DNA of 64,000 nucleotides from an uncultured Clostridium sp. (GTDB lineage Bacteria; Bacillota; Clostridia; TANB77; CAG-508): the NCBI GenBank assembly GCA_900551615.1, contig URWN01000001.1, forward strand, positions 4,295 to 68,294, written 5' to 3'. This document shows, piece by piece, positions 1 to 64,000 of this stretch. Within the stretch, counting starts at the first letter, position 1. Every line of letters starts with the position of its first letter. The notes below the pieces were generated by a model. That model saw only the letters and a list, made by a program, of their open reading frames with translations, searched no databases and was not told the origin of the DNA. Position numbers and translations under genes: made by a program.

Positions 1-12
1 AGGTAATGAAAA

Positions 13-1869
13 ATGGGATTAAGAGATATTAAAGTTCCAAAGATGAAATTCAAAAAAATGAAAATGGACGTAATGGAAGAATTAAACGAAATAGACTACG
101 AAAAACTAGAAAAAAAGAATTTAAAGAAAAAAAGAGAAACACCATATGAAGACATGACACACTACAAAACAGTAAAAGAATTTTTCTTAAACTCAGTAGA
201 AAAATATCCAGAAGAAGACTGTATACTAGAAAAGTCGGACCACAAAACACCATACAAAATAACAACATACAAAGAATTCAAAGAAGACGTATTTGGATTA
301 GGAACAGCATTAACAAATGTCTTAAACCTAAAAAATAAAAGAGTAATCATAATCGGAGAAACTCAATACGGATGGTATGTATCATATATGGCAATGCTAT
401 GTGGAGTAGGAATTGCAGTACCAACAGACAGAGAATTACCACTAAATGAATTAGAAAACATAGTAAAAAGATCAAGAGCATCAGCAATAATATATTCACC
501 TAAAAAAGCAGAAGACATCAAAAAAATAAAAGAAGACATCCCAGAAGTAGAATATTTTATTGAAATGAAATCAGACAATAAGTTAGAAGATAAAGATGTT
601 GGATTACAATACCTAATAGACTTAGGAAAATCAATAATAAAATCAGGAGACAATAGTTTCGAAAAAATAAAAATAGACCCAGAAGAATTCAAAATATTAT
701 TCTTCACATCAGGAACAACATCAAACGCAAAAGGAGTAATGTTAAACAATAGAAACCTAGCAGAAAACATCAATGCAGTATCAGCATATGTAAAACTATA
801 TCCAATAGACATGCTATTTTCAGTATTGCCACTACATCACTGCTATGAATCAACAATAGGATTTTTACTACCAATGGCAACAGGAGCATCAGTAGCAATA
901 TGTGAAGGTTTAAGATACATAGTACCAAACTTACAAGAAGCACATCCAACAGCAATCTTAACAGTCCCATTATTAGTAGAAAGCTTATACAAAAAAATAA
1001 ACGAAAAAATAGTAAAAAGCAAAAAAGACAAAATGGTAAACACAATGATATCAGTAACAAATGCATTAAAAGGAGCAGGAATAGACATCAAGAAAAAAGT
1101 ATTCAAAGAAATATATGACAACTTAGGAGGAAGACTAAGAATCATAGTATCAGCAGCAGCACCAATAGACAAAAAAGTTGGAAACTGGTTAGAAGATATA
1201 GGAATCAACTTCCTACAGGGATACGGACTAACAGAAACAGCACCAATAGCAGCCTTAACACCAGAATACAAACCATGCGTAGGATCAGCAGGAAAAGCAA
1301 TAGTTCAAGCAGACATCAAAATAAAAGACCCAAACGAAAACGGAGAAGGAGAAATTTTAATAAAATCACCAACTCTAATGCTAGGATACTATGAAGACGA
1401 AGAAGAAACTAAAAAAGTAATAGATGAAGACGGATACTTCAATGCAGGAGATATTGGATATATAGATGACGACGGATACATCTTTATAACAGGAAGAAGC
1501 AAAAACGTTATAGTAACACAAAACGGAAAAAATATATATCCAGAAGAAATCGAAATGTTATTAGACAAAGTAGACGAAATAAAAGAATCTATGGTTTATG
1601 GTAAAAAGCCAGAAGCAAATAGCAGAAGAGAAGAAAAAGAATTAATAATCACTGCAAGAGTTATACCAGATTATGACAAAATAAAAGAACTACACGGAGA
1701 CCTTTCAGAAAAAGAGATTTACGATATAATTTGGAAAAATATTAAAGAAGTAAACAAAAAACTAACATCTTACAAAGCAGTAAAAGCTCTTGAAATCAAA
1801 GAAGGGGAATTTGAAAAAACTTCTACTATGAAAATTAAGAGATACAAAGAATTGAATAATAATAAATAA
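13..1869 (+). CDS. AMP-dependent long-chain fatty-acid--CoA ligase
   Basis: 618-aa ORF with acyl-adenylate signature FFTSGTTSNAKGVML, GYGLTET and GDIGYIDDDGYIFITGRSKN. Which N-terminal Met is the start is unresolved. Confidence 0.85.
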   Translation: MGLRDIKVPKMKFKKMKMDVMEELNEIDYEKLEKKNLKKKRETPYEDMTHYKTVKEFFLNSVEKYPEEDCILEKSDHKTPYKITTYKEFKEDVFGLGTALTNVLNLKNKRVIIIGETQYGWYVSYMAMLCGVGIAVPTDRELPLNELENIVKRSRASAIIYSPKKAEDIKKIKEDIPEVEYFIEMKSDNKLEDKDVGLQYLIDLGKSIIKSGDNSFEKIKIDPEEFKILFFTSGTTSNAKGVMLNNRNLAENINAVSAYVKLYPIDMLFSVLPLHHCYESTIGFLLPMATGASVAICEGLRYIVPNLQEAHPTAILTVPLLVESLYKKINEKIVKSKKDKMVNTMISVTNALKGAGIDIKKKVFKEIYDNLGGRLRIIVSAAAPIDKKVGNWLEDIGINFLQGYGLTETAPIAALTPEYKPCVGSAGKAIVQADIKIKDPNENGEGEILIKSPTLMLGYYEDEEETKKVIDEDGYFNAGDIGYIDDDGYIFITGRSKNVIVTQNGKNIYPEEIEMLLDKVDEIKESMVYGKKPEANSRREEKELIITARVIPDYDKIKELHGDLSEKEIYDIIWKNIKEVNKKLTSYKAVKALEIKEGEFEKTSTMKIKRYKELNNNK

Positions 1870-1873
1870 AAAA

Positions 1874-1913
1874 AGAGGGATTGTGGGGCCACCACAAAAA
1901 ATCCCTCTTTTTG
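1874..1913 (+). terminator. rho-independent terminator
   Basis: agagggatt (1874-1882) pairs with aatccctct (1900-1908), with an inner gtgg/ccac stem, followed by a T-run. Confidence 0.75.
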
Positions 1914-1985
1914 TGTAGTAAATAATAGCTTTAGATAAAATGATAGGGATTTTGGGACATGTATCAAATTCCGAAATTTTGCAAT

Positions 1986-2011
1986 AAAAAAACACCTACT
2001 AAAAGTAGATG
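1986..2011 (-). terminator. terminator of tRNA-fMet
   Basis: On the minus strand: catctact-ttt-agtaggtg hairpin (one mismatch) followed by TTTTTTT. Confidence 0.55.
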
Positions 2012-2022
2012 CTTCATATTTT

Positions 2023-2098
2023 TGGTTGCGGGGGATGGACTCGAACCACCGACCTCAGGGTTATGAGCCCTGCGAGCTGCCAACTGCTCCACCCCGCG
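2023..2098 (-). tRNA. initiator tRNA-fMet (anticodon CAU), CCA encoded
   Basis: Reverse complement reads CGCGGGGTGGAGCAGTTGGCAGCTCGCAGGGCTCATAACCCTGAGGTCGGTGGTTCGAGTCCATCCCCCGCAACCA. It has the C1xA72 mismatch and three G-C pairs closing the anticodon stem, both typical of bacterial initiator tRNA. Confidence 0.92.
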
Positions 2099-2119
2099 AT
2101 GTAATGTGTTGACTTAATT

Positions 2120-2149
2120 ATTATACAACCTAAAAATCAAATTTGTCAA
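2120..2149 (-). promoter_or_regulatory. sigma-A type promoter of tRNA-fMet
   Basis: Minus strand reads TTGACA-N18-TATAAT, about 20 nt upstream of the tRNA 5' end. Confidence 0.65.
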
Positions 2150-2378
2150 GAGTTTTAAAGAAAATTACGAAAAATCTTACATAATATTAAAAAAATAAAT
2201 ATAAATAATATCTAATATTAATATACATTATATGCCAAAAGCAATAAAAAAATACCAACAAAATTAAACAAATATACAAAAAACAAAATCAACTTGTAAT
2301 ACCAAGCTTTATATGATAATATCTAACTATAAAAAATTAAGAAAAATCAATAAAAGAATTAATATAGAAGGTGAAAAA

Positions 2379-3272
2379 ATGAAATTTTTGCAAGAATTAC
2401 TAGAAAAACAATATGGAGAAAAAACAACAAAAGAAATAGTAGAGGGATACTCTAGCAAAAGAAAAACAACACTTAGAATAAATACAATAAAAAGCAATAT
2501 AGAAGAAATAAAAAAAGAATTAGAAAAAGAAAAAATAGAATATAAACAAGTAAAATGGAGCAACGAAGCACTAATAATAGAAAATGAAGACGAAAAAACA
2601 ATGCAACAAATGGACATATATAAAGAAGGAAAAATTTATTTACAAAGCTTATCATCAATGTTACCACCAATAATACTAGAACCAAAAGAAGGAACAGACA
2701 TATTAGATATGGCGGCAGCACCAGGAGGAAAAACAACACAAATAGCAGCACTTACAAACAACAAAGCACACATAACAGCATGTGAAAAAAACAAAATAAG
2801 AGCAGAAAGACTAAAATATAATGTAGACAAACAAGGAGCAACATGTGTATTCATAATGCCAAAAGACTCAAGATTTATAGACGACTTTTTCTCATTTGAT
2901 CAAATTTTATTAGATGCACCATGCAGTGGAAGTGGAACACTAGACCTTAACGACCAAAATATAGACAAATACTTTACAGAACAACTAGTAGAAAGGTCAT
3001 CAAAGACACAAAAAACACTATTAGCCAAAGCAATAAAATTATTAAAACCAGGACACGAAATGGTATACTCAACATGTTCAATTTTAGAATGTGAAAATGA
3101 AGAAGTTGTTTCAACAGCCATAAAAGGCGGAAATGCAGAAATTGCACCTATAAATTTTAAAGGAATAGAAGAACTACCAATACTTCCAACAAAAATTCCA
3201 GGAACTTTATGCGTAAAACCAACAGATGTATACGAAGGATTCTTTGTAGCAAAAATAAGAAAGAATAAATAA
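2379..3272 (+). CDS. RsmB/RsmF (NOL1/NOP2/Sun) family rRNA m5C methyltransferase
   Basis: DMAAAPGGKT SAM motif, DAPCSGSG and TCS catalytic Cys motifs. Start moved to the ATG behind gaaggtg (ORF opens at 2313). Confidence 0.85.
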   Translation: MKFLQELLEKQYGEKTTKEIVEGYSSKRKTTLRINTIKSNIEEIKKELEKEKIEYKQVKWSNEALIIENEDEKTMQQMDIYKEGKIYLQSLSSMLPPIILEPKEGTDILDMAAAPGGKTTQIAALTNNKAHITACEKNKIRAERLKYNVDKQGATCVFIMPKDSRFIDDFFSFDQILLDAPCSGSGTLDLNDQNIDKYFTEQLVERSSKTQKTLLAKAIKLLKPGHEMVYSTCSILECENEEVVSTAIKGGNAEIAPINFKGIEELPILPTKIPGTLCVKPTDVYEGFFVAKIRKNK

Positions 3273-3402
3273 ATACACTGAAACATATGGCTCTGGAGAA
3301 AAACAAAAATTTATTTTTACAAATAATCCACTATATGAATTAAAATAATTAAAATTATACACATAAAGTGGTATAATTGTGGAAAAGAAAGGAGAAAATC
3401 AA

Positions 3403-3740
3403 ATGGATATAACGATTGATGTAGAAGATTACAAACTAAATGTAAGAACAGCAGGAGTAATAATTCATAATGGCAAGGTATTGCGACAATTGAAAACTTT
3501 TTTGAAATGAAAGGTTCAAAATACCATGAGATAATGTTTATACATAAAATAGAATTTACAGACGAAGAAGACAAAAAAATAGAATATACAATGAAAAATA
3601 TTGAAGGCAAAGATTATTTGCAATATGAATGGCTTGACTTGAAAAAGATAGATGAATATCCATTATTGCCAGGAGCAGTAAAAAATATTTTAAAAGAAAA
3701 TAAATTTCCAATACACAAAATAAACAATGATTTAAAATAA
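3403..3740 (+). pseudogene. NUDIX hydrolase remnant (Nudix box deleted, frame change at about 3507)
   Basis: 35-aa ORF MDITIDVEDYKLNVRTAGVIIHNGKVL... stops at 3510. The C-terminal part continues in another frame (3507-3740). No GX5EX7REUXEEXGU box is present. Confidence 0.55.
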
Positions 3741-3776
3741 TATTTAACGAAAAAATTAAAAAAAGAGGAAAATTTA

Positions 3777-4358
3777 ATGAACAAAACTCAAAAATATTAT
3801 GATAATACTACATTTGACTATCCAAAAAAAAATGTGAAATTTTTCATTGAAAATATTAAAGTCGAGCCAGGAAAAGCAATAGAATTAGGATGTGGAGCAG
3901 GCAGTGACACAATATATTTAATAAAAAAAGGATGGAATGTACTTGCGATAGATAGAGAAGATGTAGAAACAAGAATATCCAAAAGATTAAATACTGAAGA
4001 ATTAAAAAAATTTAGATTCCAAAAACAAAAATTTGAAAACATTAAATTAGAAAAAAGCAATTTAATCGTAGCTAATTACAGTCTACCATTTTGTCAAAAA
4101 GATAAATTTAAAGAATTATGGAATAAAATAAAAACAAGCATATCAAATAAAGGATATTTTATAGGAAATTTTTTTTGCGTAAAAGATGAGTGGAATGTAG
4201 AAAATTTTCAAATTATATTTTTTACCAAAGAACAAGTACTAGAACTATTTACTGATTTTGAAATTATTTGCTTTAAAGAGATAGAAAAAGATATGCTTAC
4301 TGGGTTAGGTAAAATGAAACATTGGCATATATTTAATGTAATAGCAAAGAAAAAATAG
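3777..4358 (+). CDS. class I SAM-dependent methyltransferase
   Basis: Motif I ELGCGAGSDT, 193 aa, RBS agaggaaaa upstream. Confidence 0.8.
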   Translation: MNKTQKYYDNTTFDYPKKNVKFFIENIKVEPGKAIELGCGAGSDTIYLIKKGWNVLAIDREDVETRISKRLNTEELKKFRFQKQKFENIKLEKSNLIVANYSLPFCQKDKFKELWNKIKTSISNKGYFIGNFFCVKDEWNVENFQIIFFTKEQVLELFTDFEIICFKEIEKDMLTGLGKMKHWHIFNVIAKKK

Positions 4359-4367
4359 GAGATTAGC

Positions 4368-4778
4368 ATGGTAAACGATATAGTAAAAGATGTAATGTTT
4401 TTATCACAAAAGGCAGAAAAAGCAACAGAAAAAGATAAGTATATAGTAAGTGATTTATTAGATACATTAAATGCTAATAAAGAAAGATGTGTAGGACTTG
4501 CTGCAAATATGATAGGATATAACAAGTCAATAATTTGTGTATCAGGTGAACTATATGATTTTGTGATGATAAATCCTGTTATTACAAGTAAAATCGGAGA
4601 GTACGAAACAGAGGAAGGCTGTTTGTCTTTGATTGGAGAAAGAAAATGTAAAAGATATAAAGAAATTGAGGTTAATTATTTGGATATGAATTTTAATAAA
4701 CAGCATGGAATATATACTGGATTTGTTGCTGAAATAATACAACATGAAATTGACCATACAAATGGAATAATAATATAA
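4368..4778 (+). CDS. def: peptide deformylase
   Basis: GLAANMIG, EGCLS and QHEIDHTNG motifs. Confidence 0.92.
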   Translation: MVNDIVKDVMFLSQKAEKATEKDKYIVSDLLDTLNANKERCVGLAANMIGYNKSIICVSGELYDFVMINPVITSKIGEYETEEGCLSLIGERKCKRYKEIEVNYLDMNFNKQHGIYTGFVAEIIQHEIDHTNGIII

Positions 4779-4899
4779 TAAAAAAAAGGAGGGATATTTA
4801 GTATAATTAAATTGTATATTGTGAATAGAAATATTGATTAGATATTAAGACTGATATCGCATACTCCGACGGCAAGGAGTTTGTTTATTATACTCATAA

Positions 4900-5040
4900 C
4901 GGCTAGAATTACTAGAGTTGCAAGAGATTGTGACTCTTATATTTTGGCTCGAAGTTGCCTACATAAATGATATTGGGCACGTTATGGGCACAAATATATA
5001 TAAAAAGGTTTTTTAGTAAAGCTTATAATTTTAGATATTT
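4900..5040 (+). pseudogene. possible decayed 3' end of a tyrosine recombinase gene
   Basis: Two adjacent frames read ...ITRVARDCDSYILA... and ...EVAYINDIGHVMGTN.... These resemble the ...LGHS.I.TT.D.Y.HV... C-terminus of integrases. No intact ORF. Confidence 0.25.
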
Positions 5041-5218
5041 ATAGAATATTTGATTAAAAATTCTAAAAAACACAAATAGGTTCTGACTACAAATTAAAAA
5101 ATCATACGGTGATATTCTGATAAAAGTATTTATAAATAAAAGAAAAGTGCCAATTAAAAAACTTTAAGTTGTACATAGGTAAGGAGTAAGACACAAAAAA
5201 TACATAAATGAATGAAAG

Positions 5219-5260
5219 GCGAATGGAGGCACAAGATGGTAATCTTGTGCCTTCATTCGC
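5219..5260. other. 18-bp GC-rich hairpin
   Basis: gcgaatggaggcacaaga / tcttgtgccttcattcgc with a 6-nt loop and one G-U pair. No T-run follows. Lies 55 nt upstream of the 5316 CDS. Confidence 0.7.
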
Positions 5261-5315
5261 ATAGAAGAAAGCAGGAAGATAGGTAAAGATGATAAAAGGT
5301 AGGGAGGTGATTTAA

Positions 5316-6167
5316 GTGGAAAAAGAAAAGAGAGTATGTTTAAGAGATAGAGATATAGAATTAATATTGTTCTTAGCTGAATATGGAAGTATTACAAATG
5401 AAAATGTAAAACTATTATATCAATCAGAATATTATTACAAAAATAGATTAGCAAGTTTAGCTAAAGGTGATATGATTGAACGATTATATGGAAAAGTAGT
5501 GTTGAGTAGAAAAGGAAAACATTATTTAAATCAAATTGGAATAGGATATCGAAATATCAACAGAAATGAAAATTATAAAAAAAGAATGGAACGAATTAGT
5601 GATATTGCTTGTAAAGTAAAAAGTTGTGGATGGTATTTTGAACCTAGTTGGAAGTGTGATGTTAATACTTATACCCAAAAAGGTAATCGATATGTAGGCG
5701 TTATGTCTAGAGAAGAGAAAAAATGGAATGAAAGTCTTGATGATTTTTATAAAAGATCTTATATTGTTTATTTTCTTCATAAGAGTATTACACCAAGAGA
5801 ATTAAAGTACATAGATAAGGAGATGAATAGAAATAAAAGTAAATTTCATGGATTGATTATTTTTACAGAAGATAATACATATTTGTATAAACCTAAATTT
5901 AATGATATCAGATATGAAGAATCTTATATTGTTCCATATAATAAAGAAACATGGAAAGTTTTTAGCATTATTAAGGATGAAAATTTTATGAATGATAGAT
6001 TGCATGATATTTTTGGGGATAAATTAGTATCTCTAAAATATAAGAGTTTTTTTGATAATTATTATATTAAGGAAAATAATGTTTATACTTATATTTTTTA
6101 TATGCCTTTTGCGAATTTTTATCTTATGGATTATATTAATTTTTTATCATCTGATAATTTGACTTAA
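5316..6167 (+). CDS. hypothetical protein, N-terminal winged-helix (replication-relaxation-like)
   Basis: GTG start behind agggaggtg. N-terminus LRDRDIELILFLAEYGSITNENVKLLY...NRLASLAKGDMIER resembles plasmid/ICE replication-relaxation proteins. Confidence 0.4.
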   Translation: MEKEKRVCLRDRDIELILFLAEYGSITNENVKLLYQSEYYYKNRLASLAKGDMIERLYGKVVLSRKGKHYLNQIGIGYRNINRNENYKKRMERISDIACKVKSCGWYFEPSWKCDVNTYTQKGNRYVGVMSREEKKWNESLDDFYKRSYIVYFLHKSITPRELKYIDKEMNRNKSKFHGLIIFTEDNTYLYKPKFNDIRYEESYIVPYNKETWKVFSIIKDENFMNDRLHDIFGDKLVSLKYKSFFDNYYIKENNVYTYIFYMPFANFYLMDYINFLSSDNLT

Positions 6168-6372
6168 GATGCGAAAGTTAAGGTTGTTTGTTTGAATTGT
6201 TGTGTTGATTATGTTAGGAAATATTTGGATGAAAAGGTGGAAGTTACTTGTATTAGCGTTGATTAGATAAATTTCGATAAAATACTTGAAAATATTGGAA
6301 GTTTTGTTGAGAAAAATAAAAGATTATGATAAAATAACGTTAAATTATAAAATTTAAAATTAAGGAGCCATT

Positions 6373-7872
6373 ATGAAAGAAGAAGATTTAAAAGATTTAG
6401 AAAAAAGACTATGGGAAGCAGCAGATAAAATGAGAGGCGCTGTTCCTGTATCTAGTTATAAATTTATAGTATTAGGACTAATATTTTTAAAATATATATC
6501 AGATTCATTTGAAGAAAAATATCAAGAATTGGTAGAAGAAGGTTATGGACTGGAAGAAGATAGAGATGCTTATGAAATGGATCATATATTCTATGTACCA
6601 CCAAAAGCTAGATGGGAATATCTAAATGCCCATTCAAAAGATAGTAATATTGGACAAATAATAGATGAAGCACTAGAAGAAATAGAAAAGGAAAATCCTA
6701 GTTTAAAAGGTGTTTTAATAAAACAATATAATAGTCCAGATTATAAGAATGTAAATTTAGGTGAACTAATTGATATATTTACAAACATAAGAATTGGAAG
6801 TAAAGAAGCTCAAGACAAAGATATACTAGGAAGAATCTATGAATACTTTTTAGGACAATTTGCATCTAATGAACTACAAAAAGGTGGAGAATTCTATACA
6901 CCAGCTTGTTTAGTTAGAACAATGGTTGAGATATTAGAACCATACCAAGGTAGGGTATATGACCCGGCTTGTGGATCTGGTGGCATGTTTGTACAAAGTT
7001 TAAAATTTATACAAAGACATCAAGGAAATATAGATAATTTAAGTATATATGGACAAGAGAAAAATCCAACAACCTGGAAACTAGCAAAAATGAACTTGGC
7101 AATCAGAAGTATAGATGGTAACTTAGGCAAATTTGCAGATGATACATTCCATAATGATTTACACAAAGATTTAAAAGCAGACTTTGTTTTAGCAAATCCA
7201 CCATTTAACATTTCAGATTGGGGACAAGAAAAATTATTAGATGATCCAAGATGGAAATATGGAATACCACCAAAAGGAAATGCAAACTTTGCTTGGGTAG
7301 AACACATGGTATCTAAATTGTCAATGAATGGTAAAGCAGCAATAATACTTGCTAATGGTTCTTTATCAGCTGGAGGACAAGAAGAGGAAATTAGAAAGAA
7401 TCTTATAGAAGCAGATTTAGTTGACTGTATATTATCGATGCCATCAAACTTATTCTATACAGTAACAATACCTTGTAGTATTTGGATACTTAATAGAAAT
7501 AAAAAGCAAAAAGGTAAAACATTATTCATTGATTGTAGAAATTTAGGTACAATGGTTACAAGAAAACTAAGAGAGTTAGATGAGACAGACATCATGAAAA
7601 TTGCAGGTACATATCATCAGTTCCAAAATAATGAAGAATATGAAGATGTAGCAGGATTCTGTAAAGCAACCACAACAGAAGAAATTAAGGAGAATAACTA
7701 TGTATTAACACCAGGTAGATATGTTGGAACAGAAGAACAAGAAGATGATGGAATATCATTCGAAGAAAAAATGAAAACTTTAACAACAGAATTGAAAGCT
7801 CAATTTGAGGAATCTCACAAGTTGGAAGAAGAAATAAAGAAGAACTTGGAGGCTATTGGGTATGATTGTTAG
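6373..7872 (+). CDS. hsdM: type I restriction-modification N6-adenine DNA methyltransferase subunit
   Basis: HsdM N-terminal domain (LWEAADKMRG), motif I YDPACGSGGMF, motif IV LANPPFN. Confidence 0.95.
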   Translation: MKEEDLKDLEKRLWEAADKMRGAVPVSSYKFIVLGLIFLKYISDSFEEKYQELVEEGYGLEEDRDAYEMDHIFYVPPKARWEYLNAHSKDSNIGQIIDEALEEIEKENPSLKGVLIKQYNSPDYKNVNLGELIDIFTNIRIGSKEAQDKDILGRIYEYFLGQFASNELQKGGEFYTPACLVRTMVEILEPYQGRVYDPACGSGGMFVQSLKFIQRHQGNIDNLSIYGQEKNPTTWKLAKMNLAIRSIDGNLGKFADDTFHNDLHKDLKADFVLANPPFNISDWGQEKLLDDPRWKYGIPPKGNANFAWVEHMVSKLSMNGKAAIILANGSLSAGGQEEEIRKNLIEADLVDCILSMPSNLFYTVTIPCSIWILNRNKKQKGKTLFIDCRNLGTMVTRKLRELDETDIMKIAGTYHQFQNNEEYEDVAGFCKATTTEEIKENNYVLTPGRYVGTEEQEDDGISFEEKMKTLTTELKAQFEESHKLEEEIKKNLEAIGYDC

Positions 7873-9073
7873 ATTAAAAGATGCTATAAAAAGTGTAAGT
7901 ACAGGAGCAGATGCTATACAAAGAGCTCCTATTGTTGAGTATGATACTGGAGTGAAATGCCTAAGAATAGGGGATATTTCGAATAAAAGAAAATATACTG
8001 ACTGGGGATTTTCAAAGGTAAATGAAGATAATTACAGAAAATATAAGTTAAAAAAAGGTGATATTATTGTTGCTAGAACAGGAAGCACAGTAGGGATTAA
8101 TAAATACATACAAAAAGATTATAATGCAGTATATAATAATGGACTAATTAGATTAGAAGTTGATGAATTGAAGTATGATAGAAAATTTATTTATTATATT
8201 ATGCAAACACAAAGCTTTAAAAATTATATAAATGGAATTGCATTTGGAACAACAGGACAACCTAATATTCAAATTAATGATTTATTAAATTTTAAATTTA
8301 ATTATTTACCTCTTGAGTTACAACACAAAATTGTAAAGGTAATTGATAGCTTGAATAAAAAAATAGAATTAAATAATCAAATAAATGATAATTTGTTTGA
8401 AATTTCAAGAATGGATTTTGAAAAATTATATCAAAATAATAAATTGTGGAATGAGTGTAGAATAGATGATTTAAACTTATATATTTCAGATTATGTAGCA
8501 AATGGTAGCTTTAAAAGTTTATCAGAAAATGTAAGGTTATATGATGAAAAAGAATATGCATTATTTATAAGAAATACTGATTTAAAAGTAAACTTTACGC
8601 AAGAAAGAAAATATGTTGATAAACATTCATATGATTTTCTAAAAAAATCTCAGCTATTTGGTAGAGAATTAATAATATCAAATGTAGGAGATGTGGGAAG
8701 CATTTTCTTATGTCCAAGCTATAAATTTCCAATGTCCTTGGGAAATAATGTTATAATGGTTGACTCAAAGAATTTAGAAATAAATTACAACTATTATTTA
8801 TATTATTTTTTTAAAAGTAATCAAGGACAGCACTTAATAGATGGTATTACAGGAGGTTCAGCGCAACCTAAATTTAATAAAACAGATTTTAGAACTTCTA
8901 GAATTAGAATTCCATCAAAAGATGAATTAGAAGCATTTAATAAAAAAGTTATACCAATTTATAACAAAATAGAATTAAATATATTTGAAAATGAAACATT
9001 AGCACAATTACGAGACACACTATTACCAAAGCTAATGAATGACAAAATAGACTTAGATAATATAGAAAATTAG
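7856..9073 (+). CDS. hsdS: type I R-M specificity subunit (two target-recognition domains)
   Basis: Overlaps the hsdM stop by 17 nt. Two TRD halves are separated by conserved helical spacers (NKKIELNNQINDNLFEI ; YNKIELNIFENETLAQLRDTLLPKLM). Confidence 0.85.
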   Translation: MGMIVRLKDAIKSVSTGADAIQRAPIVEYDTGVKCLRIGDISNKRKYTDWGFSKVNEDNYRKYKLKKGDIIVARTGSTVGINKYIQKDYNAVYNNGLIRLEVDELKYDRKFIYYIMQTQSFKNYINGIAFGTTGQPNIQINDLLNFKFNYLPLELQHKIVKVIDSLNKKIELNNQINDNLFEISRMDFEKLYQNNKLWNECRIDDLNLYISDYVANGSFKSLSENVRLYDEKEYALFIRNTDLKVNFTQERKYVDKHSYDFLKKSQLFGRELIISNVGDVGSIFLCPSYKFPMSLGNNVIMVDSKNLEINYNYYLYYFFKSNQGQHLIDGITGGSAQPKFNKTDFRTSRIRIPSKDELEAFNKKVIPIYNKIELNIFENETLAQLRDTLLPKLMNDKIDLDNIEN

Positions 9074-9118
9074 TCATACAAATAACTATTTATTTGGACA
9101 ATAATAAGGGAGAAAAAT

Positions 9119-9934
9119 ATGAAAAGTATTTTTGAAATTGAAAATAGACTAGATATACCAAAAGAATTCTCAAAATTAGTTGATATATTTCAAGAAGACT
9201 CAAATGCAGCAATATATGAAGAAAAATATCATTCAAGGACATATGGAACTTTTATTTCTGCTATAAGCAAAACAGTATTTTTGGAGTGGAAATATAGAGA
9301 TACATTTTTAGATGCTTATGAATATCTAGAACACATAGGAATTAATATAGAGGCAATTGATTATTTAAAGTATCATATAAACAAGGAACAATTTTTATAT
9401 TATTTAGAATTTATACTAAATATGGTTTTATTAATTGATGATGCAAATAAAAGACAAATAGAGTTATTACCTATGACAATTGCTGCAATCGAAAATATTC
9501 CAAAAATATTAGAAAAGATGAATTATAAAATAAAAGAATTAGATGATAAAATTATAATAACTAAAAGAAATGCGGATATTGACTCTATACTAGAAACGGT
9601 ACCAAAAGATATAGCTGTTACATTACTAGAATATAACGATTTTAGAATTCAAGATGATATCAAAGTGAAACAAAAAATATTAAAAAACATGGATTTATAT
9701 ATTGAAAAAAATATTAATATTAAATCTTTTGATAAAGAACTTGATAATGCTATAGGGACAATTGTAAACAAGATGGGAGTAAATCATCCTATTAAAGAAG
9801 AACCATATAAATTATTTACAGATGAACAACTAATAAAATGGTATGATAAGTGTTTTCTTATGATGATTCATGCAATAAGAACAGTTGAAGTTAATAAGAT
9901 AAAAGAAGAAAGAAAAAAATTAATTCAAAAATAA
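9119..9934 (+). CDS. hypothetical protein embedded between hsdS and hsdR
   Basis: 271-aa ORF, RBS gggagaaaaat, no motif recognised. Gaps of 45 nt and 21 nt to its neighbours. Confidence 0.7.
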   Translation: MKSIFEIENRLDIPKEFSKLVDIFQEDSNAAIYEEKYHSRTYGTFISAISKTVFLEWKYRDTFLDAYEYLEHIGINIEAIDYLKYHINKEQFLYYLEFILNMVLLIDDANKRQIELLPMTIAAIENIPKILEKMNYKIKELDDKIIITKRNADIDSILETVPKDIAVTLLEYNDFRIQDDIKVKQKILKNMDLYIEKNINIKSFDKELDNAIGTIVNKMGVNHPIKEEPYKLFTDEQLIKWYDKCFLMMIHAIRTVEVNKIKEERKKLIQK

Positions 9935-9955
9935 ATATAATTTAGGGGGCAAATT

Positions 9956-12900
9956 ATGTTTGATGAAGAAACACTAGAAAAAGTAACAATGGAAATTTTA
10001 CAGAATTTAGAATATAAATGTATAAATGGATATGAGATGCAAAGAACCGACTATTCAAAAGTATTGTTAGAAGAAGACTTAGTTCAAGCAATAGAAAAAA
10101 TAAATAAAGGTATTAAAAATGAACAAGTCCAAGAAGCAGTGAGATTAATTAGAAATTTAGACCACAATAATACAATACTAAACAATAAACAATTCACAAA
10201 GTATTTGTTAGATGGAATTGCTGTGCCTGTTCAAGAAAATGGAGAAACTAAATACAAAACAGTCAAAATACTTGATTTTAATAATATTAATAACAATATA
10301 TTCAAAGCAATAAACCAATACACAATCATTGAACATAGTGAAAAAAGACCAGACATAATTATATTTATAAATGGTATGCCTTTAGTTGTTGTTGAACTAA
10401 AATCAACAGTAAGAGAAGATGTTAAGTTAATAGATGGATATAATCAATTAAAAGGTTATCAAGAAGTACATATACCATCACTATTCTATTATAACCAGTT
10501 TATGATTGTAAGTGATGGAGTACAAGCAAGAGCAGGAACTATCACCAGTCCATGGAGTAGATTTTCGGAATGGAAAAAGGTTGAAGATACAGATGAAGTA
10601 TTAGAGAATATGCCTACCCATAAAACTCTATTCAATGGAATGCTTAGAAAAGATAGATTATTAGATATTATAAGTAATTTTATATTATGGAGTGAAGATA
10701 GTAAAATTTTATCAGCATATCATCAATATTTTGGAGTTAAGAAAGCTATAGCCAGTACAGAAAATGCAATAGATAACAAAACGGGAAAAGCTGGATTACT
10801 TTGGCATACACAAGGAAGTGGAAAGAGCTTTTCAATGGTATTTTATGCTGGGAATATGATAAAAGTATTAAATAATCCAAGTATAGTAGTTGTAACAGAT
10901 AGAAATGACTTAGATAATCAGTTATTTACAACATTTGCAAAATGTTCAGAATATCTAAAACAAGAACCAGTACAAATTGAAAATAGACAGGATTTAAATG
11001 AAAAATTAGAAGGAAGAAAATCAGGTGGAATATTCTTTACCACATTACAAAAATTTGAAGAAGAAACAGGAGTATTTAGCAAAAGAGATGATATTTTAGT
11101 TTTAGTAGATGAAGCACATAGAAGCCATTATGGATTAGATGCAACAATAAAATTTGATAAAACTAAAATGGAAGCATATAAAAAATATGGAACAGCTAAG
11201 TATTTGCATGATGCTTTCCCAAATGCAACATATATTGGATTTACAGGAACGCCTGTTGAAACAAAAGACAGGTCAACAACAAATGTATTTGGAAATATAA
11301 TAGATACTTATGATATGACACAAGCAATTATGGATGGTGCAACGGTGCCAATTATGTATGAATCAAGAATGGCAAGAGTTGGATTAAATCAAAAGATATT
11401 AGATGAGATAGATGATTACTATAATATGCTTGAAACAGAAGAAGGTATTGATGACTATAAAATAGCAGAGTCTAAAAAAGCAATGGCTACAATGAAACAA
11501 ATAATAGAAGATCCAGATAGACTAGAATTGATAGTAAAAGATATTATAAAACATTATGAGGAAATAGAAACAAGTGTGGCTAATAAAGTAATGGTCGTAG
11601 CTTATTCAAGACAATCTGCATTTACAATGTATAATAAATTCTTAGAACTAAGACCAGAATGGAAAAATAAAGTTAATATGATAATAACATCTAATAATAA
11701 AGATGATGAAGAAATGCAAAAAGCAATAGGTTCTAAGAAAGATAAGAAGCAATTAGAAGTAGATTTTAAAGATATGGAGTCTAGCTTCAAAATTGCAATA
11801 GTTGTAGATATGTGGTTAACGGGATTTGACGTGCCTGGACTTGGAACAATGTATATGGACAAACCTATGAAAGCTCATAATTTAATGCAAGCAATTGCAA
11901 GAGTTAACAGAGTTTATAAAGATAAAACTGGTGGTTTAATTGTTGATTACATAGGACTAAAAAGATGGTTGCTAGATGCATTAAAAACATATACAAAGAG
12001 AGACCAAGGAAAGATTGTTGATAATAGTGAATTAGTAAAAGTTTTAATGGATAAAGTAGAATTAATAAGAGATTTATTTAAAGGATTTTACTATGGACAT
12101 TTTGCTACAACAACAGATAGTGATAAATATGAAATTATTATGGCTGGAGCTAACTGGATGCTAAAAACAGAAGAAATTAGAAAAGCATTTATGAGATACA
12201 GTTATGATATAAAAAGTTTATATTCATTATGTACAGGGGAATTATCACAAGAAATTAAAGATGAGATATTGTTCTTCATATCAGTTAGGTCATTTATTTC
12301 AAAGTTATCAGGAGATAAAATAGATGTAAAAGAAATAAATGATAAAGTGGCAAAAATGTTGGAAAGAGCTATCCAAGATGATGAAATGTTACAAATTGGA
12401 GAGGTACATAATAGTAATAGATTAGCAATATTAAGTGACGAAATATTAAATAAACTTGCTAAAATGCAAAAGAAAAATATAGCAGTAGAAGTATTAAATA
12501 GAGCATTAAAAGAATATGTAGAACAAGTTGGAAAAGAAAATGTTGTTTTAATGGAAAAATTCTCAACTAAATTCCAAAAAATAGTAGCATCATATAATGA
12601 AAGAACTAGTGTAGAGGATATAGAAAAAATAATACAAGAAATGATAAATTTAAAAAATGAAATTGAACAGGAATTGAAAGCAGGAAATGAATATAATCTA
12701 TCAACAGAAGAAAAAGCATTTTTTGATGCATTAGGAGATGACCCAGAAGTCAAGGAATTAATGAAGAATGAAACTTTAGTGCAAATTGCTAAAGAATTAG
12801 TTGAAACAGTGAATCAAAATATGACAATTGATTGGGATATTAGAAAAGATGCAAGAGCTAGAATGAGAATTGAAATAAAGAAATTGCTAATAAAATATAA

Positions 12901-12982
12901 TTATCCACCAAACAAAAGTGAAAAAGCAGTACAAACTGTTATAAGACAAGCAGAGCTTAAATGTAAGGGAATGATGGAATAA
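9956..12982 (+). CDS. hsdR: type I R-M restriction/helicase subunit
   Basis: N-terminal nuclease region (IIIFINGMPLVVVELK), Walker A HTQGSGKS, DEAH box VLVDEAHRSH, helicase motif VI QAIARVNR. Confidence 0.95.
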   Translation: MFDEETLEKVTMEILQNLEYKCINGYEMQRTDYSKVLLEEDLVQAIEKINKGIKNEQVQEAVRLIRNLDHNNTILNNKQFTKYLLDGIAVPVQENGETKYKTVKILDFNNINNNIFKAINQYTIIEHSEKRPDIIIFINGMPLVVVELKSTVREDVKLIDGYNQLKGYQEVHIPSLFYYNQFMIVSDGVQARAGTITSPWSRFSEWKKVEDTDEVLENMPTHKTLFNGMLRKDRLLDIISNFILWSEDSKILSAYHQYFGVKKAIASTENAIDNKTGKAGLLWHTQGSGKSFSMVFYAGNMIKVLNNPSIVVVTDRNDLDNQLFTTFAKCSEYLKQEPVQIENRQDLNEKLEGRKSGGIFFTTLQKFEEETGVFSKRDDILVLVDEAHRSHYGLDATIKFDKTKMEAYKKYGTAKYLHDAFPNATYIGFTGTPVETKDRSTTNVFGNIIDTYDMTQAIMDGATVPIMYESRMARVGLNQKILDEIDDYYNMLETEEGIDDYKIAESKKAMATMKQIIEDPDRLELIVKDIIKHYEEIETSVANKVMVVAYSRQSAFTMYNKFLELRPEWKNKVNMIITSNNKDDEEMQKAIGSKKDKKQLEVDFKDMESSFKIAIVVDMWLTGFDVPGLGTMYMDKPMKAHNLMQAIARVNRVYKDKTGGLIVDYIGLKRWLLDALKTYTKRDQGKIVDNSELVKVLMDKVELIRDLFKGFYYGHFATTTDSDKYEIIMAGANWMLKTEEIRKAFMRYSYDIKSLYSLCTGELSQEIKDEILFFISVRSFISKLSGDKIDVKEINDKVAKMLERAIQDDEMLQIGEVHNSNRLAILSDEILNKLAKMQKKNIAVEVLNRALKEYVEQVGKENVVLMEKFSTKFQKIVASYNERTSVEDIEKIIQEMINLKNEIEQELKAGNEYNLSTEEKAFFDALGDDPEVKELMKNETLVQIAKELVETVNQNMTIDWDIRKDARARMRIEIKKLLIKYNYPPNKSEKAVQTVIRQAELKCKGMME

Positions 12983-13008
12983 AATTTAAATGAAGGAGAA
13001 GAAAATAA

Positions 13009-15162
13009 ATGAAAGCAAAAGAGTCAAAATTAGATGATTTATTGTCAAATGTCGATACAAAATTTACTGTCCCAATATTTCAAAGAAAATATAGTTGGGA
13101 TGAAGAACAATGTCATACATTATGGAAGGATTTGCAGAAATTAGGGGAGACATCTTTAAATTCAGGGCACTTTATTGGTTCTATTGTATGTTATCAATTA
13201 AACGATATTGATATGCCTGGTGTAATAAAAGAAAAAATATTAATAGATGGACAACAAAGACTAACGACTCTTTCTATATTGATGATTGCATTGTCTAGAG
13301 CGTATGAAAAATTAGGAGAGAGAACAGCTGCTGATGACATAAAAAATAGATTTATTTTTAATAATAGATATCAGGGAGAAGATAGATTTAAATTAGTACC
13401 AACAGCAGATGATAAGGAGACATATTTCTACATAGCCAAAGGATTAGAAAGCGAATTGATACATCCTTCTGAACAACTTTTAAATAATTTCAATTACTTT
13501 GTAGATTTATTACCTAATACAGTTGAAGAATTAAATAAAATATATATGGCTATTATTAAATTAGATATTGTTTATGTTGTTTTAACAAAAAATCAGGACA
13601 ACCCTCAAATAATATTTGAGAGCATGAATTCAACAGGAAAAGGATTAAGTCAAGGTGATTTATTAAGAAATTATCTATTATTAGATTTAGATACTAAAGT
13701 TCAAAAAAATTTATATGAAAGTTACTGGAGACCAATAGAGCAAGACTTTGGACAACAGGGATATGTAGAAAGATTTGATTTCTTTTTGAGAGATTACCTA
13801 ATTATGATAGAAAAGAAAAATAATATTAGACTTGATCGTGCTTATGAAGAATTTAAAAATTATTATGAAGAGAAAGATTTTTCAAAAGAAGAAATAATAA
13901 AAAGATTAAGAAAGTATTCAAAATATTATTCTACTATATATAATTGTAAAGACAAAGATGCTGAAATTAATAATCTATGGAAACAACTGAAAATACAAAG
14001 AGCTGATACAGTATATCCATTTTTAATGCAAGTATATAATGACTACGAAGAAAGTCAAAAAACTCATGAATTTGAACTTTCAAGAAAAGATTTTATAGAT
14101 ATAGTAAAGGCAATTATTTCGTATGTTTTTAGAAGGTATATATGTGAAATTCCATCAAATTCATTAAATAAAACATTTGCTATATTATATAATTCTGTAG
14201 ATAAGAAAAATTATAGAGTAAGTGTATTAGCAACTTTAATGTTATTAGACTCATATAAAGTATTTCCTAATAATGAAGATTTCAAGAGAGCTTTTGCTAC
14301 AAGAGACATGTATAATACTAGACTGAAAAATTATATATTAGAACAACTTGAAAACTACAACCATCAAAATCCTATTTCAATTAACAATATTGATGTTTCA
14401 ATAGAACATATATTGCCAGAGACTCCAGTTTTAAAATCTTGGTGGCAAGAGGTATTAGGTGATGGATGGAAACAAAAACAAAATGAAAATATGCACAGGA
14501 TAGGAAATTTGACATTAACAAAACCAGTTTATAATTCTGAAATGAGAGATTACAGTTTTAAGAAAAAACTAGCTGTATCAGGAGGAATTAAAGATAGTCA
14601 CTTTATATTAAGTAATTGGATTTTAGATTATGTAGATAATTATGAGAAAGAAAATAAAAAAGATGCAGAATGGAATATTAAACAAATTAATGATAGAAGT
14701 GATGATTTGGCTGATTTAGCAGTAAAGATTTGGGAATATCCAAATTTAAGTGAGGAAGAAATAAAGCCATATAAGTTTTCTAATAAATATGAAAAAGTAT
14801 CTTATGAAAATATAGATCATCTTCCAGAGATGAAGGAAAAAATACAAAAGGTATTTGATAGATTTGATAAAGATATAATGGAATTAGATGATAGAATTAC
14901 TAAAGTAATTACAAAACATTATATAGCTTATAAATATGACTATTCAAATTTCGCTGAAATAATAGTGTACAAAAATTCTCTAAATATATTATTGGATTTA
15001 CCAATTGAATTATTAAAAGATGATAAAAATATAGCTGAAAGTATTACAGTTGGTAGTTGGGGAACAGGAAATATTAGAATAAAAGTATGGGATGATTTAG
15101 ATTATGATTATAAATTAGATTTGATTAGACAATCGTTAGAGAACGAGAAAAATATAAATTAA
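13009..15162 (+). CDS. GmrSD-like DUF262/DUF1524 (ParB-like NTPase + HNH-type nuclease) protein
   Basis: FTVPIFQRKYSW and IDGQQRLTTL (DUF262). C-terminal SIEHILPE ... HRIGNLTL (DUF1524 His-Me finger). 26 nt after hsdR. Confidence 0.85.
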   Translation: MKAKESKLDDLLSNVDTKFTVPIFQRKYSWDEEQCHTLWKDLQKLGETSLNSGHFIGSIVCYQLNDIDMPGVIKEKILIDGQQRLTTLSILMIALSRAYEKLGERTAADDIKNRFIFNNRYQGEDRFKLVPTADDKETYFYIAKGLESELIHPSEQLLNNFNYFVDLLPNTVEELNKIYMAIIKLDIVYVVLTKNQDNPQIIFESMNSTGKGLSQGDLLRNYLLLDLDTKVQKNLYESYWRPIEQDFGQQGYVERFDFFLRDYLIMIEKKNNIRLDRAYEEFKNYYEEKDFSKEEIIKRLRKYSKYYSTIYNCKDKDAEINNLWKQLKIQRADTVYPFLMQVYNDYEESQKTHEFELSRKDFIDIVKAIISYVFRRYICEIPSNSLNKTFAILYNSVDKKNYRVSVLATLMLLDSYKVFPNNEDFKRAFATRDMYNTRLKNYILEQLENYNHQNPISINNIDVSIEHILPETPVLKSWWQEVLGDGWKQKQNENMHRIGNLTLTKPVYNSEMRDYSFKKKLAVSGGIKDSHFILSNWILDYVDNYEKENKKDAEWNIKQINDRSDDLADLAVKIWEYPNLSEEEIKPYKFSNKYEKVSYENIDHLPEMKEKIQKVFDRFDKDIMELDDRITKVITKHYIAYKYDYSNFAEIIVYKNSLNILLDLPIELLKDDKNIAESITVGSWGTGNIRIKVWDDLDYDYKLDLIRQSLENEKNIN

Positions 15163-15256
15163 TACAAATGATAAGCAAGATAAATTATGTATATTGCATG
15201 ATTATTTTGCTTATTATTATTTAATATTCAAAAATATAATTAATAGAGGAAATAAT

Positions 15257-15913
15257 ATGTTAGAACAAACACAAAAATTAAAAGTAATATTTACAAAAAC
15301 TCAAAATGATACTATTAATAGTATCATTGAAAATATAAAAAAAGCAGGAGATAATTATAAAACTATAGAATTATGGAAATTTGATCAATCATTAGGTGGA
15401 ATAGGTGGCTATTGTCAAGGTTGTGATCCAGCCAATTCCAATCCATTTCAAGGTTCAATATATAGAAATGCATATAGATGTTTTCAATATGTTAGAGCAG
15501 ATATAGATATTTTAGATTTAAACTATACAGCAAGAGACATAATAGAAAATTGTGGACATCATTTCGAAGAATCAATAAAAATATATTTACGTTTTCATAA
15601 AAAAATAGAATTTTTGAAAGTTAGGAAGTATCCTTTAGGAAAACTATTAAATTATATATCTGATAGAAATATTTTCGAAAAAAATTTAAGTAAAGAGTTA
15701 AAATTGTTTGTTGATTTGTATAACATATCCAAACACGAAATTCTATCAAATGATGAATTAGATAGAACATTCCATTTAGATGACGCAATAATATGTTATT
15801 TTGCATCAAGGATAATTGGAAAAAAAATACTAATGTTAATAGATAATAATACAGCACAGGGAACATATGAAATAAATTGGGAGAAATATGGAAAAAACAT
15901 AAATAGATTTTAA
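15257..15913 (+). CDS. 218-aa Cys-rich / HEPN-like (DUF4145-like) protein, paralog A
   Basis: Start set at MLEQTQK behind agagga. GGYCQGCDPANSNPFQG block, then helical CGHHFEESIKIYL ... LFVDLYNISKHE. Paralog of 25805-26461. Confidence 0.75.
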   Translation: MLEQTQKLKVIFTKTQNDTINSIIENIKKAGDNYKTIELWKFDQSLGGIGGYCQGCDPANSNPFQGSIYRNAYRCFQYVRADIDILDLNYTARDIIENCGHHFEESIKIYLRFHKKIEFLKVRKYPLGKLLNYISDRNIFEKNLSKELKLFVDLYNISKHEILSNDELDRTFHLDDAIICYFASRIIGKKILMLIDNNTAQGTYEINWEKYGKNINRF

Positions 15914-15937
15914 AAAAGAAATTGGAGTAAAAAAAGA

Positions 15938-16792
15938 ATGATTTATATTACAGGTGACACACATGCTGATTTTTCAAGATTTGAAGAGAATAAATTTCCT
16001 ATACAATCTGAAATGACTAAAAATGATTATATAATTATTTGTGGTGATTTTGGTGGAGTATGGAACTATATAGTAGAGAGTATATATGAAAAGCATTGGC
16101 TAGATTGGTTAAATAATAAAAATTTTACAACTTTATTTGTTGATGGTAATCATGAGAATTTTGAAAGATTTATTAATAACAGAGTTTCATTAAAAATACT
16201 AAGCGATGAAAATTATAAAAAAGAACTATTAAAATTTATAAAGACATTTGATTCTGGAATTGAAGGAATAAGAACTACACCAGATTCAATAGAAGCTGTT
16301 AAAAGTAATAATGGTATTATAGATATTGAAGTTCTTCACAGAGGAGAAAATGGAGAGTTAAAAGCATTAACATTTTATTTAGAATCTAATGGTACGAGAA
16401 AAATGTTTCACTTATTTGATTTCTTTATAGATGCATTAAAAAATGGAATGGTATTATTTGTTGATGAATTAGATGCAAAATTACATCCACTATTAACTAG
16501 ATATATTATTAACTTATTCCATAATAGTCAGACTAATATAGGAAATGGACAGTTAATATATTCAACACATGATACGGTAAACTTAAACAAAGAAACATTT
16601 AGAAGAGATGAAATATGGTTTGCAGAAAAAGATAAAGACGGAATTTCAGAAATATATGCATTATCTGATTATATATTAGAAGATGATAAAAATGCAGGTA
16701 AAAAAGTAAGAAATGATGCAACATACAATAAAGATTATTTAACTGGAAGATATGGTGCTATTCCAGTATTAGAAGATTTTGAGGTATTATAA
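15938..16792 (+). pseudogene. chimeric ORF: metallophosphoesterase N-terminal fragment fused to the C-terminal part of an AAA_21/ABC-type ATPase
   Basis: GDTHADF, CGDFGG and DGNHEN motifs end at about aa 80. Then ESNGTRKMF...FVDELDAKLHP...STHDT...RRDEIWFAEKD follows. There is no Walker A. Confidence 0.6.
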
Positions 16793-17135
16793 ATGAAAAG
16801 CAAAGAAGTTGGAAAAACAAACAAACCCTAATTAATTTAATGGATAAAAACAAGAGATAAATAGAAAATATGGAAAGAAAGTAGAGATACTAATTTCAGA
16901 TATTAATATTAAAGGAACAGGAAGAAAAACAACTGATTTAGTAAAATGTACTCAAAAATATAGCGAATTAACGGTTGATGAAGATAGTAAAGAATATAAG
17001 TATAACTAAAAATCATATTTATGGAAAAGTAGAATATTTTAATGTAAAAAGCAAAATAATGTAATTATACAAAATTATTGCTTTTTAAAGTTATATATTT
17101 TAATTTAATTTTTGTAATAAAATTTTAAAGAAATA

Positions 17136-17178
17136 TTTTGTCCCAAATATTGACTTTTTTGTCCCAAAAGTTTATTAT
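17136..17178 (+). promoter_or_regulatory. sigma-A promoter TTGACT-N17-TATTAT with two direct TTTTGTCCCAAA repeats
   Basis: -35 at 17150-17155 and -10 at 17173-17178. The 12-nt repeats lie at 17136-17147 and 17157-17168 (the second inside the spacer). Confidence 0.6.
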
Positions 17179-17196
17179 ATAGGAGAGGTGATAACA

Positions 17197-18237
17197 ATGA
17201 AGAAAAAGAATGTAATAAATTTAATTAAATATCATGCTGAAAATAAAGAACAAGAATTTAGAAATGAAGCATACGAAATCGCCCAAGATTTTCTTAGAGG
17301 TGGAGATGACGAATTAGCTCATTATATAATGTCTATATTAAGTAAGGCTAATATATTTACTCCACAAAGTATCGATGGAACAAGTGGTTATTTTAAATTA
17401 AATAAAAACTATTCAGATACTTTTAAATTACCGCATTCAATAGAAAAAGATATTTTGGGAATAATTAATGCTATTAGGCATGGGGCTGATGTTAACAAGT
17501 TTTTATTTGTGGGGAATCCTGGTACGGGCAAAACAGAAGCTTGTAAGCAAATTGCAAGAATTTTAAATAGAGAATTATATTTTGTTCAATTTGATGAAAT
17601 TGTTGATAGTAAATTAGGGCAAACTTCAAAAAACATTATTAAATTATTTGATGATATAAACGCATTAAAAAAACCTAATGAAACAATAATTCTTTTTGAT
17701 GAATTAGATGCAATTTCATTAGATAGAATAAATTCTAATGATTTAAGAGAAATGGGAAGAGTGACATCTACATTATTAAGAATGTTAGACTCTTTAGATA
17801 GAAGAATCACATTATTTGCAACAACGAATTTATATGAAAAATTTGACAAAGCACTTTTAAGAAGATTTGATTATATAGTGAATTTTAATGAATACTCTAG
17901 AGAAGAATTAATAGAAGTTGCCAATTCAATTTTGACAAGTGAATTAAATAAATATAAAGAATTAAAACAAGATCAAAAATTAGCTAATAAAATATTCAAT
18001 ATGTATAAAAATATTCCATATCCAGGAGATCTCTATAATATTATAAGGAGCACAATTGCATTTAGTGATTTTTCGAAACCTTATGGATATATGTCAAATC
18101 TCTATCAAAAAATAGTAGGAAAGGAAATAAGTAATGATTTAAAAATGTTAAAAGAGGAAGGCTTTTCCGTTAGAGAAATAGAAAAACTAACTGGTATTTC
18201 AAAAAGTAGCGTTTCAAGGGGGATTATAAATGAATGA
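17197..18237 (+). CDS. ietA: AAA+ ATPase with C-terminal HTH (IetA-like)
   Basis: Walker A GNPGTGKT, Walker B ILFDELD, sensor-1 ATTN, RRFD. C-terminal FSVREIEKLTGISKSSVSRGI. Paired with an S8 protease as in the ietAS defence system. Confidence 0.6.
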   Translation: MKKKNVINLIKYHAENKEQEFRNEAYEIAQDFLRGGDDELAHYIMSILSKANIFTPQSIDGTSGYFKLNKNYSDTFKLPHSIEKDILGIINAIRHGADVNKFLFVGNPGTGKTEACKQIARILNRELYFVQFDEIVDSKLGQTSKNIIKLFDDINALKKPNETIILFDELDAISLDRINSNDLREMGRVTSTLLRMLDSLDRRITLFATTNLYEKFDKALLRRFDYIVNFNEYSREELIEVANSILTSELNKYKELKQDQKLANKIFNMYKNIPYPGDLYNIIRSTIAFSDFSKPYGYMSNLYQKIVGKEISNDLKMLKEEGFSVREIEKLTGISKSSVSRGIINE

Positions 18238-20449
18238 TTTATTAGAGTTAAATGGAGTTTTAAACTCATCACCTTTTACTGGAAAAATAATACCATCACT
18301 ACCTAAAGACAAAATTATAAAATCTAGTAATATAGATAAATTTGCAAGTCAGCTTGAAAAATTATATGGTTTTTGGAGTGAAAAGAAATTAATTGATGGA
18401 GCATTAATAAGTGTTTATTACAATAGGATTATTCCTAAGAGTGGAAGGATTGAAAGACTTTTATCATTAGGGTCTGAAAAATCTAATAATTATGTAAGAG
18501 GAGTAAGATTTGATAGTACAGGAAACAAACATATAATTACATACTATATAAAATTGCCTACATTAAAAATTATAATTAATAGGTTTAGAATAATATCTAA
18601 TATAGTACAAGAAATATGTAGTGGAAGTGTATCAAAGGACAATTTTAAACTTATAGACGATGGTCAAAAATTAATAGAAAATAAATATAAAATGAGTAAA
18701 TCAGAAGTAAAAACATTAATAAGAGATTTTTTAGATATAGAAAAATTTGATGTATTTAGAAATCTAGATGTTAATTTAGAAAAAAGTGGGTATATTACAT
18801 TATTTGCAACAGACAAAAATATAGAACAAATAATGAATGATCTTAATATTCCTAATACTGATTATTCATTGTTTGATACAGATACTATTTATACAGGAAA
18901 TAACAGTGTTCTTTCTAAAATAAAATCAGAAGCTGATTATCTTATTTCAATGACAATGCCTGATCTTGCTAAATATGATAACGAAGAATTTAATAGAATC
19001 GATCCATTATTTGATTTTTCAAGTTTTCCAAAGCCAAGTAATGAACCAACAATTGGAGTTATAGATACTCTTTATTCTAAAAATGTATATTTTAATGAAT
19101 GGGTTGATTATCAGGATTTAGTATCTAATGATATAGAGAAAACAGCTGAAAGTTATCGTCATGGTACAGAAGTAGATTCAATTATTGTTGATGGAGGTCA
19201 CATTAATCCACAATGGAACGATAACTGTGGGAATTTTAAAGTTAGACATTTTGGTGTAGCAATAGATGGAGATAATAATTCATTTGTTATTATTTCAAAA
19301 ATTAAAACCATTATAGAAAAAAACCTAGATATAAAAGTATGGAATATTTCCTTAGGTTCAATATATGATACTCAATTATATACTATTTCTCCTGAAGCAG
19401 CTGCATTAGATGAACTACAAAATAAATATAATATAGTATTTATAGTTTCTGGTACAAATATTTCAAATTCTAATCCAAGTGCAGTAAGAATTGGAGCACC
19501 TGCAGATTCTATAAATTCTATAGTAGTAAATTCTGTAGATAAAAATGGGGATATACCTTCATATGCAAGAAAAGGAAAAGTATTATCATTTTTTATAAAA
19601 CCTGATATATGTGCTTTTGGAGGAGATAAAAATGGATATATAAATGTATGCAATTCAACAGGATTAGGAAAGGTTGCTGGTACTTCCTATGCTGCACCAT
19701 GGATTGCTAGAAAAATGTCGTATTTAATTGATAAACTTGGGCTATCACGAGAAATTGCAAAAGCATTGATTATAGATTCAGCATTAAACTTTTCGAAAAT
19801 AAATTATGACATGGAATATTTAGGATATGGAATTGTTCCTACAAAAATAGAAGAAGTATTATATGGAAAAAATGATGAAATTAAATTTTTTATTGAAGGA
19901 TTTTCTACATCATATAATACATATACATATAAGATACCAGTTCCAATAGTTGATAAAAAATATCCATATAATGCAAGAGCTGTAATGTGTTATTTCCCTA
20001 AATGTACAAGAAATCAAGGAGTAGATTATACAAATACAGAATTAAATATATCTTTTGGAAGAATGTACGATAAAGGAATTAAGTCAATAAATAATAATAT
20101 ACAAGATTCTGAAGTACAAGGAATGACTACAGAAAAGGAAGCAAGAGATATATTCAGAAAATGGGATAATGTAAAAATTGCTCTAGATGAAACGAAAAAT
20201 ACAAAAGTTCCAAGAGATACATTTGGTAAAGAAACATGGGGGTTAAAGGTTACTAATAAAGGAAGAATAGGCCTAGAAAGTGACATAAGATTTGGAGTAG
20301 TAATAACTTTAAAGGAAATGTATGGAAAAAATAGGATAAGCGAATTTATTAATAAATGTGAATTAAATGGCTGGCTTGTGAATAAGATTAATATTGATAA
20401 CCAATTAGATATATATGTATCAGCTGAAGAAGAACTTGAATTTGAATAA
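18230..20449 (+). CDS. ietS: subtilisin-like S8 serine peptidase (IetS-like)
   Basis: Overlaps the ATPase stop by 8 nt. Catalytic triad motifs GVIDT, HGTEV, GTSYAAPW. Has a long N-terminal and a long C-terminal extension. Confidence 0.6.
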   Translation: MNDLLELNGVLNSSPFTGKIIPSLPKDKIIKSSNIDKFASQLEKLYGFWSEKKLIDGALISVYYNRIIPKSGRIERLLSLGSEKSNNYVRGVRFDSTGNKHIITYYIKLPTLKIIINRFRIISNIVQEICSGSVSKDNFKLIDDGQKLIENKYKMSKSEVKTLIRDFLDIEKFDVFRNLDVNLEKSGYITLFATDKNIEQIMNDLNIPNTDYSLFDTDTIYTGNNSVLSKIKSEADYLISMTMPDLAKYDNEEFNRIDPLFDFSSFPKPSNEPTIGVIDTLYSKNVYFNEWVDYQDLVSNDIEKTAESYRHGTEVDSIIVDGGHINPQWNDNCGNFKVRHFGVAIDGDNNSFVIISKIKTIIEKNLDIKVWNISLGSIYDTQLYTISPEAAALDELQNKYNIVFIVSGTNISNSNPSAVRIGAPADSINSIVVNSVDKNGDIPSYARKGKVLSFFIKPDICAFGGDKNGYINVCNSTGLGKVAGTSYAAPWIARKMSYLIDKLGLSREIAKALIIDSALNFSKINYDMEYLGYGIVPTKIEEVLYGKNDEIKFFIEGFSTSYNTYTYKIPVPIVDKKYPYNARAVMCYFPKCTRNQGVDYTNTELNISFGRMYDKGIKSINNNIQDSEVQGMTTEKEARDIFRKWDNVKIALDETKNTKVPRDTFGKETWGLKVTNKGRIGLESDIRFGVVITLKEMYGKNRISEFINKCELNGWLVNKINIDNQLDIYVSAEEELEFE

Positions 20450-20455
20450 AATATA

Positions 20456-20483
20456 ATGGTACTACATTTTATTGTAGCACCAT
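20456..20483. terminator. bidirectional hairpin between convergent genes
   Basis: atggtactaca / tgtagcaccat (one G-U pair), 6-nt loop. A/T runs on both sides. Confidence 0.6.
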
Positions 20484-20493
20484 TATATTTTTT

Positions 20494-20790
20494 CTATTTG
20501 TCACAGCATCCACCAATCAACTGCACTCCGTCACAGAACCCATTCCTATAATACTTCTCATTCCAATAATCAATATAATCCAGAAAATTATCATTAAGCA
20601 AATTTAGCTGTTTCTCCACATATTTTTTATTCTGCTTAGGCACATTCCTCAAAATCTTCTCAACAATCTCATCAAATTCAACAGTATGTTTTCTATCTTC
20701 ATCATTAATAAAACAAAGTTCAGTTTCCTCTCTAAAACTTAACCAATCTCTTAAAATATCATCATTAACTTCTCTAAAATTATTAATAAT
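20494..20790 (-). CDS. small hypothetical protein, no Met codon (probable ATT start)
   Basis: Open frame IINNFREVNDDILRDWLSFREETEL...YWNEKYYRNGFCDGVQLIGGCCDK*. GGAGG lies 6 nt upstream of ATT. Absent from the ORF track because it has no ATG/GTG/TTG. Confidence 0.5.
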   Translation of the reverse strand: MINNFREVNDDILRDWLSFREETELCFINDEDRKHTVEFDEIVEKILRNVPKQNKKYVEKQLNLLNDNFLDYIDYWNEKYYRNGFCDGVQLIGGCCDK

Positions 20791-21015
20791 TTAAATCCTC
20801 CAAAAATTAAAATTTTTATTAATAAAATTATTTTTTACAAAAGCTTGAAATACTAGAACAGACATACTATATGAATTGGGTAAAAATTGGGTAAAATCTA
20901 CTCCAAAAATGCCCTAAAAATGCACAAATGTTCTACAAATCAAAACTCTTGTAAATACTGAAATACCAACAAAAATTCTAATTTTCACAAAACTACAAAA
21001 ACGCGTCAAACCTCG

Positions 21016-21057
21016 CTCATAACCTGAAGGTCATAAGTACTAACCTTATCTCACCGA
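21016..21057 (+). pseudogene. tRNA(CAU) 3'-half relic (anticodon loop to discriminator)
   Basis: CTCATAA|CCTGA|AGGTC|ATAAG|TACTAAC|CTTAT|CTCACCG|A fits the 7-5-5-5-7-5-7-1 tRNA geometry. The T stem pairs but the T loop is degenerate, and no 5' half is present. Confidence 0.4.
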
Positions 21058-21240
21058 AAACATAATAAAATAAAACATATGCCATATTTTAACAGGTAAT
21101 AATTTTGTTTTTACATAAAACAATAATACCTTGACCACAATTATGAAAAAAATAACTGAACCAAACAAGTTTTAACAAGAAATATATTTAAATAATTCAC
21201 ATGAAATGATATAATTATGAAAAATGAAAGGAGAAGCATT

Positions 21241-21795
21241 ATGGATAAATATTATGAAATAAAAGTAACAATAAGAGAATCTCATCCACCAACATGGAGA
21301 AGATTACGAATACCAGCAAACATAACATTTAATGATTTAGCAGCAATTATAGAAATTGCATTTGAATGGTGTGGCTATCACTTATATGAATTTGAAGTAG
21401 GAGCAACGTTACATGAAATGGGACAATTTATAGCAGTACCAGAAGAAGACGAATACGGAATAGAAAACATAAGAGTAAAAACATTAGACTCTGGAAAAGA
21501 AAAAATAGATAAATACTTCAAAAAATATAAGAGAATGAAATTTGTATATGATTTTGGAGATGATTGGGTTCATGATATTATAATAGAAAAAGAAATAAAT
21601 GAAAAATTAGAACATCCACTATGTATAAAGGCAAAATCAGGAGCATATCCAGAAGACTGTGGTGGAACATATGGATATGAAGAATATTATCCAAATGATG
21701 AAGGAAGAGAAGAGTTAGACATATATTTTATTAATGATGAATTACAAGACTATAAAGTTTTTGCAAAACAATTATATAATAGAGAAATGTTTTAA
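21241..21795 (+). CDS. pRiA4b ORF-3-like family protein
   Basis: YEIKVTIRESHPPTWRRLRIPANITFNDLAAIIEIAFEWCGYHLYEF matches the characteristic P.iWRR..vp....l.dLH..iq.a.gW...HL..F pattern. Confidence 0.7.
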   Translation: MDKYYEIKVTIRESHPPTWRRLRIPANITFNDLAAIIEIAFEWCGYHLYEFEVGATLHEMGQFIAVPEEDEYGIENIRVKTLDSGKEKIDKYFKKYKRMKFVYDFGDDWVHDIIIEKEINEKLEHPLCIKAKSGAYPEDCGGTYGYEEYYPNDEGREELDIYFINDELQDYKVFAKQLYNREMF

Positions 21796-21868
21796 AAATT
21801 ACATTTAATAATAGGTTTTGTTGTTGCTTTAAATTATGTATGATATAAAAAATAAAGTGGAGGGAAAA

Positions 21869-23722
21869 ATGAATAAAGAATTAGAAAAAAAATTAAAGGA
21901 ACATATAAGAGAACAAAACCAAGAAATGTACATAACAGATGAGGAAATCTGTAAATTAATATTTAGATATATCAAAAAAGAAAATACAGAATATGCAGTA
22001 TTAATCAATGGTAAATGGGGTGCAGGAAAAACATTTTTTGTAAAAAATAGTTTGAAAACAAATGTACAGAAAGAAATAAATAAAACTAGTAGATATAAAG
22101 GAATAATATATATATCATTATATGGAATAAAAGATTCAACCCAACTAGAGAACAAACTAATATATTCCATAATAGAAAACAATATATTAGGTAATAAAGA
22201 AGGAAAAACCTCAAAAATATTAATAAATGGAGCAAAAACTTATCTTAATTCTTTAGAAAGAAAAGATTCTATAATGGATGTAATAAAAATGTTTCAAGAA
22301 ATATCTAAATATATTATTATTTTTGATGATTTAGAAAGATGTATGATTTCTATTACAGAACTATTAGGGTATATAAATGAACTGGTAGAACATAAAAATG
22401 TGAAAACTATATTAATTGCAAATGAAGAAAAAATGTCAGAAACAAAAGAATTATATCAAAATCAAGTATATTTTGAAATAAAAGAAAAATTAATAGGGGA
22501 AGTTATATATTATAATCCAGATATGGAAAAAATTCTAGATTATATATGTGATAAAGAAAAAGAACAAATAGCTTCAAAAATAATAAAAAATAATAAATAT
22601 GAAATAATTGAAACAATGCAAAAATTAAAGTATAAAAATATAAGAACACTTAAAATTTGTATTTCTAAATTTAAAATAATAATAGAAAAAATGGAAGAAG
22701 TAAAATCAATATATAAAAATTATGATGAACTTACTTATAATAAATTACTAAATAATATATTAATATATTTATTACATGTAACTATTATGTATAAAGAAAA
22801 TATAAAATTATATGATTGGAGTAATTTATTAGGCTCATTCGGATTAATAAATTTAACTATAAGAAATGATAAAATAGAAATATTAGGATTTAAATTTGTT
22901 GATAAACTAGTCCAATATTCAATTATAGATTCAAAAGATATAAAGGAAATATTAGAACTATACAACAAAAAAGATCAGAATAATATATATGGAAAAGGAA
23001 GTCCATTTGATGTTGTAACAAATTTTTTTGGGAAAAGCGATAACAAAGTTGAAGAGGCACTCAAACAAATGAAAAATGAAATAAAAGACAATATATATAT
23101 GATAGATGTATATAGTAAAATTTTGTGTTATCTACTAGAAATTAAATGGGCTGGATATGATGAAAAAATAATAAAAGATATTATTAAACTTATGGAATAT
23201 AATATAAAAAATAATAAAAATAGTTGTACTATTGAATTTATACCATTCACTTTAGGATATAATACAGAAAGACCAGGATATTATGATATACTTAAAAAAT
23301 GGGAAAAATATGATAGTGAAAGAGTTATTGAAAATCAAAAAGAAAAAATAAAAGAAATTTTAAATAAAACTAATTGGGGAACAAATTTTAAAGAATACTG
23401 TGAAAAAAATAAAAATGAATTTAAGAGAAATAAAAGTTTTTTCTCAAGTATAGATGATAAAGAATTGATAGAGAATATTAAATACAGTGACTCTCAAAAT
23501 ATATTGGAATTTATAAGAGGAATAAATACAGTTTATAATCTTAAATATATTTCAAAAGATCAAAAAGAATTAAGAGATTATTATATAGGAGATATTGATA
23601 GCATAATAAGGATAAAAAAAGAAATTGAAAAAATAAAAGATATAAAGATGGAAAAAAGTAAGAAATATCTTATAAATAAATTACTGGAAATATTACAAGA
23701 CTGGATAAATGCGTTAAAATAA
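21869..23722 (+). CDS. KAP-family P-loop NTPase
   Basis: INGKWGAGKTFF Walker A and IIIFDDLERC Walker B, typical of KAP NTPases. Start set behind ggaggg. Confidence 0.75.
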   Translation: MNKELEKKLKEHIREQNQEMYITDEEICKLIFRYIKKENTEYAVLINGKWGAGKTFFVKNSLKTNVQKEINKTSRYKGIIYISLYGIKDSTQLENKLIYSIIENNILGNKEGKTSKILINGAKTYLNSLERKDSIMDVIKMFQEISKYIIIFDDLERCMISITELLGYINELVEHKNVKTILIANEEKMSETKELYQNQVYFEIKEKLIGEVIYYNPDMEKILDYICDKEKEQIASKIIKNNKYEIIETMQKLKYKNIRTLKICISKFKIIIEKMEEVKSIYKNYDELTYNKLLNNILIYLLHVTIMYKENIKLYDWSNLLGSFGLINLTIRNDKIEILGFKFVDKLVQYSIIDSKDIKEILELYNKKDQNNIYGKGSPFDVVTNFFGKSDNKVEEALKQMKNEIKDNIYMIDVYSKILCYLLEIKWAGYDEKIIKDIIKLMEYNIKNNKNSCTIEFIPFTLGYNTERPGYYDILKKWEKYDSERVIENQKEKIKEILNKTNWGTNFKEYCEKNKNEFKRNKSFFSSIDDKELIENIKYSDSQNILEFIRGINTVYNLKYISKDQKELRDYYIGDIDSIIRIKKEIEKIKDIKMEKSKKYLINKLLEILQDWINALK

Positions 23723-23838
23723 CTAGAAAAAACTTAGTTTTACAATATATATGAAATGTAAAAAAGATTAATTAAACAAACTGAAAACAAATAAAAACCA
23801 AATGATATAATTACTAAAACACAAAAAAGGAGCAAAAA

Positions 23839-25704
23839 ATGAAACAAAAAGAAGGAATATGGTGGACAATCAACCAAGAAAAAGTAGCAGGAAAACTAGA
23901 AATAACAGAAGAAAACAAAATAAGTCTAATAACATACGGAAAACTATACGACACAAACATAATATACGGATTTGCAGAAGGAGAAAAAATAACACTAGTA
24001 GACGTAGAACTAGACAGAACAGACATATACACAAACAAAATCCACAAAGACGAAACAGAAAAAGAAGACCCAAACGAAGACACAGAGCTAAAATACTGCA
24101 CGTACAAATATACAGCAGATATGGCCATATTTGGGCACATATATGAAAGAAAAGGAGACATAAGAATAAAAGAAGTCTCACTATATTACACGAATTTAGA
24201 CAAATGGATAGACTGGCCAATCGAAATGCCAGAAGTATCATCAAAGGACAACGAAGTATATTTAAAAATCAGAAAATTCAAAGAGAAAAAAATAAAAACA
24301 GAAAGATTTGACATATCAATAAGAAATCCATACTTGATCGAAAAAATGGACTACAAAATGAAAATTCACAATCAAGTAGAAATAAACATTCAAAATATAA
24401 GAAATGAGTATATTAAAACAATACAAGGCATTGTACAATGTTTACAATTCTTTTTAATATTATGTACAGGAGACAACATTAATGTAGAAAAAATAAAAGC
24501 AACAGATTTTTATGATAGGGATGTAGAAATCATACTTGGATATGGAAAAAGTAACTATGAAAATAGAAGTATAATAAAAGACATCGTAAAATATAAAGAT
24601 ATTGAAGGTAGCCTAGACAACATTATAAAAAATTGGATGAAAGTATATGAAGAAAACGAACTATTAATGGTAAATTTTATAAAACTTCAAACAACAGAAG
24701 ATATACTGATGAGTGAATACATGAACTTAATGAGTGCAATAGATAGTTTGCATTTACTAGTGATACATAAAGAGCAAAGTAAGGCTCCTTGCGCAGAGAT
24801 TTTAAAAAAACTATTAAGAGAAACTAATTTTATATTAAATCTTTCAGAAAAAGAGATAGAAGAATTAGCCATAAAAGTAAAGGATATCAGAAGATATTTT
24901 GTACATTCAAACAAAACCCAAAAACAAATAGTTCATAGCAATATATCAATTATAAAAAGCATAATGAGTGTTCTTATAGAAGCTATAAGAAGTAGAATTA
25001 TGGTAGAAATAGGAATTGATCAAAGAATATTAGAAACATATTACAAAAAAATAGAAAACTTAAAAAAGGTAAAATATGATATTGTAAACAATATTAATGA
25101 AGATGAGAGAATAAGGGCAGAAAAAGCAGAAAAGGGAGGAAAAATAATGAATCCATTATCAAGAAAAGACAAAGAAAATATAGCAGAGCTAAATGCTTTG
25201 ATGGGAACAAGATATAGAGAAAGTGAATATGATTTGGAAAATAGCAAAGATCTAATAGAAGCAATAGAAAATACAACAGCAGAATTCATGGATTATATCA
25301 ATTATTGGGGAGAAATAAGCACTATAATAGAAAATTTTGATCAAAGTATAGAAGTATTTCATCCAGAAAAATGGTTCAATATGTCAAAAACAGGAAAAAC
25401 GGAAAACGGACTAGTGGATGAAACAATATCAAATTTATATGATGTATCAGATAACATGTATGATTTAGCAAATAATGCAGAAGAAAGATGCAAAGATTTA
25501 TGGAAATTTTTGTTGTTGGGAGATAATAAAGAAGCTCAAACATATTTTGTAGGTAACATATCTATGTACAGTAAGGAAAAATTAAGTGCGGCTATAGAGT
25601 ATGTTATAGAAAATATATTTGATGTAGAGTACGAAAATCAAGTTCAAAATGATGCTCAGAATTTCTCAAAGGGAATAAAACAATATTTAGAAAGAAAATT
25701 ATAA
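23839..25704 (+). CDS. ApeA-like HEPN-domain protein
   Basis: N-terminus GIWWTINQEKVAGKLEITEENKISLITYG resembles the ApeA N-terminal domain. Rx4H HEPN motif RRYFVH at 24889-24906. Confidence 0.5.
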   Translation: MKQKEGIWWTINQEKVAGKLEITEENKISLITYGKLYDTNIIYGFAEGEKITLVDVELDRTDIYTNKIHKDETEKEDPNEDTELKYCTYKYTADMAIFGHIYERKGDIRIKEVSLYYTNLDKWIDWPIEMPEVSSKDNEVYLKIRKFKEKKIKTERFDISIRNPYLIEKMDYKMKIHNQVEINIQNIRNEYIKTIQGIVQCLQFFLILCTGDNINVEKIKATDFYDRDVEIILGYGKSNYENRSIIKDIVKYKDIEGSLDNIIKNWMKVYEENELLMVNFIKLQTTEDILMSEYMNLMSAIDSLHLLVIHKEQSKAPCAEILKKLLRETNFILNLSEKEIEELAIKVKDIRRYFVHSNKTQKQIVHSNISIIKSIMSVLIEAIRSRIMVEIGIDQRILETYYKKIENLKKVKYDIVNNINEDERIRAEKAEKGGKIMNPLSRKDKENIAELNALMGTRYRESEYDLENSKDLIEAIENTTAEFMDYINYWGEISTIIENFDQSIEVFHPEKWFNMSKTGKTENGLVDETISNLYDVSDNMYDLANNAEERCKDLWKFLLLGDNKEAQTYFVGNISMYSKEKLSAAIEYVIENIFDVEYENQVQNDAQNFSKGIKQYLERKL

Positions 25705-25804
25705 ATTAGCAAAGAAGTCATAATACAAATATTCAAAATATATGTAAAGAAATAATGTCAAAATGATGTTAGAATATGATCATAAGTTAGAAAGGATTAT
25801 AGAT

Positions 25805-26461
25805 ATGTTAGAACAAACACAAAAATTAAAAGTAATATTTAGTGAAAAACAATTAAATACTATTAAAAATATAATTGAACAAATAGAAAAAGAAGGACAA
25901 GAATACAAAACAATAAATTTATGGAAATTTGACCAATCTATTGGAGGGATAGGTGGATATTGTCAAGGATGTAATCCAGCTCGTTCCAATCCTTTTCAAG
26001 GGACAGAATTTAGAAATACATATAGATGTTTACAATATATCAGAAGTGATATAGATATATTAAATATTAATTATACAGCAAGAGATATAATAGAAAATTG
26101 TGGACATCACTTTGAAGAATCAATAAAAATATATTTAAAGAGAAATTATAAACTTATTTGGATAAAGACTAGCAGATATCCATTAGGAAAATTATTAAAT
26201 TATATAGTTGATAAAAATATATTTGAAAAAAATATTACAAATGAATTAAAATTGTTTGTTGATTTATATAATATATCAAAACATGTAATATTATCAAATG
26301 ATGAACTTGATAGGACTTTTCATGCTGATGATGCTATTATTTGTTATTTTGCTTGTAGAATAGTAGGTAAGAAAATATTATTAAAGATAGATGAAAAAAC
26401 AGAAAAGGAAAAATATGAAATTGATTGGGACAAATATGGCATAAAAATTAATAGATTTTAA
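25805..26461 (+). CDS. 218-aa Cys-rich / HEPN-like (DUF4145-like) protein, paralog B
   Basis: Same length as 15257-15913. 161/218 identical residues in an ungapped hand alignment. The first 36 nt are identical. Confidence 0.75.
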   Translation: MLEQTQKLKVIFSEKQLNTIKNIIEQIEKEGQEYKTINLWKFDQSIGGIGGYCQGCNPARSNPFQGTEFRNTYRCLQYIRSDIDILNINYTARDIIENCGHHFEESIKIYLKRNYKLIWIKTSRYPLGKLLNYIVDKNIFEKNITNELKLFVDLYNISKHVILSNDELDRTFHADDAIICYFACRIVGKKILLKIDEKTEKEKYEIDWDKYGIKINRF

Positions 26462-26470
26462 TTAATTTAG

Positions 26471-26500
26471 ATACAACTTTTGAGCAAGTTGTATTTTTTT
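26471..26500 (+). terminator. rho-independent terminator
   Basis: atacaactt / aagttgtat stem, 6-nt loop, then TTTTTT. Confidence 0.75.
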
Positions 26501-26582
26501 GTCGAAATTTATAATTTTCTACAAGTTTCGACAAATTTTGCGATAAAAATATGTTACTTTTTTATACAAGGGGGATATTTTT

Positions 26583-27473
26583 ATGAATAATTCTATTGAT
26601 TTTTATAGTTATAGAGGAAATATTGTTTTTTCAGACCAAATGACAATATTTAATTTAGGATTGGAAAACAATTCTGAAACTAAAAATAAGATTTTTAATA
26701 AATTTTTTGAAGAATTAAAGAATAGAACAAAATTAGATTCAAAATTTAATAAAAGAGTTTATTATTTGATTTTTATAAATCAATATGATTCTATAGTTCA
26801 CTGTCAATTAGCTAGACAAAGAGAATATAATAAATATGAAATGACAGAAGAAAAAATTATAGGTAAAAAGGATAAAGACTATCCATATGTTAATATTTTT
26901 ATTGAACTATATTCACAAAAAATTTTAATAGAATCAAATGAAACAATATTTGAAAACTATAATACATGTAGTGATGTAATACAAAATATAATGAATAAAC
27001 ATATAAATATCAAAGATACAAATATAAGTATAAATCCCATATTAAAAGAAGATGAATTTTGGGATTTTTTTAAAGATGATAATAAAGTTAGTATGATAGA
27101 TTTTTCATTATGCGTTCCTAATTTATTTGATGCAGACAACGATGCAGTAGAGTTTTTAAAAGAATCTAACAAAAATGTAGGGGCAAGCAATGTATCATTA
27201 AAATTTTCCAATAGTAAGGGTGAATTGAAACCTAATAAAAAAGGAATAGATTCATTTATAAAATATATTAGTGCAGGAGGAGGAAAATGGAAATTAATTT
27301 ATAAAAATAAACAGGGGAAAAGCAAAAGAGTAAATAGTAAAAGTAAGAGTATAAAAATAAGTATACCAGTATCAAGAGAACTATTAAGCAATACTTTAAC
27401 TATTAAAGATATAAATATTATAAAAAATGAAATGAAGAAAATAGAAACTATGGATAAATTTAAGGAGGAATAA
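26583..27473 (+). CDS. hypothetical soluble protein (296 aa)
   Basis: RBS aagggggat upstream. No recognisable motif. Its last codons carry the AAGGAGG of the next gene. Confidence 0.7.
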   Translation: MNNSIDFYSYRGNIVFSDQMTIFNLGLENNSETKNKIFNKFFEELKNRTKLDSKFNKRVYYLIFINQYDSIVHCQLARQREYNKYEMTEEKIIGKKDKDYPYVNIFIELYSQKILIESNETIFENYNTCSDVIQNIMNKHINIKDTNISINPILKEDEFWDFFKDDNKVSMIDFSLCVPNLFDADNDAVEFLKESNKNVGASNVSLKFSNSKGELKPNKKGIDSFIKYISAGGGKWKLIYKNKQGKSKRVNSKSKSIKISIPVSRELLSNTLTIKDINIIKNEMKKIETMDKFKEE

Positions 27474-27474
27474 A

Positions 27475-27957
27475 GTGAAAAAGAGAATTATAATAATTTG
27501 CATTATTTTAAGTAGTGTAATATTTGCATTTACAAATAATTCTTTTATAGTAAGTGCTAAAGACATAATACCATTTCTTTTTACGTTACTTGGATTATGT
27601 TTAACAGCATATACATTTATATATTCACCAATAACAGAAATTCTAAAGAAGAATAATAAAATCAATGATATTGATAAAAATAAAAGTTTAGATAAACTAT
27701 TAAAAAGTTTTGAAGAAGACATGTTATGCATTTTTTTCTTAACAATTACAATAATATGTATAGATTTTATTAAGAATTTTGATATACCATTAATGAAAGA
27801 TACTACTAATATAAATTTAGAAATAATATCAATAATATCATTAAAGAAATTTATAGTTAATTTTATAATAGCTCTATCAGCAAGCTTATCATTTTATGCA
27901 TTATATGATCTGATGAAAGCTACATTTAAGATATTAAGAAGTAGTTTAGATAAGTAA
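27475..27957 (+). CDS. small integral membrane protein (about 4 TM helices)
   Basis: GTG start 1 nt after the upstream TAA. Hydrophobic segments IIIICIILSSVIFAF, FLFTLLGLCLTAYTFIY, LCIFFLTITIICIDF, FIVNFIIALSASLSFYAL. Confidence 0.7.
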   Translation: MKKRIIIICIILSSVIFAFTNNSFIVSAKDIIPFLFTLLGLCLTAYTFIYSPITEILKKNNKINDIDKNKSLDKLLKSFEEDMLCIFFLTITIICIDFIKNFDIPLMKDTTNINLEIISIISLKKFIVNFIIALSASLSFYALYDLMKATFKILRSSLDK

Positions 27958-28054
27958 AATAGATATAAAATTTAAATTATATATGTGATATTTTAATTGA
28001 AAAAATGTTAGAGTATATGTAAAAAAATTTTTTGAAAATAATAGGAGTAATAAA

Positions 28055-29011
28055 ATGGATGAAGAAATAAGAGATTTAAATTATGTTTTTAATGAAATGC
28101 CAATCTATAGCAGAGAGACATTTAATATTTTATGTAAAAAAGAATCACAAGGAATATATAAAATAGATAGAAAAGAAATAATTAGATTTTTAAAATATAT
28201 AAATACGAGTAGTAAAAAAATTATTACAAATTGTGTGTGGTGTAATAAAGAGTTTTCATTCAATTATTGTAAAAATTTATATTCAATTGAATATTCTGAA
28301 CATGCAAAAGAGGTTAGTTACATAAGAATAGCTTTTTTAGGTGAGGATGGGTTGTATATAGATTTGAAGGATGAAGATATATGTGGACAAACTAATAAAA
28401 ATATTTTGGATAAAGATTTAATTGAAAAAAACTATTATATTTCATACTATATAAATTGTAATAATATGCCAAAACATATATATGGATTATATCTATTTAT
28501 AAGAGTTCAAAGAGATAAAATAATTGTAACCAAAATAGGACAATATCCATCAATGTTATCTGTAAAAGGTTTTGATTTCGATAAATATAAAAAACAATTA
28601 AAAAAATATAATGCATATGAAGACTATAAAAATGCAGACTTATCAATGGCAAATAATTTTTATGCAGGTGCATATACATATTTAAGAAGAGTTTATGAAA
28701 AACAATTGAATTTTTATATAGAAAAAGATAAACTCCAACTCATTGATAATAAAACAGAAACAAAAATAAAAGCTATTAAAGAAAATTTTGATCCTAGAAT
28801 ACATGAACATCTAAATAATCTATATAGTATATTAAGTATTGGAATACACGAACTGGATGAGGAAGAAAGTAAAGATTATTATGAATATTTAAAAGCAATG
28901 ATTGATATGCAGTTGCAATTTGAAAAAATGAAAGATGAAGAAGAAAAACAGTCAAAATCATTGAACACAAAAATTTCAAATATAATAACAAAATTAAAAC
29001 AAAGAAGATAA
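28055..29011 (+). CDS. hypothetical protein with CxxC N-terminal region and DUF4145/HEPN-like helical C-terminus
   Basis: CVWCNKEFSFNYC, then YLRRVYEKQLNFYIE ... LNNLYSILSIGIHELDEEE, which resembles the two conserved helices of DUF4145-type domains. Confidence 0.55.
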   Translation: MDEEIRDLNYVFNEMPIYSRETFNILCKKESQGIYKIDRKEIIRFLKYINTSSKKIITNCVWCNKEFSFNYCKNLYSIEYSEHAKEVSYIRIAFLGEDGLYIDLKDEDICGQTNKNILDKDLIEKNYYISYYINCNNMPKHIYGLYLFIRVQRDKIIVTKIGQYPSMLSVKGFDFDKYKKQLKKYNAYEDYKNADLSMANNFYAGAYTYLRRVYEKQLNFYIEKDKLQLIDNKTETKIKAIKENFDPRIHEHLNNLYSILSIGIHELDEEESKDYYEYLKAMIDMQLQFEKMKDEEEKQSKSLNTKISNIITKLKQRR

Positions 29012-29346
29012 TTGAAAGAGATAATAGCAAAACAAATATATAATCACCGGACTTTATTTAGAGAGACCGGTTTTTTCGCTTGAAAATATGAATTATATTA
29101 TAAAAGTACGGCTTTCAAATATGTGTTCTTTGTCACACATTGGTCACACTCTCCACAAAAACATCTAAATTTAAACACAAATTAATGCAAACAAAAATCA
29201 CTAATATCACTGATTACCTTACTTTAATAAGACCAAGCACAATTACTTCAAACTCAACAATGCCAATACTTACGGGCTGATAACCGTAAGACTTAATATG
29301 AAATACAATTATACCAACATAAAAACCAAAAACTAAAATATAAAAA

Positions 29347-29375
29347 TTGACACAAATCATAAAAAATGATAACAT
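29347..29375 (+). promoter_or_regulatory. sigma-A promoter TTGACA-N17-TAACAT
   Basis: Exact -35 hexamer, 17-nt spacer, 30 nt upstream of the 29406 start. Confidence 0.55.
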
Positions 29376-29405
29376 AAACCAAAGACAATCAAAAAGGAAA
29401 TAAAT

Positions 29406-30368
29406 ATGTATAGAAAAAGTGAACTACTAGAAATAATTATGAAAAAATACAACATACATGAAAACAATAAAATTAGTTATGATGAAATACAAGAAATATC
29501 AAAAAAAGAAAAAATAGAAATAAAAGATTTGTTATATTTACTAGAAATAAGGTATAATACAGCATATAAATTAAAAAAAGAGAAACAAAAATATACAAAA
29601 CTAAAATTCAACAATTATGAAGAAATAAAAAACAAAAAAATAATAGCAAAAGGGAAAATACATACGGAAGAGTTTTTTAAATTAAAAAGTAAATTACAAT
29701 TAAAAAGTTATACATTAATAAGAATGTTAGGAATATCAACATATGAATATAACAAAGCAAAAAAGGGAAAATTAGAAGAAATAAAAGTTACAGATATAAA
29801 AACAAAACATATTGTAAAACTAATAAAATTAGATTTTAAATACATTAATAAATATACAAAAGGATATTACACAAAAGAAAAATTACAAAACATTTGTAGA
29901 GAAAGAGATATCTCATTAGAACAATTTTTAAAATATTATAATAAAAATCAAAAACATTATAAGTTTAACAAACTCGCAATAGAACAAAGCAAAAAAGGAT
30001 TGTGGATAGGAGAAGATATAAGAATACCAGATGAATTTATAGATAAAAATTATGAAAAGATAGCAAAGTATTTAAGAAATATAACAAACAAATACAGTAA
30101 AATAAATGAATGGCAAATTTATAAAGAAGATATAATAGATGAAACAAGCATTAGTATGTACGAAAAATGTGGGGAAATAGTAAAAAAATTTTATTTTGAC
30201 ACGAAATTGACAATGAATATTATCATTGCAAAAGGAAAATATATTATGTACAATTTATATAGAAAAAAATATAAAAAAAATAATATATATTATGAAGAAT
30301 ATGACAAAAAACTATTAGATCACACTTCATTTTTAAGAGATAATAGATATAATCCACAATTATTTTAA
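29406..30368 (+). CDS. hypothetical lysine-rich protein
   Basis: 320-aa ORF with A-rich core-like composition. Contains HTH-like segments (SYTLIRMLGISTYEYNKAKKG). No family recognised. Confidence 0.6.
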   Translation: MYRKSELLEIIMKKYNIHENNKISYDEIQEISKKEKIEIKDLLYLLEIRYNTAYKLKKEKQKYTKLKFNNYEEIKNKKIIAKGKIHTEEFFKLKSKLQLKSYTLIRMLGISTYEYNKAKKGKLEEIKVTDIKTKHIVKLIKLDFKYINKYTKGYYTKEKLQNICRERDISLEQFLKYYNKNQKHYKFNKLAIEQSKKGLWIGEDIRIPDEFIDKNYEKIAKYLRNITNKYSKINEWQIYKEDIIDETSISMYEKCGEIVKKFYFDTKLTMNIIIAKGKYIMYNLYRKKYKKNNIYYEEYDKKLLDHTSFLRDNRYNPQLF

Positions 30369-30371
30369 GAA

Positions 30372-30401
30372 AAAACTAATGTAAAAATGCATTAGTTTTT
30401 T
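30372..30401 (+). terminator. rho-independent terminator
   Basis: aaaactaatg / cattagtttt stem ending in a T-run. Confidence 0.6.
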
Positions 30402-30544
30402 ATATAATAGAAAAGTAACAAACTTTTTGACACTGATAAAATTAACATAAATAAATGCTACAAACAATATAAAATAGTAGGAAAATTTTAACAATTTATT
30501 ATGCTAAAATATTATAATACAAAAAAATAAAAAAGGAAACAAAA

Positions 30545-31120
30545 ATGAAAGAAAACCAAAAACTATACAAATTCGCAAAAGCAATATACAGCAAACTACT
30601 AAAAATACTATACAACCCAACAACAAAAGGAACAAAAAACATCCCAGAAAAAGGACCCATAATCATAGTAGGAAACCACAAGCACGCATTCGACCCAATA
30701 ATGGTAATGTCACACACAAACAGAACAATATACTACATGGCAAAAGAAAGCCTATTCAAAGGAATCCATGGAAAAATCCTTGAAAGCATAGGAACAATAA
30801 AAATACACAGAAACAAAAGCAATCCAATAGCAATAAAAGAAGCAGAAGAAATCCTAAAACAAGGAGGAGCAGTTGGAATCTTTCCAGAAGGAACAAGAAA
30901 CAGAACCAACCAAGAACTTTTAAAATTCAGACATGGAGCAGTCGAAATAGCAAAAAAAACAAACACACCAATAATTCCATTTGCCATAAAAGGAGACTAC
31001 AAGCCATTCAGAAAAGGACTATCAATTGAATTTGGAAAACCAATAAACGTAAGTCACATGGAAGTAGAAAAAGCAAATAATTATATAAGAAATGAAGTAC
31101 TAAACATACTTAGAAAGTAG
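30545..31120 (+). CDS. plsC: 1-acyl-sn-glycerol-3-phosphate acyltransferase
   Basis: HX4D motif GNHKHAFDP and FPEGTR motif. Confidence 0.85.
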   Translation: MKENQKLYKFAKAIYSKLLKILYNPTTKGTKNIPEKGPIIIVGNHKHAFDPIMVMSHTNRTIYYMAKESLFKGIHGKILESIGTIKIHRNKSNPIAIKEAEEILKQGGAVGIFPEGTRNRTNQELLKFRHGAVEIAKKTNTPIIPFAIKGDYKPFRKGLSIEFGKPINVSHMEVEKANNYIRNEVLNILRK

Positions 31121-31126
31121 GAAAAT

Positions 31127-31993
31127 ATGAAATGGATTTTTATAGTAAACGAAAGTGCAGGAAGAGGCAAAAGTAAGAAAATAATACCAAATATTGAAGC
31201 AGCCTGTAAAAATCGAAACATTGATTTTGAAATTAGATACATAACAAAAGAAAAAAGTGGATATGACATTGCTTCAGAATACAAAGACAAAGAATACGTA
31301 ATATATGTTGTTGGAGGAGATGGAACGTTAACTCTTGTGCTACCGGCTTTAGTAGGAACCAAAAACAAACTTGGAATAATACCAGCGGGGTCAGGAAATG
31401 ATACATACAGAACAATAAAAAATTTACCTAACAAAGAAACGCTAATAGACATAGGAAAAATCAATAGCAAATACTTTATAAATGTAGCATGCACAGGAAT
31501 TGATGCAGAGGTGGCAAACAATATTGACAAATTAAGAAATACAATAATACCAACAAATCAGCTCTATAACGCAAGCATCATATATACTTTTATAAAATTC
31601 AAACACAAAAGAATGAAATTAAAAACAGATATAAAAAACATAGAAACAAAATATACAATTTTAAGTATTTGTAACGGCGCATATTATGGAGGAGGATTCA
31701 ACATTGCACCAAAATCAACACTAACAGACGGCTTGCTAGATATTTATTATGCAGAGGAAATGCCAAAAATCAAAATGATTCCATTAATATTAAGGCTTAA
31801 AAAAGGAAAACATGAAGGAAAAAGAAGAATTCATAAATTTAGGACAAGCCATGTGGAACTAGAGCTAGACGAAGAAATTACATTTAATGTTGATGGAGAA
31901 AAGCTAACCGGAAGCAAATTCATAATAGATGTATTGCCAAAAGCAATCACACTATTTAATGATAACGATTTTGTAGAACAAATTTTAAAATAA
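31127..31993 (+). CDS. diacylglycerol kinase family lipid kinase (DagK/YegS-like)
   Basis: VVGGDGTL motif and a typical N-terminal fold of about 290 aa. Confidence 0.85.
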   Translation: MKWIFIVNESAGRGKSKKIIPNIEAACKNRNIDFEIRYITKEKSGYDIASEYKDKEYVIYVVGGDGTLTLVLPALVGTKNKLGIIPAGSGNDTYRTIKNLPNKETLIDIGKINSKYFINVACTGIDAEVANNIDKLRNTIIPTNQLYNASIIYTFIKFKHKRMKLKTDIKNIETKYTILSICNGAYYGGGFNIAPKSTLTDGLLDIYYAEEMPKIKMIPLILRLKKGKHEGKRRIHKFRTSHVELELDEEITFNVDGEKLTGSKFIIDVLPKAITLFNDNDFVEQILK

Positions 31994-31995
31994 AA

Positions 31996-32101
31996 AATTT
32001 TGTATGGCGATGAGCGAACCAGCCCAATATTTGGCAGACAAAATTTGAAAAATTTTGGATGACGATGAACGAAACGAAGTGAAGTGAAAGGAAGAAAAAT
32101 T
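31996..32101 (+). repeat. intergenic leader repeat block, 2 units
   Basis: Units built on CGATGA(G/A)CGAAC...CCCAA.ATTTGGCAGACAAAATTT.AAAAATTTTGGATGA. The last unit ends in CGAAACGAAGTGAAGTGAAAGGAAGAAAAATTATG. Confidence 0.8.
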
Positions 32102-32659
32102 ATGAGTGAAATTTTAAAAAAACCAATAGTAACAATAGAAATGGAAGACGGAGGAATAATAAAACTAGAACTATACCCAAGCAAAGCACCAGAAACAGTA
32201 AACAACTTTGTAAACCTAATACAAAAAGGATTCTACAACGGACTAATATTCCACAGAACAATTCCAGGATTCATGGCACAAGGAGGAGACCCAGAAGGAA
32301 CAGGAATGGGAGGACCAGGATATGGAATAAAAGGAGAATTCAAAGAAAACGGAGTTGAAAACAATATTTCACACGTAAGAGGAATCATATCAATGGCAAG
32401 AAGTATGGCACCAAATAGTGCAGGTTCACAATTCTTTATAGTAACAGATGACTCTGAATTTTTAGATGGCAAATATGCTGCATTCGGAAGTGTTATAGAA
32501 GGAATGGATGTAGTAGATAAAATTGTAAAATCAAGAGTAATCACAAGAAGTCCATTTGGTGGAGGAAAAGATAGACCAGTAGAACCACCTGTTATGAAAA
32601 AAGTAACAGTAGAAACATTTGGAGTAGAATATCCAGAACCACAAAAATTTGCCATCTAA
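32102..32659 (+). CDS. ppiB: cyclophilin-type peptidyl-prolyl cis-trans isomerase
   Basis: FHRTIPGFMAQGGDP signature. Start set at the ATG behind aaaggaag. Confidence 0.9.
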   Translation: MSEILKKPIVTIEMEDGGIIKLELYPSKAPETVNNFVNLIQKGFYNGLIFHRTIPGFMAQGGDPEGTGMGGPGYGIKGEFKENGVENNISHVRGIISMARSMAPNSAGSQFFIVTDDSEFLDGKYAAFGSVIEGMDVVDKIVKSRVITRSPFGGGKDRPVEPPVMKKVTVETFGVEYPEPQKFAI

Positions 32660-32822
32660 AATAAAAAATATTACGATGAACAAACATCCCAAGATTTGGC
32701 AGACAAAATTTAAAAAATTTTGGATGACGATGAACGAACCAACCCAAGATTTGAAAACAAAAATTTTAAAAAAATTTTTGTTTTCGATGAGCGAAACGAA
32801 GTGAAGCGAAAGGAGAAAAATT
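32660..32822 (+). repeat. intergenic leader repeat block, 3 units
   Basis: Same unit family as 31996-32101. The final unit CGATGAGCGAAACGAAGTGAAGCGAAAGGAGAAAAATTATG is nearly identical to the ppiB leader. Confidence 0.8.
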
Positions 32823-33797
32823 ATGTGTACAGCAGCAACATACAAAACAAAAGACTTCTATTTTGGAAGAACATTAGACTATGAATTCTCATACGGAGAC
32901 GAAATAACAATAACGCCAAGAAACTACGAATTCAAATTCAAAGACCAAGAACCAATAAAAAATCACTATGCAATAATAGGAATGGCATATGTAGCAGAAA
33001 ATTACCCACTATACTATGACGCAATAAACGAAAAAGGGCTAGGAATAGCAGGCCTAAACTTTGTAGGAAACACACACTACAACTCAAAAAAAGAAGAAAA
33101 AGACAACATAACACAATATGAATTCATTCCATGGATTTTAAGTCAATGCACAACAGTAAAAGAAGCACAACAATTAATAGAAAAAATGAACTTTTTAAAC
33201 GAGACATTTAATGAACAACTACCATTAGCACAGTTGCATTGGATTATTGCAGACAAAACAGAAACAATAACAGTTGAAGCAATGAAAGACGGAATAAAAA
33301 TATACGAAAATCCAGTAGGCGTACTAACAAACAACCCACCATTTGATAAGCAAATGTTTGCATTAAACAACTATATGAATCTATCATCAAAATCACCTGA
33401 AAACAAATTTGCAAAGAATTTAGAATTAGATAAATACAGCAGAGGAATGGGAGCAATAGGACTTCCAGGAGATTTATCTTCACAATCAAGATTTATAAGA
33501 GTAAGTTTTGTAAAAATGAATTCTGTTTCAAAAGATACAGAAAATGAAAGCGTTAGTCAATTTTTCCATATTCTTAATTCGGTTGATCAACAAAGAGGAT
33601 GTTGTGAGTTAGATAATGGAAAATATGAAATAACAATTTATACATCTTGTTGCAATGCAACTAAAGGAATTTATTATTATACAACATATGATAACCATCA
33701 AATTACAGCAGTTGATATGCATAAGGAAAATCTAGACAGTGAGGAACTTATAAGATATCAACTAATAAAAGAAGAACAAATCAAAATTCAAAATTAA
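32823..33797 (+). CDS. choloylglycine hydrolase family (linear amide C-N hydrolase, Ntn)
   Basis: N-terminal MCTAATY with nucleophile Cys2. 324 aa. Confidence 0.85.
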   Translation: MCTAATYKTKDFYFGRTLDYEFSYGDEITITPRNYEFKFKDQEPIKNHYAIIGMAYVAENYPLYYDAINEKGLGIAGLNFVGNTHYNSKKEEKDNITQYEFIPWILSQCTTVKEAQQLIEKMNFLNETFNEQLPLAQLHWIIADKTETITVEAMKDGIKIYENPVGVLTNNPPFDKQMFALNNYMNLSSKSPENKFAKNLELDKYSRGMGAIGLPGDLSSQSRFIRVSFVKMNSVSKDTENESVSQFFHILNSVDQQRGCCELDNGKYEITIYTSCCNATKGIYYYTTYDNHQITAVDMHKENLDSEELIRYQLIKEEQIKIQN

Positions 33798-34094
33798 AAA
33801 GATAACTTGACACTATACTTAACATTATTTCAAAAGTGCTTAAACCTAAACATTTTCGAAAATAAACAAAGAAGCGGGCGTTAAAATATTTGAAAAGAAT
33901 AAATATTATTAACGTCCGCTGTTAACATTTCAGGAGTTTTCTAAAACGTGTGAATAAACAATATTTTAGTTACCTTTAAAAGTTAGCATAAAAAATTAAC
34001 CAAAATCATAAAAAATATTTACTCATATCAAAAAATAGAGTATAATAAACAAAACTTTTGCTTATTTCACCAAAAACAAAAGGAGGAAAAAGAA

Positions 34095-34709
34095 ATAAGT
34101 AAAAATATTTTAATCATAGGAACACCACGATGTGGTAAATCAACAATTTCAAATCAATTATTTCAAAGAAATAAAAATTATGAGTTAGTGAGAGGAGATA
34201 TAGTCTCATTAGCATTAGGAATATTATATCGAAGAAAAAAATTTTCCCAAATGAAACCCAAAAACGGAATATTAGAGCTAGACCCAAAAGAAATTAATCT
34301 TCCAAATGAGGTAATTACAAAGGTATTTTATGAAATGGTGGATCAAATGAAAATAGACTTAAGAAAAGCAAAAAGGAAAATGATATTTGAAACCCATGAA
34401 ATAAGCATAGAAAATGCTAAAAAACAATTTAAACCATTAGGATTTGACATCTACTGCATGGGAATGCCAAACGAAAATGTAGAACATTTAATGAAACAAA
34501 TAAGAAAAAATGATGACAATAACGACTGGACCAGAGGAATAGGAAGTGTAAGACTAGAACTTATATGCAAACATATTATTAATCAAAGCAAGAAAAATGC
34601 AGAAGAATGTAAAAAGTATAATATTAAATTTTTTGATACATCAGGAAAAAGAGAAGAGAAAATTGACAAAATAATAAAAATAATTGAAGAAAAAAGCATC
34701 AAAGCATAA
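34095..34709 (+). CDS. P-loop kinase-like protein, probable ATA start
   Basis: The frame is open from 33987. P-loop IIGTPRCGKST lies upstream of the first GTG (34188). AGGAGG sits 8 nt before ATA at 34095, and no ATG/GTG/TTG is available. Confidence 0.55.
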   Translation: MSKNILIIGTPRCGKSTISNQLFQRNKNYELVRGDIVSLALGILYRRKKFSQMKPKNGILELDPKEINLPNEVITKVFYEMVDQMKIDLRKAKRKMIFETHEISIENAKKQFKPLGFDIYCMGMPNENVEHLMKQIRKNDDNNDWTRGIGSVRLELICKHIINQSKKNAEECKKYNIKFFDTSGKREEKIDKIIKIIEEKSIKA

Positions 34710-34924
34710 AACAACAATAATTAAAAACACATAAAATTAAAGACAAAAAATCTATACATAGAAAATTAACAAAATATTTTGGTGAAAAAGCAAAAGTTTA
34801 AAAAAATTAATACAACAATCCACATATTGTGATATAATAGTGGAAAACTAAAAGAAAAACAGATAATCAGAGACCAAGTAGCCCCAAAATTATCAAAAAA
34901 TAAACAAAAGAGGAGATTACAAAA

Positions 34925-35680
34925 GTGAAAAGAAATACACGAACAAAACACACAAATAAAAAAAGAACAAATAAACAAACCGAAAAAATAATATCAACAC
35001 TAATAATCATAATATTCATAATAGCAAGTCTAATATTAAATAAGCAAGAAAACAACAATGCAGAAAACCAGTCAAATGAAATAACTACAAACTACAACCT
35101 AAGTAACATACCAGAATACACAGATAAAATATACACAGAAATAAACAACAATAAACCATACTTTGAAGAAAAAGAACACACCACAAAAGCATTTGAAAAC
35201 TACAGTCAACTAGACAATTTAAAAAGATGCGGAGTAGCATATGCAAATATATGCAAAGAAGTAATGCCAACAGAAAAAAGAGGATACATCAGCAACGTAA
35301 AACCGACAGGTTGGAAACAAGCAAAATATGACGGAGAATTTTTATACAATAGATGTCATTTAATAGGCTACCAATTAGCAGGAGAAAATGCAAACGAATT
35401 AAACCTAATAACAGGAACAAACTACTTCAATGTTGAAGGAATGCTACCATTTGAAAATAAAGTAGCAGAATATATAGGAAAAAACAATAAAAACCATGTG
35501 CTTTATAGAGTAACACCAGATTTTAAAGGAGACAACAAAGTAGCCAGTGGTGTTGAAATGGAAGCATATTCTGTAGAAGATAATGGACAAGGAGTAAGCT
35601 TTAACGTATATGTATACAATATTCAACCAGGAATAACAATAAATTATCAAACAGGCGAAAGTTCAAAAAGTAGCAAATAG
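34925..35680 (+). CDS. membrane-anchored DNA/RNA non-specific endonuclease (DNA-entry nuclease-like)
   Basis: N-terminal TM anchor. NRCHLIGYQLAGENANELNLITGT active-site region. Confidence 0.75.
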   Translation: MKRNTRTKHTNKKRTNKQTEKIISTLIIIIFIIASLILNKQENNNAENQSNEITTNYNLSNIPEYTDKIYTEINNNKPYFEEKEHTTKAFENYSQLDNLKRCGVAYANICKEVMPTEKRGYISNVKPTGWKQAKYDGEFLYNRCHLIGYQLAGENANELNLITGTNYFNVEGMLPFENKVAEYIGKNNKNHVLYRVTPDFKGDNKVASGVEMEAYSVEDNGQGVSFNVYVYNIQPGITINYQTGESSKSSK

Positions 35681-35753
35681 AGATAACATATAGAACAATT
35701 AAATTCGCCCAAAATTATAAAAAATAAAAAAAACAAAAAGGAGAGAATTTTTA

Positions 35754-36182
35754 TTGAAATTAGAAATCTTTAACAAACTAGCAAATGATGTAAAAGAGAG
35801 TAATTTGGTAGAAAACTTTATACAAGAACTATCAAAATACCTTGAAAACGCAAAAGAAAAAGGAGAACAAAATATGAATATACCAAATAATAACAACGAA
35901 AGTAACAATGAAATTAGCAATGAAAAAACATTAAAACAGCAAGAAAATCTAAACCAAAACAGAGAAGAAAACTGTTTATATCAAGTAGTAGATTTTAGTG
36001 TAAATGGAGTATACCTACTAAACAAAAACACAAACAAAATCTTCGAAGAAACAGAAATATCACAAGAACTAAAAAATCAAATTCAAAATGACAGTATATT
36101 AAGATACAAAAATGGCGAATATGTTTATGAAGAAGAACTAACAGAAGAATTTTTCAATAATCTAGAAGATATAGACCAATAA
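35754..36182 (+). CDS. hypothetical protein
   Basis: TTG start behind aaaggagag. N/E-rich, 142 aa. Confidence 0.5.
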   Translation: MKLEIFNKLANDVKESNLVENFIQELSKYLENAKEKGEQNMNIPNNNNESNNEISNEKTLKQQENLNQNREENCLYQVVDFSVNGVYLLNKNTNKIFEETEISQELKNQIQNDSILRYKNGEYVYEEELTEEFFNNLEDIDQ

Positions 36183-36236
36183 AATAGAAAATCAGATATA
36201 CTCTAAAAAAGGCATATTAAAAAAGGAGGATAAAAA

Positions 36237-36773
36237 ATGAAAGCATTAGTAATATCAGATATCCACGGATCAGGATATTATGGAGAAAAAATAAAAGAAA
36301 TAAATGAAAAGGAAAAACCAGACAAAATAATACTATTAGGAGACTTATATTATCATGGACCAAGAAATGATTTAAGCCAAGAATACAATCCAATGAAAGT
36401 AGCTCAAACGCTAAATTCATTAAAGGACAAGTTGTTGGTAGTAAGAGGAAACTGTGACGCAGAAGTAGACGAAACAATATCAGAATTCAAATTTCAAGAC
36501 CACATTTTAATGGAAATAAACGGCAAAAAATTTTACTTTACACATGGACACAAATATAACATTGAAAAAATACCATATGACGACTTTGATATAATGATAT
36601 ATGGCCATATTCATCAAGGATTTATCCAAGAAAAAGAAGGATACATCTTTGCAAATCCAGGCTCTATCTCACTTCCAAAGTGCAACACAGAACATAGTTA
36701 TATAATAATTGAAGACAACAAAATAATATTAAAAAATGTAGACGGAAAAGTTATACAAGAATATGAATTTTAA
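36237..36773 (+). CDS. YfcE/MJ0936-family metallophosphoesterase
   Basis: ISDIHGS, LGDLYYHGPRN, VRGNCD, THGH and YGHIH motifs. Confidence 0.85.
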   Translation: MKALVISDIHGSGYYGEKIKEINEKEKPDKIILLGDLYYHGPRNDLSQEYNPMKVAQTLNSLKDKLLVVRGNCDAEVDETISEFKFQDHILMEINGKKFYFTHGHKYNIEKIPYDDFDIMIYGHIHQGFIQEKEGYIFANPGSISLPKCNTEHSYIIIEDNKIILKNVDGKVIQEYEF

Positions 36774-36814
36774 AAAAACAAAATAGTATACGATTATTAA
36801 AAACGTATACTATT

Positions 36815-37744
36815 TTAAGCTTTATAATATTTTCCTTGCCATAAATCTTGTTCTCTTAAAATTTTATCAAATCCATTCAAAACCCACTTTTTATGCAAAT
36901 TCCACTCAGGAGCAACCAACAAATCTTTAGGAGCATCTCCAGAAATTCTATGAATAACAACATTTGGAGAAATATGAGTAACAACATAAGAAAGAGCCTC
37001 CAAATAATATTCTAAAGAAATAGGTTCATAGCAGCATGCAAAAAACATATCAGCAAGAACTGTATTTTTTACAACATATGTAGAATGGATTTTCAAACCT
37101 TGAATATTATGCATATTAATAAAATCAACAGTATCTTTTAAATCATCAAAATTTTCACCAGGTAATCCAACCATAATATGAGCTACAACATCAATACCAG
37201 CATCATTTAATAATTTAACAGCAACCGTAAATTGGTGGCTTGAATAACCACGATTAATTAAATTGCTAGTAACATCATTAGAAGTTTGCAAACCAAGTTC
37301 AACACAAACATAATATTTATCTTTATATGATTTTAATAAATCAACAATATCTTTATTTATGCAATCAGGTCTTGTAGCAACTTCTAAACCAACAATTCTA
37401 TCATCTATTAAAGCGGCATCATATTTAGATTTAAGCATATCTAAAGAATCATATGTATTAGTAAAATTTTGAAAATAAGCAATAAATTTATTAGCACGTT
37501 CACTTCTGTAACTATTAAAATAATTTTTTACTTGATTACTAATTTTTTCAGTTATAGTATCACCAGAACCACAACGTATTAATTCTCCAGAACCCTTTTT
37601 ACTACAAAAAATACATCCCCTTGTAGATAAAGTTCCATCTCTATTTGGACAGGTAAAGCCACCATCAATACATATTTTTAATGTTCTTTCTCCAAATTTC
37701 TCTTTCAAATATTTATTTAAATGTTTATATCTTTCTTCTTCCAT
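36815..37744 (-). CDS. radical SAM protein (TIGR01212/YhcC-like)
   Basis: GGFTCPNRDGTLSTRGCIFCS cluster motif. Start set at MEEERYK (ORF extends to 37807). Confidence 0.8.
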   Translation of the reverse strand: MEEERYKHLNKYLKEKFGERTLKICIDGGFTCPNRDGTLSTRGCIFCSKKGSGELIRCGSGDTITEKISNQVKNYFNSYRSERANKFIAYFQNFTNTYDSLDMLKSKYDAALIDDRIVGLEVATRPDCINKDIVDLLKSYKDKYYVCVELGLQTSNDVTSNLINRGYSSHQFTVAVKLLNDAGIDVVAHIMVGLPGENFDDLKDTVDFINMHNIQGLKIHSTYVVKNTVLADMFFACCYEPISLEYYLEALSYVVTHISPNVVIHRISGDAPKDLLVAPEWNLHKKWVLNGFDKILREQDLWQGKYYKA

Positions 37745-37945
37745 AATGCTTAAAGTATAGCAGAAAAACATAGATGAGACAAGAGGAACGGTCAAAATTT
37801 GTCTCATCTATTTGTGAGATTTTGTCGATATAACAAAAAATTAACAGAAAAACTTTAAAAATTTTAAAAAAGTGATATAATACAACCGTAAAACAAAACT
37901 TACAAAAAATAAAAACACAATCAATAAAAAAGGAAAGTGATACAA

Positions 37946-40567
37946 ATGATACAACTATTTGAAATTAAGAAAAAAGTAAAACAAATGAAAAACACAGACA
38001 AAGAACTACTAGAAAAATACACAGAAACATCAAAGAAAAGCAAAGAAGAAATCCTAAAACAATACAACACAAAAGAAGAAGGACTAACACAAAAAGAATA
38101 CGAAAAAAGATATGAACAAAATGGTCCAAACATAGTAGTAAAAAACGAGAAAAAAAGTTGGATAGAATTCTTCATAAAATCATTCAATGACAAATTTATA
38201 TACATATTACTACTATTAGCATTAATAGACTTCGTACTATCAGATAAATTAGGAGCAGGAATAATAGTAGGAATAGCAGTAGTAAGTGCATTTATAAAAT
38301 TTTGCCAAAACTACTCAACATATAAATTCAATCAAAAACTAAAAGCACAAATATATTCAAGTACAAATGTAGTAAGAAGTGGAAAAGAAAAAGAAGTAAG
38401 AGTAGAAAACATAGCAATAGGAGACATTATAAAACTAAATGCAGGTTCAATAATACCAGCAGATGTAATACTAATAGAAAGCAAAGATTTATTCTTGAAC
38501 CAATCAGTATTCACAGGAGAAAGTGTTTTAGTTGAAAAAACAACAACTTCAAACGAACCAAAAGGAATATTTGATATAAACAACATATGCTTAATGGGAT
38601 CAAGTGTAGTCAGTGGAAGCGGAACAGCAGTAACAATACAAACAGGATTTGACACATATTTAGGAAGAATGAGTAAAGAAATCGACAATAAAAAAGAAAT
38701 AACAAACTTTGAAAAAGGAATGAATAACATCACAAAACTACTAATAAAATATATGGTAGTAGTGTCAATAGCAGTATTTATAATTTATGCATTCATAAGA
38801 CATGACTTAATGGAAGCATTACTATTTGCGTTATCAGTAGCAGTTGGAATAACACCAAGCATGTTACCAATGATAGTAAATGTAAACTTAACAAAAGGAA
38901 GCAAAACACTAGCAAAAAAGAAAACACTAGTAAAAAACATACAATCAATTCAAAACTTAGGAGCAATAGACATCTTATGTACAGACAAAACAGGAACATT
39001 AACACAAGATAAAATAACATTGCAAAAATACATAAATGTAATGGGAGAAGAAGACATAGACATTTTAAAATATGCATATCTAAACAGTTACTATGGAACA
39101 GGAATAAAAAATCTAGTTGATAAAGCAGTAATAGCATATGGAAATCAACACAAAATAAAACAAGTTCTAAAAGAATATGAAAAAGTAGACGAAATCCCAT
39201 TTGACTACACAAGAAAAAGAATGAGTGTAGTTGTAAAAAATGAAGATGGCTACAGAATGCTAACAAAAGGTGCAATAGAAGAAATTTTAAAATGTTGCAA
39301 ACAAGTAAAATATAAAGATGAGATAATTCCAATAACAGAAGATTTAATAAAACAAATTGAAGTAAACGCAAATAATTTATCAAATATGGGAATGCAAGTA
39401 ATTGCACTAGCAACAAAAAAAGAATATCCAGGTGTAAATGTATTTAATAGCAGTGATGAAAGTGAAATGACATTTGTAGGATATGTTGCATTTTTAGATC
39501 CACCAAAAAAAGATGTAAAGAAAACAATAAATGACTTAAAGAAAATTAGAGTAAAAACAAAAATTTTAACAGGAGATAATGCATATGCAACAAAAAACAT
39601 ATGTAACACAGTAGGATTAAGATCAGACAGAATAATTACAGGAGTAGAGCTAGACCAAATGTCAGATGAAGAATTAGAAAAAGCAGTAGAAGAAGTAGAC
39701 GTTTTTGCAAGACTAAATCCATTACAAAAAGAAAGAGTTGTAAAAACATACAAGAAAAATGGCCATGTAGTAGGATATATGGGAGACGGTGTAAATGACG
39801 CACCATCACTACACACAGCAGATGTAGGAATTTGTGTAGATTCTGCAACAGACATAGCAAAAGAGGCAAGTGATATAATCTTACTAGAAAAAAGTTTGCA
39901 AGTAATATATGATGGGGTAATCGAAGGAAGAAAAGTATATGGAAACATTATAAAATATATGAAAATGGCATTAAGCTCAGACTTTGGAGATGTATTTAGT
40001 ATATTAATAGCAAGTATCTTTTTACCATTTTTACCACTATTGCCAATACAAATGTTAATACAAGACTTTTTATATGATATATCACAAATAGCAATTCCAT
40101 ATGATGACGTAGATAAAGAATTCTTGGAAAAACCACGAAAATGGGATACAAAAGGACTTGGGAAATTCATGAATGTAATGGGAATTACAAGTTCAATAAC
40201 AGATGTAATAGCATTTGTAGTATTTTGGTTTGTATTTGGATACAACAGTGTAGACAAACAATCATGGTTCCAAACAGCATGGTTTGTAGAATGCCTAATA
40301 AGTGAAACAATGATAATTCACTATGTTAGAACAGCCAAAATGCCATTCATAGAATCAAGAGCAAATAAATTTTTAACAATATCAACATTGATAACAATAA
40401 TAGGAACAATAGTGACACCAATATTGTTGCATAATGTAGGTACATTTAATTTTGAAATATTACCAGGAAAATATTATGCATTTGTCGTATTATTACTTAT
40501 AATATATACTGTACTTGTTCAAAGTATAAAGAAAATTTATATTAAGAAAAATGGTGAGTGGTTATAA
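37946..40567 (+). CDS. mgtA: magnesium-translocating P-type ATPase
   Basis: CTDKTGTLT phosphorylation site, TGES, MGDGVNDAPSL, about 10 TM segments. Start uncertain (ORF opens at 37937). Confidence 0.85.
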   Translation: MIQLFEIKKKVKQMKNTDKELLEKYTETSKKSKEEILKQYNTKEEGLTQKEYEKRYEQNGPNIVVKNEKKSWIEFFIKSFNDKFIYILLLLALIDFVLSDKLGAGIIVGIAVVSAFIKFCQNYSTYKFNQKLKAQIYSSTNVVRSGKEKEVRVENIAIGDIIKLNAGSIIPADVILIESKDLFLNQSVFTGESVLVEKTTTSNEPKGIFDINNICLMGSSVVSGSGTAVTIQTGFDTYLGRMSKEIDNKKEITNFEKGMNNITKLLIKYMVVVSIAVFIIYAFIRHDLMEALLFALSVAVGITPSMLPMIVNVNLTKGSKTLAKKKTLVKNIQSIQNLGAIDILCTDKTGTLTQDKITLQKYINVMGEEDIDILKYAYLNSYYGTGIKNLVDKAVIAYGNQHKIKQVLKEYEKVDEIPFDYTRKRMSVVVKNEDGYRMLTKGAIEEILKCCKQVKYKDEIIPITEDLIKQIEVNANNLSNMGMQVIALATKKEYPGVNVFNSSDESEMTFVGYVAFLDPPKKDVKKTINDLKKIRVKTKILTGDNAYATKNICNTVGLRSDRIITGVELDQMSDEELEKAVEEVDVFARLNPLQKERVVKTYKKNGHVVGYMGDGVNDAPSLHTADVGICVDSATDIAKEASDIILLEKSLQVIYDGVIEGRKVYGNIIKYMKMALSSDFGDVFSILIASIFLPFLPLLPIQMLIQDFLYDISQIAIPYDDVDKEFLEKPRKWDTKGLGKFMNVMGITSSITDVIAFVVFWFVFGYNSVDKQSWFQTAWFVECLISETMIIHYVRTAKMPFIESRANKFLTISTLITIIGTIVTPILLHNVGTFNFEILPGKYYAFVVLLLIIYTVLVQSIKKIYIKKNGEWL

Positions 40568-40586
40568 TTTTTTGTATATCATTTTT

Positions 40587-40711
40587 TGAAATTAATAATT
40601 TATTTATTTTTCGTTGCCCCATTCTAAAAATTCTAACAAAAGTTTTCAACTTTTTAGAATTTTTGAACGGTCCCCACGAATCACTTCAAAATATATAAAT
40701 TATTAATTTCA
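40587..40711. repeat. nested palindrome downstream of mgtA
   Basis: Perfect 17-nt inverted repeat tgaaattaataatttat (40587-40603) / ataaattattaatttca (40695-40711). It encloses ttcgt...acgaa and the near-perfect palindrome aaaaattctaacaaaagttttcaactttttagaattttt. Confidence 0.75.
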
Positions 40712-40782
40712 TAGAAATATTATAAAATAAAAAATCAGGACTGAAATCACAGCACTAAAATTCATAAAAAGGGAGAAGAAAG

Positions 40783-41448
40783 ATGGAAGAATGTAAAATA
40801 AAAAATTTATATAATTTAGATGAAACAATAGCAAAAAAAATATTTGAAGGAGCAACATACCCATGGGAGGTATTACCAAAAATAAATGATTTCATAATAG
40901 AATTAGGAAATACACTAGATACAGAAGAATATGACAAAATAGGAGAAGATGTATGGATTGCAAAATCAGCAACAGTTGCGCCAACAGCATACATACATGG
41001 ACCAGCAATAATAGGAAAAAATGCAGAAATAAGACACTGTGCATTTATAAGAGGAAAAGCAATAGTAGGAGAAGGCGCAGTAGTAGGAAACTCAACAGAA
41101 CTAAAAAATGTAATACTATTTAACAAAGTTCAAGTACCACACTATAACTATGTAGGAGATTCAATATTAGGATACAAATCACACATGGGAGCAGGTTCAA
41201 TAACATCAAATGTAAAGTCTGACAAAAAATTGGTAGTTGTAAAAAATGACACAGAAAAAATAGAAACAGGTCTAAAAAAATTCGGAGCAATGTTAGGAGA
41301 CGAAGTAGAAGTAGGATGTGGTTCAGTACTAAACCCAGGAACTGTAATCGGAAGCCATAGCAACATATATCCTCTATCATCTGTAAGAAAAGTAGTTCCA
41401 GCAAACAGCATATACAAAAATCAAAATGAAATTGTAGAAAAAATCTAA
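40783..41448 (+). CDS. hexapeptide-repeat (left-handed beta-helix) transferase
   Basis: Repeated [LIV]G hexapeptide pattern (IGKNAEIRHCAFIRGKAIVGEGAVVGNSTEL...). Confidence 0.7.
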   Translation: MEECKIKNLYNLDETIAKKIFEGATYPWEVLPKINDFIIELGNTLDTEEYDKIGEDVWIAKSATVAPTAYIHGPAIIGKNAEIRHCAFIRGKAIVGEGAVVGNSTELKNVILFNKVQVPHYNYVGDSILGYKSHMGAGSITSNVKSDKKLVVVKNDTEKIETGLKKFGAMLGDEVEVGCGSVLNPGTVIGSHSNIYPLSSVRKVVPANSIYKNQNEIVEKI

Positions 41449-41490
41449 ATAAAATCATAATAAGGGAAAAATCCCTAGTTAGGAGAAAAA

Positions 41491-42111
41491 ATGAAAGTTA
41501 TTTTAGTAAATGGAAGTCCACACGAAAAAGGCTGCACATACACAGCCTTAACAGAGGTACAAAAAACACTAGAGAAAAACGAAATAGAAACAGAAATATT
41601 CTGGGTTGGAAACAAACCAATATCAGGATGTTTAGGATGTGGAAACTGCATAAAAACAGGGAAATGTTTTATGGAAGACAAAGTAAATGAATTTCTAGAA
41701 AAAGTACCAGAGGCAGATGGATTTGTATTTGGAACACCAGTACATTTTGCATCTGGAAGCGGAATGATAACATCATTTATGGACAGAGCATTTTATGGAA
41801 GAAGAGAATTATTCAAAAACAAATTAGCATCAGCAGTTGTAAGTTGCAGAAGAGGCGGAGCAACATCAACATTTGACCAAATAAACAAATATTTTGCAAT
41901 GAACAACATGCCAATAGTAACATCTCAATATTGGAATATGGTACATGGAAGCAAACCAGAAGACGTATTAAAAGATGAAGAAGGATTGCAAACAATGAGA
42001 ACATTAGCAAACAATATGTCATGGCTTTTAAAATGTATAGAAACTGGCAAAAAATCAGGTATAAAAGAGCCAGAAAATGAAAAAATAATATCAACAAACT
42101 TTATTAGGTAA
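41491..42111 (+). CDS. flavodoxin-like NAD(P)H-dependent FMN reductase family protein
   Basis: MKVILVNGSPHEKGCTY N-terminus and GTPVHFASGSG, typical of iron-sulfur flavoprotein/FMN reductase folds. Confidence 0.7.
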   Translation: MKVILVNGSPHEKGCTYTALTEVQKTLEKNEIETEIFWVGNKPISGCLGCGNCIKTGKCFMEDKVNEFLEKVPEADGFVFGTPVHFASGSGMITSFMDRAFYGRRELFKNKLASAVVSCRRGGATSTFDQINKYFAMNNMPIVTSQYWNMVHGSKPEDVLKDEEGLQTMRTLANNMSWLLKCIETGKKSGIKEPENEKIISTNFIR

Positions 42112-42158
42112 GCATGATTTTAAATCATGCTCATTTATATATTAGGAGGATGAAAAAT

Positions 42159-43052
42159 ATGAATATAGCAACAACGTTCTTTAAAGCAACAGATGATGTG
42201 GATTTAAAAGGAGTCATGTATAAGAATCAAAGCAAAACAAATAAAGTATTAATATCAATACATGGAATGGCAACAAATTGTTTGAAGGAAAGAGACGAAA
42301 AAATAGCTGAAAAAGCAAATGAACTAAATATTGATTTTTTTGCATTTAATAACAGAGGACATGATATAGTAAATTATATAAAAAAAGAAAATCAAGAGAA
42401 ACAAGAACTTGCAGGAACAGCATATGAAGAAATATCAGAAAGTTACAATGATATTGTTGGAGCAATAAACTATGCAACAAGCCACGGATATGAAGAAATA
42501 TATATAATGGGGCATAGCCTAGGATGCACAAAAACAATATATACCTACAATAAATTAATAGAAGAAAAACAAGAAAAAACATTAGAAAGAATAAAAGGAA
42601 TAATACTATTATCATTAGTAGACATTCCACTAGCACTACAAGTGTATCTAAAAGATGATTTTCCAGTAATGGTAACATATGCCAAAAACATGAAAAAAGA
42701 AAAAATGGAAAATCAATTAATGCCAGAAGAAAGTTTCATACATCCAATAAGTGTCAACACATTTTTAAGATATGCAATAGAAAACAAAGATATAGACTTT
42801 GCAAAATTTTCAGACAAAAACTATGATTACAAAGAAATAAACAACATCAAAGTACCACTATTTATGAGATGGGGAAATGATAGAGAATTAATAATTCAAA
42901 AAGCGGACGAGCTATGTAAAATGGTAAAAGAAAAAATAAAAAACGACAAATTAGACATAGGATATATAGAAGGAGCAAATCATAGTTATACAGGAAAAGA
43001 AGAAATTTTAGCAAACGAAATACAAAACTTTTTAAGAGAAATAGTCGAATAA
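42159..43052 (+). CDS. alpha/beta hydrolase
   Basis: Nucleophile elbow GHSLG. Start set at the ATG 9 nt after aggagg. Confidence 0.7.
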   Translation: MNIATTFFKATDDVDLKGVMYKNQSKTNKVLISIHGMATNCLKERDEKIAEKANELNIDFFAFNNRGHDIVNYIKKENQEKQELAGTAYEEISESYNDIVGAINYATSHGYEEIYIMGHSLGCTKTIYTYNKLIEEKQEKTLERIKGIILLSLVDIPLALQVYLKDDFPVMVTYAKNMKKEKMENQLMPEESFIHPISVNTFLRYAIENKDIDFAKFSDKNYDYKEINNIKVPLFMRWGNDRELIIQKADELCKMVKEKIKNDKLDIGYIEGANHSYTGKEEILANEIQNFLREIVE

Positions 43053-43118
43053 AAAAGAAAAATAATAAAATATAGTAGAAATAACAAATTTTATGTCAAA
43101 ACTTGCGATGAAAAATCC

Positions 43119-43147
43119 TTGCAAACCATTGAAAATAGTAGTAATAT
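43119..43147 (+). promoter_or_regulatory. sigma-A promoter TTGCAA-N17-TAATAT
   Basis: Lies inside the long ORF-track reading frame 43093-43506, which argues for the shorter TTG-start CDS. Confidence 0.5.
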
Positions 43148-43188
43148 ATAAATTGTCACAACACAAACAAAAGAAAAGGGGGATTTTT

Positions 43189-43506
43189 TTGAAAACATTT
43201 TTTGGCAGTGTATTTATTGAAAAAGAGAAACTTGAAGAAGCAGGAATAACACATCCAATAAAATTAGAATATTACAAGCAAATAAATGAAGACGAAATAA
43301 ATTCATATGAAAAACCCAAATATGGAATTCATATAATAAAAACAGAATATGAACCAAACTATACAAAAGTAGAAAATAAAAGTATAAAATATGTAACAAA
43401 TGATGAAATAGAAGCAAATCAAATTCTAGATATTTTTAGAAAAAATCAAGTGACTCCAATTAATGCTGAAGAAGTCATAGTAGATTTATTTAGAAAAAAA
43501 TTTTAA
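43189..43506 (+). CDS. hypothetical protein
   Basis: TTG start behind aaaggggga. 105 aa. Confidence 0.5.
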   Translation: MKTFFGSVFIEKEKLEEAGITHPIKLEYYKQINEDEINSYEKPKYGIHIIKTEYEPNYTKVENKSIKYVTNDEIEANQILDIFRKNQVTPINAEEVIVDLFRKKF

Positions 43507-43666
43507 GTATGAAAAATAAACCATTCCACTTTTGAACGAGCAGAATGGTTTATTAACATTTTAATAATAAATATCAATTTTTTAATACAATTTTAGAAAA
43601 AACTTGCAAAAAATGAAAAAATGTTCTAGAATACAAAGAGTATTACAAAAAACTATGGGAGGAATT

Positions 43667-45757
43667 ATGGCCGATAAATTAATAATAGTTGAATCACCAG
43701 CAAAAGCAAACACAATAAAAAAATTCCTAGGAGGAAACACAAAAGTTGTAGCCTCAATGGGACATATAAGAGATTTACCAAAATCAAAGCTAGGTGTAGA
43801 CATAGAACACGATTTTGAACCAGAATATATAAATATAAGAGGAAAAGGAGATTTAATAAAATCTCTAAAAGCTGATAGCAAAAAAGCAAAAAAAGTCTAT
43901 TTAGCAACTGACCCTGACCGTGAGGGTGAAGCGATAGCATGGCACCTAGCAAAAATATTAGAAGATGACAAAGACAAAATAACAAGAGTCACTTTTAATG
44001 AAATAACAAAATCAGCAGTACAAAAAGCAATAAAAGAACCAAGAGATATTGACTTAAATACTGTTGATGCACAACAAGCAAGAAGAGTATTAGACAGAAT
44101 AGTTGGATACAAAATAAGTCCATTACTATGGAAAAAAGTAAAAAGAGGACTATCAGCAGGAAGAGTCCAATCAGTTGCAGTAAGACTAATAGTAGACAGA
44201 GAAACAGAAATTGAAAACTTTATACCACAAGAATATTGGAACATATATGCAAACTTAAAAGACGAAAAATCAAAAAAAGAATTTGAAGCAAGATTCTATG
44301 GAAAAAACGGAAAAAGACAAGAAATAAACTCAAAAGAACAAGTTGACCAAATTTTAAAGGACATAGAAAAAGCAAAATACATAGTATCAGACATCAAAAA
44401 AGGTGAAAAAAAGAGAAATCCTGCACCACCATTTACAACAAGTACAATGCAACAAGAAGCATCAAGAAAATTAGGATTCACATTAAAGAAAACAATGTCT
44501 GTTGCACAAACATTATATGAAGGTGTAAAAATATCAGACAGAGGAACAGTAGGTCTAATCACATACATGAGAACAGACTCAACAAGAATATCAGAAGAAG
44601 CAAGAGCTGCTGCAAAAACACACATAGTATCAACATATGGTGAAGAATTCTATGAAAACAGATACTATAAAACAAGCAAAGATGCACAGGATGCACATGA
44701 AGGTATAAGACCAACATATTCAGACATAGAGCCGGACAGTGTAAAAGACGAATTAAGTAAAGACCAATACAAATTATATAAATTAATTTACAACAGATTT
44801 ATGGCAAGCCAAATGAAACCAGCAATTTATGACACAATGGCGGTAAATATAAAGGCAAATGAATATGACTTTAAAGCCAATGGCCAAAACTTAAAATTCA
44901 AAGGATTTATGATTTTATATGTAGAAGGAACAGACGAAAAAGAAGAACAAGAAGCAGGAATGTTACCAGCGTTAGAAGAAAAACAAGAAGTAAAATTAAT
45001 AAAAATAAATCCAAAACAAAGCTTTACAGAACCACCAGCAAGATACACAGAAGCAAGCCTAGTAAAGGCTTTGGAAGAAAAAGGGATAGGAAGACCAAGT
45101 ACATATTCACCAACAATCACAACTATTTTAGAAAGAAGATACATAGAAAAAGAAAAAAGACAACTAATACCAACAGAACTTGGAAAAATAGTAAACAAAC
45201 TACTTACAGAAAACTTTTCAGACATAGTAAATGTAGAATTTACAGCCAAAATAGAAAATGAATTTGACGAAATAGCAGAAGGAAAAGAAAAATGGAAAAA
45301 AATAATCAGAGAATTCTATGGACCATTTAAAGAAGAATTAGAAAAAGCCGAAAAAGAGCTAGAGCACGTACAACTAGTTGACGAAGTATCTGATGTCCAA
45401 TGTGAAAAATGCGGAAGAATGATGGTGTACAAATATGGAAGATACGGAAAATTCTTAGCATGTCCAGGTTTCCCAGAATGTAGAAATGTAAAACCAATAA
45501 TAGAAACAATAGATGTTCCATGTCCAAAATGTGGAGCAACAGTACAAGTAAGAAAAACAAAAAGAAAAAGAAACTACTATATTTGCGAAAACAACCCAGC
45601 ATCATGTGATTACATTTCTTGGAATAAACCAAAGCAAGGAGAAAAATGGAATCCAGAAGAAGCAGAAGAAGTAAAAAAAGAAACAGAAAAGAAACCAAAA
45701 TCAACAAAAAAAGCTTCAACTAAAAGAAAAACCACTACAAAAAAATCAAAAAAATAA
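43667..45757 (+). CDS. topA: DNA topoisomerase I
   Basis: TOPRIM LIIVESPAKA / DPDREGEAI, catalytic-Tyr region ITYMRTDS, two C-terminal Cys4 zinc ribbons, Lys-rich tail. Confidence 0.95.
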   Translation: MADKLIIVESPAKANTIKKFLGGNTKVVASMGHIRDLPKSKLGVDIEHDFEPEYINIRGKGDLIKSLKADSKKAKKVYLATDPDREGEAIAWHLAKILEDDKDKITRVTFNEITKSAVQKAIKEPRDIDLNTVDAQQARRVLDRIVGYKISPLLWKKVKRGLSAGRVQSVAVRLIVDRETEIENFIPQEYWNIYANLKDEKSKKEFEARFYGKNGKRQEINSKEQVDQILKDIEKAKYIVSDIKKGEKKRNPAPPFTTSTMQQEASRKLGFTLKKTMSVAQTLYEGVKISDRGTVGLITYMRTDSTRISEEARAAAKTHIVSTYGEEFYENRYYKTSKDAQDAHEGIRPTYSDIEPDSVKDELSKDQYKLYKLIYNRFMASQMKPAIYDTMAVNIKANEYDFKANGQNLKFKGFMILYVEGTDEKEEQEAGMLPALEEKQEVKLIKINPKQSFTEPPARYTEASLVKALEEKGIGRPSTYSPTITTILERRYIEKEKRQLIPTELGKIVNKLLTENFSDIVNVEFTAKIENEFDEIAEGKEKWKKIIREFYGPFKEELEKAEKELEHVQLVDEVSDVQCEKCGRMMVYKYGRYGKFLACPGFPECRNVKPIIETIDVPCPKCGATVQVRKTKRKRNYYICENNPASCDYISWNKPKQGEKWNPEEAEEVKKETEKKPKSTKKASTKRKTTTKKSKK

Positions 45758-45810
45758 AAAATAGGGATTAGGGGGACGGGTCTCCAATCCCTAAAATTAT
45801 TTTAAAACTA

Positions 45811-45839
45811 TTGACAATATTTATAATATTTGGTATCAT
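45811..45839 (+). promoter_or_regulatory. sigma-A promoter TTGACA-N17-TATCAT for the tRNA pair
   Basis: Exact -35, 17-nt spacer, 45 nt upstream of tRNA-Gly. Confidence 0.65.
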
Positions 45840-45884
45840 ATTAATTGATTTTGAATATAATTAAATATAACAACAAGCAAAAAT

Positions 45885-45958
45885 GCAGGTATAGTTTAGT
45901 GGTAAAACATAACCTTGCCAAGGTTAAGTTACGGGTCCGATTCCCGTTACCTGCTCCA
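45885..45958 (+). tRNA. tRNA-Gly (GCC), CCA encoded
   Basis: GCAGGTATAGTTTAGTGGTAAAAC...CCTTGCCAAGG anticodon arm...GGGTCCGATTCCCGTTACCTGCTCCA. Confidence 0.9.
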
Positions 45959-45991
45959 CAAAGTTTCTATTTAAATATAAAAATTAAATAT

Positions 45992-46065
45992 GGCGAGTTA
46001 GCCAAGCGGTAAGGCACGAGTCTGCAAAACTCTGATGATCGGTCCGACTCCGATACTCGCCTCCA
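45992..46065 (+). tRNA. tRNA-Cys (GCA), CCA encoded
   Basis: GGCGAGTTAGCCAAGCGGTAAGGC...GAGTCTGCAAAACTC anticodon arm...CGGTCCGACTCCGATACTCGCCTCCA. Confidence 0.9.
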
Positions 46066-46072
46066 ATAAAAA

Positions 46073-46113
46073 ATCGATAAAACGTTGGAATATCAACATT
46101 TTATCGATTTTTT
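46073..46113 (+). terminator. rho-independent terminator of the tRNA operon
   Basis: 15-bp stem atcgataaaacgttg / caacattttatcgat (one mismatch), followed by TTTTT. Confidence 0.75.
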
Positions 46114-46290
46114 ATGTTTTAGTGTTAAAAATAAAAATATAGTAAAATTATTTGTAAAATTTTACTATGTTCGCTTGTTTTTAAAAGAAAAATATTATAA
46201 TATAATTGGCATAGGAAATGAGATAAAAGCAGATGTGGGTGTTACCTTTAATTCCTCAACAATAGTTGAGAGATTGGAGGTGGTGTTTAT

Positions 46291-46398
46291 ATGTTAGATT
46301 TTTTAATATTCTTAATAATAGGATTTATGATTTCAATAACTATAAACGTTGCCTTATTAAGTGTTATATACATAATACTATCAAATAAGCAACAATAA
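46291..46398 (+). CDS. 35-aa hydrophobic peptide (type I toxin-like or small membrane protein)
   Basis: MLDFLIFLIIGFMISITINVALLSVIYIILSNKQQ. GGAGGTGG lies 7 nt upstream. A hairpin atacaccac...gtggtgtat follows downstream. Confidence 0.45.
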   Translation: MLDFLIFLIIGFMISITINVALLSVIYIILSNKQQ

Positions 46399-46547
46399 AA
46401 AATACACCACATACGCTTTCACAGAGCTAGTGGTGTATACTTAAACTTTTTTAGGTAACACACATTATTTGTGTTCTCATTTTCTATTTATATTATACAC
46501 AGAATTCTAATGATTGTCAAACAAAACTTTATATGAGGAAAATATAA

Positions 46548-46712
46548 ATGGAAAAAAAGTTATTTTAATACAGGGAGCATTAGACATTGAAACAAACTAT
46601 TTTTTTAAATAAACGTGCTAAAGAACTACAAGAAGAAATTGATAAAGAAAAGGCTATTGAATTACAAAAATTGTTATTTAAAATATTAAAAGAATTAGCA
46701 TGCAATTTATAA
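46548..46712 (+). pseudogene. possible MTA/SAH-nucleosidase-like gene remnant
   Basis: After an A7 run the shifted frame reads KKVILIQGALDIETNYF. It stops, and a short helical tail ...LLFKILKELACNL follows. Most of the gene is missing. Confidence 0.25.
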
Positions 46713-46714
46713 AA

Positions 46715-46751
46715 ATAAAAAAGAAAAGGAGTACTGATATTTCAGTACTCC
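46715..46751 (-). terminator. terminator of the minus-strand gene 46773-47279
   Basis: ggagtactg / cagtactcc stem. T-run on the minus strand. Confidence 0.7.
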
Positions 46752-46772
46752 CTCTCTTTCTTTGTTTAACAA

Positions 46773-47279
46773 TTAACGGAAGTTAATTGTCAGCTCAAAA
46801 CGTGCAGACAAAGAACCATTATCAAAATCAAAATTCTTTAACTCAATAGAACTCAAATAAAAAGAATATTTAGTATTCATTGCTAAATTAATTGATTTCA
46901 ATGAAATGTCTACAAATGCTTTCATATCCTTCTGAATAGCATTCTTGGAATCATCAAGCGAACCAGCTGACAATTTAAGCCTTTCTTCATAAACAGATAA
47001 ATCAAGATAATCATGGGCATAAACCCAAATGGATTTCTCAGTTGACAAAGAAGCAGAATCAATTTGCATAATAGAACGACTATATTTTTCTAAGACTTTC
47101 TCAGCAAACATTGCAGTTGCATCATTAGGATATTCAAAAGACTTTGCCTTTTGAATGCACTCACTTAGATTGGCCAACTCTTTATTTGTCCGTTTTATTA
47201 AACGTTGTAACTTTGATTGCTTTTTTAAATCTCTACGTAAGAGACTTAAAATGTTAGAAAACAAACTTTCATTTTCCAT
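46773..47279 (-). CDS. hypothetical protein
   Basis: 168-aa ORF on the minority strand with its own terminator. No motif recognised. Confidence 0.6.
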   Translation of the reverse strand: MENESLFSNILSLLRRDLKKQSKLQRLIKRTNKELANLSECIQKAKSFEYPNDATAMFAEKVLEKYSRSIMQIDSASLSTEKSIWVYAHDYLDLSVYEERLKLSAGSLDDSKNAIQKDMKAFVDISLKSINLAMNTKYSFYLSSIELKNFDFDNGSLSARFELTINFR

Positions 47280-47458
47280 ATGTATTACCTCACTTTTTGT
47301 TTTTTTATTTCCAGAATTTTATCACCCAACAGAATAAGTGTCAATTGAAAATGACAAAAAAAGACAAAAAATACTATATTTTTAACTTATTTTATGCTAC
47401 AATAAAACCATTATACAAAATAAGTAGACAAATTAAAAAATAGAAAGAAGGCAAATAA

Positions 47459-48190
47459 ATGAAAAAAATAAACAAAGCAAAAGCCATAAAATTAATAGCA
47501 CTAATAATAACAATAGCAATATTGGTAATTGCAACAATATACATGATACCAGTAATAAAACAAATAAACACACCAGAAGGACAAGCAGAATTTAAAGAAA
47601 AAATAACCAACTCAGGAATAACAGGAATGTTAATATTATTTGGTTTAGAACTAGCCCAAGTAGTATTAGCGATATTACCAGGAGAACCAGTAGAACTATT
47701 AGCAGGAATCTGTTTTGGACCAATATGGGGAACAATATTTCTAATGATATCAGTATTCATAGTAACAGCAATGATATATTTCTTTGTAAAAAAATATGGA
47801 AGAGACTTTATATATGAATTTTTTCCAAAAGAAAAAGTAACCAAATTAGAAAACAGCAAATTATTTAAAGACACTCAAAAAATAGAAACCGTAATGGCAT
47901 TATTATTTTTAATACCAGGAACTCCAAAAGATTTATTAGTATATATAGGAGGATTATTACCAATAAAAGCATCAAGGTTCTTAGCAATAGCAACACTACT
48001 AAGATTTCCATCAATAATATCATCAACAATAGCAGGAAATAAACTGTTGCAAGGAAAATGGCAAGTAAGTATATTAGCCTATGTAATAACATTTGTGTTA
48101 ACATTTATAGTAATATACATAGTAAATAAATTTGACAAAAATAAAGTAACAAAAGATGTAATAAATTCAGTAAAAAATAAAGAAATGTAA
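47459..48190 (+). CDS. TVP38/TMEM64 (DedA-related) family membrane protein
   Basis: LPGEPVELLAGICFG motif, multiple TM segments. Confidence 0.8.
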   Translation: MKKINKAKAIKLIALIITIAILVIATIYMIPVIKQINTPEGQAEFKEKITNSGITGMLILFGLELAQVVLAILPGEPVELLAGICFGPIWGTIFLMISVFIVTAMIYFFVKKYGRDFIYEFFPKEKVTKLENSKLFKDTQKIETVMALLFLIPGTPKDLLVYIGGLLPIKASRFLAIATLLRFPSIISSTIAGNKLLQGKWQVSILAYVITFVLTFIVIYIVNKFDKNKVTKDVINSVKNKEM

Positions 48191-48199
48191 AATAAGAAT

Positions 48200-48242
48200 G
48201 GTTCTTTTGGGACATTTTTGTCCAAAAAGAACCGTCCCTTTT
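48200..48242 (+). terminator. hairpin terminator
   Basis: 15-bp stem ggttcttttgggaca / tgtccaaaaagaacc with one mismatch. Confidence 0.55.
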
Positions 48243-48306
48243 GGACATGTATAACCTTGAAAAAATTGGAAATAATATAATAAATACATATTTCAAGGAG
48301 GTACAA

Positions 48307-48651
48307 ATGGAAACAAGCAACCTAAAAAACATGGTAGTACTAAAAAACTTGCCATCAAATATAGTTGATGAAGCAATTATAGTACTAAAAACGAATAAGA
48401 AAGCAAAAAAACTTCAAAAAATAGAAAAGAATAATAAAACAACAGAAAATGAAGAAAACAAAAAAGACAAGGAATATATATTAAAAGAAGCAGAAATGTT
48501 AGTAAATAACTATATTTCAAAAATAGAAAACAAAGATAATAGCAAAATCATAATTAATAAAGATAAAAAAGACAAATATACAAAATTAAAAAAATATTCC
48601 ATAGCAATTACAGTACTTTGTATAATTCAAACATTAATAATAATATTTTGA
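48307..48651 (+). CDS. hypothetical C-terminally anchored protein
   Basis: Start behind aaggagg. C-terminal TM segment YSIAITVLCIIQTLIIIF. Confidence 0.55.
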   Translation: METSNLKNMVVLKNLPSNIVDEAIIVLKTNKKAKKLQKIEKNNKTTENEENKKDKEYILKEAEMLVNNYISKIENKDNSKIIINKDKKDKYTKLKKYSIAITVLCIIQTLIIIF

Positions 48652-48799
48652 AATAAAAAACACTATATATAGTAGTTAAAAAACTACTATGCATAGTGTT
48701 TTTTAAAACTTGTCTACACATTAAATCATAAAACAAAAAACATCCTCATATAGTTTATAAAGAAATTAATTTGGAAACTAGAGAGGAAGGAAAGAAAAA

Positions 48800-49732
48800 A
48801 TGGAAAGAACAATGTCAGTAGAAGACAAAATAAAAAGAGCAGAAGAAATATATGCAAAAAGGCAAGAAGGAATACAAAGAAAAACAGCAACAGTATCACT
48901 AAATAATGACGACAATAAAAAAGACATTAAACTATTAAAAAAGATGGTAATACAAATAATATTAAGTTTGTTAATATATGGAATTATATACATAATACAA
49001 AATAATAATTACATATTTTCAGAAGAATTTTTAAAAAAAGCAGATGAAATATTATCTTATGACATGAATTTTTCGCAAATGTACCAAGATATAAAAAGTA
49101 ATATAGAAAAGGAAACACTAAATATAAAAAATAATTTACAAAAAAATGATAATCAACAAGGAATAACCAATTTAGAAAATAATACTCAAAACGAAACTGA
49201 ACAAGGAGCAATTGGAGGAGCAAATGAACAAGAAGCAAATACAACAGATGCAAACTCAAATCAAAATAATCCAGAGGAAAATAATTCACAAGAAAACACA
49301 CAAGAATTATCACAAGAAGAAAAAGATATAAACAACATAAAAGCAACAACAACATTTATAAAACCAATAGAAGGAACAATAAGCTCAAAATATGGACAAA
49401 GAGAACCAACAACAGCAACAGTACCTAAAAATCACACAGGAGTAGATATTGCAGCAAATATGGGAACAAAAATAAAATCAGCAACATCAGGAGAAGTAGT
49501 AATAGCATCAGAAGAAGGAGATTACGGAAAACACTTAAAAATTCAAATAGGAGATGTAAGCATAATTTATGCACACTGTAATAACTTGTATGTTAAACAA
49601 GGAGACCAAATAAGTCAAGGACAAGAAATAGCAGAAGTAGGAACAACTGGAAACTCAACAGGACCACACTTACACTTTGAAATAAGAATATCAGAAAGAA
49701 CAATAGACCCACAAAAAATATTAGAAATATAA
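48800..49732 (+). CDS. membrane-anchored M23 (LytM) peptidase, SpoIVFA-like position
   Basis: HTGVDIAA and GPHLHFEI motifs, N-terminal TM segment, N/Q/E-rich linker. Directly upstream of the M50 protease. Confidence 0.75.
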   Translation: MERTMSVEDKIKRAEEIYAKRQEGIQRKTATVSLNNDDNKKDIKLLKKMVIQIILSLLIYGIIYIIQNNNYIFSEEFLKKADEILSYDMNFSQMYQDIKSNIEKETLNIKNNLQKNDNQQGITNLENNTQNETEQGAIGGANEQEANTTDANSNQNNPEENNSQENTQELSQEEKDINNIKATTTFIKPIEGTISSKYGQREPTTATVPKNHTGVDIAANMGTKIKSATSGEVVIASEEGDYGKHLKIQIGDVSIIYAHCNNLYVKQGDQISQGQEIAEVGTTGNSTGPHLHFEIRISERTIDPQKILEI

Positions 49733-49778
49733 AGCTGATAGGTAGCTTAAAACCTAAATACAAAAAAGGAAAGTTAAT

Positions 49779-50450
49779 ATGAGATTTAGAATAGACTTAA
49801 AAATATTTATTTTTCTTATAATATTTTACTTTACAAAACAGATTGAAATATATGCCATGATAATGTTATTTGCTCTAATACATGAATTAGGACATTTATT
49901 AGCAGGGCTATTAATGGGAATGAAACCAGAAAAAATTGAATTAATGCCATTTGGAGTATCAATATCATTCAAAATAAAAGTAGAGGAATATAACAAAAAA
50001 ATAAAAAAAGGAAATATGTTAGAAATTAAAAAAATTCTAGTAGCACTTGCAGGACCACTAACAAACTTTATAATAATTATAATTGCAAGCAATATAAATA
50101 TAGATTTATTTAAAGCACTTATTATAATTTATACAAATTTTCTAATTATGATATTTAATTTATTACCAATTTATCCATTAGATGGAGGAAGAATTTTAAA
50201 AGGAATTTTACATATAAACTTTGGAATACAAAAATCTGAATTTTATACAAACATAATATCAAAAATTACAGTTACAATTATTACAATACTATCAAGTGTA
50301 TTAATATTATATATACACAATATCGCAATTGCACTAATAGACATGTATTTATGGTATTTGGTAATTAAAGAAGACATAATATACAAAAAAAGAGAAAAAA
50401 TATTAGAAAACATTAATAAAAAAACACTTGAAAATGAAACAAATTCATAG
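49779..50450 (+). CDS. spoIVFB: M50 site-2 protease (SpoIVFB-like)
   Basis: HELGHLL HExxH motif and NLLPIYPLDGGRIL motif within TM segments. Confidence 0.65.
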   Translation: MRFRIDLKIFIFLIIFYFTKQIEIYAMIMLFALIHELGHLLAGLLMGMKPEKIELMPFGVSISFKIKVEEYNKKIKKGNMLEIKKILVALAGPLTNFIIIIIASNINIDLFKALIIIYTNFLIMIFNLLPIYPLDGGRILKGILHINFGIQKSEFYTNIISKITVTIITILSSVLILYIHNIAIALIDMYLWYLVIKEDIIYKKREKILENINKKTLENETNS

Positions 50451-50483
50451 TAAACTATACTAAAGAAAAAAAGGAGAATTCTA

Positions 50484-52328
50484 ATGATGAAAAATAAAAT
50501 AAAACAAGAAAAAGGTGTAACGCTATCAATACTAGTAATAACAATAATAGTGTTACTAATATTAACAAGTACATTAATATACAATGCAAAAGGAAGTATA
50601 CATATACAAAACACAACAAAATTATACAATGACTTAGAATTACTAAGAGAAAAAGTATCAGAATATTATAATGAATATGGAGAAATACCAGGAAAAATTG
50701 AATACACAAACATAGGAAATCTATCAAATGTATTAAGCAAAAATAATGACACAGGAAAATTTTATGTAATAGATCTAGAAGCGATGAAAGGAATCTCTCT
50801 AAATTATGGAAAAGACTATGAAAATATAAAAAATAATCCTAATAATGCAAATTCTTATACAGACATATATATAATAAATGAAAACAGCCATAATATTTTC
50901 TATGTAAATGGAGTAACAATAACAAAGGATGATACAAGCACAACATACTACACAGACTATCCTGAACCAGATGAAACAACAGTAGATTTAAGATATATTG
51001 AAGGAATTTTAATTCCAGATAATTATTACTATATAGGAAAAACAAAAGATAACAGTGGAAATGAACTAATAGTAATTTCAAACAACAAGGAAGACACAAT
51101 AAATACATCAAATACAAACCAATATACATGGACAAAACAAGTTTCAAATTTAGAAAAAGTGCCAGATAGCGTAAACTTAAGCAGTAACCAAAAAGAATAC
51201 GAATTTTTAGAAAGTGCAAATTACAATCAAGGATACTTTAAAAATTCAGAAGGAAAAGTTATTTATAATATAATAAATGAAGATAATTGGTCAGAGGTAT
51301 ATACAAAAGAAGTCAATTATACAGATAAAAATGGAGATACAGCAAAAATCCCAGAAGGAAGCAAAGTAAGTCTTGCACAAACAATGAATACAGTAAAAAA
51401 AGGACTAGTAATAAAAGACAAAAATGATAATGAATGGGTATGGGTAGAAGTACCCAAAACAGTATTTACAACAGCAAAAAACGCAGACGATTATAATAAT
51501 ATAAAAGCAGATTTAATAACATATGTAACAGATTATAGAGAAGGCCAAGAAAATAATTGGACAGATGAATGGTATCAGGGATGTGGAATAGATAGCGCTC
51601 AAGAATATACAGAAAAGTACAATAAAATGCTAAGTAGTGTATATACAAATAAAGGATTTTGGATATCAAGATACGAAATAGGAGATAGCACAGCAACATT
51701 AAAAAATGAAACAAGGACAGCTAATAGTGGAGTAAATGGAGAGGCAGTAAGCAAGCCAAATCAAATACCATACAATTACATTACATGCAGTCAAGCTCAA
51801 AACTTAGCAAAAGGAATATCAGCAGATTCCAATAAAACAAGTAGTCTATTATTTGGAATTCAATGGGACTTAACATGTAAATTTCTAGAACAAAACTCTG
51901 ATTTAACAAAAGCTGATATAAAAACAGATAGTACAAATTGGGGAAATTACAGTAATAGTAGTTTAACATTATTTAGAGGAAAATATAATATAAATCCAAG
52001 CAGTTCAACAAGCTTATGGACAGTATATACAACAGATACAACAAACTATGTAACATCATCAAAAACATCAAGCAGTGAAAACTATTATCAATTATTAACA
52101 ACAGGAGCATCAAAACAGACAAATAAATTAAATATATATGATTTGGCAGGTAATGTACATGAATTTACATTAGAATATTCAAACTTATCTGACACACCAT
52201 GTGTCCATAGAGGTGTAAGTTTTATGGACAGTGGAAAGACATATCCAGTTTTTTATCATGGACAAAATAAAATTTCGGACATATTTTTACACATACGGTT
52301 TCCGTGCAACACTTTATTAAAAATATAA
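50484..52328 (+). CDS. membrane-anchored FGE-sulfatase (SUMF1-like) domain protein, probable 3' frameshift
   Basis: GFWISRYEIG, FGIQWDL and YDLAGNVHEFT motifs. The canonical ending ...YGFRATLY* is readable in the +1 frame ending at 52320. Confidence 0.65.
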   Translation: MMKNKIKQEKGVTLSILVITIIVLLILTSTLIYNAKGSIHIQNTTKLYNDLELLREKVSEYYNEYGEIPGKIEYTNIGNLSNVLSKNNDTGKFYVIDLEAMKGISLNYGKDYENIKNNPNNANSYTDIYIINENSHNIFYVNGVTITKDDTSTTYYTDYPEPDETTVDLRYIEGILIPDNYYYIGKTKDNSGNELIVISNNKEDTINTSNTNQYTWTKQVSNLEKVPDSVNLSSNQKEYEFLESANYNQGYFKNSEGKVIYNIINEDNWSEVYTKEVNYTDKNGDTAKIPEGSKVSLAQTMNTVKKGLVIKDKNDNEWVWVEVPKTVFTTAKNADDYNNIKADLITYVTDYREGQENNWTDEWYQGCGIDSAQEYTEKYNKMLSSVYTNKGFWISRYEIGDSTATLKNETRTANSGVNGEAVSKPNQIPYNYITCSQAQNLAKGISADSNKTSSLLFGIQWDLTCKFLEQNSDLTKADIKTDSTNWGNYSNSSLTLFRGKYNINPSSSTSLWTVYTTDTTNYVTSSKTSSSENYYQLLTTGASKQTNKLNIYDLAGNVHEFTLEYSNLSDTPCVHRGVSFMDSGKTYPVFYHGQNKISDIFLHIRFPCNTLLKI

Positions 52329-52329
52329 C

Positions 52330-52396
52330 AAACAAAAAAGAATTAAAAATTGATACTTTTTCAGTAGCCTCAAAAAATTTAATTCTTTTTTTGTTT
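52330..52396 (+). terminator. long AT-rich hairpin
   Basis: aaacaaaaaagaattaaa pairs with tttaattctttttttgttt around a loop of about 30 nt. Confidence 0.35.
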
Positions 52397-52459
52397 AGAA
52401 AAAAGCCAAAAAAACTGTAAAAAATTTGTAACATTTTTGAAATATCCCTGTAAAACTAA

Positions 52460-52488
52460 TTGACTTTTAACCCTTTTCGTTGTATTAT
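52460..52488 (+). promoter_or_regulatory. sigma-A promoter TTGACT-N17-TATTAT of minDE
   Basis: Consensus-like hexamers 50 nt upstream of the minD start. Confidence 0.6.
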
Positions 52489-52537
52489 ATATACATAAAA
52501 AAATGAGAGTTTTTTTAAAATCCTAAGGAGGAGAATT

Positions 52538-53329
52538 ATGGGAGAAGTAATAGTTATAACATCAGGAAAAGGTGGAGTAGGAAAAACAACAACAACAGCA
52601 AATTTAGGATCAAGCTTAGCAGTAGAAGGAAAAAAAGTATGTTTAATAGACACAGATATAGGACTAAGAAACTTAGACGTAGTAATGGGACTAGAAAACA
52701 GAATAGTATATGACATAGTAGACGTTGTAGAAGAAAAATGTAAACTAAGACAAGCATTAATAAAAGATAAAAGATTTAAGGAATTATACCTACTACCAGC
52801 CGCACAAACAAGAGACAAAAGCGCTGTAAATGAAGAACAAATGAAAAAATTAACAGATAAACTAAAAGAAGAATTTGACTATATACTAATAGATTGCCCA
52901 GCTGGAATTGAACAAGGATTCAAAAATGCTATTGCAGGAGCAGACAGAGCAATAGTAGTAACAACAGCCGAAATATCAGCAATAAGAGATGCAGACAGAA
53001 TAATCGGTTTATTAGAATCATCAGAAATTAAAAATCCAGAATTAGTAATAAACAGAATAAGACCTAATATGGTAAGAAAAGGCGAAATGATGGATGTTGA
53101 CGACATAGTAGACCTATTATCAATAGATTTAATAGGTGTAGTACCAGATGATGAATACATAATAACACAAACAAATAAAGGAGAACCAGTAATCCAAAAC
53201 AAAAAAGCACCATCAGGAAAAGCATACATAGAAATTGCAAAAAGAGTATTAGGGGAAAAAATAGAAATAACAATACCTGGTAGAGAAAAAGGATTTTGGG
53301 CAAAACTAAAAAGACTATTTAAAAAATAA
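52538..53329 (+). CDS. minD: septum site-determining ATPase MinD
   Basis: Deviant Walker A SGKGGVGKTT. C-terminal amphipathic helix GFWAKLKRLFKK. Confidence 0.95.
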   Translation: MGEVIVITSGKGGVGKTTTTANLGSSLAVEGKKVCLIDTDIGLRNLDVVMGLENRIVYDIVDVVEEKCKLRQALIKDKRFKELYLLPAAQTRDKSAVNEEQMKKLTDKLKEEFDYILIDCPAGIEQGFKNAIAGADRAIVVTTAEISAIRDADRIIGLLESSEIKNPELVINRIRPNMVRKGEMMDVDDIVDLLSIDLIGVVPDDEYIITQTNKGEPVIQNKKAPSGKAYIEIAKRVLGEKIEITIPGREKGFWAKLKRLFKK

Positions 53330-53357
53330 TAATTAGCAAGTGGAGGGATAGGAAATA

Positions 53358-54002
53358 ATGTTTGAAAACATAGTAAACTTCTTTAAAAATATAGGCAAAA
53401 AAGAAGAAAACAAAAAAATACAAGAAAGTTCAAAAGATGCAGCAAAAGAAAGATTGCACTTAGTATTAATGCAAGACAGAGCAAATGTTTCAGCAGACTT
53501 TTTAGAACTTATGAAACAAGAAATAATAGATGTAATAAAAAAATACATAGAAGTCGACGAAAAAGAGATAGATGTAAGACTAACAAATAAAGAAAATGAA
53601 GATGGAACAAATGGAGCTCCAGCATTATACGCAAATATTCCTATTCTTAATATAAAAAATGACGCTAGAAAGATAGGCAAAAAAGAAGTAGAAGAAAAAG
53701 AAGGACAAAAAGAGGAAAAGCAAAAAAATAAAACAGAAAATAAACAAGAATCAAAAGAAAAAACACTCAAAAATGAAAAAATAAAAGAAGAACCACAAGA
53801 AACAAAAGAAAACCAACAAAAAGAAATAGAAGCAAAAGAAAAAATACAAGAAATAATAGATGGAGTAATAGAAGAAGCAGAAAACAAAAAAACAGAAACT
53901 GATAAAACAGAAACAAATCAAGAAGAACAAAGTAATGTAGCAGAACAAACAAAAGACGAAGAACACCAAGAAAATAAAGAAAAAGTTAAATCAGAAAATT
54001 AA
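53358..54002 (+). CDS. minE: MinE with a C-terminal K/E-rich extension of about 115 aa
   Basis: The first 100 aa or so match MinE (AAKERLHLVLMQDRANVS...IIDVIKKYIEVD). The remainder is low-complexity K/E/Q. Confidence 0.8.
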   Translation: MFENIVNFFKNIGKKEENKKIQESSKDAAKERLHLVLMQDRANVSADFLELMKQEIIDVIKKYIEVDEKEIDVRLTNKENEDGTNGAPALYANIPILNIKNDARKIGKKEVEEKEGQKEEKQKNKTENKQESKEKTLKNEKIKEEPQETKENQQKEIEAKEKIQEIIDGVIEEAENKKTETDKTETNQEEQSNVAEQTKDEEHQENKEKVKSEN

Positions 54003-54022
54003 AAAGAAAAAGAGTTGATTTA

Positions 54023-55130
54023 ATGAGAAGAAGAGAATTAAAAAATATGGAATGGGGCTTGTTAGTAGTAGCAATAATACTATCAATAATAGGAATAGTT
54101 GCACTATTTTCAGCCACACAAGAAACAGAATATGATGAATTTAAAAAACAAATAATATGGTTTGCAGTAAGCTTAATAGTAATGGTAATAGTAATGCTAA
54201 CAAATTATGAAACATTAGTAAAACTATCACCAATTTTTTATGGAATATTCTTAATATTACTGGTGGCAGTATTATTTACAAAACCAGTAAATGGAGCAAC
54301 AAGTTGGTTTGACATAGGAGGATTTTCATTCCAACCATCAGAATTTGCTAAAGTAGCGGTAATATTATTCTTAGCATTTATAATATCAAAAATACAAGAA
54401 AGATACGTAGAAGATATAAATAAACCATCAAGGCTATTAATAATATTTGTAGCAGTAGCAATACCACTATTATTAATAATAAAACAACCAGATTATGGAA
54501 CAGCAATGGCATTTTGTATAGCATTAGCAATGATATTATTCACTGCGGGAATAGACAAAAAATATATAATAGGAGCAATAATAATTGCTGGAATATCAAT
54601 ACCAATATTATATAATTTTATATTACCAGAACATGCAAAAAAAAGAATAGATATATTTTTAAATCCAGAATCAGATCCACGTGGAAGCGGATATAATATA
54701 ATCCAATCAAAATTAGCAATAGGAGCAGGGCAATTAACAGGAATGGGACTATTAAAAGGAAATCAAACACAACTAGGATATCTATACCCAAAAACAACAG
54801 ACTTTATTTTCTCTGTAATTGGCGAAGAAATGGGATTTATAGTAGGACGGTACAATTATAGTGCTATATGTTTTTCTGGTCACAAAAGCGATTTACATCG
54901 CAAAAACAGCTAAAGATACAACAGGGTCACTAATAGCATCAGGAATTGCAGGAATATTTCTATTTCACATGGCAGAAAATATTGGCATGGTAATGGGACT
55001 ATTACCGATTACCGGAGTTCCACTATTATTTGTAAGTTATGGTGGAAGTTCAATGATAACAAGTTATATTTTAATAGGAATATTATTAAATATCAGTAGT
55101 AAAAGACAAAAAACTATATTTGTAAAATAG
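54023..55130 (+). pseudogene. rodA: FtsW/RodA/SpoVE family protein split by a frameshift near 54846-54850
   Basis: ORFs 54023-54913 and 54861-55130 are the N- and C-terminal parts (...FSVIGEEMGFIVG | GTIIVLYVFLVTKAIYIAKTAKD...PITGVPLLFVSYGGSS). Confidence 0.75.
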
Positions 55131-55213
55131 GGATTTAGGGACGTTCCTTTTTCTCCCTTTTTGGAGGGATTAAGGGACAGTGCTTTAGTCCTAATTTTTT
55201 TATTGGAGGAAAT

Positions 55214-56185
55214 ATGTATCTAAAAAAATTAAAAATAGGAAATGTAGAATTAGAAAATAACTTAATATTAGCACCAATGGCAGGAGTAACAGACTTACCA
55301 TTTAGAAAAATATGCAAAGAATTTGGACCAGGACTTGTATGCACAGAAATGGTAAGCAGTAAAGCAATATTTCATGATGATTCAAAAACAAAACTACTAA
55401 TGAACACAAAAGGAGAAAAAAGACCAATAAGCATGCAAATATTTGGTAGTGATGAAGAAACAATGGGATATGCATCAAAATATGTATCAGAACTAGCCGA
55501 TATAGTAGATATCAATATGGGATGTCCTGCACCAAAAGTAGTAAAAAATGGAGATGGTAGCAAACTTTTACTAGACATAAAAAAAGCAGAAAAAGTAATA
55601 AAAGCAGTTGTTAAAAATTCAAATAAACCAGTAACACTAAAATTAAGAAAAGGGTGGGACTGTGAACATATTGTAGCAACAGAATTTGCAAAAATGGCAG
55701 AACAGGCAGGAGTATCAGCAATCATAATCCATGGAAGAACAAGAACAGAAATGTATTCAGGAAAAGCAGATTTAGATGCCATTAAAAAAGTAAAAGAAGC
55801 GGTTAACATACCAGTAATAGGAAATGGAGATATAGTTGATGAAGAATCAGCACTAAAAATGTTTGAATATACAGGTGTAGATGGAATAATGATAGGAAGA
55901 GGAACATTTGGAAATCCATGGATATTCACAAAAATAAAACATTTTTTAGAAACAGGAGAAAAATTACCTGATGTATCAAACAAAGAAAAGCTAAGAGTTA
56001 TAAAAGAACAAATAGAACTTGAATTGGAAAATAAACCAGAAGTAACAGCAATTAGAGAAATGAGAAAACACATAGCATGGTATACTAAAAATATGCCAAA
56101 TTCTAGTGAGTTTAGATGTGAAATTAATAGAATAGAAGATAAAAATTCATTAATAAAAACAGTAGAAGAATATTTTTTAAGATGA
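55214..56185 (+). CDS. dus: tRNA-dihydrouridine synthase
   Basis: LAPMAGVTDLPFR, MGCPAPKV and GNGDI motifs. Confidence 0.9.
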   Translation: MYLKKLKIGNVELENNLILAPMAGVTDLPFRKICKEFGPGLVCTEMVSSKAIFHDDSKTKLLMNTKGEKRPISMQIFGSDEETMGYASKYVSELADIVDINMGCPAPKVVKNGDGSKLLLDIKKAEKVIKAVVKNSNKPVTLKLRKGWDCEHIVATEFAKMAEQAGVSAIIIHGRTRTEMYSGKADLDAIKKVKEAVNIPVIGNGDIVDEESALKMFEYTGVDGIMIGRGTFGNPWIFTKIKHFLETGEKLPDVSNKEKLRVIKEQIELELENKPEVTAIREMRKHIAWYTKNMPNSSEFRCEINRIEDKNSLIKTVEEYFLR

Positions 56186-56267
56186 GACAAGTAGAACTGA
56201 AGTGAACCAAAATTATTAGAAAAAAGTTTGATAATTTTGGTTCATTTCATTATCGACTGTCTCATTT

Positions 56268-56455
56268 TTAGTTCTTCTTATAAGGCTTAAAAATATCTGT
56301 AAGTCCTAATAAATAATCACAAGAAGTGCCATAAAATTCAGCTAATTTTATTAAATTATAAATATCTATTGTAATTTCACTAGATTCATATCTTAAATAG
56401 GTATGTAGTGTATATCCAGTATTTTTTAAATGCCGTTTTAGTTAAATTTATATCA
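56268..56455 (-). pseudogene. XRE-family HTH regulator remnant
   Basis: Minus strand reads GYTLHTYLRYESSEITIDIYNLIKLAEFYGTSCDYLLGLTDIFKPYKKN*. There is no start codon and the upstream part is frameshifted. Confidence 0.55.
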
Positions 56456-56564
56456 TCCTTATTGATAAAAAACAGTGATAGTAATGAAAATAAGAGATAA
56501 AATCTAAAATGATACTTTATAGAAAAAGGTACAAAAGCTATAATAAGCCCTTGTACCCAAAAAG

Positions 56565-57053
56565 TTAAAAAGCCTTGTTCAGTTCCTTACAATATTTCAT
56601 AAATGGTTCAGGTTCTAAAAACTGATCATAAATGTTGACATACAATTGTGCAACTAAATAGGTCCCCACTGGAAAATTATTCATTCTTTCCTTCAAATCA
56701 TTTATTACCCAAGTTTCACTAAAGAATGTATCCATTGTTAAAAAGATGAATGCTACTTGGGTAGGTTTAAGAAATTCTTTTTCTAAATTTTGATACCGTT
56801 CAGTATATACAGCTTTCAAGGCTTTTAAAAGAATTGGCAAGTTTGCTTTTATATTGATTTCTTTAAAGAAAGGACAGCTTACATTTAGGTATTCTCTAAA
56901 TTTATCTTCACTGTTGTAAAAGTCTTCGATATCACTATCATTTGTCAAAGCAAAAATTTGTGAATTAATGCATAGTGTAGAATATTCTTCCTCCTCAAAA
57001 TTTTTTTGAATTGCTTTTTCTGCTAATTCTTTGTAGTCTACTTTTTTATTCAT
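56565..57053 (-). CDS. hypothetical protein
   Basis: 162-aa minority-strand ORF behind aggagga. No motif recognised. Confidence 0.6.
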   Translation of the reverse strand: MNKKVDYKELAEKAIQKNFEEEEYSTLCINSQIFALTNDSDIEDFYNSEDKFREYLNVSCPFFKEINIKANLPILLKALKAVYTERYQNLEKEFLKPTQVAFIFLTMDTFFSETWVINDLKERMNNFPVGTYLVAQLYVNIYDQFLEPEPFMKYCKELNKAF

Positions 57054-57262
57054 AATGCTTTCCTCCTATTGGTTGTTAATATATATATTTTAACATATAT
57101 CAATAATATTTTCAATTGATTGATAAAAGATAAAAAATTAAAAAGAAATTTTAAAGAAAAATAAAGTCAAAATTTGCGATGAAAATAGCAAAAAACTAAA
57201 CATTAAAACACAAAAAGCCTAATAAAAATTAATAACAAATAATTTTTAGGAGGCTTTTAACT

Positions 57263-57991
57263 ATGCAAAAAAATAAAACAAACCACTACAAAGCACATCA
57301 TCAAACAAAAGAAAAAAATAAAACAAAAATGATAATACTAATATCAGCAATAATAATAGTAATAGCAATATTAGCAACAATTTTAATAAAAAATAACAAC
57401 AAAACGGCTAAAAATATAAAAATTGGGAACAATAGTAGTAGTCAAGAAATTGTAGATTACATTTTAAATATTAGTTCATACGAAACACAAATAGAAGTAG
57501 AAGTTAAAAGTAATAAAAACAGCAATAAATACAAAATGAAACAAACATACATAGATAAGAATAACACAACACAAGAAGTAATAGAACCAAGCAATATACA
57601 AGGAGTTAAAATAATAAAAGAAAACAACAATCTAAAAATAGAAAATACGCAACTAAGCCTAACAAGAATCATAGAAAATTATAAAGATATAACACAAAAT
57701 AATTTAGATTTAGCAAATTTTATACAAAATTACAAAGACAATACAAATTCAAAATTTAAAGAAGAAAATAATCAAATAATAATGGAAACAACTGCAAAAA
57801 CAGAAAACAATTATCAAAAATACGAGAAACTATATGTATCAAAAGAAAATGGAAAACCAATAAAAATGGAAATAAAAGACACTAACCAAAACACAATAAT
57901 TTACATAATATATAATGAGATAAATATAAATAAAGTAGCAAATGAAAAAATATATGCATTTAAACTATTTTGTACATCAAAAGAAATATAA
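57263..57991 (+). CDS. hypothetical membrane-anchored protein
   Basis: N-terminal TM segment IILISAIIIVIAILATILI. 242 aa. Confidence 0.6.
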   Translation: MQKNKTNHYKAHHQTKEKNKTKMIILISAIIIVIAILATILIKNNNKTAKNIKIGNNSSSQEIVDYILNISSYETQIEVEVKSNKNSNKYKMKQTYIDKNNTTQEVIEPSNIQGVKIIKENNNLKIENTQLSLTRIIENYKDITQNNLDLANFIQNYKDNTNSKFKEENNQIIMETTAKTENNYQKYEKLYVSKENGKPIKMEIKDTNQNTIIYIIYNEININKVANEKIYAFKLFCTSKEI

Positions 57992-58063
57992 AAAATATTT
58001 ATCTTTACAAACTAATATAAAAAAACACATACTTGACATATACCAATATTAGGAGTGAAGGTT

Positions 58064-58414
58064 ATGGTAATAAAAAGAGGAGATATGTTTTATGCAGATT
58101 TAAGTCCAGTTGTAGGTTCAGAGCAAGGAGGAATAAGACCAGTTCTTATAATTCAAAATGACATGGGAAATAAATATAGTCCAACAGTAATTGCAGCAGC
58201 AATAACTTCGCAAATGAATAAAACAAAATTACCAACACATATAGAAATTGATTCAGAACAATGTGGATTAAAAAACAACTCAGTTGTTTTAGCAGAACAA
58301 ATTAGAACAATTGATAAAAGCAGATTAAAGGAAAAAATAGGTCATATAGAAGATGAAAAAATAATAAATAAAATAAACAATGCACTTGGCGTAAGCTTTG
58401 GGCTAGAAGAATAA
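58064..58414 (+). CDS. mazF: MazF/PemK (EndoA-like) endoribonuclease toxin
   Basis: [31 protein letters not shown]...KLPTHIEI...[15 protein letters not shown]. Confidence 0.9.
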
Positions 58415-58417
58415 AAT

Positions 58418-58447
58418 TCGGGATTAGAGGCAGTCCTCCAATCCCGA
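58418..58447. terminator. bidirectional hairpin between mazF and the HD-GYP gene
   Basis: tcgggattagagg / cctccaatcccga, 13-bp stem with one mismatch, 4-nt loop. A/T runs on both sides. Confidence 0.75.
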
Positions 58448-58451
58448 AAAA

Positions 58452-59390
58452 TTATACTTTCATTTTTTTAATAACTTTAATTTCATCAAACAATTTATCA
58501 ATAAGAGCAGATTTCTCCTCAATAATATTACGGTAAGAAGCTAAAATTTCAGAATAATTATCAACAGTTTCAACACCAACAAGAAGACACTTCATACCAT
58601 TCAAATAATAATTTTTTTTCTTTTCATCATTAGAAGAAAGCCTCTTTTTATCATATTTTTCAATTTCAGATAATCTTTTAACTTCAACTTTGACATCTTT
58701 TAAATAATCCATAATACAAGAAATTTCATATTCAGTATCATCAATTATAACCTTAAGTAAAGCTTTAACAACAATAGGATTAAGCTGACCGACTTTAGGA
58801 TCTTTAACAGGAACTTTGTAATTTTCAGGGTCTTCTATAGGTTTAGCTTCAGTTAATAAAATTTTAAGAGTATCTATAATATCAATATGAGACTTATATT
58901 GACGTTTACTAATAATTGCATCAAACTCATCTGCAACACGTATAATTTGCCCTTCAATAGGAATTTCATCTTTAACCAAACCATTGGGATATCCAATTCC
59001 ATTTAGAGCCTCATGGTGGTATATTGGACCTGCTGCATAAGGACGTAATTTTAAATCATCCATACAAATTTTATATCCAATAGTAGTATGAGTTTTCATT
59101 ATTTTAAATTCTTCCTCAGTTAGAGGAGCCTGCTTTTGCAATATACTAGCAGGAATAAATTGTTTACCAATATCATGTAAATAAGCACATATTGTACAGT
59201 ATTCCGTAAAATCCTTAGACAAATGCAAATATTGGCAAATTCTACAAACAATACTTGCAACATTTTCAGAATGTTTTCTTGTAAAAACATCTAAACTTCC
59301 CAAAATATTTAATTGATATTGCATGCTTTTATCTAAATTATAAGATTTCAAACTCGTTTTATCATAAAAATCAAAAACTTCTTTTAGCAT
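58452..59390 (-). CDS. HD-GYP domain phosphodiesterase
   Basis: HSENVA...YLHDIGK and HHEALNGIGYP motifs. Confidence 0.85.
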   Translation of the reverse strand: MLKEVFDFYDKTSLKSYNLDKSMQYQLNILGSLDVFTRKHSENVASIVCRICQYLHLSKDFTEYCTICAYLHDIGKQFIPASILQKQAPLTEEEFKIMKTHTTIGYKICMDDLKLRPYAAGPIYHHEALNGIGYPNGLVKDEIPIEGQIIRVADEFDAIISKRQYKSHIDIIDTLKILLTEAKPIEDPENYKVPVKDPKVGQLNPIVVKALLKVIIDDTEYEISCIMDYLKDVKVEVKRLSEIEKYDKKRLSSNDEKKKNYYLNGMKCLLVGVETVDNYSEILASYRNIIEEKSALIDKLFDEIKVIKKMKV

Positions 59391-59529
59391 AATAAACCTC
59401 TTTTCTTAATATACTTTAAACATTTTAACAAAAAAGATTTTTTAATTCAAGTAAACAGAAAAAAATATTGTAAAATTTAATAAAATGTGGTTTAATATAT
59501 AAAGAAACAAATAAAAAGTAGGAGAAAAA

Positions 59530-60522
59530 ATGTTTAAAAATAAAGAAAATTATAAAGAATATTTAGAAAAACAAAAAGTTGAAATATCATATTTAGATGA
59601 AAGTAATTATTTTCAACATTCAGAAAATGGCGAGATAATACTAAAAAAACAAGACTGCAATGTATCTTCAATAGATGTAGAAAGATACACAAATTGTATA
59701 AATTGGATTTTATTAAAAGATAAAAAAACAATGGCATTATTAAAAAGACCATTTGGAGATATATACAGACAATTAACTAAAGAACAGTATAATATTGCAT
59801 TATACAATAATATATTATTGCCACAAATAGCCAAACAATTTCAAAATAAATCTGCAATGTATTACATAGTAAAAGGGAACAGATTAAGTAATAATTTAAA
59901 ACATATATTAACAATTGATTTTAAAGAAACAAACGAAGAATTAATACATGGAGAAGATATACTAGAAGAAGCCGGCGGAGATATAAATGAACTAGATATA
60001 AAAACAATAATCAGTTATATAAATAAATACTTACAAGGAATTGGTGCAAAAACTCAAGATATTGATACAATACAAAAAGAATTTATAAAACAATCATTTT
60101 ATAATAGATTTGTTAAACAGTCAGATGAAAATAATCATAATTGGGGAATATTAGTAAATAATCAAGAAAATCGAGCAAGAATTGCGCCAATTTATGATTT
60201 AGACTGTTGTTGCGAAGTTGGAACATTAAGAAAAAATGTTAGAACAACAAGTGATGGAAGCAAATATAATATTGAAGGATTCTTTAAAGATTTTGGAAAA
60301 TATAGATGGTTTAATATGTATACAAAAGAAATAATAGAAGATTTTGATATAAATAAAGCAATTAAAAATTCAAAAAGTGAAACAGGAATAGATATTCCTC
60401 AAGAAGTAAAAGAATATTATAAAACATTTTTTGGAGAAAGATATTATGAACTAAAAAGCGCATACCAAGAATATTTAGAAAAAGGAACAAACGAAGAAAA
60501 AGAAGAAAATCAAGCAAGATAA
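59530..60522 (+). CDS. HipA-like kinase-fold protein
   Basis: SDENNHNWGILV (catalytic-loop-like D..NH.N) followed by RIAPIYDLD, which resembles the HipA C-terminal domain. Confidence 0.4.
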   Translation: MFKNKENYKEYLEKQKVEISYLDESNYFQHSENGEIILKKQDCNVSSIDVERYTNCINWILLKDKKTMALLKRPFGDIYRQLTKEQYNIALYNNILLPQIAKQFQNKSAMYYIVKGNRLSNNLKHILTIDFKETNEELIHGEDILEEAGGDINELDIKTIISYINKYLQGIGAKTQDIDTIQKEFIKQSFYNRFVKQSDENNHNWGILVNNQENRARIAPIYDLDCCCEVGTLRKNVRTTSDGSKYNIEGFFKDFGKYRWFNMYTKEIIEDFDINKAIKNSKSETGIDIPQEVKEYYKTFFGERYYELKSAYQEYLEKGTNEEKEENQAR

Positions 60523-60581
60523 TTGAAAAATAGAGCAAAAAGTGATATTATATTACATAATTAAAATTTGGAGGAAAAACA

Positions 60582-62324
60582 ATGTATAGAACAAAAACAT
60601 GTGGAGAACTAAACATAAGTAATGTAAATGAAACAGTAGAATTAGCAGGATGGATACAAAAAATAAGAGACTTAGGAGCAATGGTATTCATCGACTTAAG
60701 AGACCAATTTGGAATAACACAAATAGTAATAAATGAAGAAGAACTACAAAAACAAGCCAAAAACCTAACAACAGAAAGCTGTATCCACATATCTGGAAAA
60801 GTTGTGGAAAGAAGTAACAAAAATACAAAAATTCCAACAGGAGAAATAGAAGTAATAGCAAACGAAATAGAAGTGTTAGGAAAATGCAAAAATGTACTTC
60901 CATTTGAAATAAATACAGACCAAGAAGTTAGAGAAGATTTAAGGTTAGAATACAGATTTTTAGATTTAAGAAATGAAAAACTACATAACAACATTTTACT
61001 ACGTTCAAAAATCTTAAAAACATTAAGAGACAAAATGGATGAATTAGGATTTGCAGAAATTCAAACCCCAATCCTTGCAAACTCTTCACCAGAAGGAGCA
61101 AGGGACTATTTAGTACCAAGCAGACTAAACCCAGGAGAATTTTATGCATTACCACAAGCGCCACAACAATTTAAACAATTATTAATGGTATCAGGATTTG
61201 ATAAATACTTCCAAATAGCACCATGTTTTAGAGACGAAGACCCTAGAGCAGACAGAGCACCAGGAGAATTTTATCAATTAGACTTTGAAATGAGCTTTGC
61301 AACACAAGAAGACGTATTCAAAGTAATAGAAGAAGTAGTACCATATACATTCAAAAAATTCACAACATGGAAAGTAGACGAAGGACCATTTATAAAAATT
61401 CCATATAGAGAGGCAATGGAAAAATACGGAATAGACAAACCAGATTTAAGAAACCCATTAATAATACAAGATGTAACAAAATGCTTTGCAAATTCAGACT
61501 TTAAAGCATTTGAAGGAAAAACAATAAAAGCAATAATAGTTCCAGACGGAGCAAACCAAGGAAGGAAATTCTTTGACAAAATGACTGAATATGCTACATC
61601 AGAAGAAGTTGGAGCAAAAGGACTAGCATGGACAAAATACGAAGAATCAGGAGAAGTTACAGGAGGAATAGCAAAATTCATTACAGACGAAATAAAAGAA
61701 CAATTAATAAATGAATTTGGAATGAATAAAAACTCAAGTGTATTCTTCATAGCAGATGAATTCAAAACAGCACAAAAAATAGCAGGTCTAGTTAGAATTG
61801 AACTAGGTAAAAGACTAGACTTACTAGAAAAAGATGTTTACAGATTCTGCTATATAGTAGACTTCCCAATGTATGAATTATCAGACGAAGGAACAATAGA
61901 CTTCAACCATAATCCATTTTCAATGCCACAAGGTGGAATGGAAGCACTAGAAACACAAGATCCATTAGATATACTAGCATATCAATATGATTTAGTATGT
62001 AATGGATATGAAATGGCATCAGGAGCAGTAAGAAACCACAATCCAGAAATAATGGTAAAAGCATTTGAAATTGCAGGATACAAAGAAGAAGATGTAAAAA
62101 ATAGATTTGGTGCATTATACAATGCATTCCAATACGGAACACCACCACATGCAGGAGCAGCACCTGGCGTAGACAGAATGGTAATGCTAATAGAAGACTC
62201 ACAAAACATAAGAGAAGTAATAGCATTCCCTAAAAATAAGAGAGCAAGAGACTTACTTATGAGAGCACCATCAGTTGTATCAGAGCAACAACTAAAAGAT
62301 GTTCACATTGAAGTAAGAAAGTAA
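60582..62324 (+). CDS. aspS: aspartate--tRNA ligase
   Basis: OB-fold N-terminus. Class II motifs FRDEDPRADR and GGMDR-like GVDRMVM. Confidence 0.95.
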   Translation: MYRTKTCGELNISNVNETVELAGWIQKIRDLGAMVFIDLRDQFGITQIVINEEELQKQAKNLTTESCIHISGKVVERSNKNTKIPTGEIEVIANEIEVLGKCKNVLPFEINTDQEVREDLRLEYRFLDLRNEKLHNNILLRSKILKTLRDKMDELGFAEIQTPILANSSPEGARDYLVPSRLNPGEFYALPQAPQQFKQLLMVSGFDKYFQIAPCFRDEDPRADRAPGEFYQLDFEMSFATQEDVFKVIEEVVPYTFKKFTTWKVDEGPFIKIPYREAMEKYGIDKPDLRNPLIIQDVTKCFANSDFKAFEGKTIKAIIVPDGANQGRKFFDKMTEYATSEEVGAKGLAWTKYEESGEVTGGIAKFITDEIKEQLINEFGMNKNSSVFFIADEFKTAQKIAGLVRIELGKRLDLLEKDVYRFCYIVDFPMYELSDEGTIDFNHNPFSMPQGGMEALETQDPLDILAYQYDLVCNGYEMASGAVRNHNPEIMVKAFEIAGYKEEDVKNRFGALYNAFQYGTPPHAGAAPGVDRMVMLIEDSQNIREVIAFPKNKRARDLLMRAPSVVSEQQLKDVHIEVRK

Positions 62325-62380
62325 AGACAGTGCAAATTTGTCTCAAAATTTTGTAAAAAATGTCGAAAATGAAAATATAA

Positions 62381-62405
62381 AAGTCCAGCAATTTGCTGGA
62401 CTTTT
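62381..62405 (+). terminator. rho-independent terminator of aspS
   Basis: aagtccagca / tgctggactt 10-bp stem, 3-nt loop, then TT(TT). Confidence 0.75.
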
Positions 62406-62461
62406 GTTATAAGCATTGATATAATAAAAAAGAAGAATAAAAAAAGAAAGGACGAAATAAA

Positions 62462-62734
62462 ATGGAATATAGATATGAACCAGAAGGAGTCTGCTCACAA
62501 GAAATGATAATAGAAGTAGACGGAGATACAATAAAAAAAGTGACAATACAAGGAGGATGTGCTGGAAATACAGTAGGAGTATCAAGACTAATAGAAGGAA
62601 TGAAAATTCAAGAAGCCATAAAAAGACTAAAAGGAATTCAATGTGGATATAAAGGGACATCATGCCCAGATCAATTAGCAATAGCATTAGAAAAAATAGT
62701 AGAAAAAAGCAGAAATAAAAAATACAAAAAATAG
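62462..62734 (+). CDS. TSCPD-domain (TIGR03905-like) small protein
   Basis: GGCAGNTVGVSRL ... CGYKGTSCPDQLA. Confidence 0.8.
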   Translation: MEYRYEPEGVCSQEMIIEVDGDTIKKVTIQGGCAGNTVGVSRLIEGMKIQEAIKRLKGIQCGYKGTSCPDQLAIALEKIVEKSRNKKYKK

Positions 62735-62795
62735 CATTGACAATATTCGACAGCTAAATATATAATAGCATTATAAAATAAAAAGGGGAAAACAA

Positions 62796-63737
62796 ATGAA
62801 AAGTAAGAAATTAAAAAACGTAATATTAACAATAATTTTTACAATAATTACAACAATAACAACATACAGTATTGCTGATGTTGGTAGTTTTGAATCATAC
62901 GATAGTGGTAGCTCATGGAGTAGTAGCAGTAGTGATTATGGAAGTTCATCTTGGAGTAGTAGTGATTACGGAAGTTCATGGAGTGATCATGATTATGGAA
63001 GAGGAAGTTATTCTCATAGCAGTGGAAGTTCAGAGTGGGATTTTTTTGATTTTTTTATTGCAGTAATAATATTAATGATTGTTATATATATAACATTTAG
63101 AAAAGGAAAATCTGATCAAAAATATCAAAGACCTGTAATTCATAAAGATAAAGATTATATAGGATATGTAGACGAAATTGTAATAGAAAACAAAATAAAA
63201 GCAATAGATCCAAACTTTAACAAAGAAGAATTCATAGCATGGTCAAAAGACGTATTTGTAAAATTACAAACAGCGTGGACAAAAAGAGACTGGGAAGAAA
63301 TAAGGTTGTATGAAACAAACGAACTATTTGAACAACACAAAACACAATTACAAGGATATATAAACAATGGAACAATAAATGTAATGGATAGAATTTGTGT
63401 AAATTACGCAAAATTAAACAAATTTGAACAAACAGCAGACAAAGACATTTTAAACATAGCCTTAAACTCATCAATGATAGATTATATAAAAGACGAAAAA
63501 ACAGGAGCAGTACTAAAAGGAAATACAGAAATCAGACTAACAAACACATATAGACTAACATTTGTTAGAAAAAAAGGAGTACTAACACAAGCAGGAGGAC
63601 CAAAAGTAGCATCAGCAAATTGCCCAAACTGTGGAGCACCAACAAAAGTGGCATTAGCAGGAAAATGTGAATACTGTGGAAGTATCATAAAAATAGAAGA
63701 ACATGGATGGGTACTATCTAATTTAGAAAGAATATAA
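62796..63737 (+). CDS. Tim44-like domain membrane protein with Ser-rich N-region and C-terminal zinc ribbon
   Basis: TM segments, SSW/DYG low-complexity region, Tim44-like core (EEFIAWSKDVFVKLQTAWTKRDWEEI), CPNCGAP...CEYCGS. Confidence 0.75.
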   Translation: MKSKKLKNVILTIIFTIITTITTYSIADVGSFESYDSGSSWSSSSSDYGSSSWSSSDYGSSWSDHDYGRGSYSHSSGSSEWDFFDFFIAVIILMIVIYITFRKGKSDQKYQRPVIHKDKDYIGYVDEIVIENKIKAIDPNFNKEEFIAWSKDVFVKLQTAWTKRDWEEIRLYETNELFEQHKTQLQGYINNGTINVMDRICVNYAKLNKFEQTADKDILNIALNSSMIDYIKDEKTGAVLKGNTEIRLTNTYRLTFVRKKGVLTQAGGPKVASANCPNCGAPTKVALAGKCEYCGSIIKIEEHGWVLSNLERI

Positions 63738-63829
63738 AACGAGGATGGGTACAATACAATTTAGAAATAATATAAAACAAGGATAAGTACAATCTATTTA
63801 AAAAATATAAAAATAGGAGGAAAAAATTA

Positions 63830-64000
63830 TGGGATTAATTAAAGCTACAGCAAGTGCTATAGGAAGTACAATGCATGACCAATGGAAAGAAGCAATAAGA
63901 TGTGAGGACTTAGAAAACGAAATATTAATGGTAAAGAAAACAACACCAACAGGAGTAATAACAAACAAAAGCACAATAATAGTTGCACCAGGACAATGTG
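63830..64000 (+). CDS. SPFH/YdjI-like protein (5' part, runs off the window)
   Basis: MGLIKATASAIGSTMHDQWKEAIRCEDLENEILMVKK N-terminus behind aggagg. Confidence 0.6.

Follow-up and report, generated by a model that had tools for sequence, protein, structure and literature searches.

Of all phage-exclusion systems, RexAB has been known the longest. It is thought to stop infection by shutting down the membrane of the infected cell, the notion of RexB as an ion channel being a long-standing model of that mechanism rather than a demonstrated fact. In phage lambda, the gene of the soluble RexA (279 aa) is followed on the same strand by that of RexB (144 aa), which has four transmembrane (TM) segments. 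In the actinophage pairs Sbash gp30/31 and CarolAnn gp44/43, the gene of a soluble protein is likewise followed at once by that of a small 4-TM protein (PMC6426596, PMC6426606), and "DUF4747/CarolAnn" operons have been counted among immune operons (PMC13373217). DUF4747 itself is a motif weakly common to RexA, Sbash gp30, CarolAnn gp44 and Butters gp30.

The same order and architecture as in lambda are found in the genome of an uncultured gut Clostridia, within a stretch of 64,000 nucleotides (the window). There, on the forward strand, gene A (26583..27473, ATG start) encodes a soluble protein of 296 aa and gene B (27475..27957, GTG start) an inner-membrane protein of 160 aa with four TM segments. 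Both are real genes, since homologues were retrieved for each of them (101 for A, with E-values down to 1e-178, and 104 for B). They are translationally coupled: the TAA of gene A (27471-27473) is followed by the single base A (27474) and then by the GTG of gene B, whose Shine-Dalgarno sequence AAGGAGG (27462..27468) lies within the final codons of gene A, 6 nt before that GTG, in a junction for which RNA folding predicts no secondary structure. Gene A has its own ribosome-binding site, GGGGGA, at 26570-26575. A preliminary description of this DNA had already reported the two open reading frames, the one-base gap and the placement of AAGGAGG, all of which were confirmed, and it had assigned the pair to a slot bounded by terminators, which stands for the upstream side but not for the downstream one. 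Upstream, the hairpin that it placed at 26471-26500 is real: the terminator-like element (26469..26503, forward strand) consists of an 11-bp stem (26469-26496) followed by U7, folds with a dG of -9.4 kcal/mol (z = -2.59, with 4 of 200 shuffles equally good) and was also recovered by an inverted-repeat search, while a consensus terminator scan overlooked it because its stem has fewer than three G-C pairs. Resembling an intrinsic terminator, this hairpin probably ends the 232-aa gene 5' of the pair and separates the pair from it. Downstream, RNA folding yielded no convincing terminator 3' of gene B (z = -1.1). A putative promoter of the pair (26528..26555, forward strand; -35 TCGACA, 16-nt spacer, -10 TATGTT) reaches 9 of 12 matches in a promoter scan, a score that is not significant by itself, and the element ATCGACAA(A/T)TTT followed by an extended -10 is kept 5' of the gene A homologues in loci L010-L014, the same as at the pair. 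The putative -35 is overlapped by the right arm of an inverted repeat, TTGTCGAAA-N18-TTTCGACAA (26498..26535; 16-nt arms, 88% complementary), which occurs once in the window against no expected occurrence in 100 shuffles and could serve as an operator or as a leader hairpin.

The pair sits in a genuine defence island, as had been described, with type I restriction-modification (R-M), GmrSD, AAA_21, an AAA+/S8 protease pair, a KAP NTPase and ApeA on its 5' side, and with housekeeping genes beginning at 30545. The flanking genes of 232, 318 and 320 aa and ApeA were considered as parts of the module and rejected, because 13 genome loci with the pair contain none of them; the A/B module moves independently of its neighbours. 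What does travel with gene A is gene B: a 4-TM partner of 151-181 aa lies directly 3' of the A homologue in all 22 loci examined, and in all of them the two genes abut or overlap (-29 to +19 nt at the junction), so that the self-contained two-gene module with a small multi-TM partner that had been proposed holds well beyond this genome. These 22 loci come from gut Clostridia, Bacilli and "Tenericutes" metagenome-assembled genomes (MAGs), from prophages of E. coli, from a Vibrio phage and from the immunity regions of gut phages, and they include members with as little as 22% identity to gene A.

The protein family of gene A comprises 1018 clusters, whose members are named just "hypothetical protein" in their source, as are the E. 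coli members in RefSeq. Its members do not lie mainly outside defence, but in defence and prophage contexts: the neighbours at related loci include type II R-M genes, RloB, YhcG, Abi_2, serine recombinases and phage immunity genes. In an e14-like prophage at icd, the E. coli version (CP099174, 873070-874405) has the integrase as its neighbour. This version is present in 32 of 5426 complete genomes and on 12 IMG/VR viral contigs, while the viral-contig scans returned no match for the window's clade or for the distant member P0300. A plasmid search found no homologue of gene A, and with the Vibrio homologue it gave one E. coli record only, of chromosomal type. The preliminary description had allowed for the pair belonging to an already named system; neither gene A nor gene B has a match among the models of Pfam, NCBIfam, PADLOC v2.0.0 or PHROGs, and a Pfam scan of 71 family members (28 close and 43 distant) revealed nothing relevant.

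The AlphaFold2 (AF2) model of the gene A protein (pLDDT 84.6, pTM 0.83) is divided into two domains, at about 1-140 and 146-241, with a helical return at the C-terminus (247-296). Its best PDB matches in Foldseek, over the full length, are the RdgC structures 2owl and 2owy (E = 2.4e-3, probability 0.82), a weak resemblance (for 2owl, TM about 0.25, rmsd 15 A and 6% identity), and the predicted fold is RdgC/RexA-like with that reservation. RdgC is likewise an alpha/beta protein of two domains and about 300 aa, whose dimers bind DNA, but it works as a housekeeping protein on its own, without any membrane partner, whereas gene A is always paired and on mobile DNA; on the sequence side, gene A has no match to the RdgC family in Pfam or NCBIfam, and the family profile has no matches among PDB sequences. 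The gene A fold recurs in four gut-virome phage proteins (TM up to 0.69, E = 1e-14 to 3e-11). The residues conserved across the wide family (Q112, P179-N180 and GGG(232-234)xW) form no obvious catalytic constellation, in agreement with the initial impression that the soluble protein has no catalytic motif, and a set of conserved Arg/Lys residues (R11, R58, R78, K34, K84 and K113) lies in the N-terminal domain. The protein is proposed to be a cytoplasmic sensor or DNA-binding component.

Gene B is in turn proposed to be the membrane effector. It has four hydrophobic segments (about 5-23, 31-49, 84-102 and 120-144), modelled by AF2 as four long helices (3-18, 28-59, 63-99 and 123-158; pLDDT 79, pTM 0.72), with a predicted N-in/C-in topology that leaves a charged helical hairpin (50-83) in the cytoplasm; its conserved polar TM residues are T37, T44, Y46, T47, K124, N129 and Y144-D145. 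A fold search of this model against BFVD retrieved one unnamed viral protein of 170 aa (TM 0.62, E = 0.05) and no RexB.

Taken together, we favour, with modest confidence, the reading of the pair as a Rex-like two-component phage-exclusion (abortive-infection) module. The gene A protein, cytoplasmic and probably dimeric, with an RdgC/RexA fold, would sense an infection cue, which might be phage DNA, a protein-DNA intermediate or a phage protein, and translational coupling would ensure that B is made in fixed proportion to A. Activated A would engage the cytoplasmic helical hairpin of B, which would then depolarise or permeabilise the membrane, with the result that ATP and macromolecular synthesis would break down and the infection would be aborted. 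In this scheme, homology to RexA/RexB, DNA binding, the interaction between A and B, membrane depolarisation and the defence phenotype are all points that we infer. The earlier proposal of a new abortive-infection module stands as to a module in a defence or mobile context, with abortive infection as a supposition, but "new" is too strong a word, because architecture, predicted fold and context point to the kind of system represented by RexAB, Sbash 30-31 and CarolAnn 44-43.

At the level of sequence, gene A had no match to the RexA models (Pfam PF15969 and phrog_12654) at E <= 1, for which lambda RexA served as a positive control (1e-97 in Pfam and 6e-163 in PHROGs), nor had gene B to the RexB models (Pfam PF15968 and phrog_14878). 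Profile comparisons with hhalign gave a probability of 0.3% for the gene A family against RexA, in a colinear alignment, and of 0.2% for gene B against RexB, neither of them significant; across the remote-homology profiles, built from 28, 43 and 138 sequences, all hhalign probabilities were below 1.5% although the alignments were colinear. The HMMER profiles of the family (hmmsearch --max) scored zero bits or less against RexA, RexB, CarolAnn gp44 and gp43, and the RexA crystal structure 8TWQ was absent from the top 50 Foldseek matches of the gene A model. A bolder reading, which we consider rather doubtful, is that the family stands by itself: its at least 1000 clusters, in which an RdgC-fold protein has an obligate 4-TM partner, would make up a widespread, unnamed and independent defence family across Firmicutes, Proteobacteria and their phages, with lambda Rex and the actinophage pairs as its peripheral or convergent look-alikes. 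Its mechanism would then be unlike that of classical Rex: instead of ion-channel suicide, the module might, for instance, be anchored in the membrane and capture DNA as it enters, or interfere with phage replication that depends on recombination.

It is also conceivable, if unlikely, that the pair acts without abortive infection, in the manner of Kiwa: B would be a membrane sensor or anchor at the site of phage entry, and membrane-held A would bind the incoming phage DNA non-specifically and block its replication or recombination, so that the cell survives. Kiwa, found in defence islands as well, shows that a 4-TM protein can work in this way together with a soluble partner of about 310 aa that binds DNA as a dimer; gene A resembles in its fold RdgC, which binds DNA as a ring-shaped dimer and modulates RecA; non-specific DNA binding by dimers is common to RdgC, RexA (with its homologues) and KwaB; and the conserved Arg/Lys residues of the N-terminal domain would suit such a role. 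Membership in Kiwa proper was nonetheless rejected, on the grounds that no Kwa match was obtained in PADLOC or Pfam, that the gene order is the opposite (KwaA upstream of KwaB) and that the predicted folds differ, the Rossmann-like and DUF4868 domains of KwaB and the cytoplasmic beta-barrel of KwaA being missing from the A/B models. Moreover, the top PDB matches of the gene A model include no Kiwa structure.

It is quite improbable that the pair serves to stabilise the island or prophage by addiction, in the manner of a toxin-antitoxin module; B would then be an intrinsically toxic small membrane protein with a holin- or Hok-like effect, A its cognate neutraliser and any defence a secondary matter. 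The tight translational coupling would indeed fix the A:B stoichiometry, and it is always mobile or variable DNA that carries the module. However, in two MAG loci A is apparently disrupted and B intact, which opposes B as a constitutive toxin in need of A; this hint that B alone is tolerated counts against a toxin-antitoxin system as much as for one. A two-domain RdgC-like protein of 300 aa also far exceeds the typical size of an antitoxin, and the locations of the family, in a phage immunity region and in defence islands, fit exclusion genes, although the boundary is blurred because many abortive-infection systems are formally toxin-antitoxin-like. Finally, a regulator of the life cycle of a mobile element, in which A would modulate a lysogeny/excision switch or recombination and B would antagonise or sequester A, recalls RexA, which pushes the lambda switch towards lysis without needing RexB and is antagonised by it, and agrees with the presence of distant family members in phage immunity regions. 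It is very improbable for the window's copy and its close relatives, which occupy chromosomal defence islands that have neither a repressor/Cro switch nor an integrase beside them, leaving such a modulator without a target, and which the viral contigs lack.

Returning to the Rex-like reading, the comparison with the actinophage pairs passes through DUF4747. This family had been named in advance as one to look for, and the lead was a right one insofar as two homologues that are 39% identical to gene A (P0100 and P0101, E about 1e-55) carry a precomputed, unmarked PF15931/DUF4747 tag (E <= 1e-5) and a third, P0082, bears a precomputed PF15931.11 tag, but a Pfam scan of gene A itself or of the 71 family members (E <= 1-10) gave no PF15931. 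The three tagged homologues, CarolAnn gp44/43 and the pairs from Vibrio and E. coli gave none either when scanned at E <= 10; that the tag was not reproduced is probably due to different Pfam releases (x.10 versus x.11). The DUF4747 link thus comes from the precomputed tags of just three homologues, and gene A would at best be a below-threshold member of the DUF4747 superfamily, by transitivity. [quoted passage not shown] On the other hand, the actinophage soluble proteins are longer (337-372 aa) and their hosts are high-GC actinobacteria. These proteins fall into separate PHROGs, and the A1 and A2 profiles of the gene A family scored below 0 bits against gp44 (hmmsearch), with an hhalign probability of 0.3-0.4%. 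A prophage location like that of CarolAnn and Sbash is shared by the E. coli, Vibrio and P0300 branches, but not by the window's own copy.

The window points to a far larger family with Rex architecture and a predicted RdgC/RexA-like fold, missed by the copies of Pfam, NCBIfam, PADLOC v2 and PHROGs that were used. If its members were shown to defend, Rex-like immunity would reach the Firmicutes of the gut and the phages of these bacteria, tools for defence annotation would acquire a model that they lack, and the tractable E. coli prophage orthologue, with its 32 complete genomes, would be among the comparative material on how a soluble RdgC-fold sensor controls a 4-TM effector.

As for lambda RexAB, the copy in the window differs from it in lying in a chromosomal defence island with no adjacent repressor, and in having a Firmicute as host, while DefenseFinder found RexAB only in Proteobacteria. 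Current catalogues list RexAB almost only there because the Pfam models of RexA and RexB that they use are narrow. The likenesses reach further into the proteins and their setting. [quoted passage not shown] Prophages and variable DNA carry both RexAB and the gene A/B family, and in P0300 the pair even lies directly 3' of a CI-like repressor and an ImmA protease, opposite a Cro-like gene, an arrangement that resembles lambda cI-rexA-rexB. Most likely, then, the pair is a distant, unannotated relative of RexA/RexB and thus a new branch within a kind of system already known.

Genes A (26583-27473, forward strand, ATG start, a soluble protein of 296 aa) and B (27475-27957, forward strand, GTG start, a membrane protein of 160 aa) lie where the preliminary description had placed them, and its account of their junction also stands: the TAA of A (27471-27473) is followed by a single A and then by the GTG of B, and an AAGGAGG at 27462-27468 lies within the last three sense codons of A, 6 nt 5' of that GTG. 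No secondary structure is predicted at the junction, whose geometry, as read from the sequence, is textbook for translational coupling. Both are genuine genes, with 101 homologues of A (E down to 1e-178) and 104 of B (E down to 1e-88) in a collection of 5.8 billion proteins; at least 23 metagenome contigs encode a protein identical to A, and local gene order is the same at the four contig sites listed. The pair had furthermore been said to occupy a terminator-bounded slot, which holds for its upstream side, where an 11-bp stem (26469-26496) is followed by U7 (dG -9.4 kcal/mol, z = -2.6) and went unflagged in a consensus terminator scan because it contains just two G-C pairs; downstream of B there is no convincing terminator (z = -1.1), and that part of the claim falls. 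Between the upstream terminator and the ribosome-binding site of A, an inverted repeat (TTGTCGAAA-N18-TTTCGACAA, 26498-26535; unique in the window, 0 expected) overlaps a putative -35 element and could be an operator for some regulator or a leader hairpin. At five other loci with A homologues (L004, L005, L007, L008 and L009), a separate conserved element is present about 25-55 nt upstream of the start of the homologue, consisting of a 10-12-bp hairpin (AAAGAAAAGTAG...CTACTTTTCTTT) and a T-rich stretch, located between an extended -10 (TGTGATAAAAT) and a GGGGG ribosome-binding site; its form suggests control of the pair by a leader attenuator or terminator. Loci L010-L014 carry instead, as in the window, a TCGACA -35-like element.

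The claimed defence-island setting is borne out, with R-M, GmrSD, KAP, ApeA and others lying between about 6.4 and 30.4 kb. The island comprises a type I R-M operon (hsdM, hsdS, hsdR; 6373-12982), with a 271-aa ORF lacking a Pfam match between hsdS and hsdR (9119-9934); GmrSD (13009-15162); a 239-aa ORF with no assigned family before an unusually short AAA_21/metallophosphatase fusion of 284 aa (15938-16792; both within 15194-16792); an AAA+ ATPase (349 aa) overlapping an S8 subtilase (739 aa) at 17188-20449, a layout that we take to resemble the 'Iet' system of Gao 2020; a PRiA4_ORF3 protein; a KAP NTPase (21836-23722); and ApeA (23839-25704; PADLOC PDC-S58, Pfam ApeA_NTD1). After ApeA come a 232-aa ORF without family assignment (25763-26461, called as 218 aa in metagenome records), the pair, a 318-aa ORF with just a faint DUF4145 signal (28055-29011) and a 320-aa ORF in which an HTH is weakly recognised at the N terminus (29406-30368). 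Housekeeping genes begin at 30545 (acyltransferase, DAG kinase, bile-salt hydrolase), the hydrolase sharing 94% identity with its counterparts in Hadza-gut Clostridia MAGs, and the source is an uncultured human-gut Clostridia lineage; G+C content is 27% in the window and 21% in the pair. None of the flanking genes (ApeA, KAP and the 232-, 318- and 320-aa ORFs) accompanies the pair at other loci, so the unit is exactly A plus B, and the three ORFs are separate uncharacterised defence-island cargo.

This two-gene unit was followed across 22 independent loci, 13 of them in species-representative genomes (gut Clostridia, Bacilli, 'Tenericutes' and Ruminococcus MAGs), the others including a JGI metagenome locus, homologues at 39-46% identity, distant members at 20-23% identity, an E. 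coli prophage and a Vibrio Vinavirales phage. Wherever the locus is complete, the same strand carries after A an ORF of 151-181 aa with four hydrophobic segments, at a distance of -29 to +19 nt, even at locus L037, where the gene caller had overlooked it. The partner diverges faster than A (the B profile is colinear with the Vibrio partner over 146 columns, yet not significantly so), and it retains its length and topology; close to its cytoplasmic end, TM4 keeps an acidic residue (D145 of an LYD motif, E in proteobacterial versions). At two MAG loci (L008 1908-2792 and L016 8001-8856) the A homologue is broken across its full-length tblastn match, leaving ORFs of only 212 and 118 aa next to an intact B homologue; these are either pseudogenes or assembly errors, and if the breaks are real, the cells tolerate B in the absence of A.

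An exhaustive search with a profile of the A alignment yields 1018 representative clusters (50% identity) at E <= 1e-3 and 586 at E <= 1e-10, nearly all of 270-310 aa. The residues conserved family-wide (Q112 in the QKxLIE strand, F159 in EFW, P179-N180 in PNLF, G234 in GGGxW) form no evident catalytic constellation, in agreement with the earlier failure to recognise a catalytic motif. The AF2 model of A (28-sequence alignment, pLDDT 84.6, pTM 0.83) places eight strands and accompanying helices in an N-terminal domain (about 1-140); residues 146-241 form another domain, of beta-alpha-beta-alpha-beta-alpha-beta order, and residues 247-296 a helical C terminus. Among predicted viral structures it strongly matches four phage proteins of 277-314 aa from gut viromes, all uncharacterised (E = 1e-14 to 3e-11, TM up to 0.69) and, more weakly, others that include a phage 'recombination-associated protein'. 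The model of B (pLDDT 79, pTM 0.72) shows the four-helix membrane protein first described, with long helices at 3-18, 28-59, 63-99 and 123-158. The second and third extend into a cytoplasmic hairpin that bears charged residues, and the second outer loop contains a short beta-hairpin; the fold search gave only one match of note, to an unnamed viral protein of 170 aa, and the charge distribution of B predicts an N-in/C-in topology.

The best-supported reading, towards which the evidence leans somewhat, is that the pair is a Rex-like exclusion module, resembling lambda RexA/RexB. A would act in the cytoplasm as a dimer, with a modelled RdgC/RexA-type fold, sensing a nucleic-acid or protein cue specific to infection, and B would be a 4-TM effector, made in fixed ratio to A through coupling, which would be activated via its conserved cytoplasmic hairpin, collapse the membrane potential and thereby abort the infection; the conserved polar residues within its TM helices (T37, T44/Y46/T47, K124, N129, D145) would fit a pore or gating role. 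The main rival, for which we see perhaps a fifth-part chance, is a non-abortive, Kiwa-like mechanism: incoming DNA would be captured by A, with B as an anchor or sensor in the membrane. Membership in Kiwa itself is excluded (no PADLOC hits, reversed gene order, other predicted folds). An addiction or TA-like module is rather improbable, and a regulator of the life cycle of a mobile element the least probable of the readings considered.

Elsewhere, the commonest Pfam families among the 75 flanking genes of the 13 genome loci are C5 DNA methylase (5), NgoPII endonuclease (3), serine recombinase (3) and N6/N4 methylase (2); DpnII, a Dam-type methylase, a MutH/Sau3AI-like nuclease, RloB and a YhcG PDDEXK nuclease are present too, and a 55%-identical A homologue adjoins an Abi_2 gene and a serine recombinase. 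Other members reside in mobile elements. The E. coli version (L017 8001-9336; CP099174 873070-874405; 298 aa plus an overlapping 154-aa 4-TM protein) lies directly after the integrase of an e14-like prophage, between integrase and icd. Of 5426 complete E. coli genomes, 32 carry it (at 99.6-99.9% identity), as do 12 IMG/VR viral contigs; it offers a ready, experimentally tractable model. RefSeq names its orthologues 'hypothetical protein (x2)' in 32/32 carrier genomes, and the source names of other family members are likewise 'hypothetical protein'. The Vibrio pair (L002 2178-3543; phage 10N.261.45.F7_PE002B, PQ189321; 297 aa plus an overlapping 161-aa 4-TM protein) lies near a lambda-repressor-like gene in a 13-kb Vinavirales (tectivirus-like) element, so the module occurs outside tailed phages too. 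The window's own clade was not found in a scan of viral contigs and appears to be chromosomal island cargo.

Pfam-A, NCBIfam, PADLOC-DB v2.0.0 and PHROGs, searched at permissive thresholds, contain no model that A or B matches, and 28 close and 43 distant members of the A family likewise gave no relevant match (Pfam); the pair coincides with no named system in these sets. As to DUF4747 (PF15931), named in the preliminary description, the outcome is divided: A itself has no match, and precomputed tags are present on three homologues (P0082, P0100 and P0101), unmarked, that is at E <= 1e-5, on P0100 and P0101, which share 39% identity with A across 98-99% of its length (E about 1e-55). These PF15931.11 tags were not regained with another Pfam copy, even at E <= 10; version suffixes differ between the copies (x.10 vs x.11, as in RexA PF15969.10 vs.11), so the model was probably rebuilt between releases. 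By transitivity, A can be placed in the DUF4747 superfamily as a below-threshold member. DUF4747 is also the weak HHpred signal common to lambda RexA, Sbash gp30, CarolAnn gp44 and Butters gp30 (probability 69%, E = 140 for the last), each of which has a 4-TM membrane partner, and for the actinophage pairs defence against heterotypic phages has been demonstrated (PMC6426596, PMC6426606, PMC7542560); a 2026 study lists a 'DUF4747/CarolAnn prophage system' among CapK/CapS-controlled immune operons (PMC13373217).

No direct sequence homology is detectable between the pair and RexA, RexB, gp44 or gp43: hmmsearch --max gives scores of zero or below, and hhalign, with profiles of up to 138 sequences, probabilities of 0.2-1.4%, in alignments that are colinear and in which one core (DYPYVNIF...LIES...INPI...EFW) is paired again and again, an agreement not counted as evidence. 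As currently modelled, the RexA/RexB and CarolAnn sequence families do not include the pair, and since RexAB detection in DefenseFinder, which finds the system only in Proteobacteria, rests on Pfam models, it would escape detection there. The arrangement around the distant member P0300, in a temperate-phage immunity region, matches both cI-rexA-rexB of lambda and genes 45-44-43 of CarolAnn: a Cro-like HTH gene on the opposite strand, a CI-like HTH repressor, an ImmA-type M78 protease, the A homologue, an overlapping 174-aa 4-TM gene and a serine recombinase, with RecT/Erf, Gam and an antirepressor nearby. The proposal of a new abortive-infection module is partly supported: the pair remains a good candidate for abortive infection or exclusion, but most probably represents an unannotated, divergent branch within the known Rex-like kind (DUF4747 plus 4-TM) and loses its standing as a new kind of system; its family, large and missed by every model library searched, would extend Rex-like systems to gut Firmicutes.
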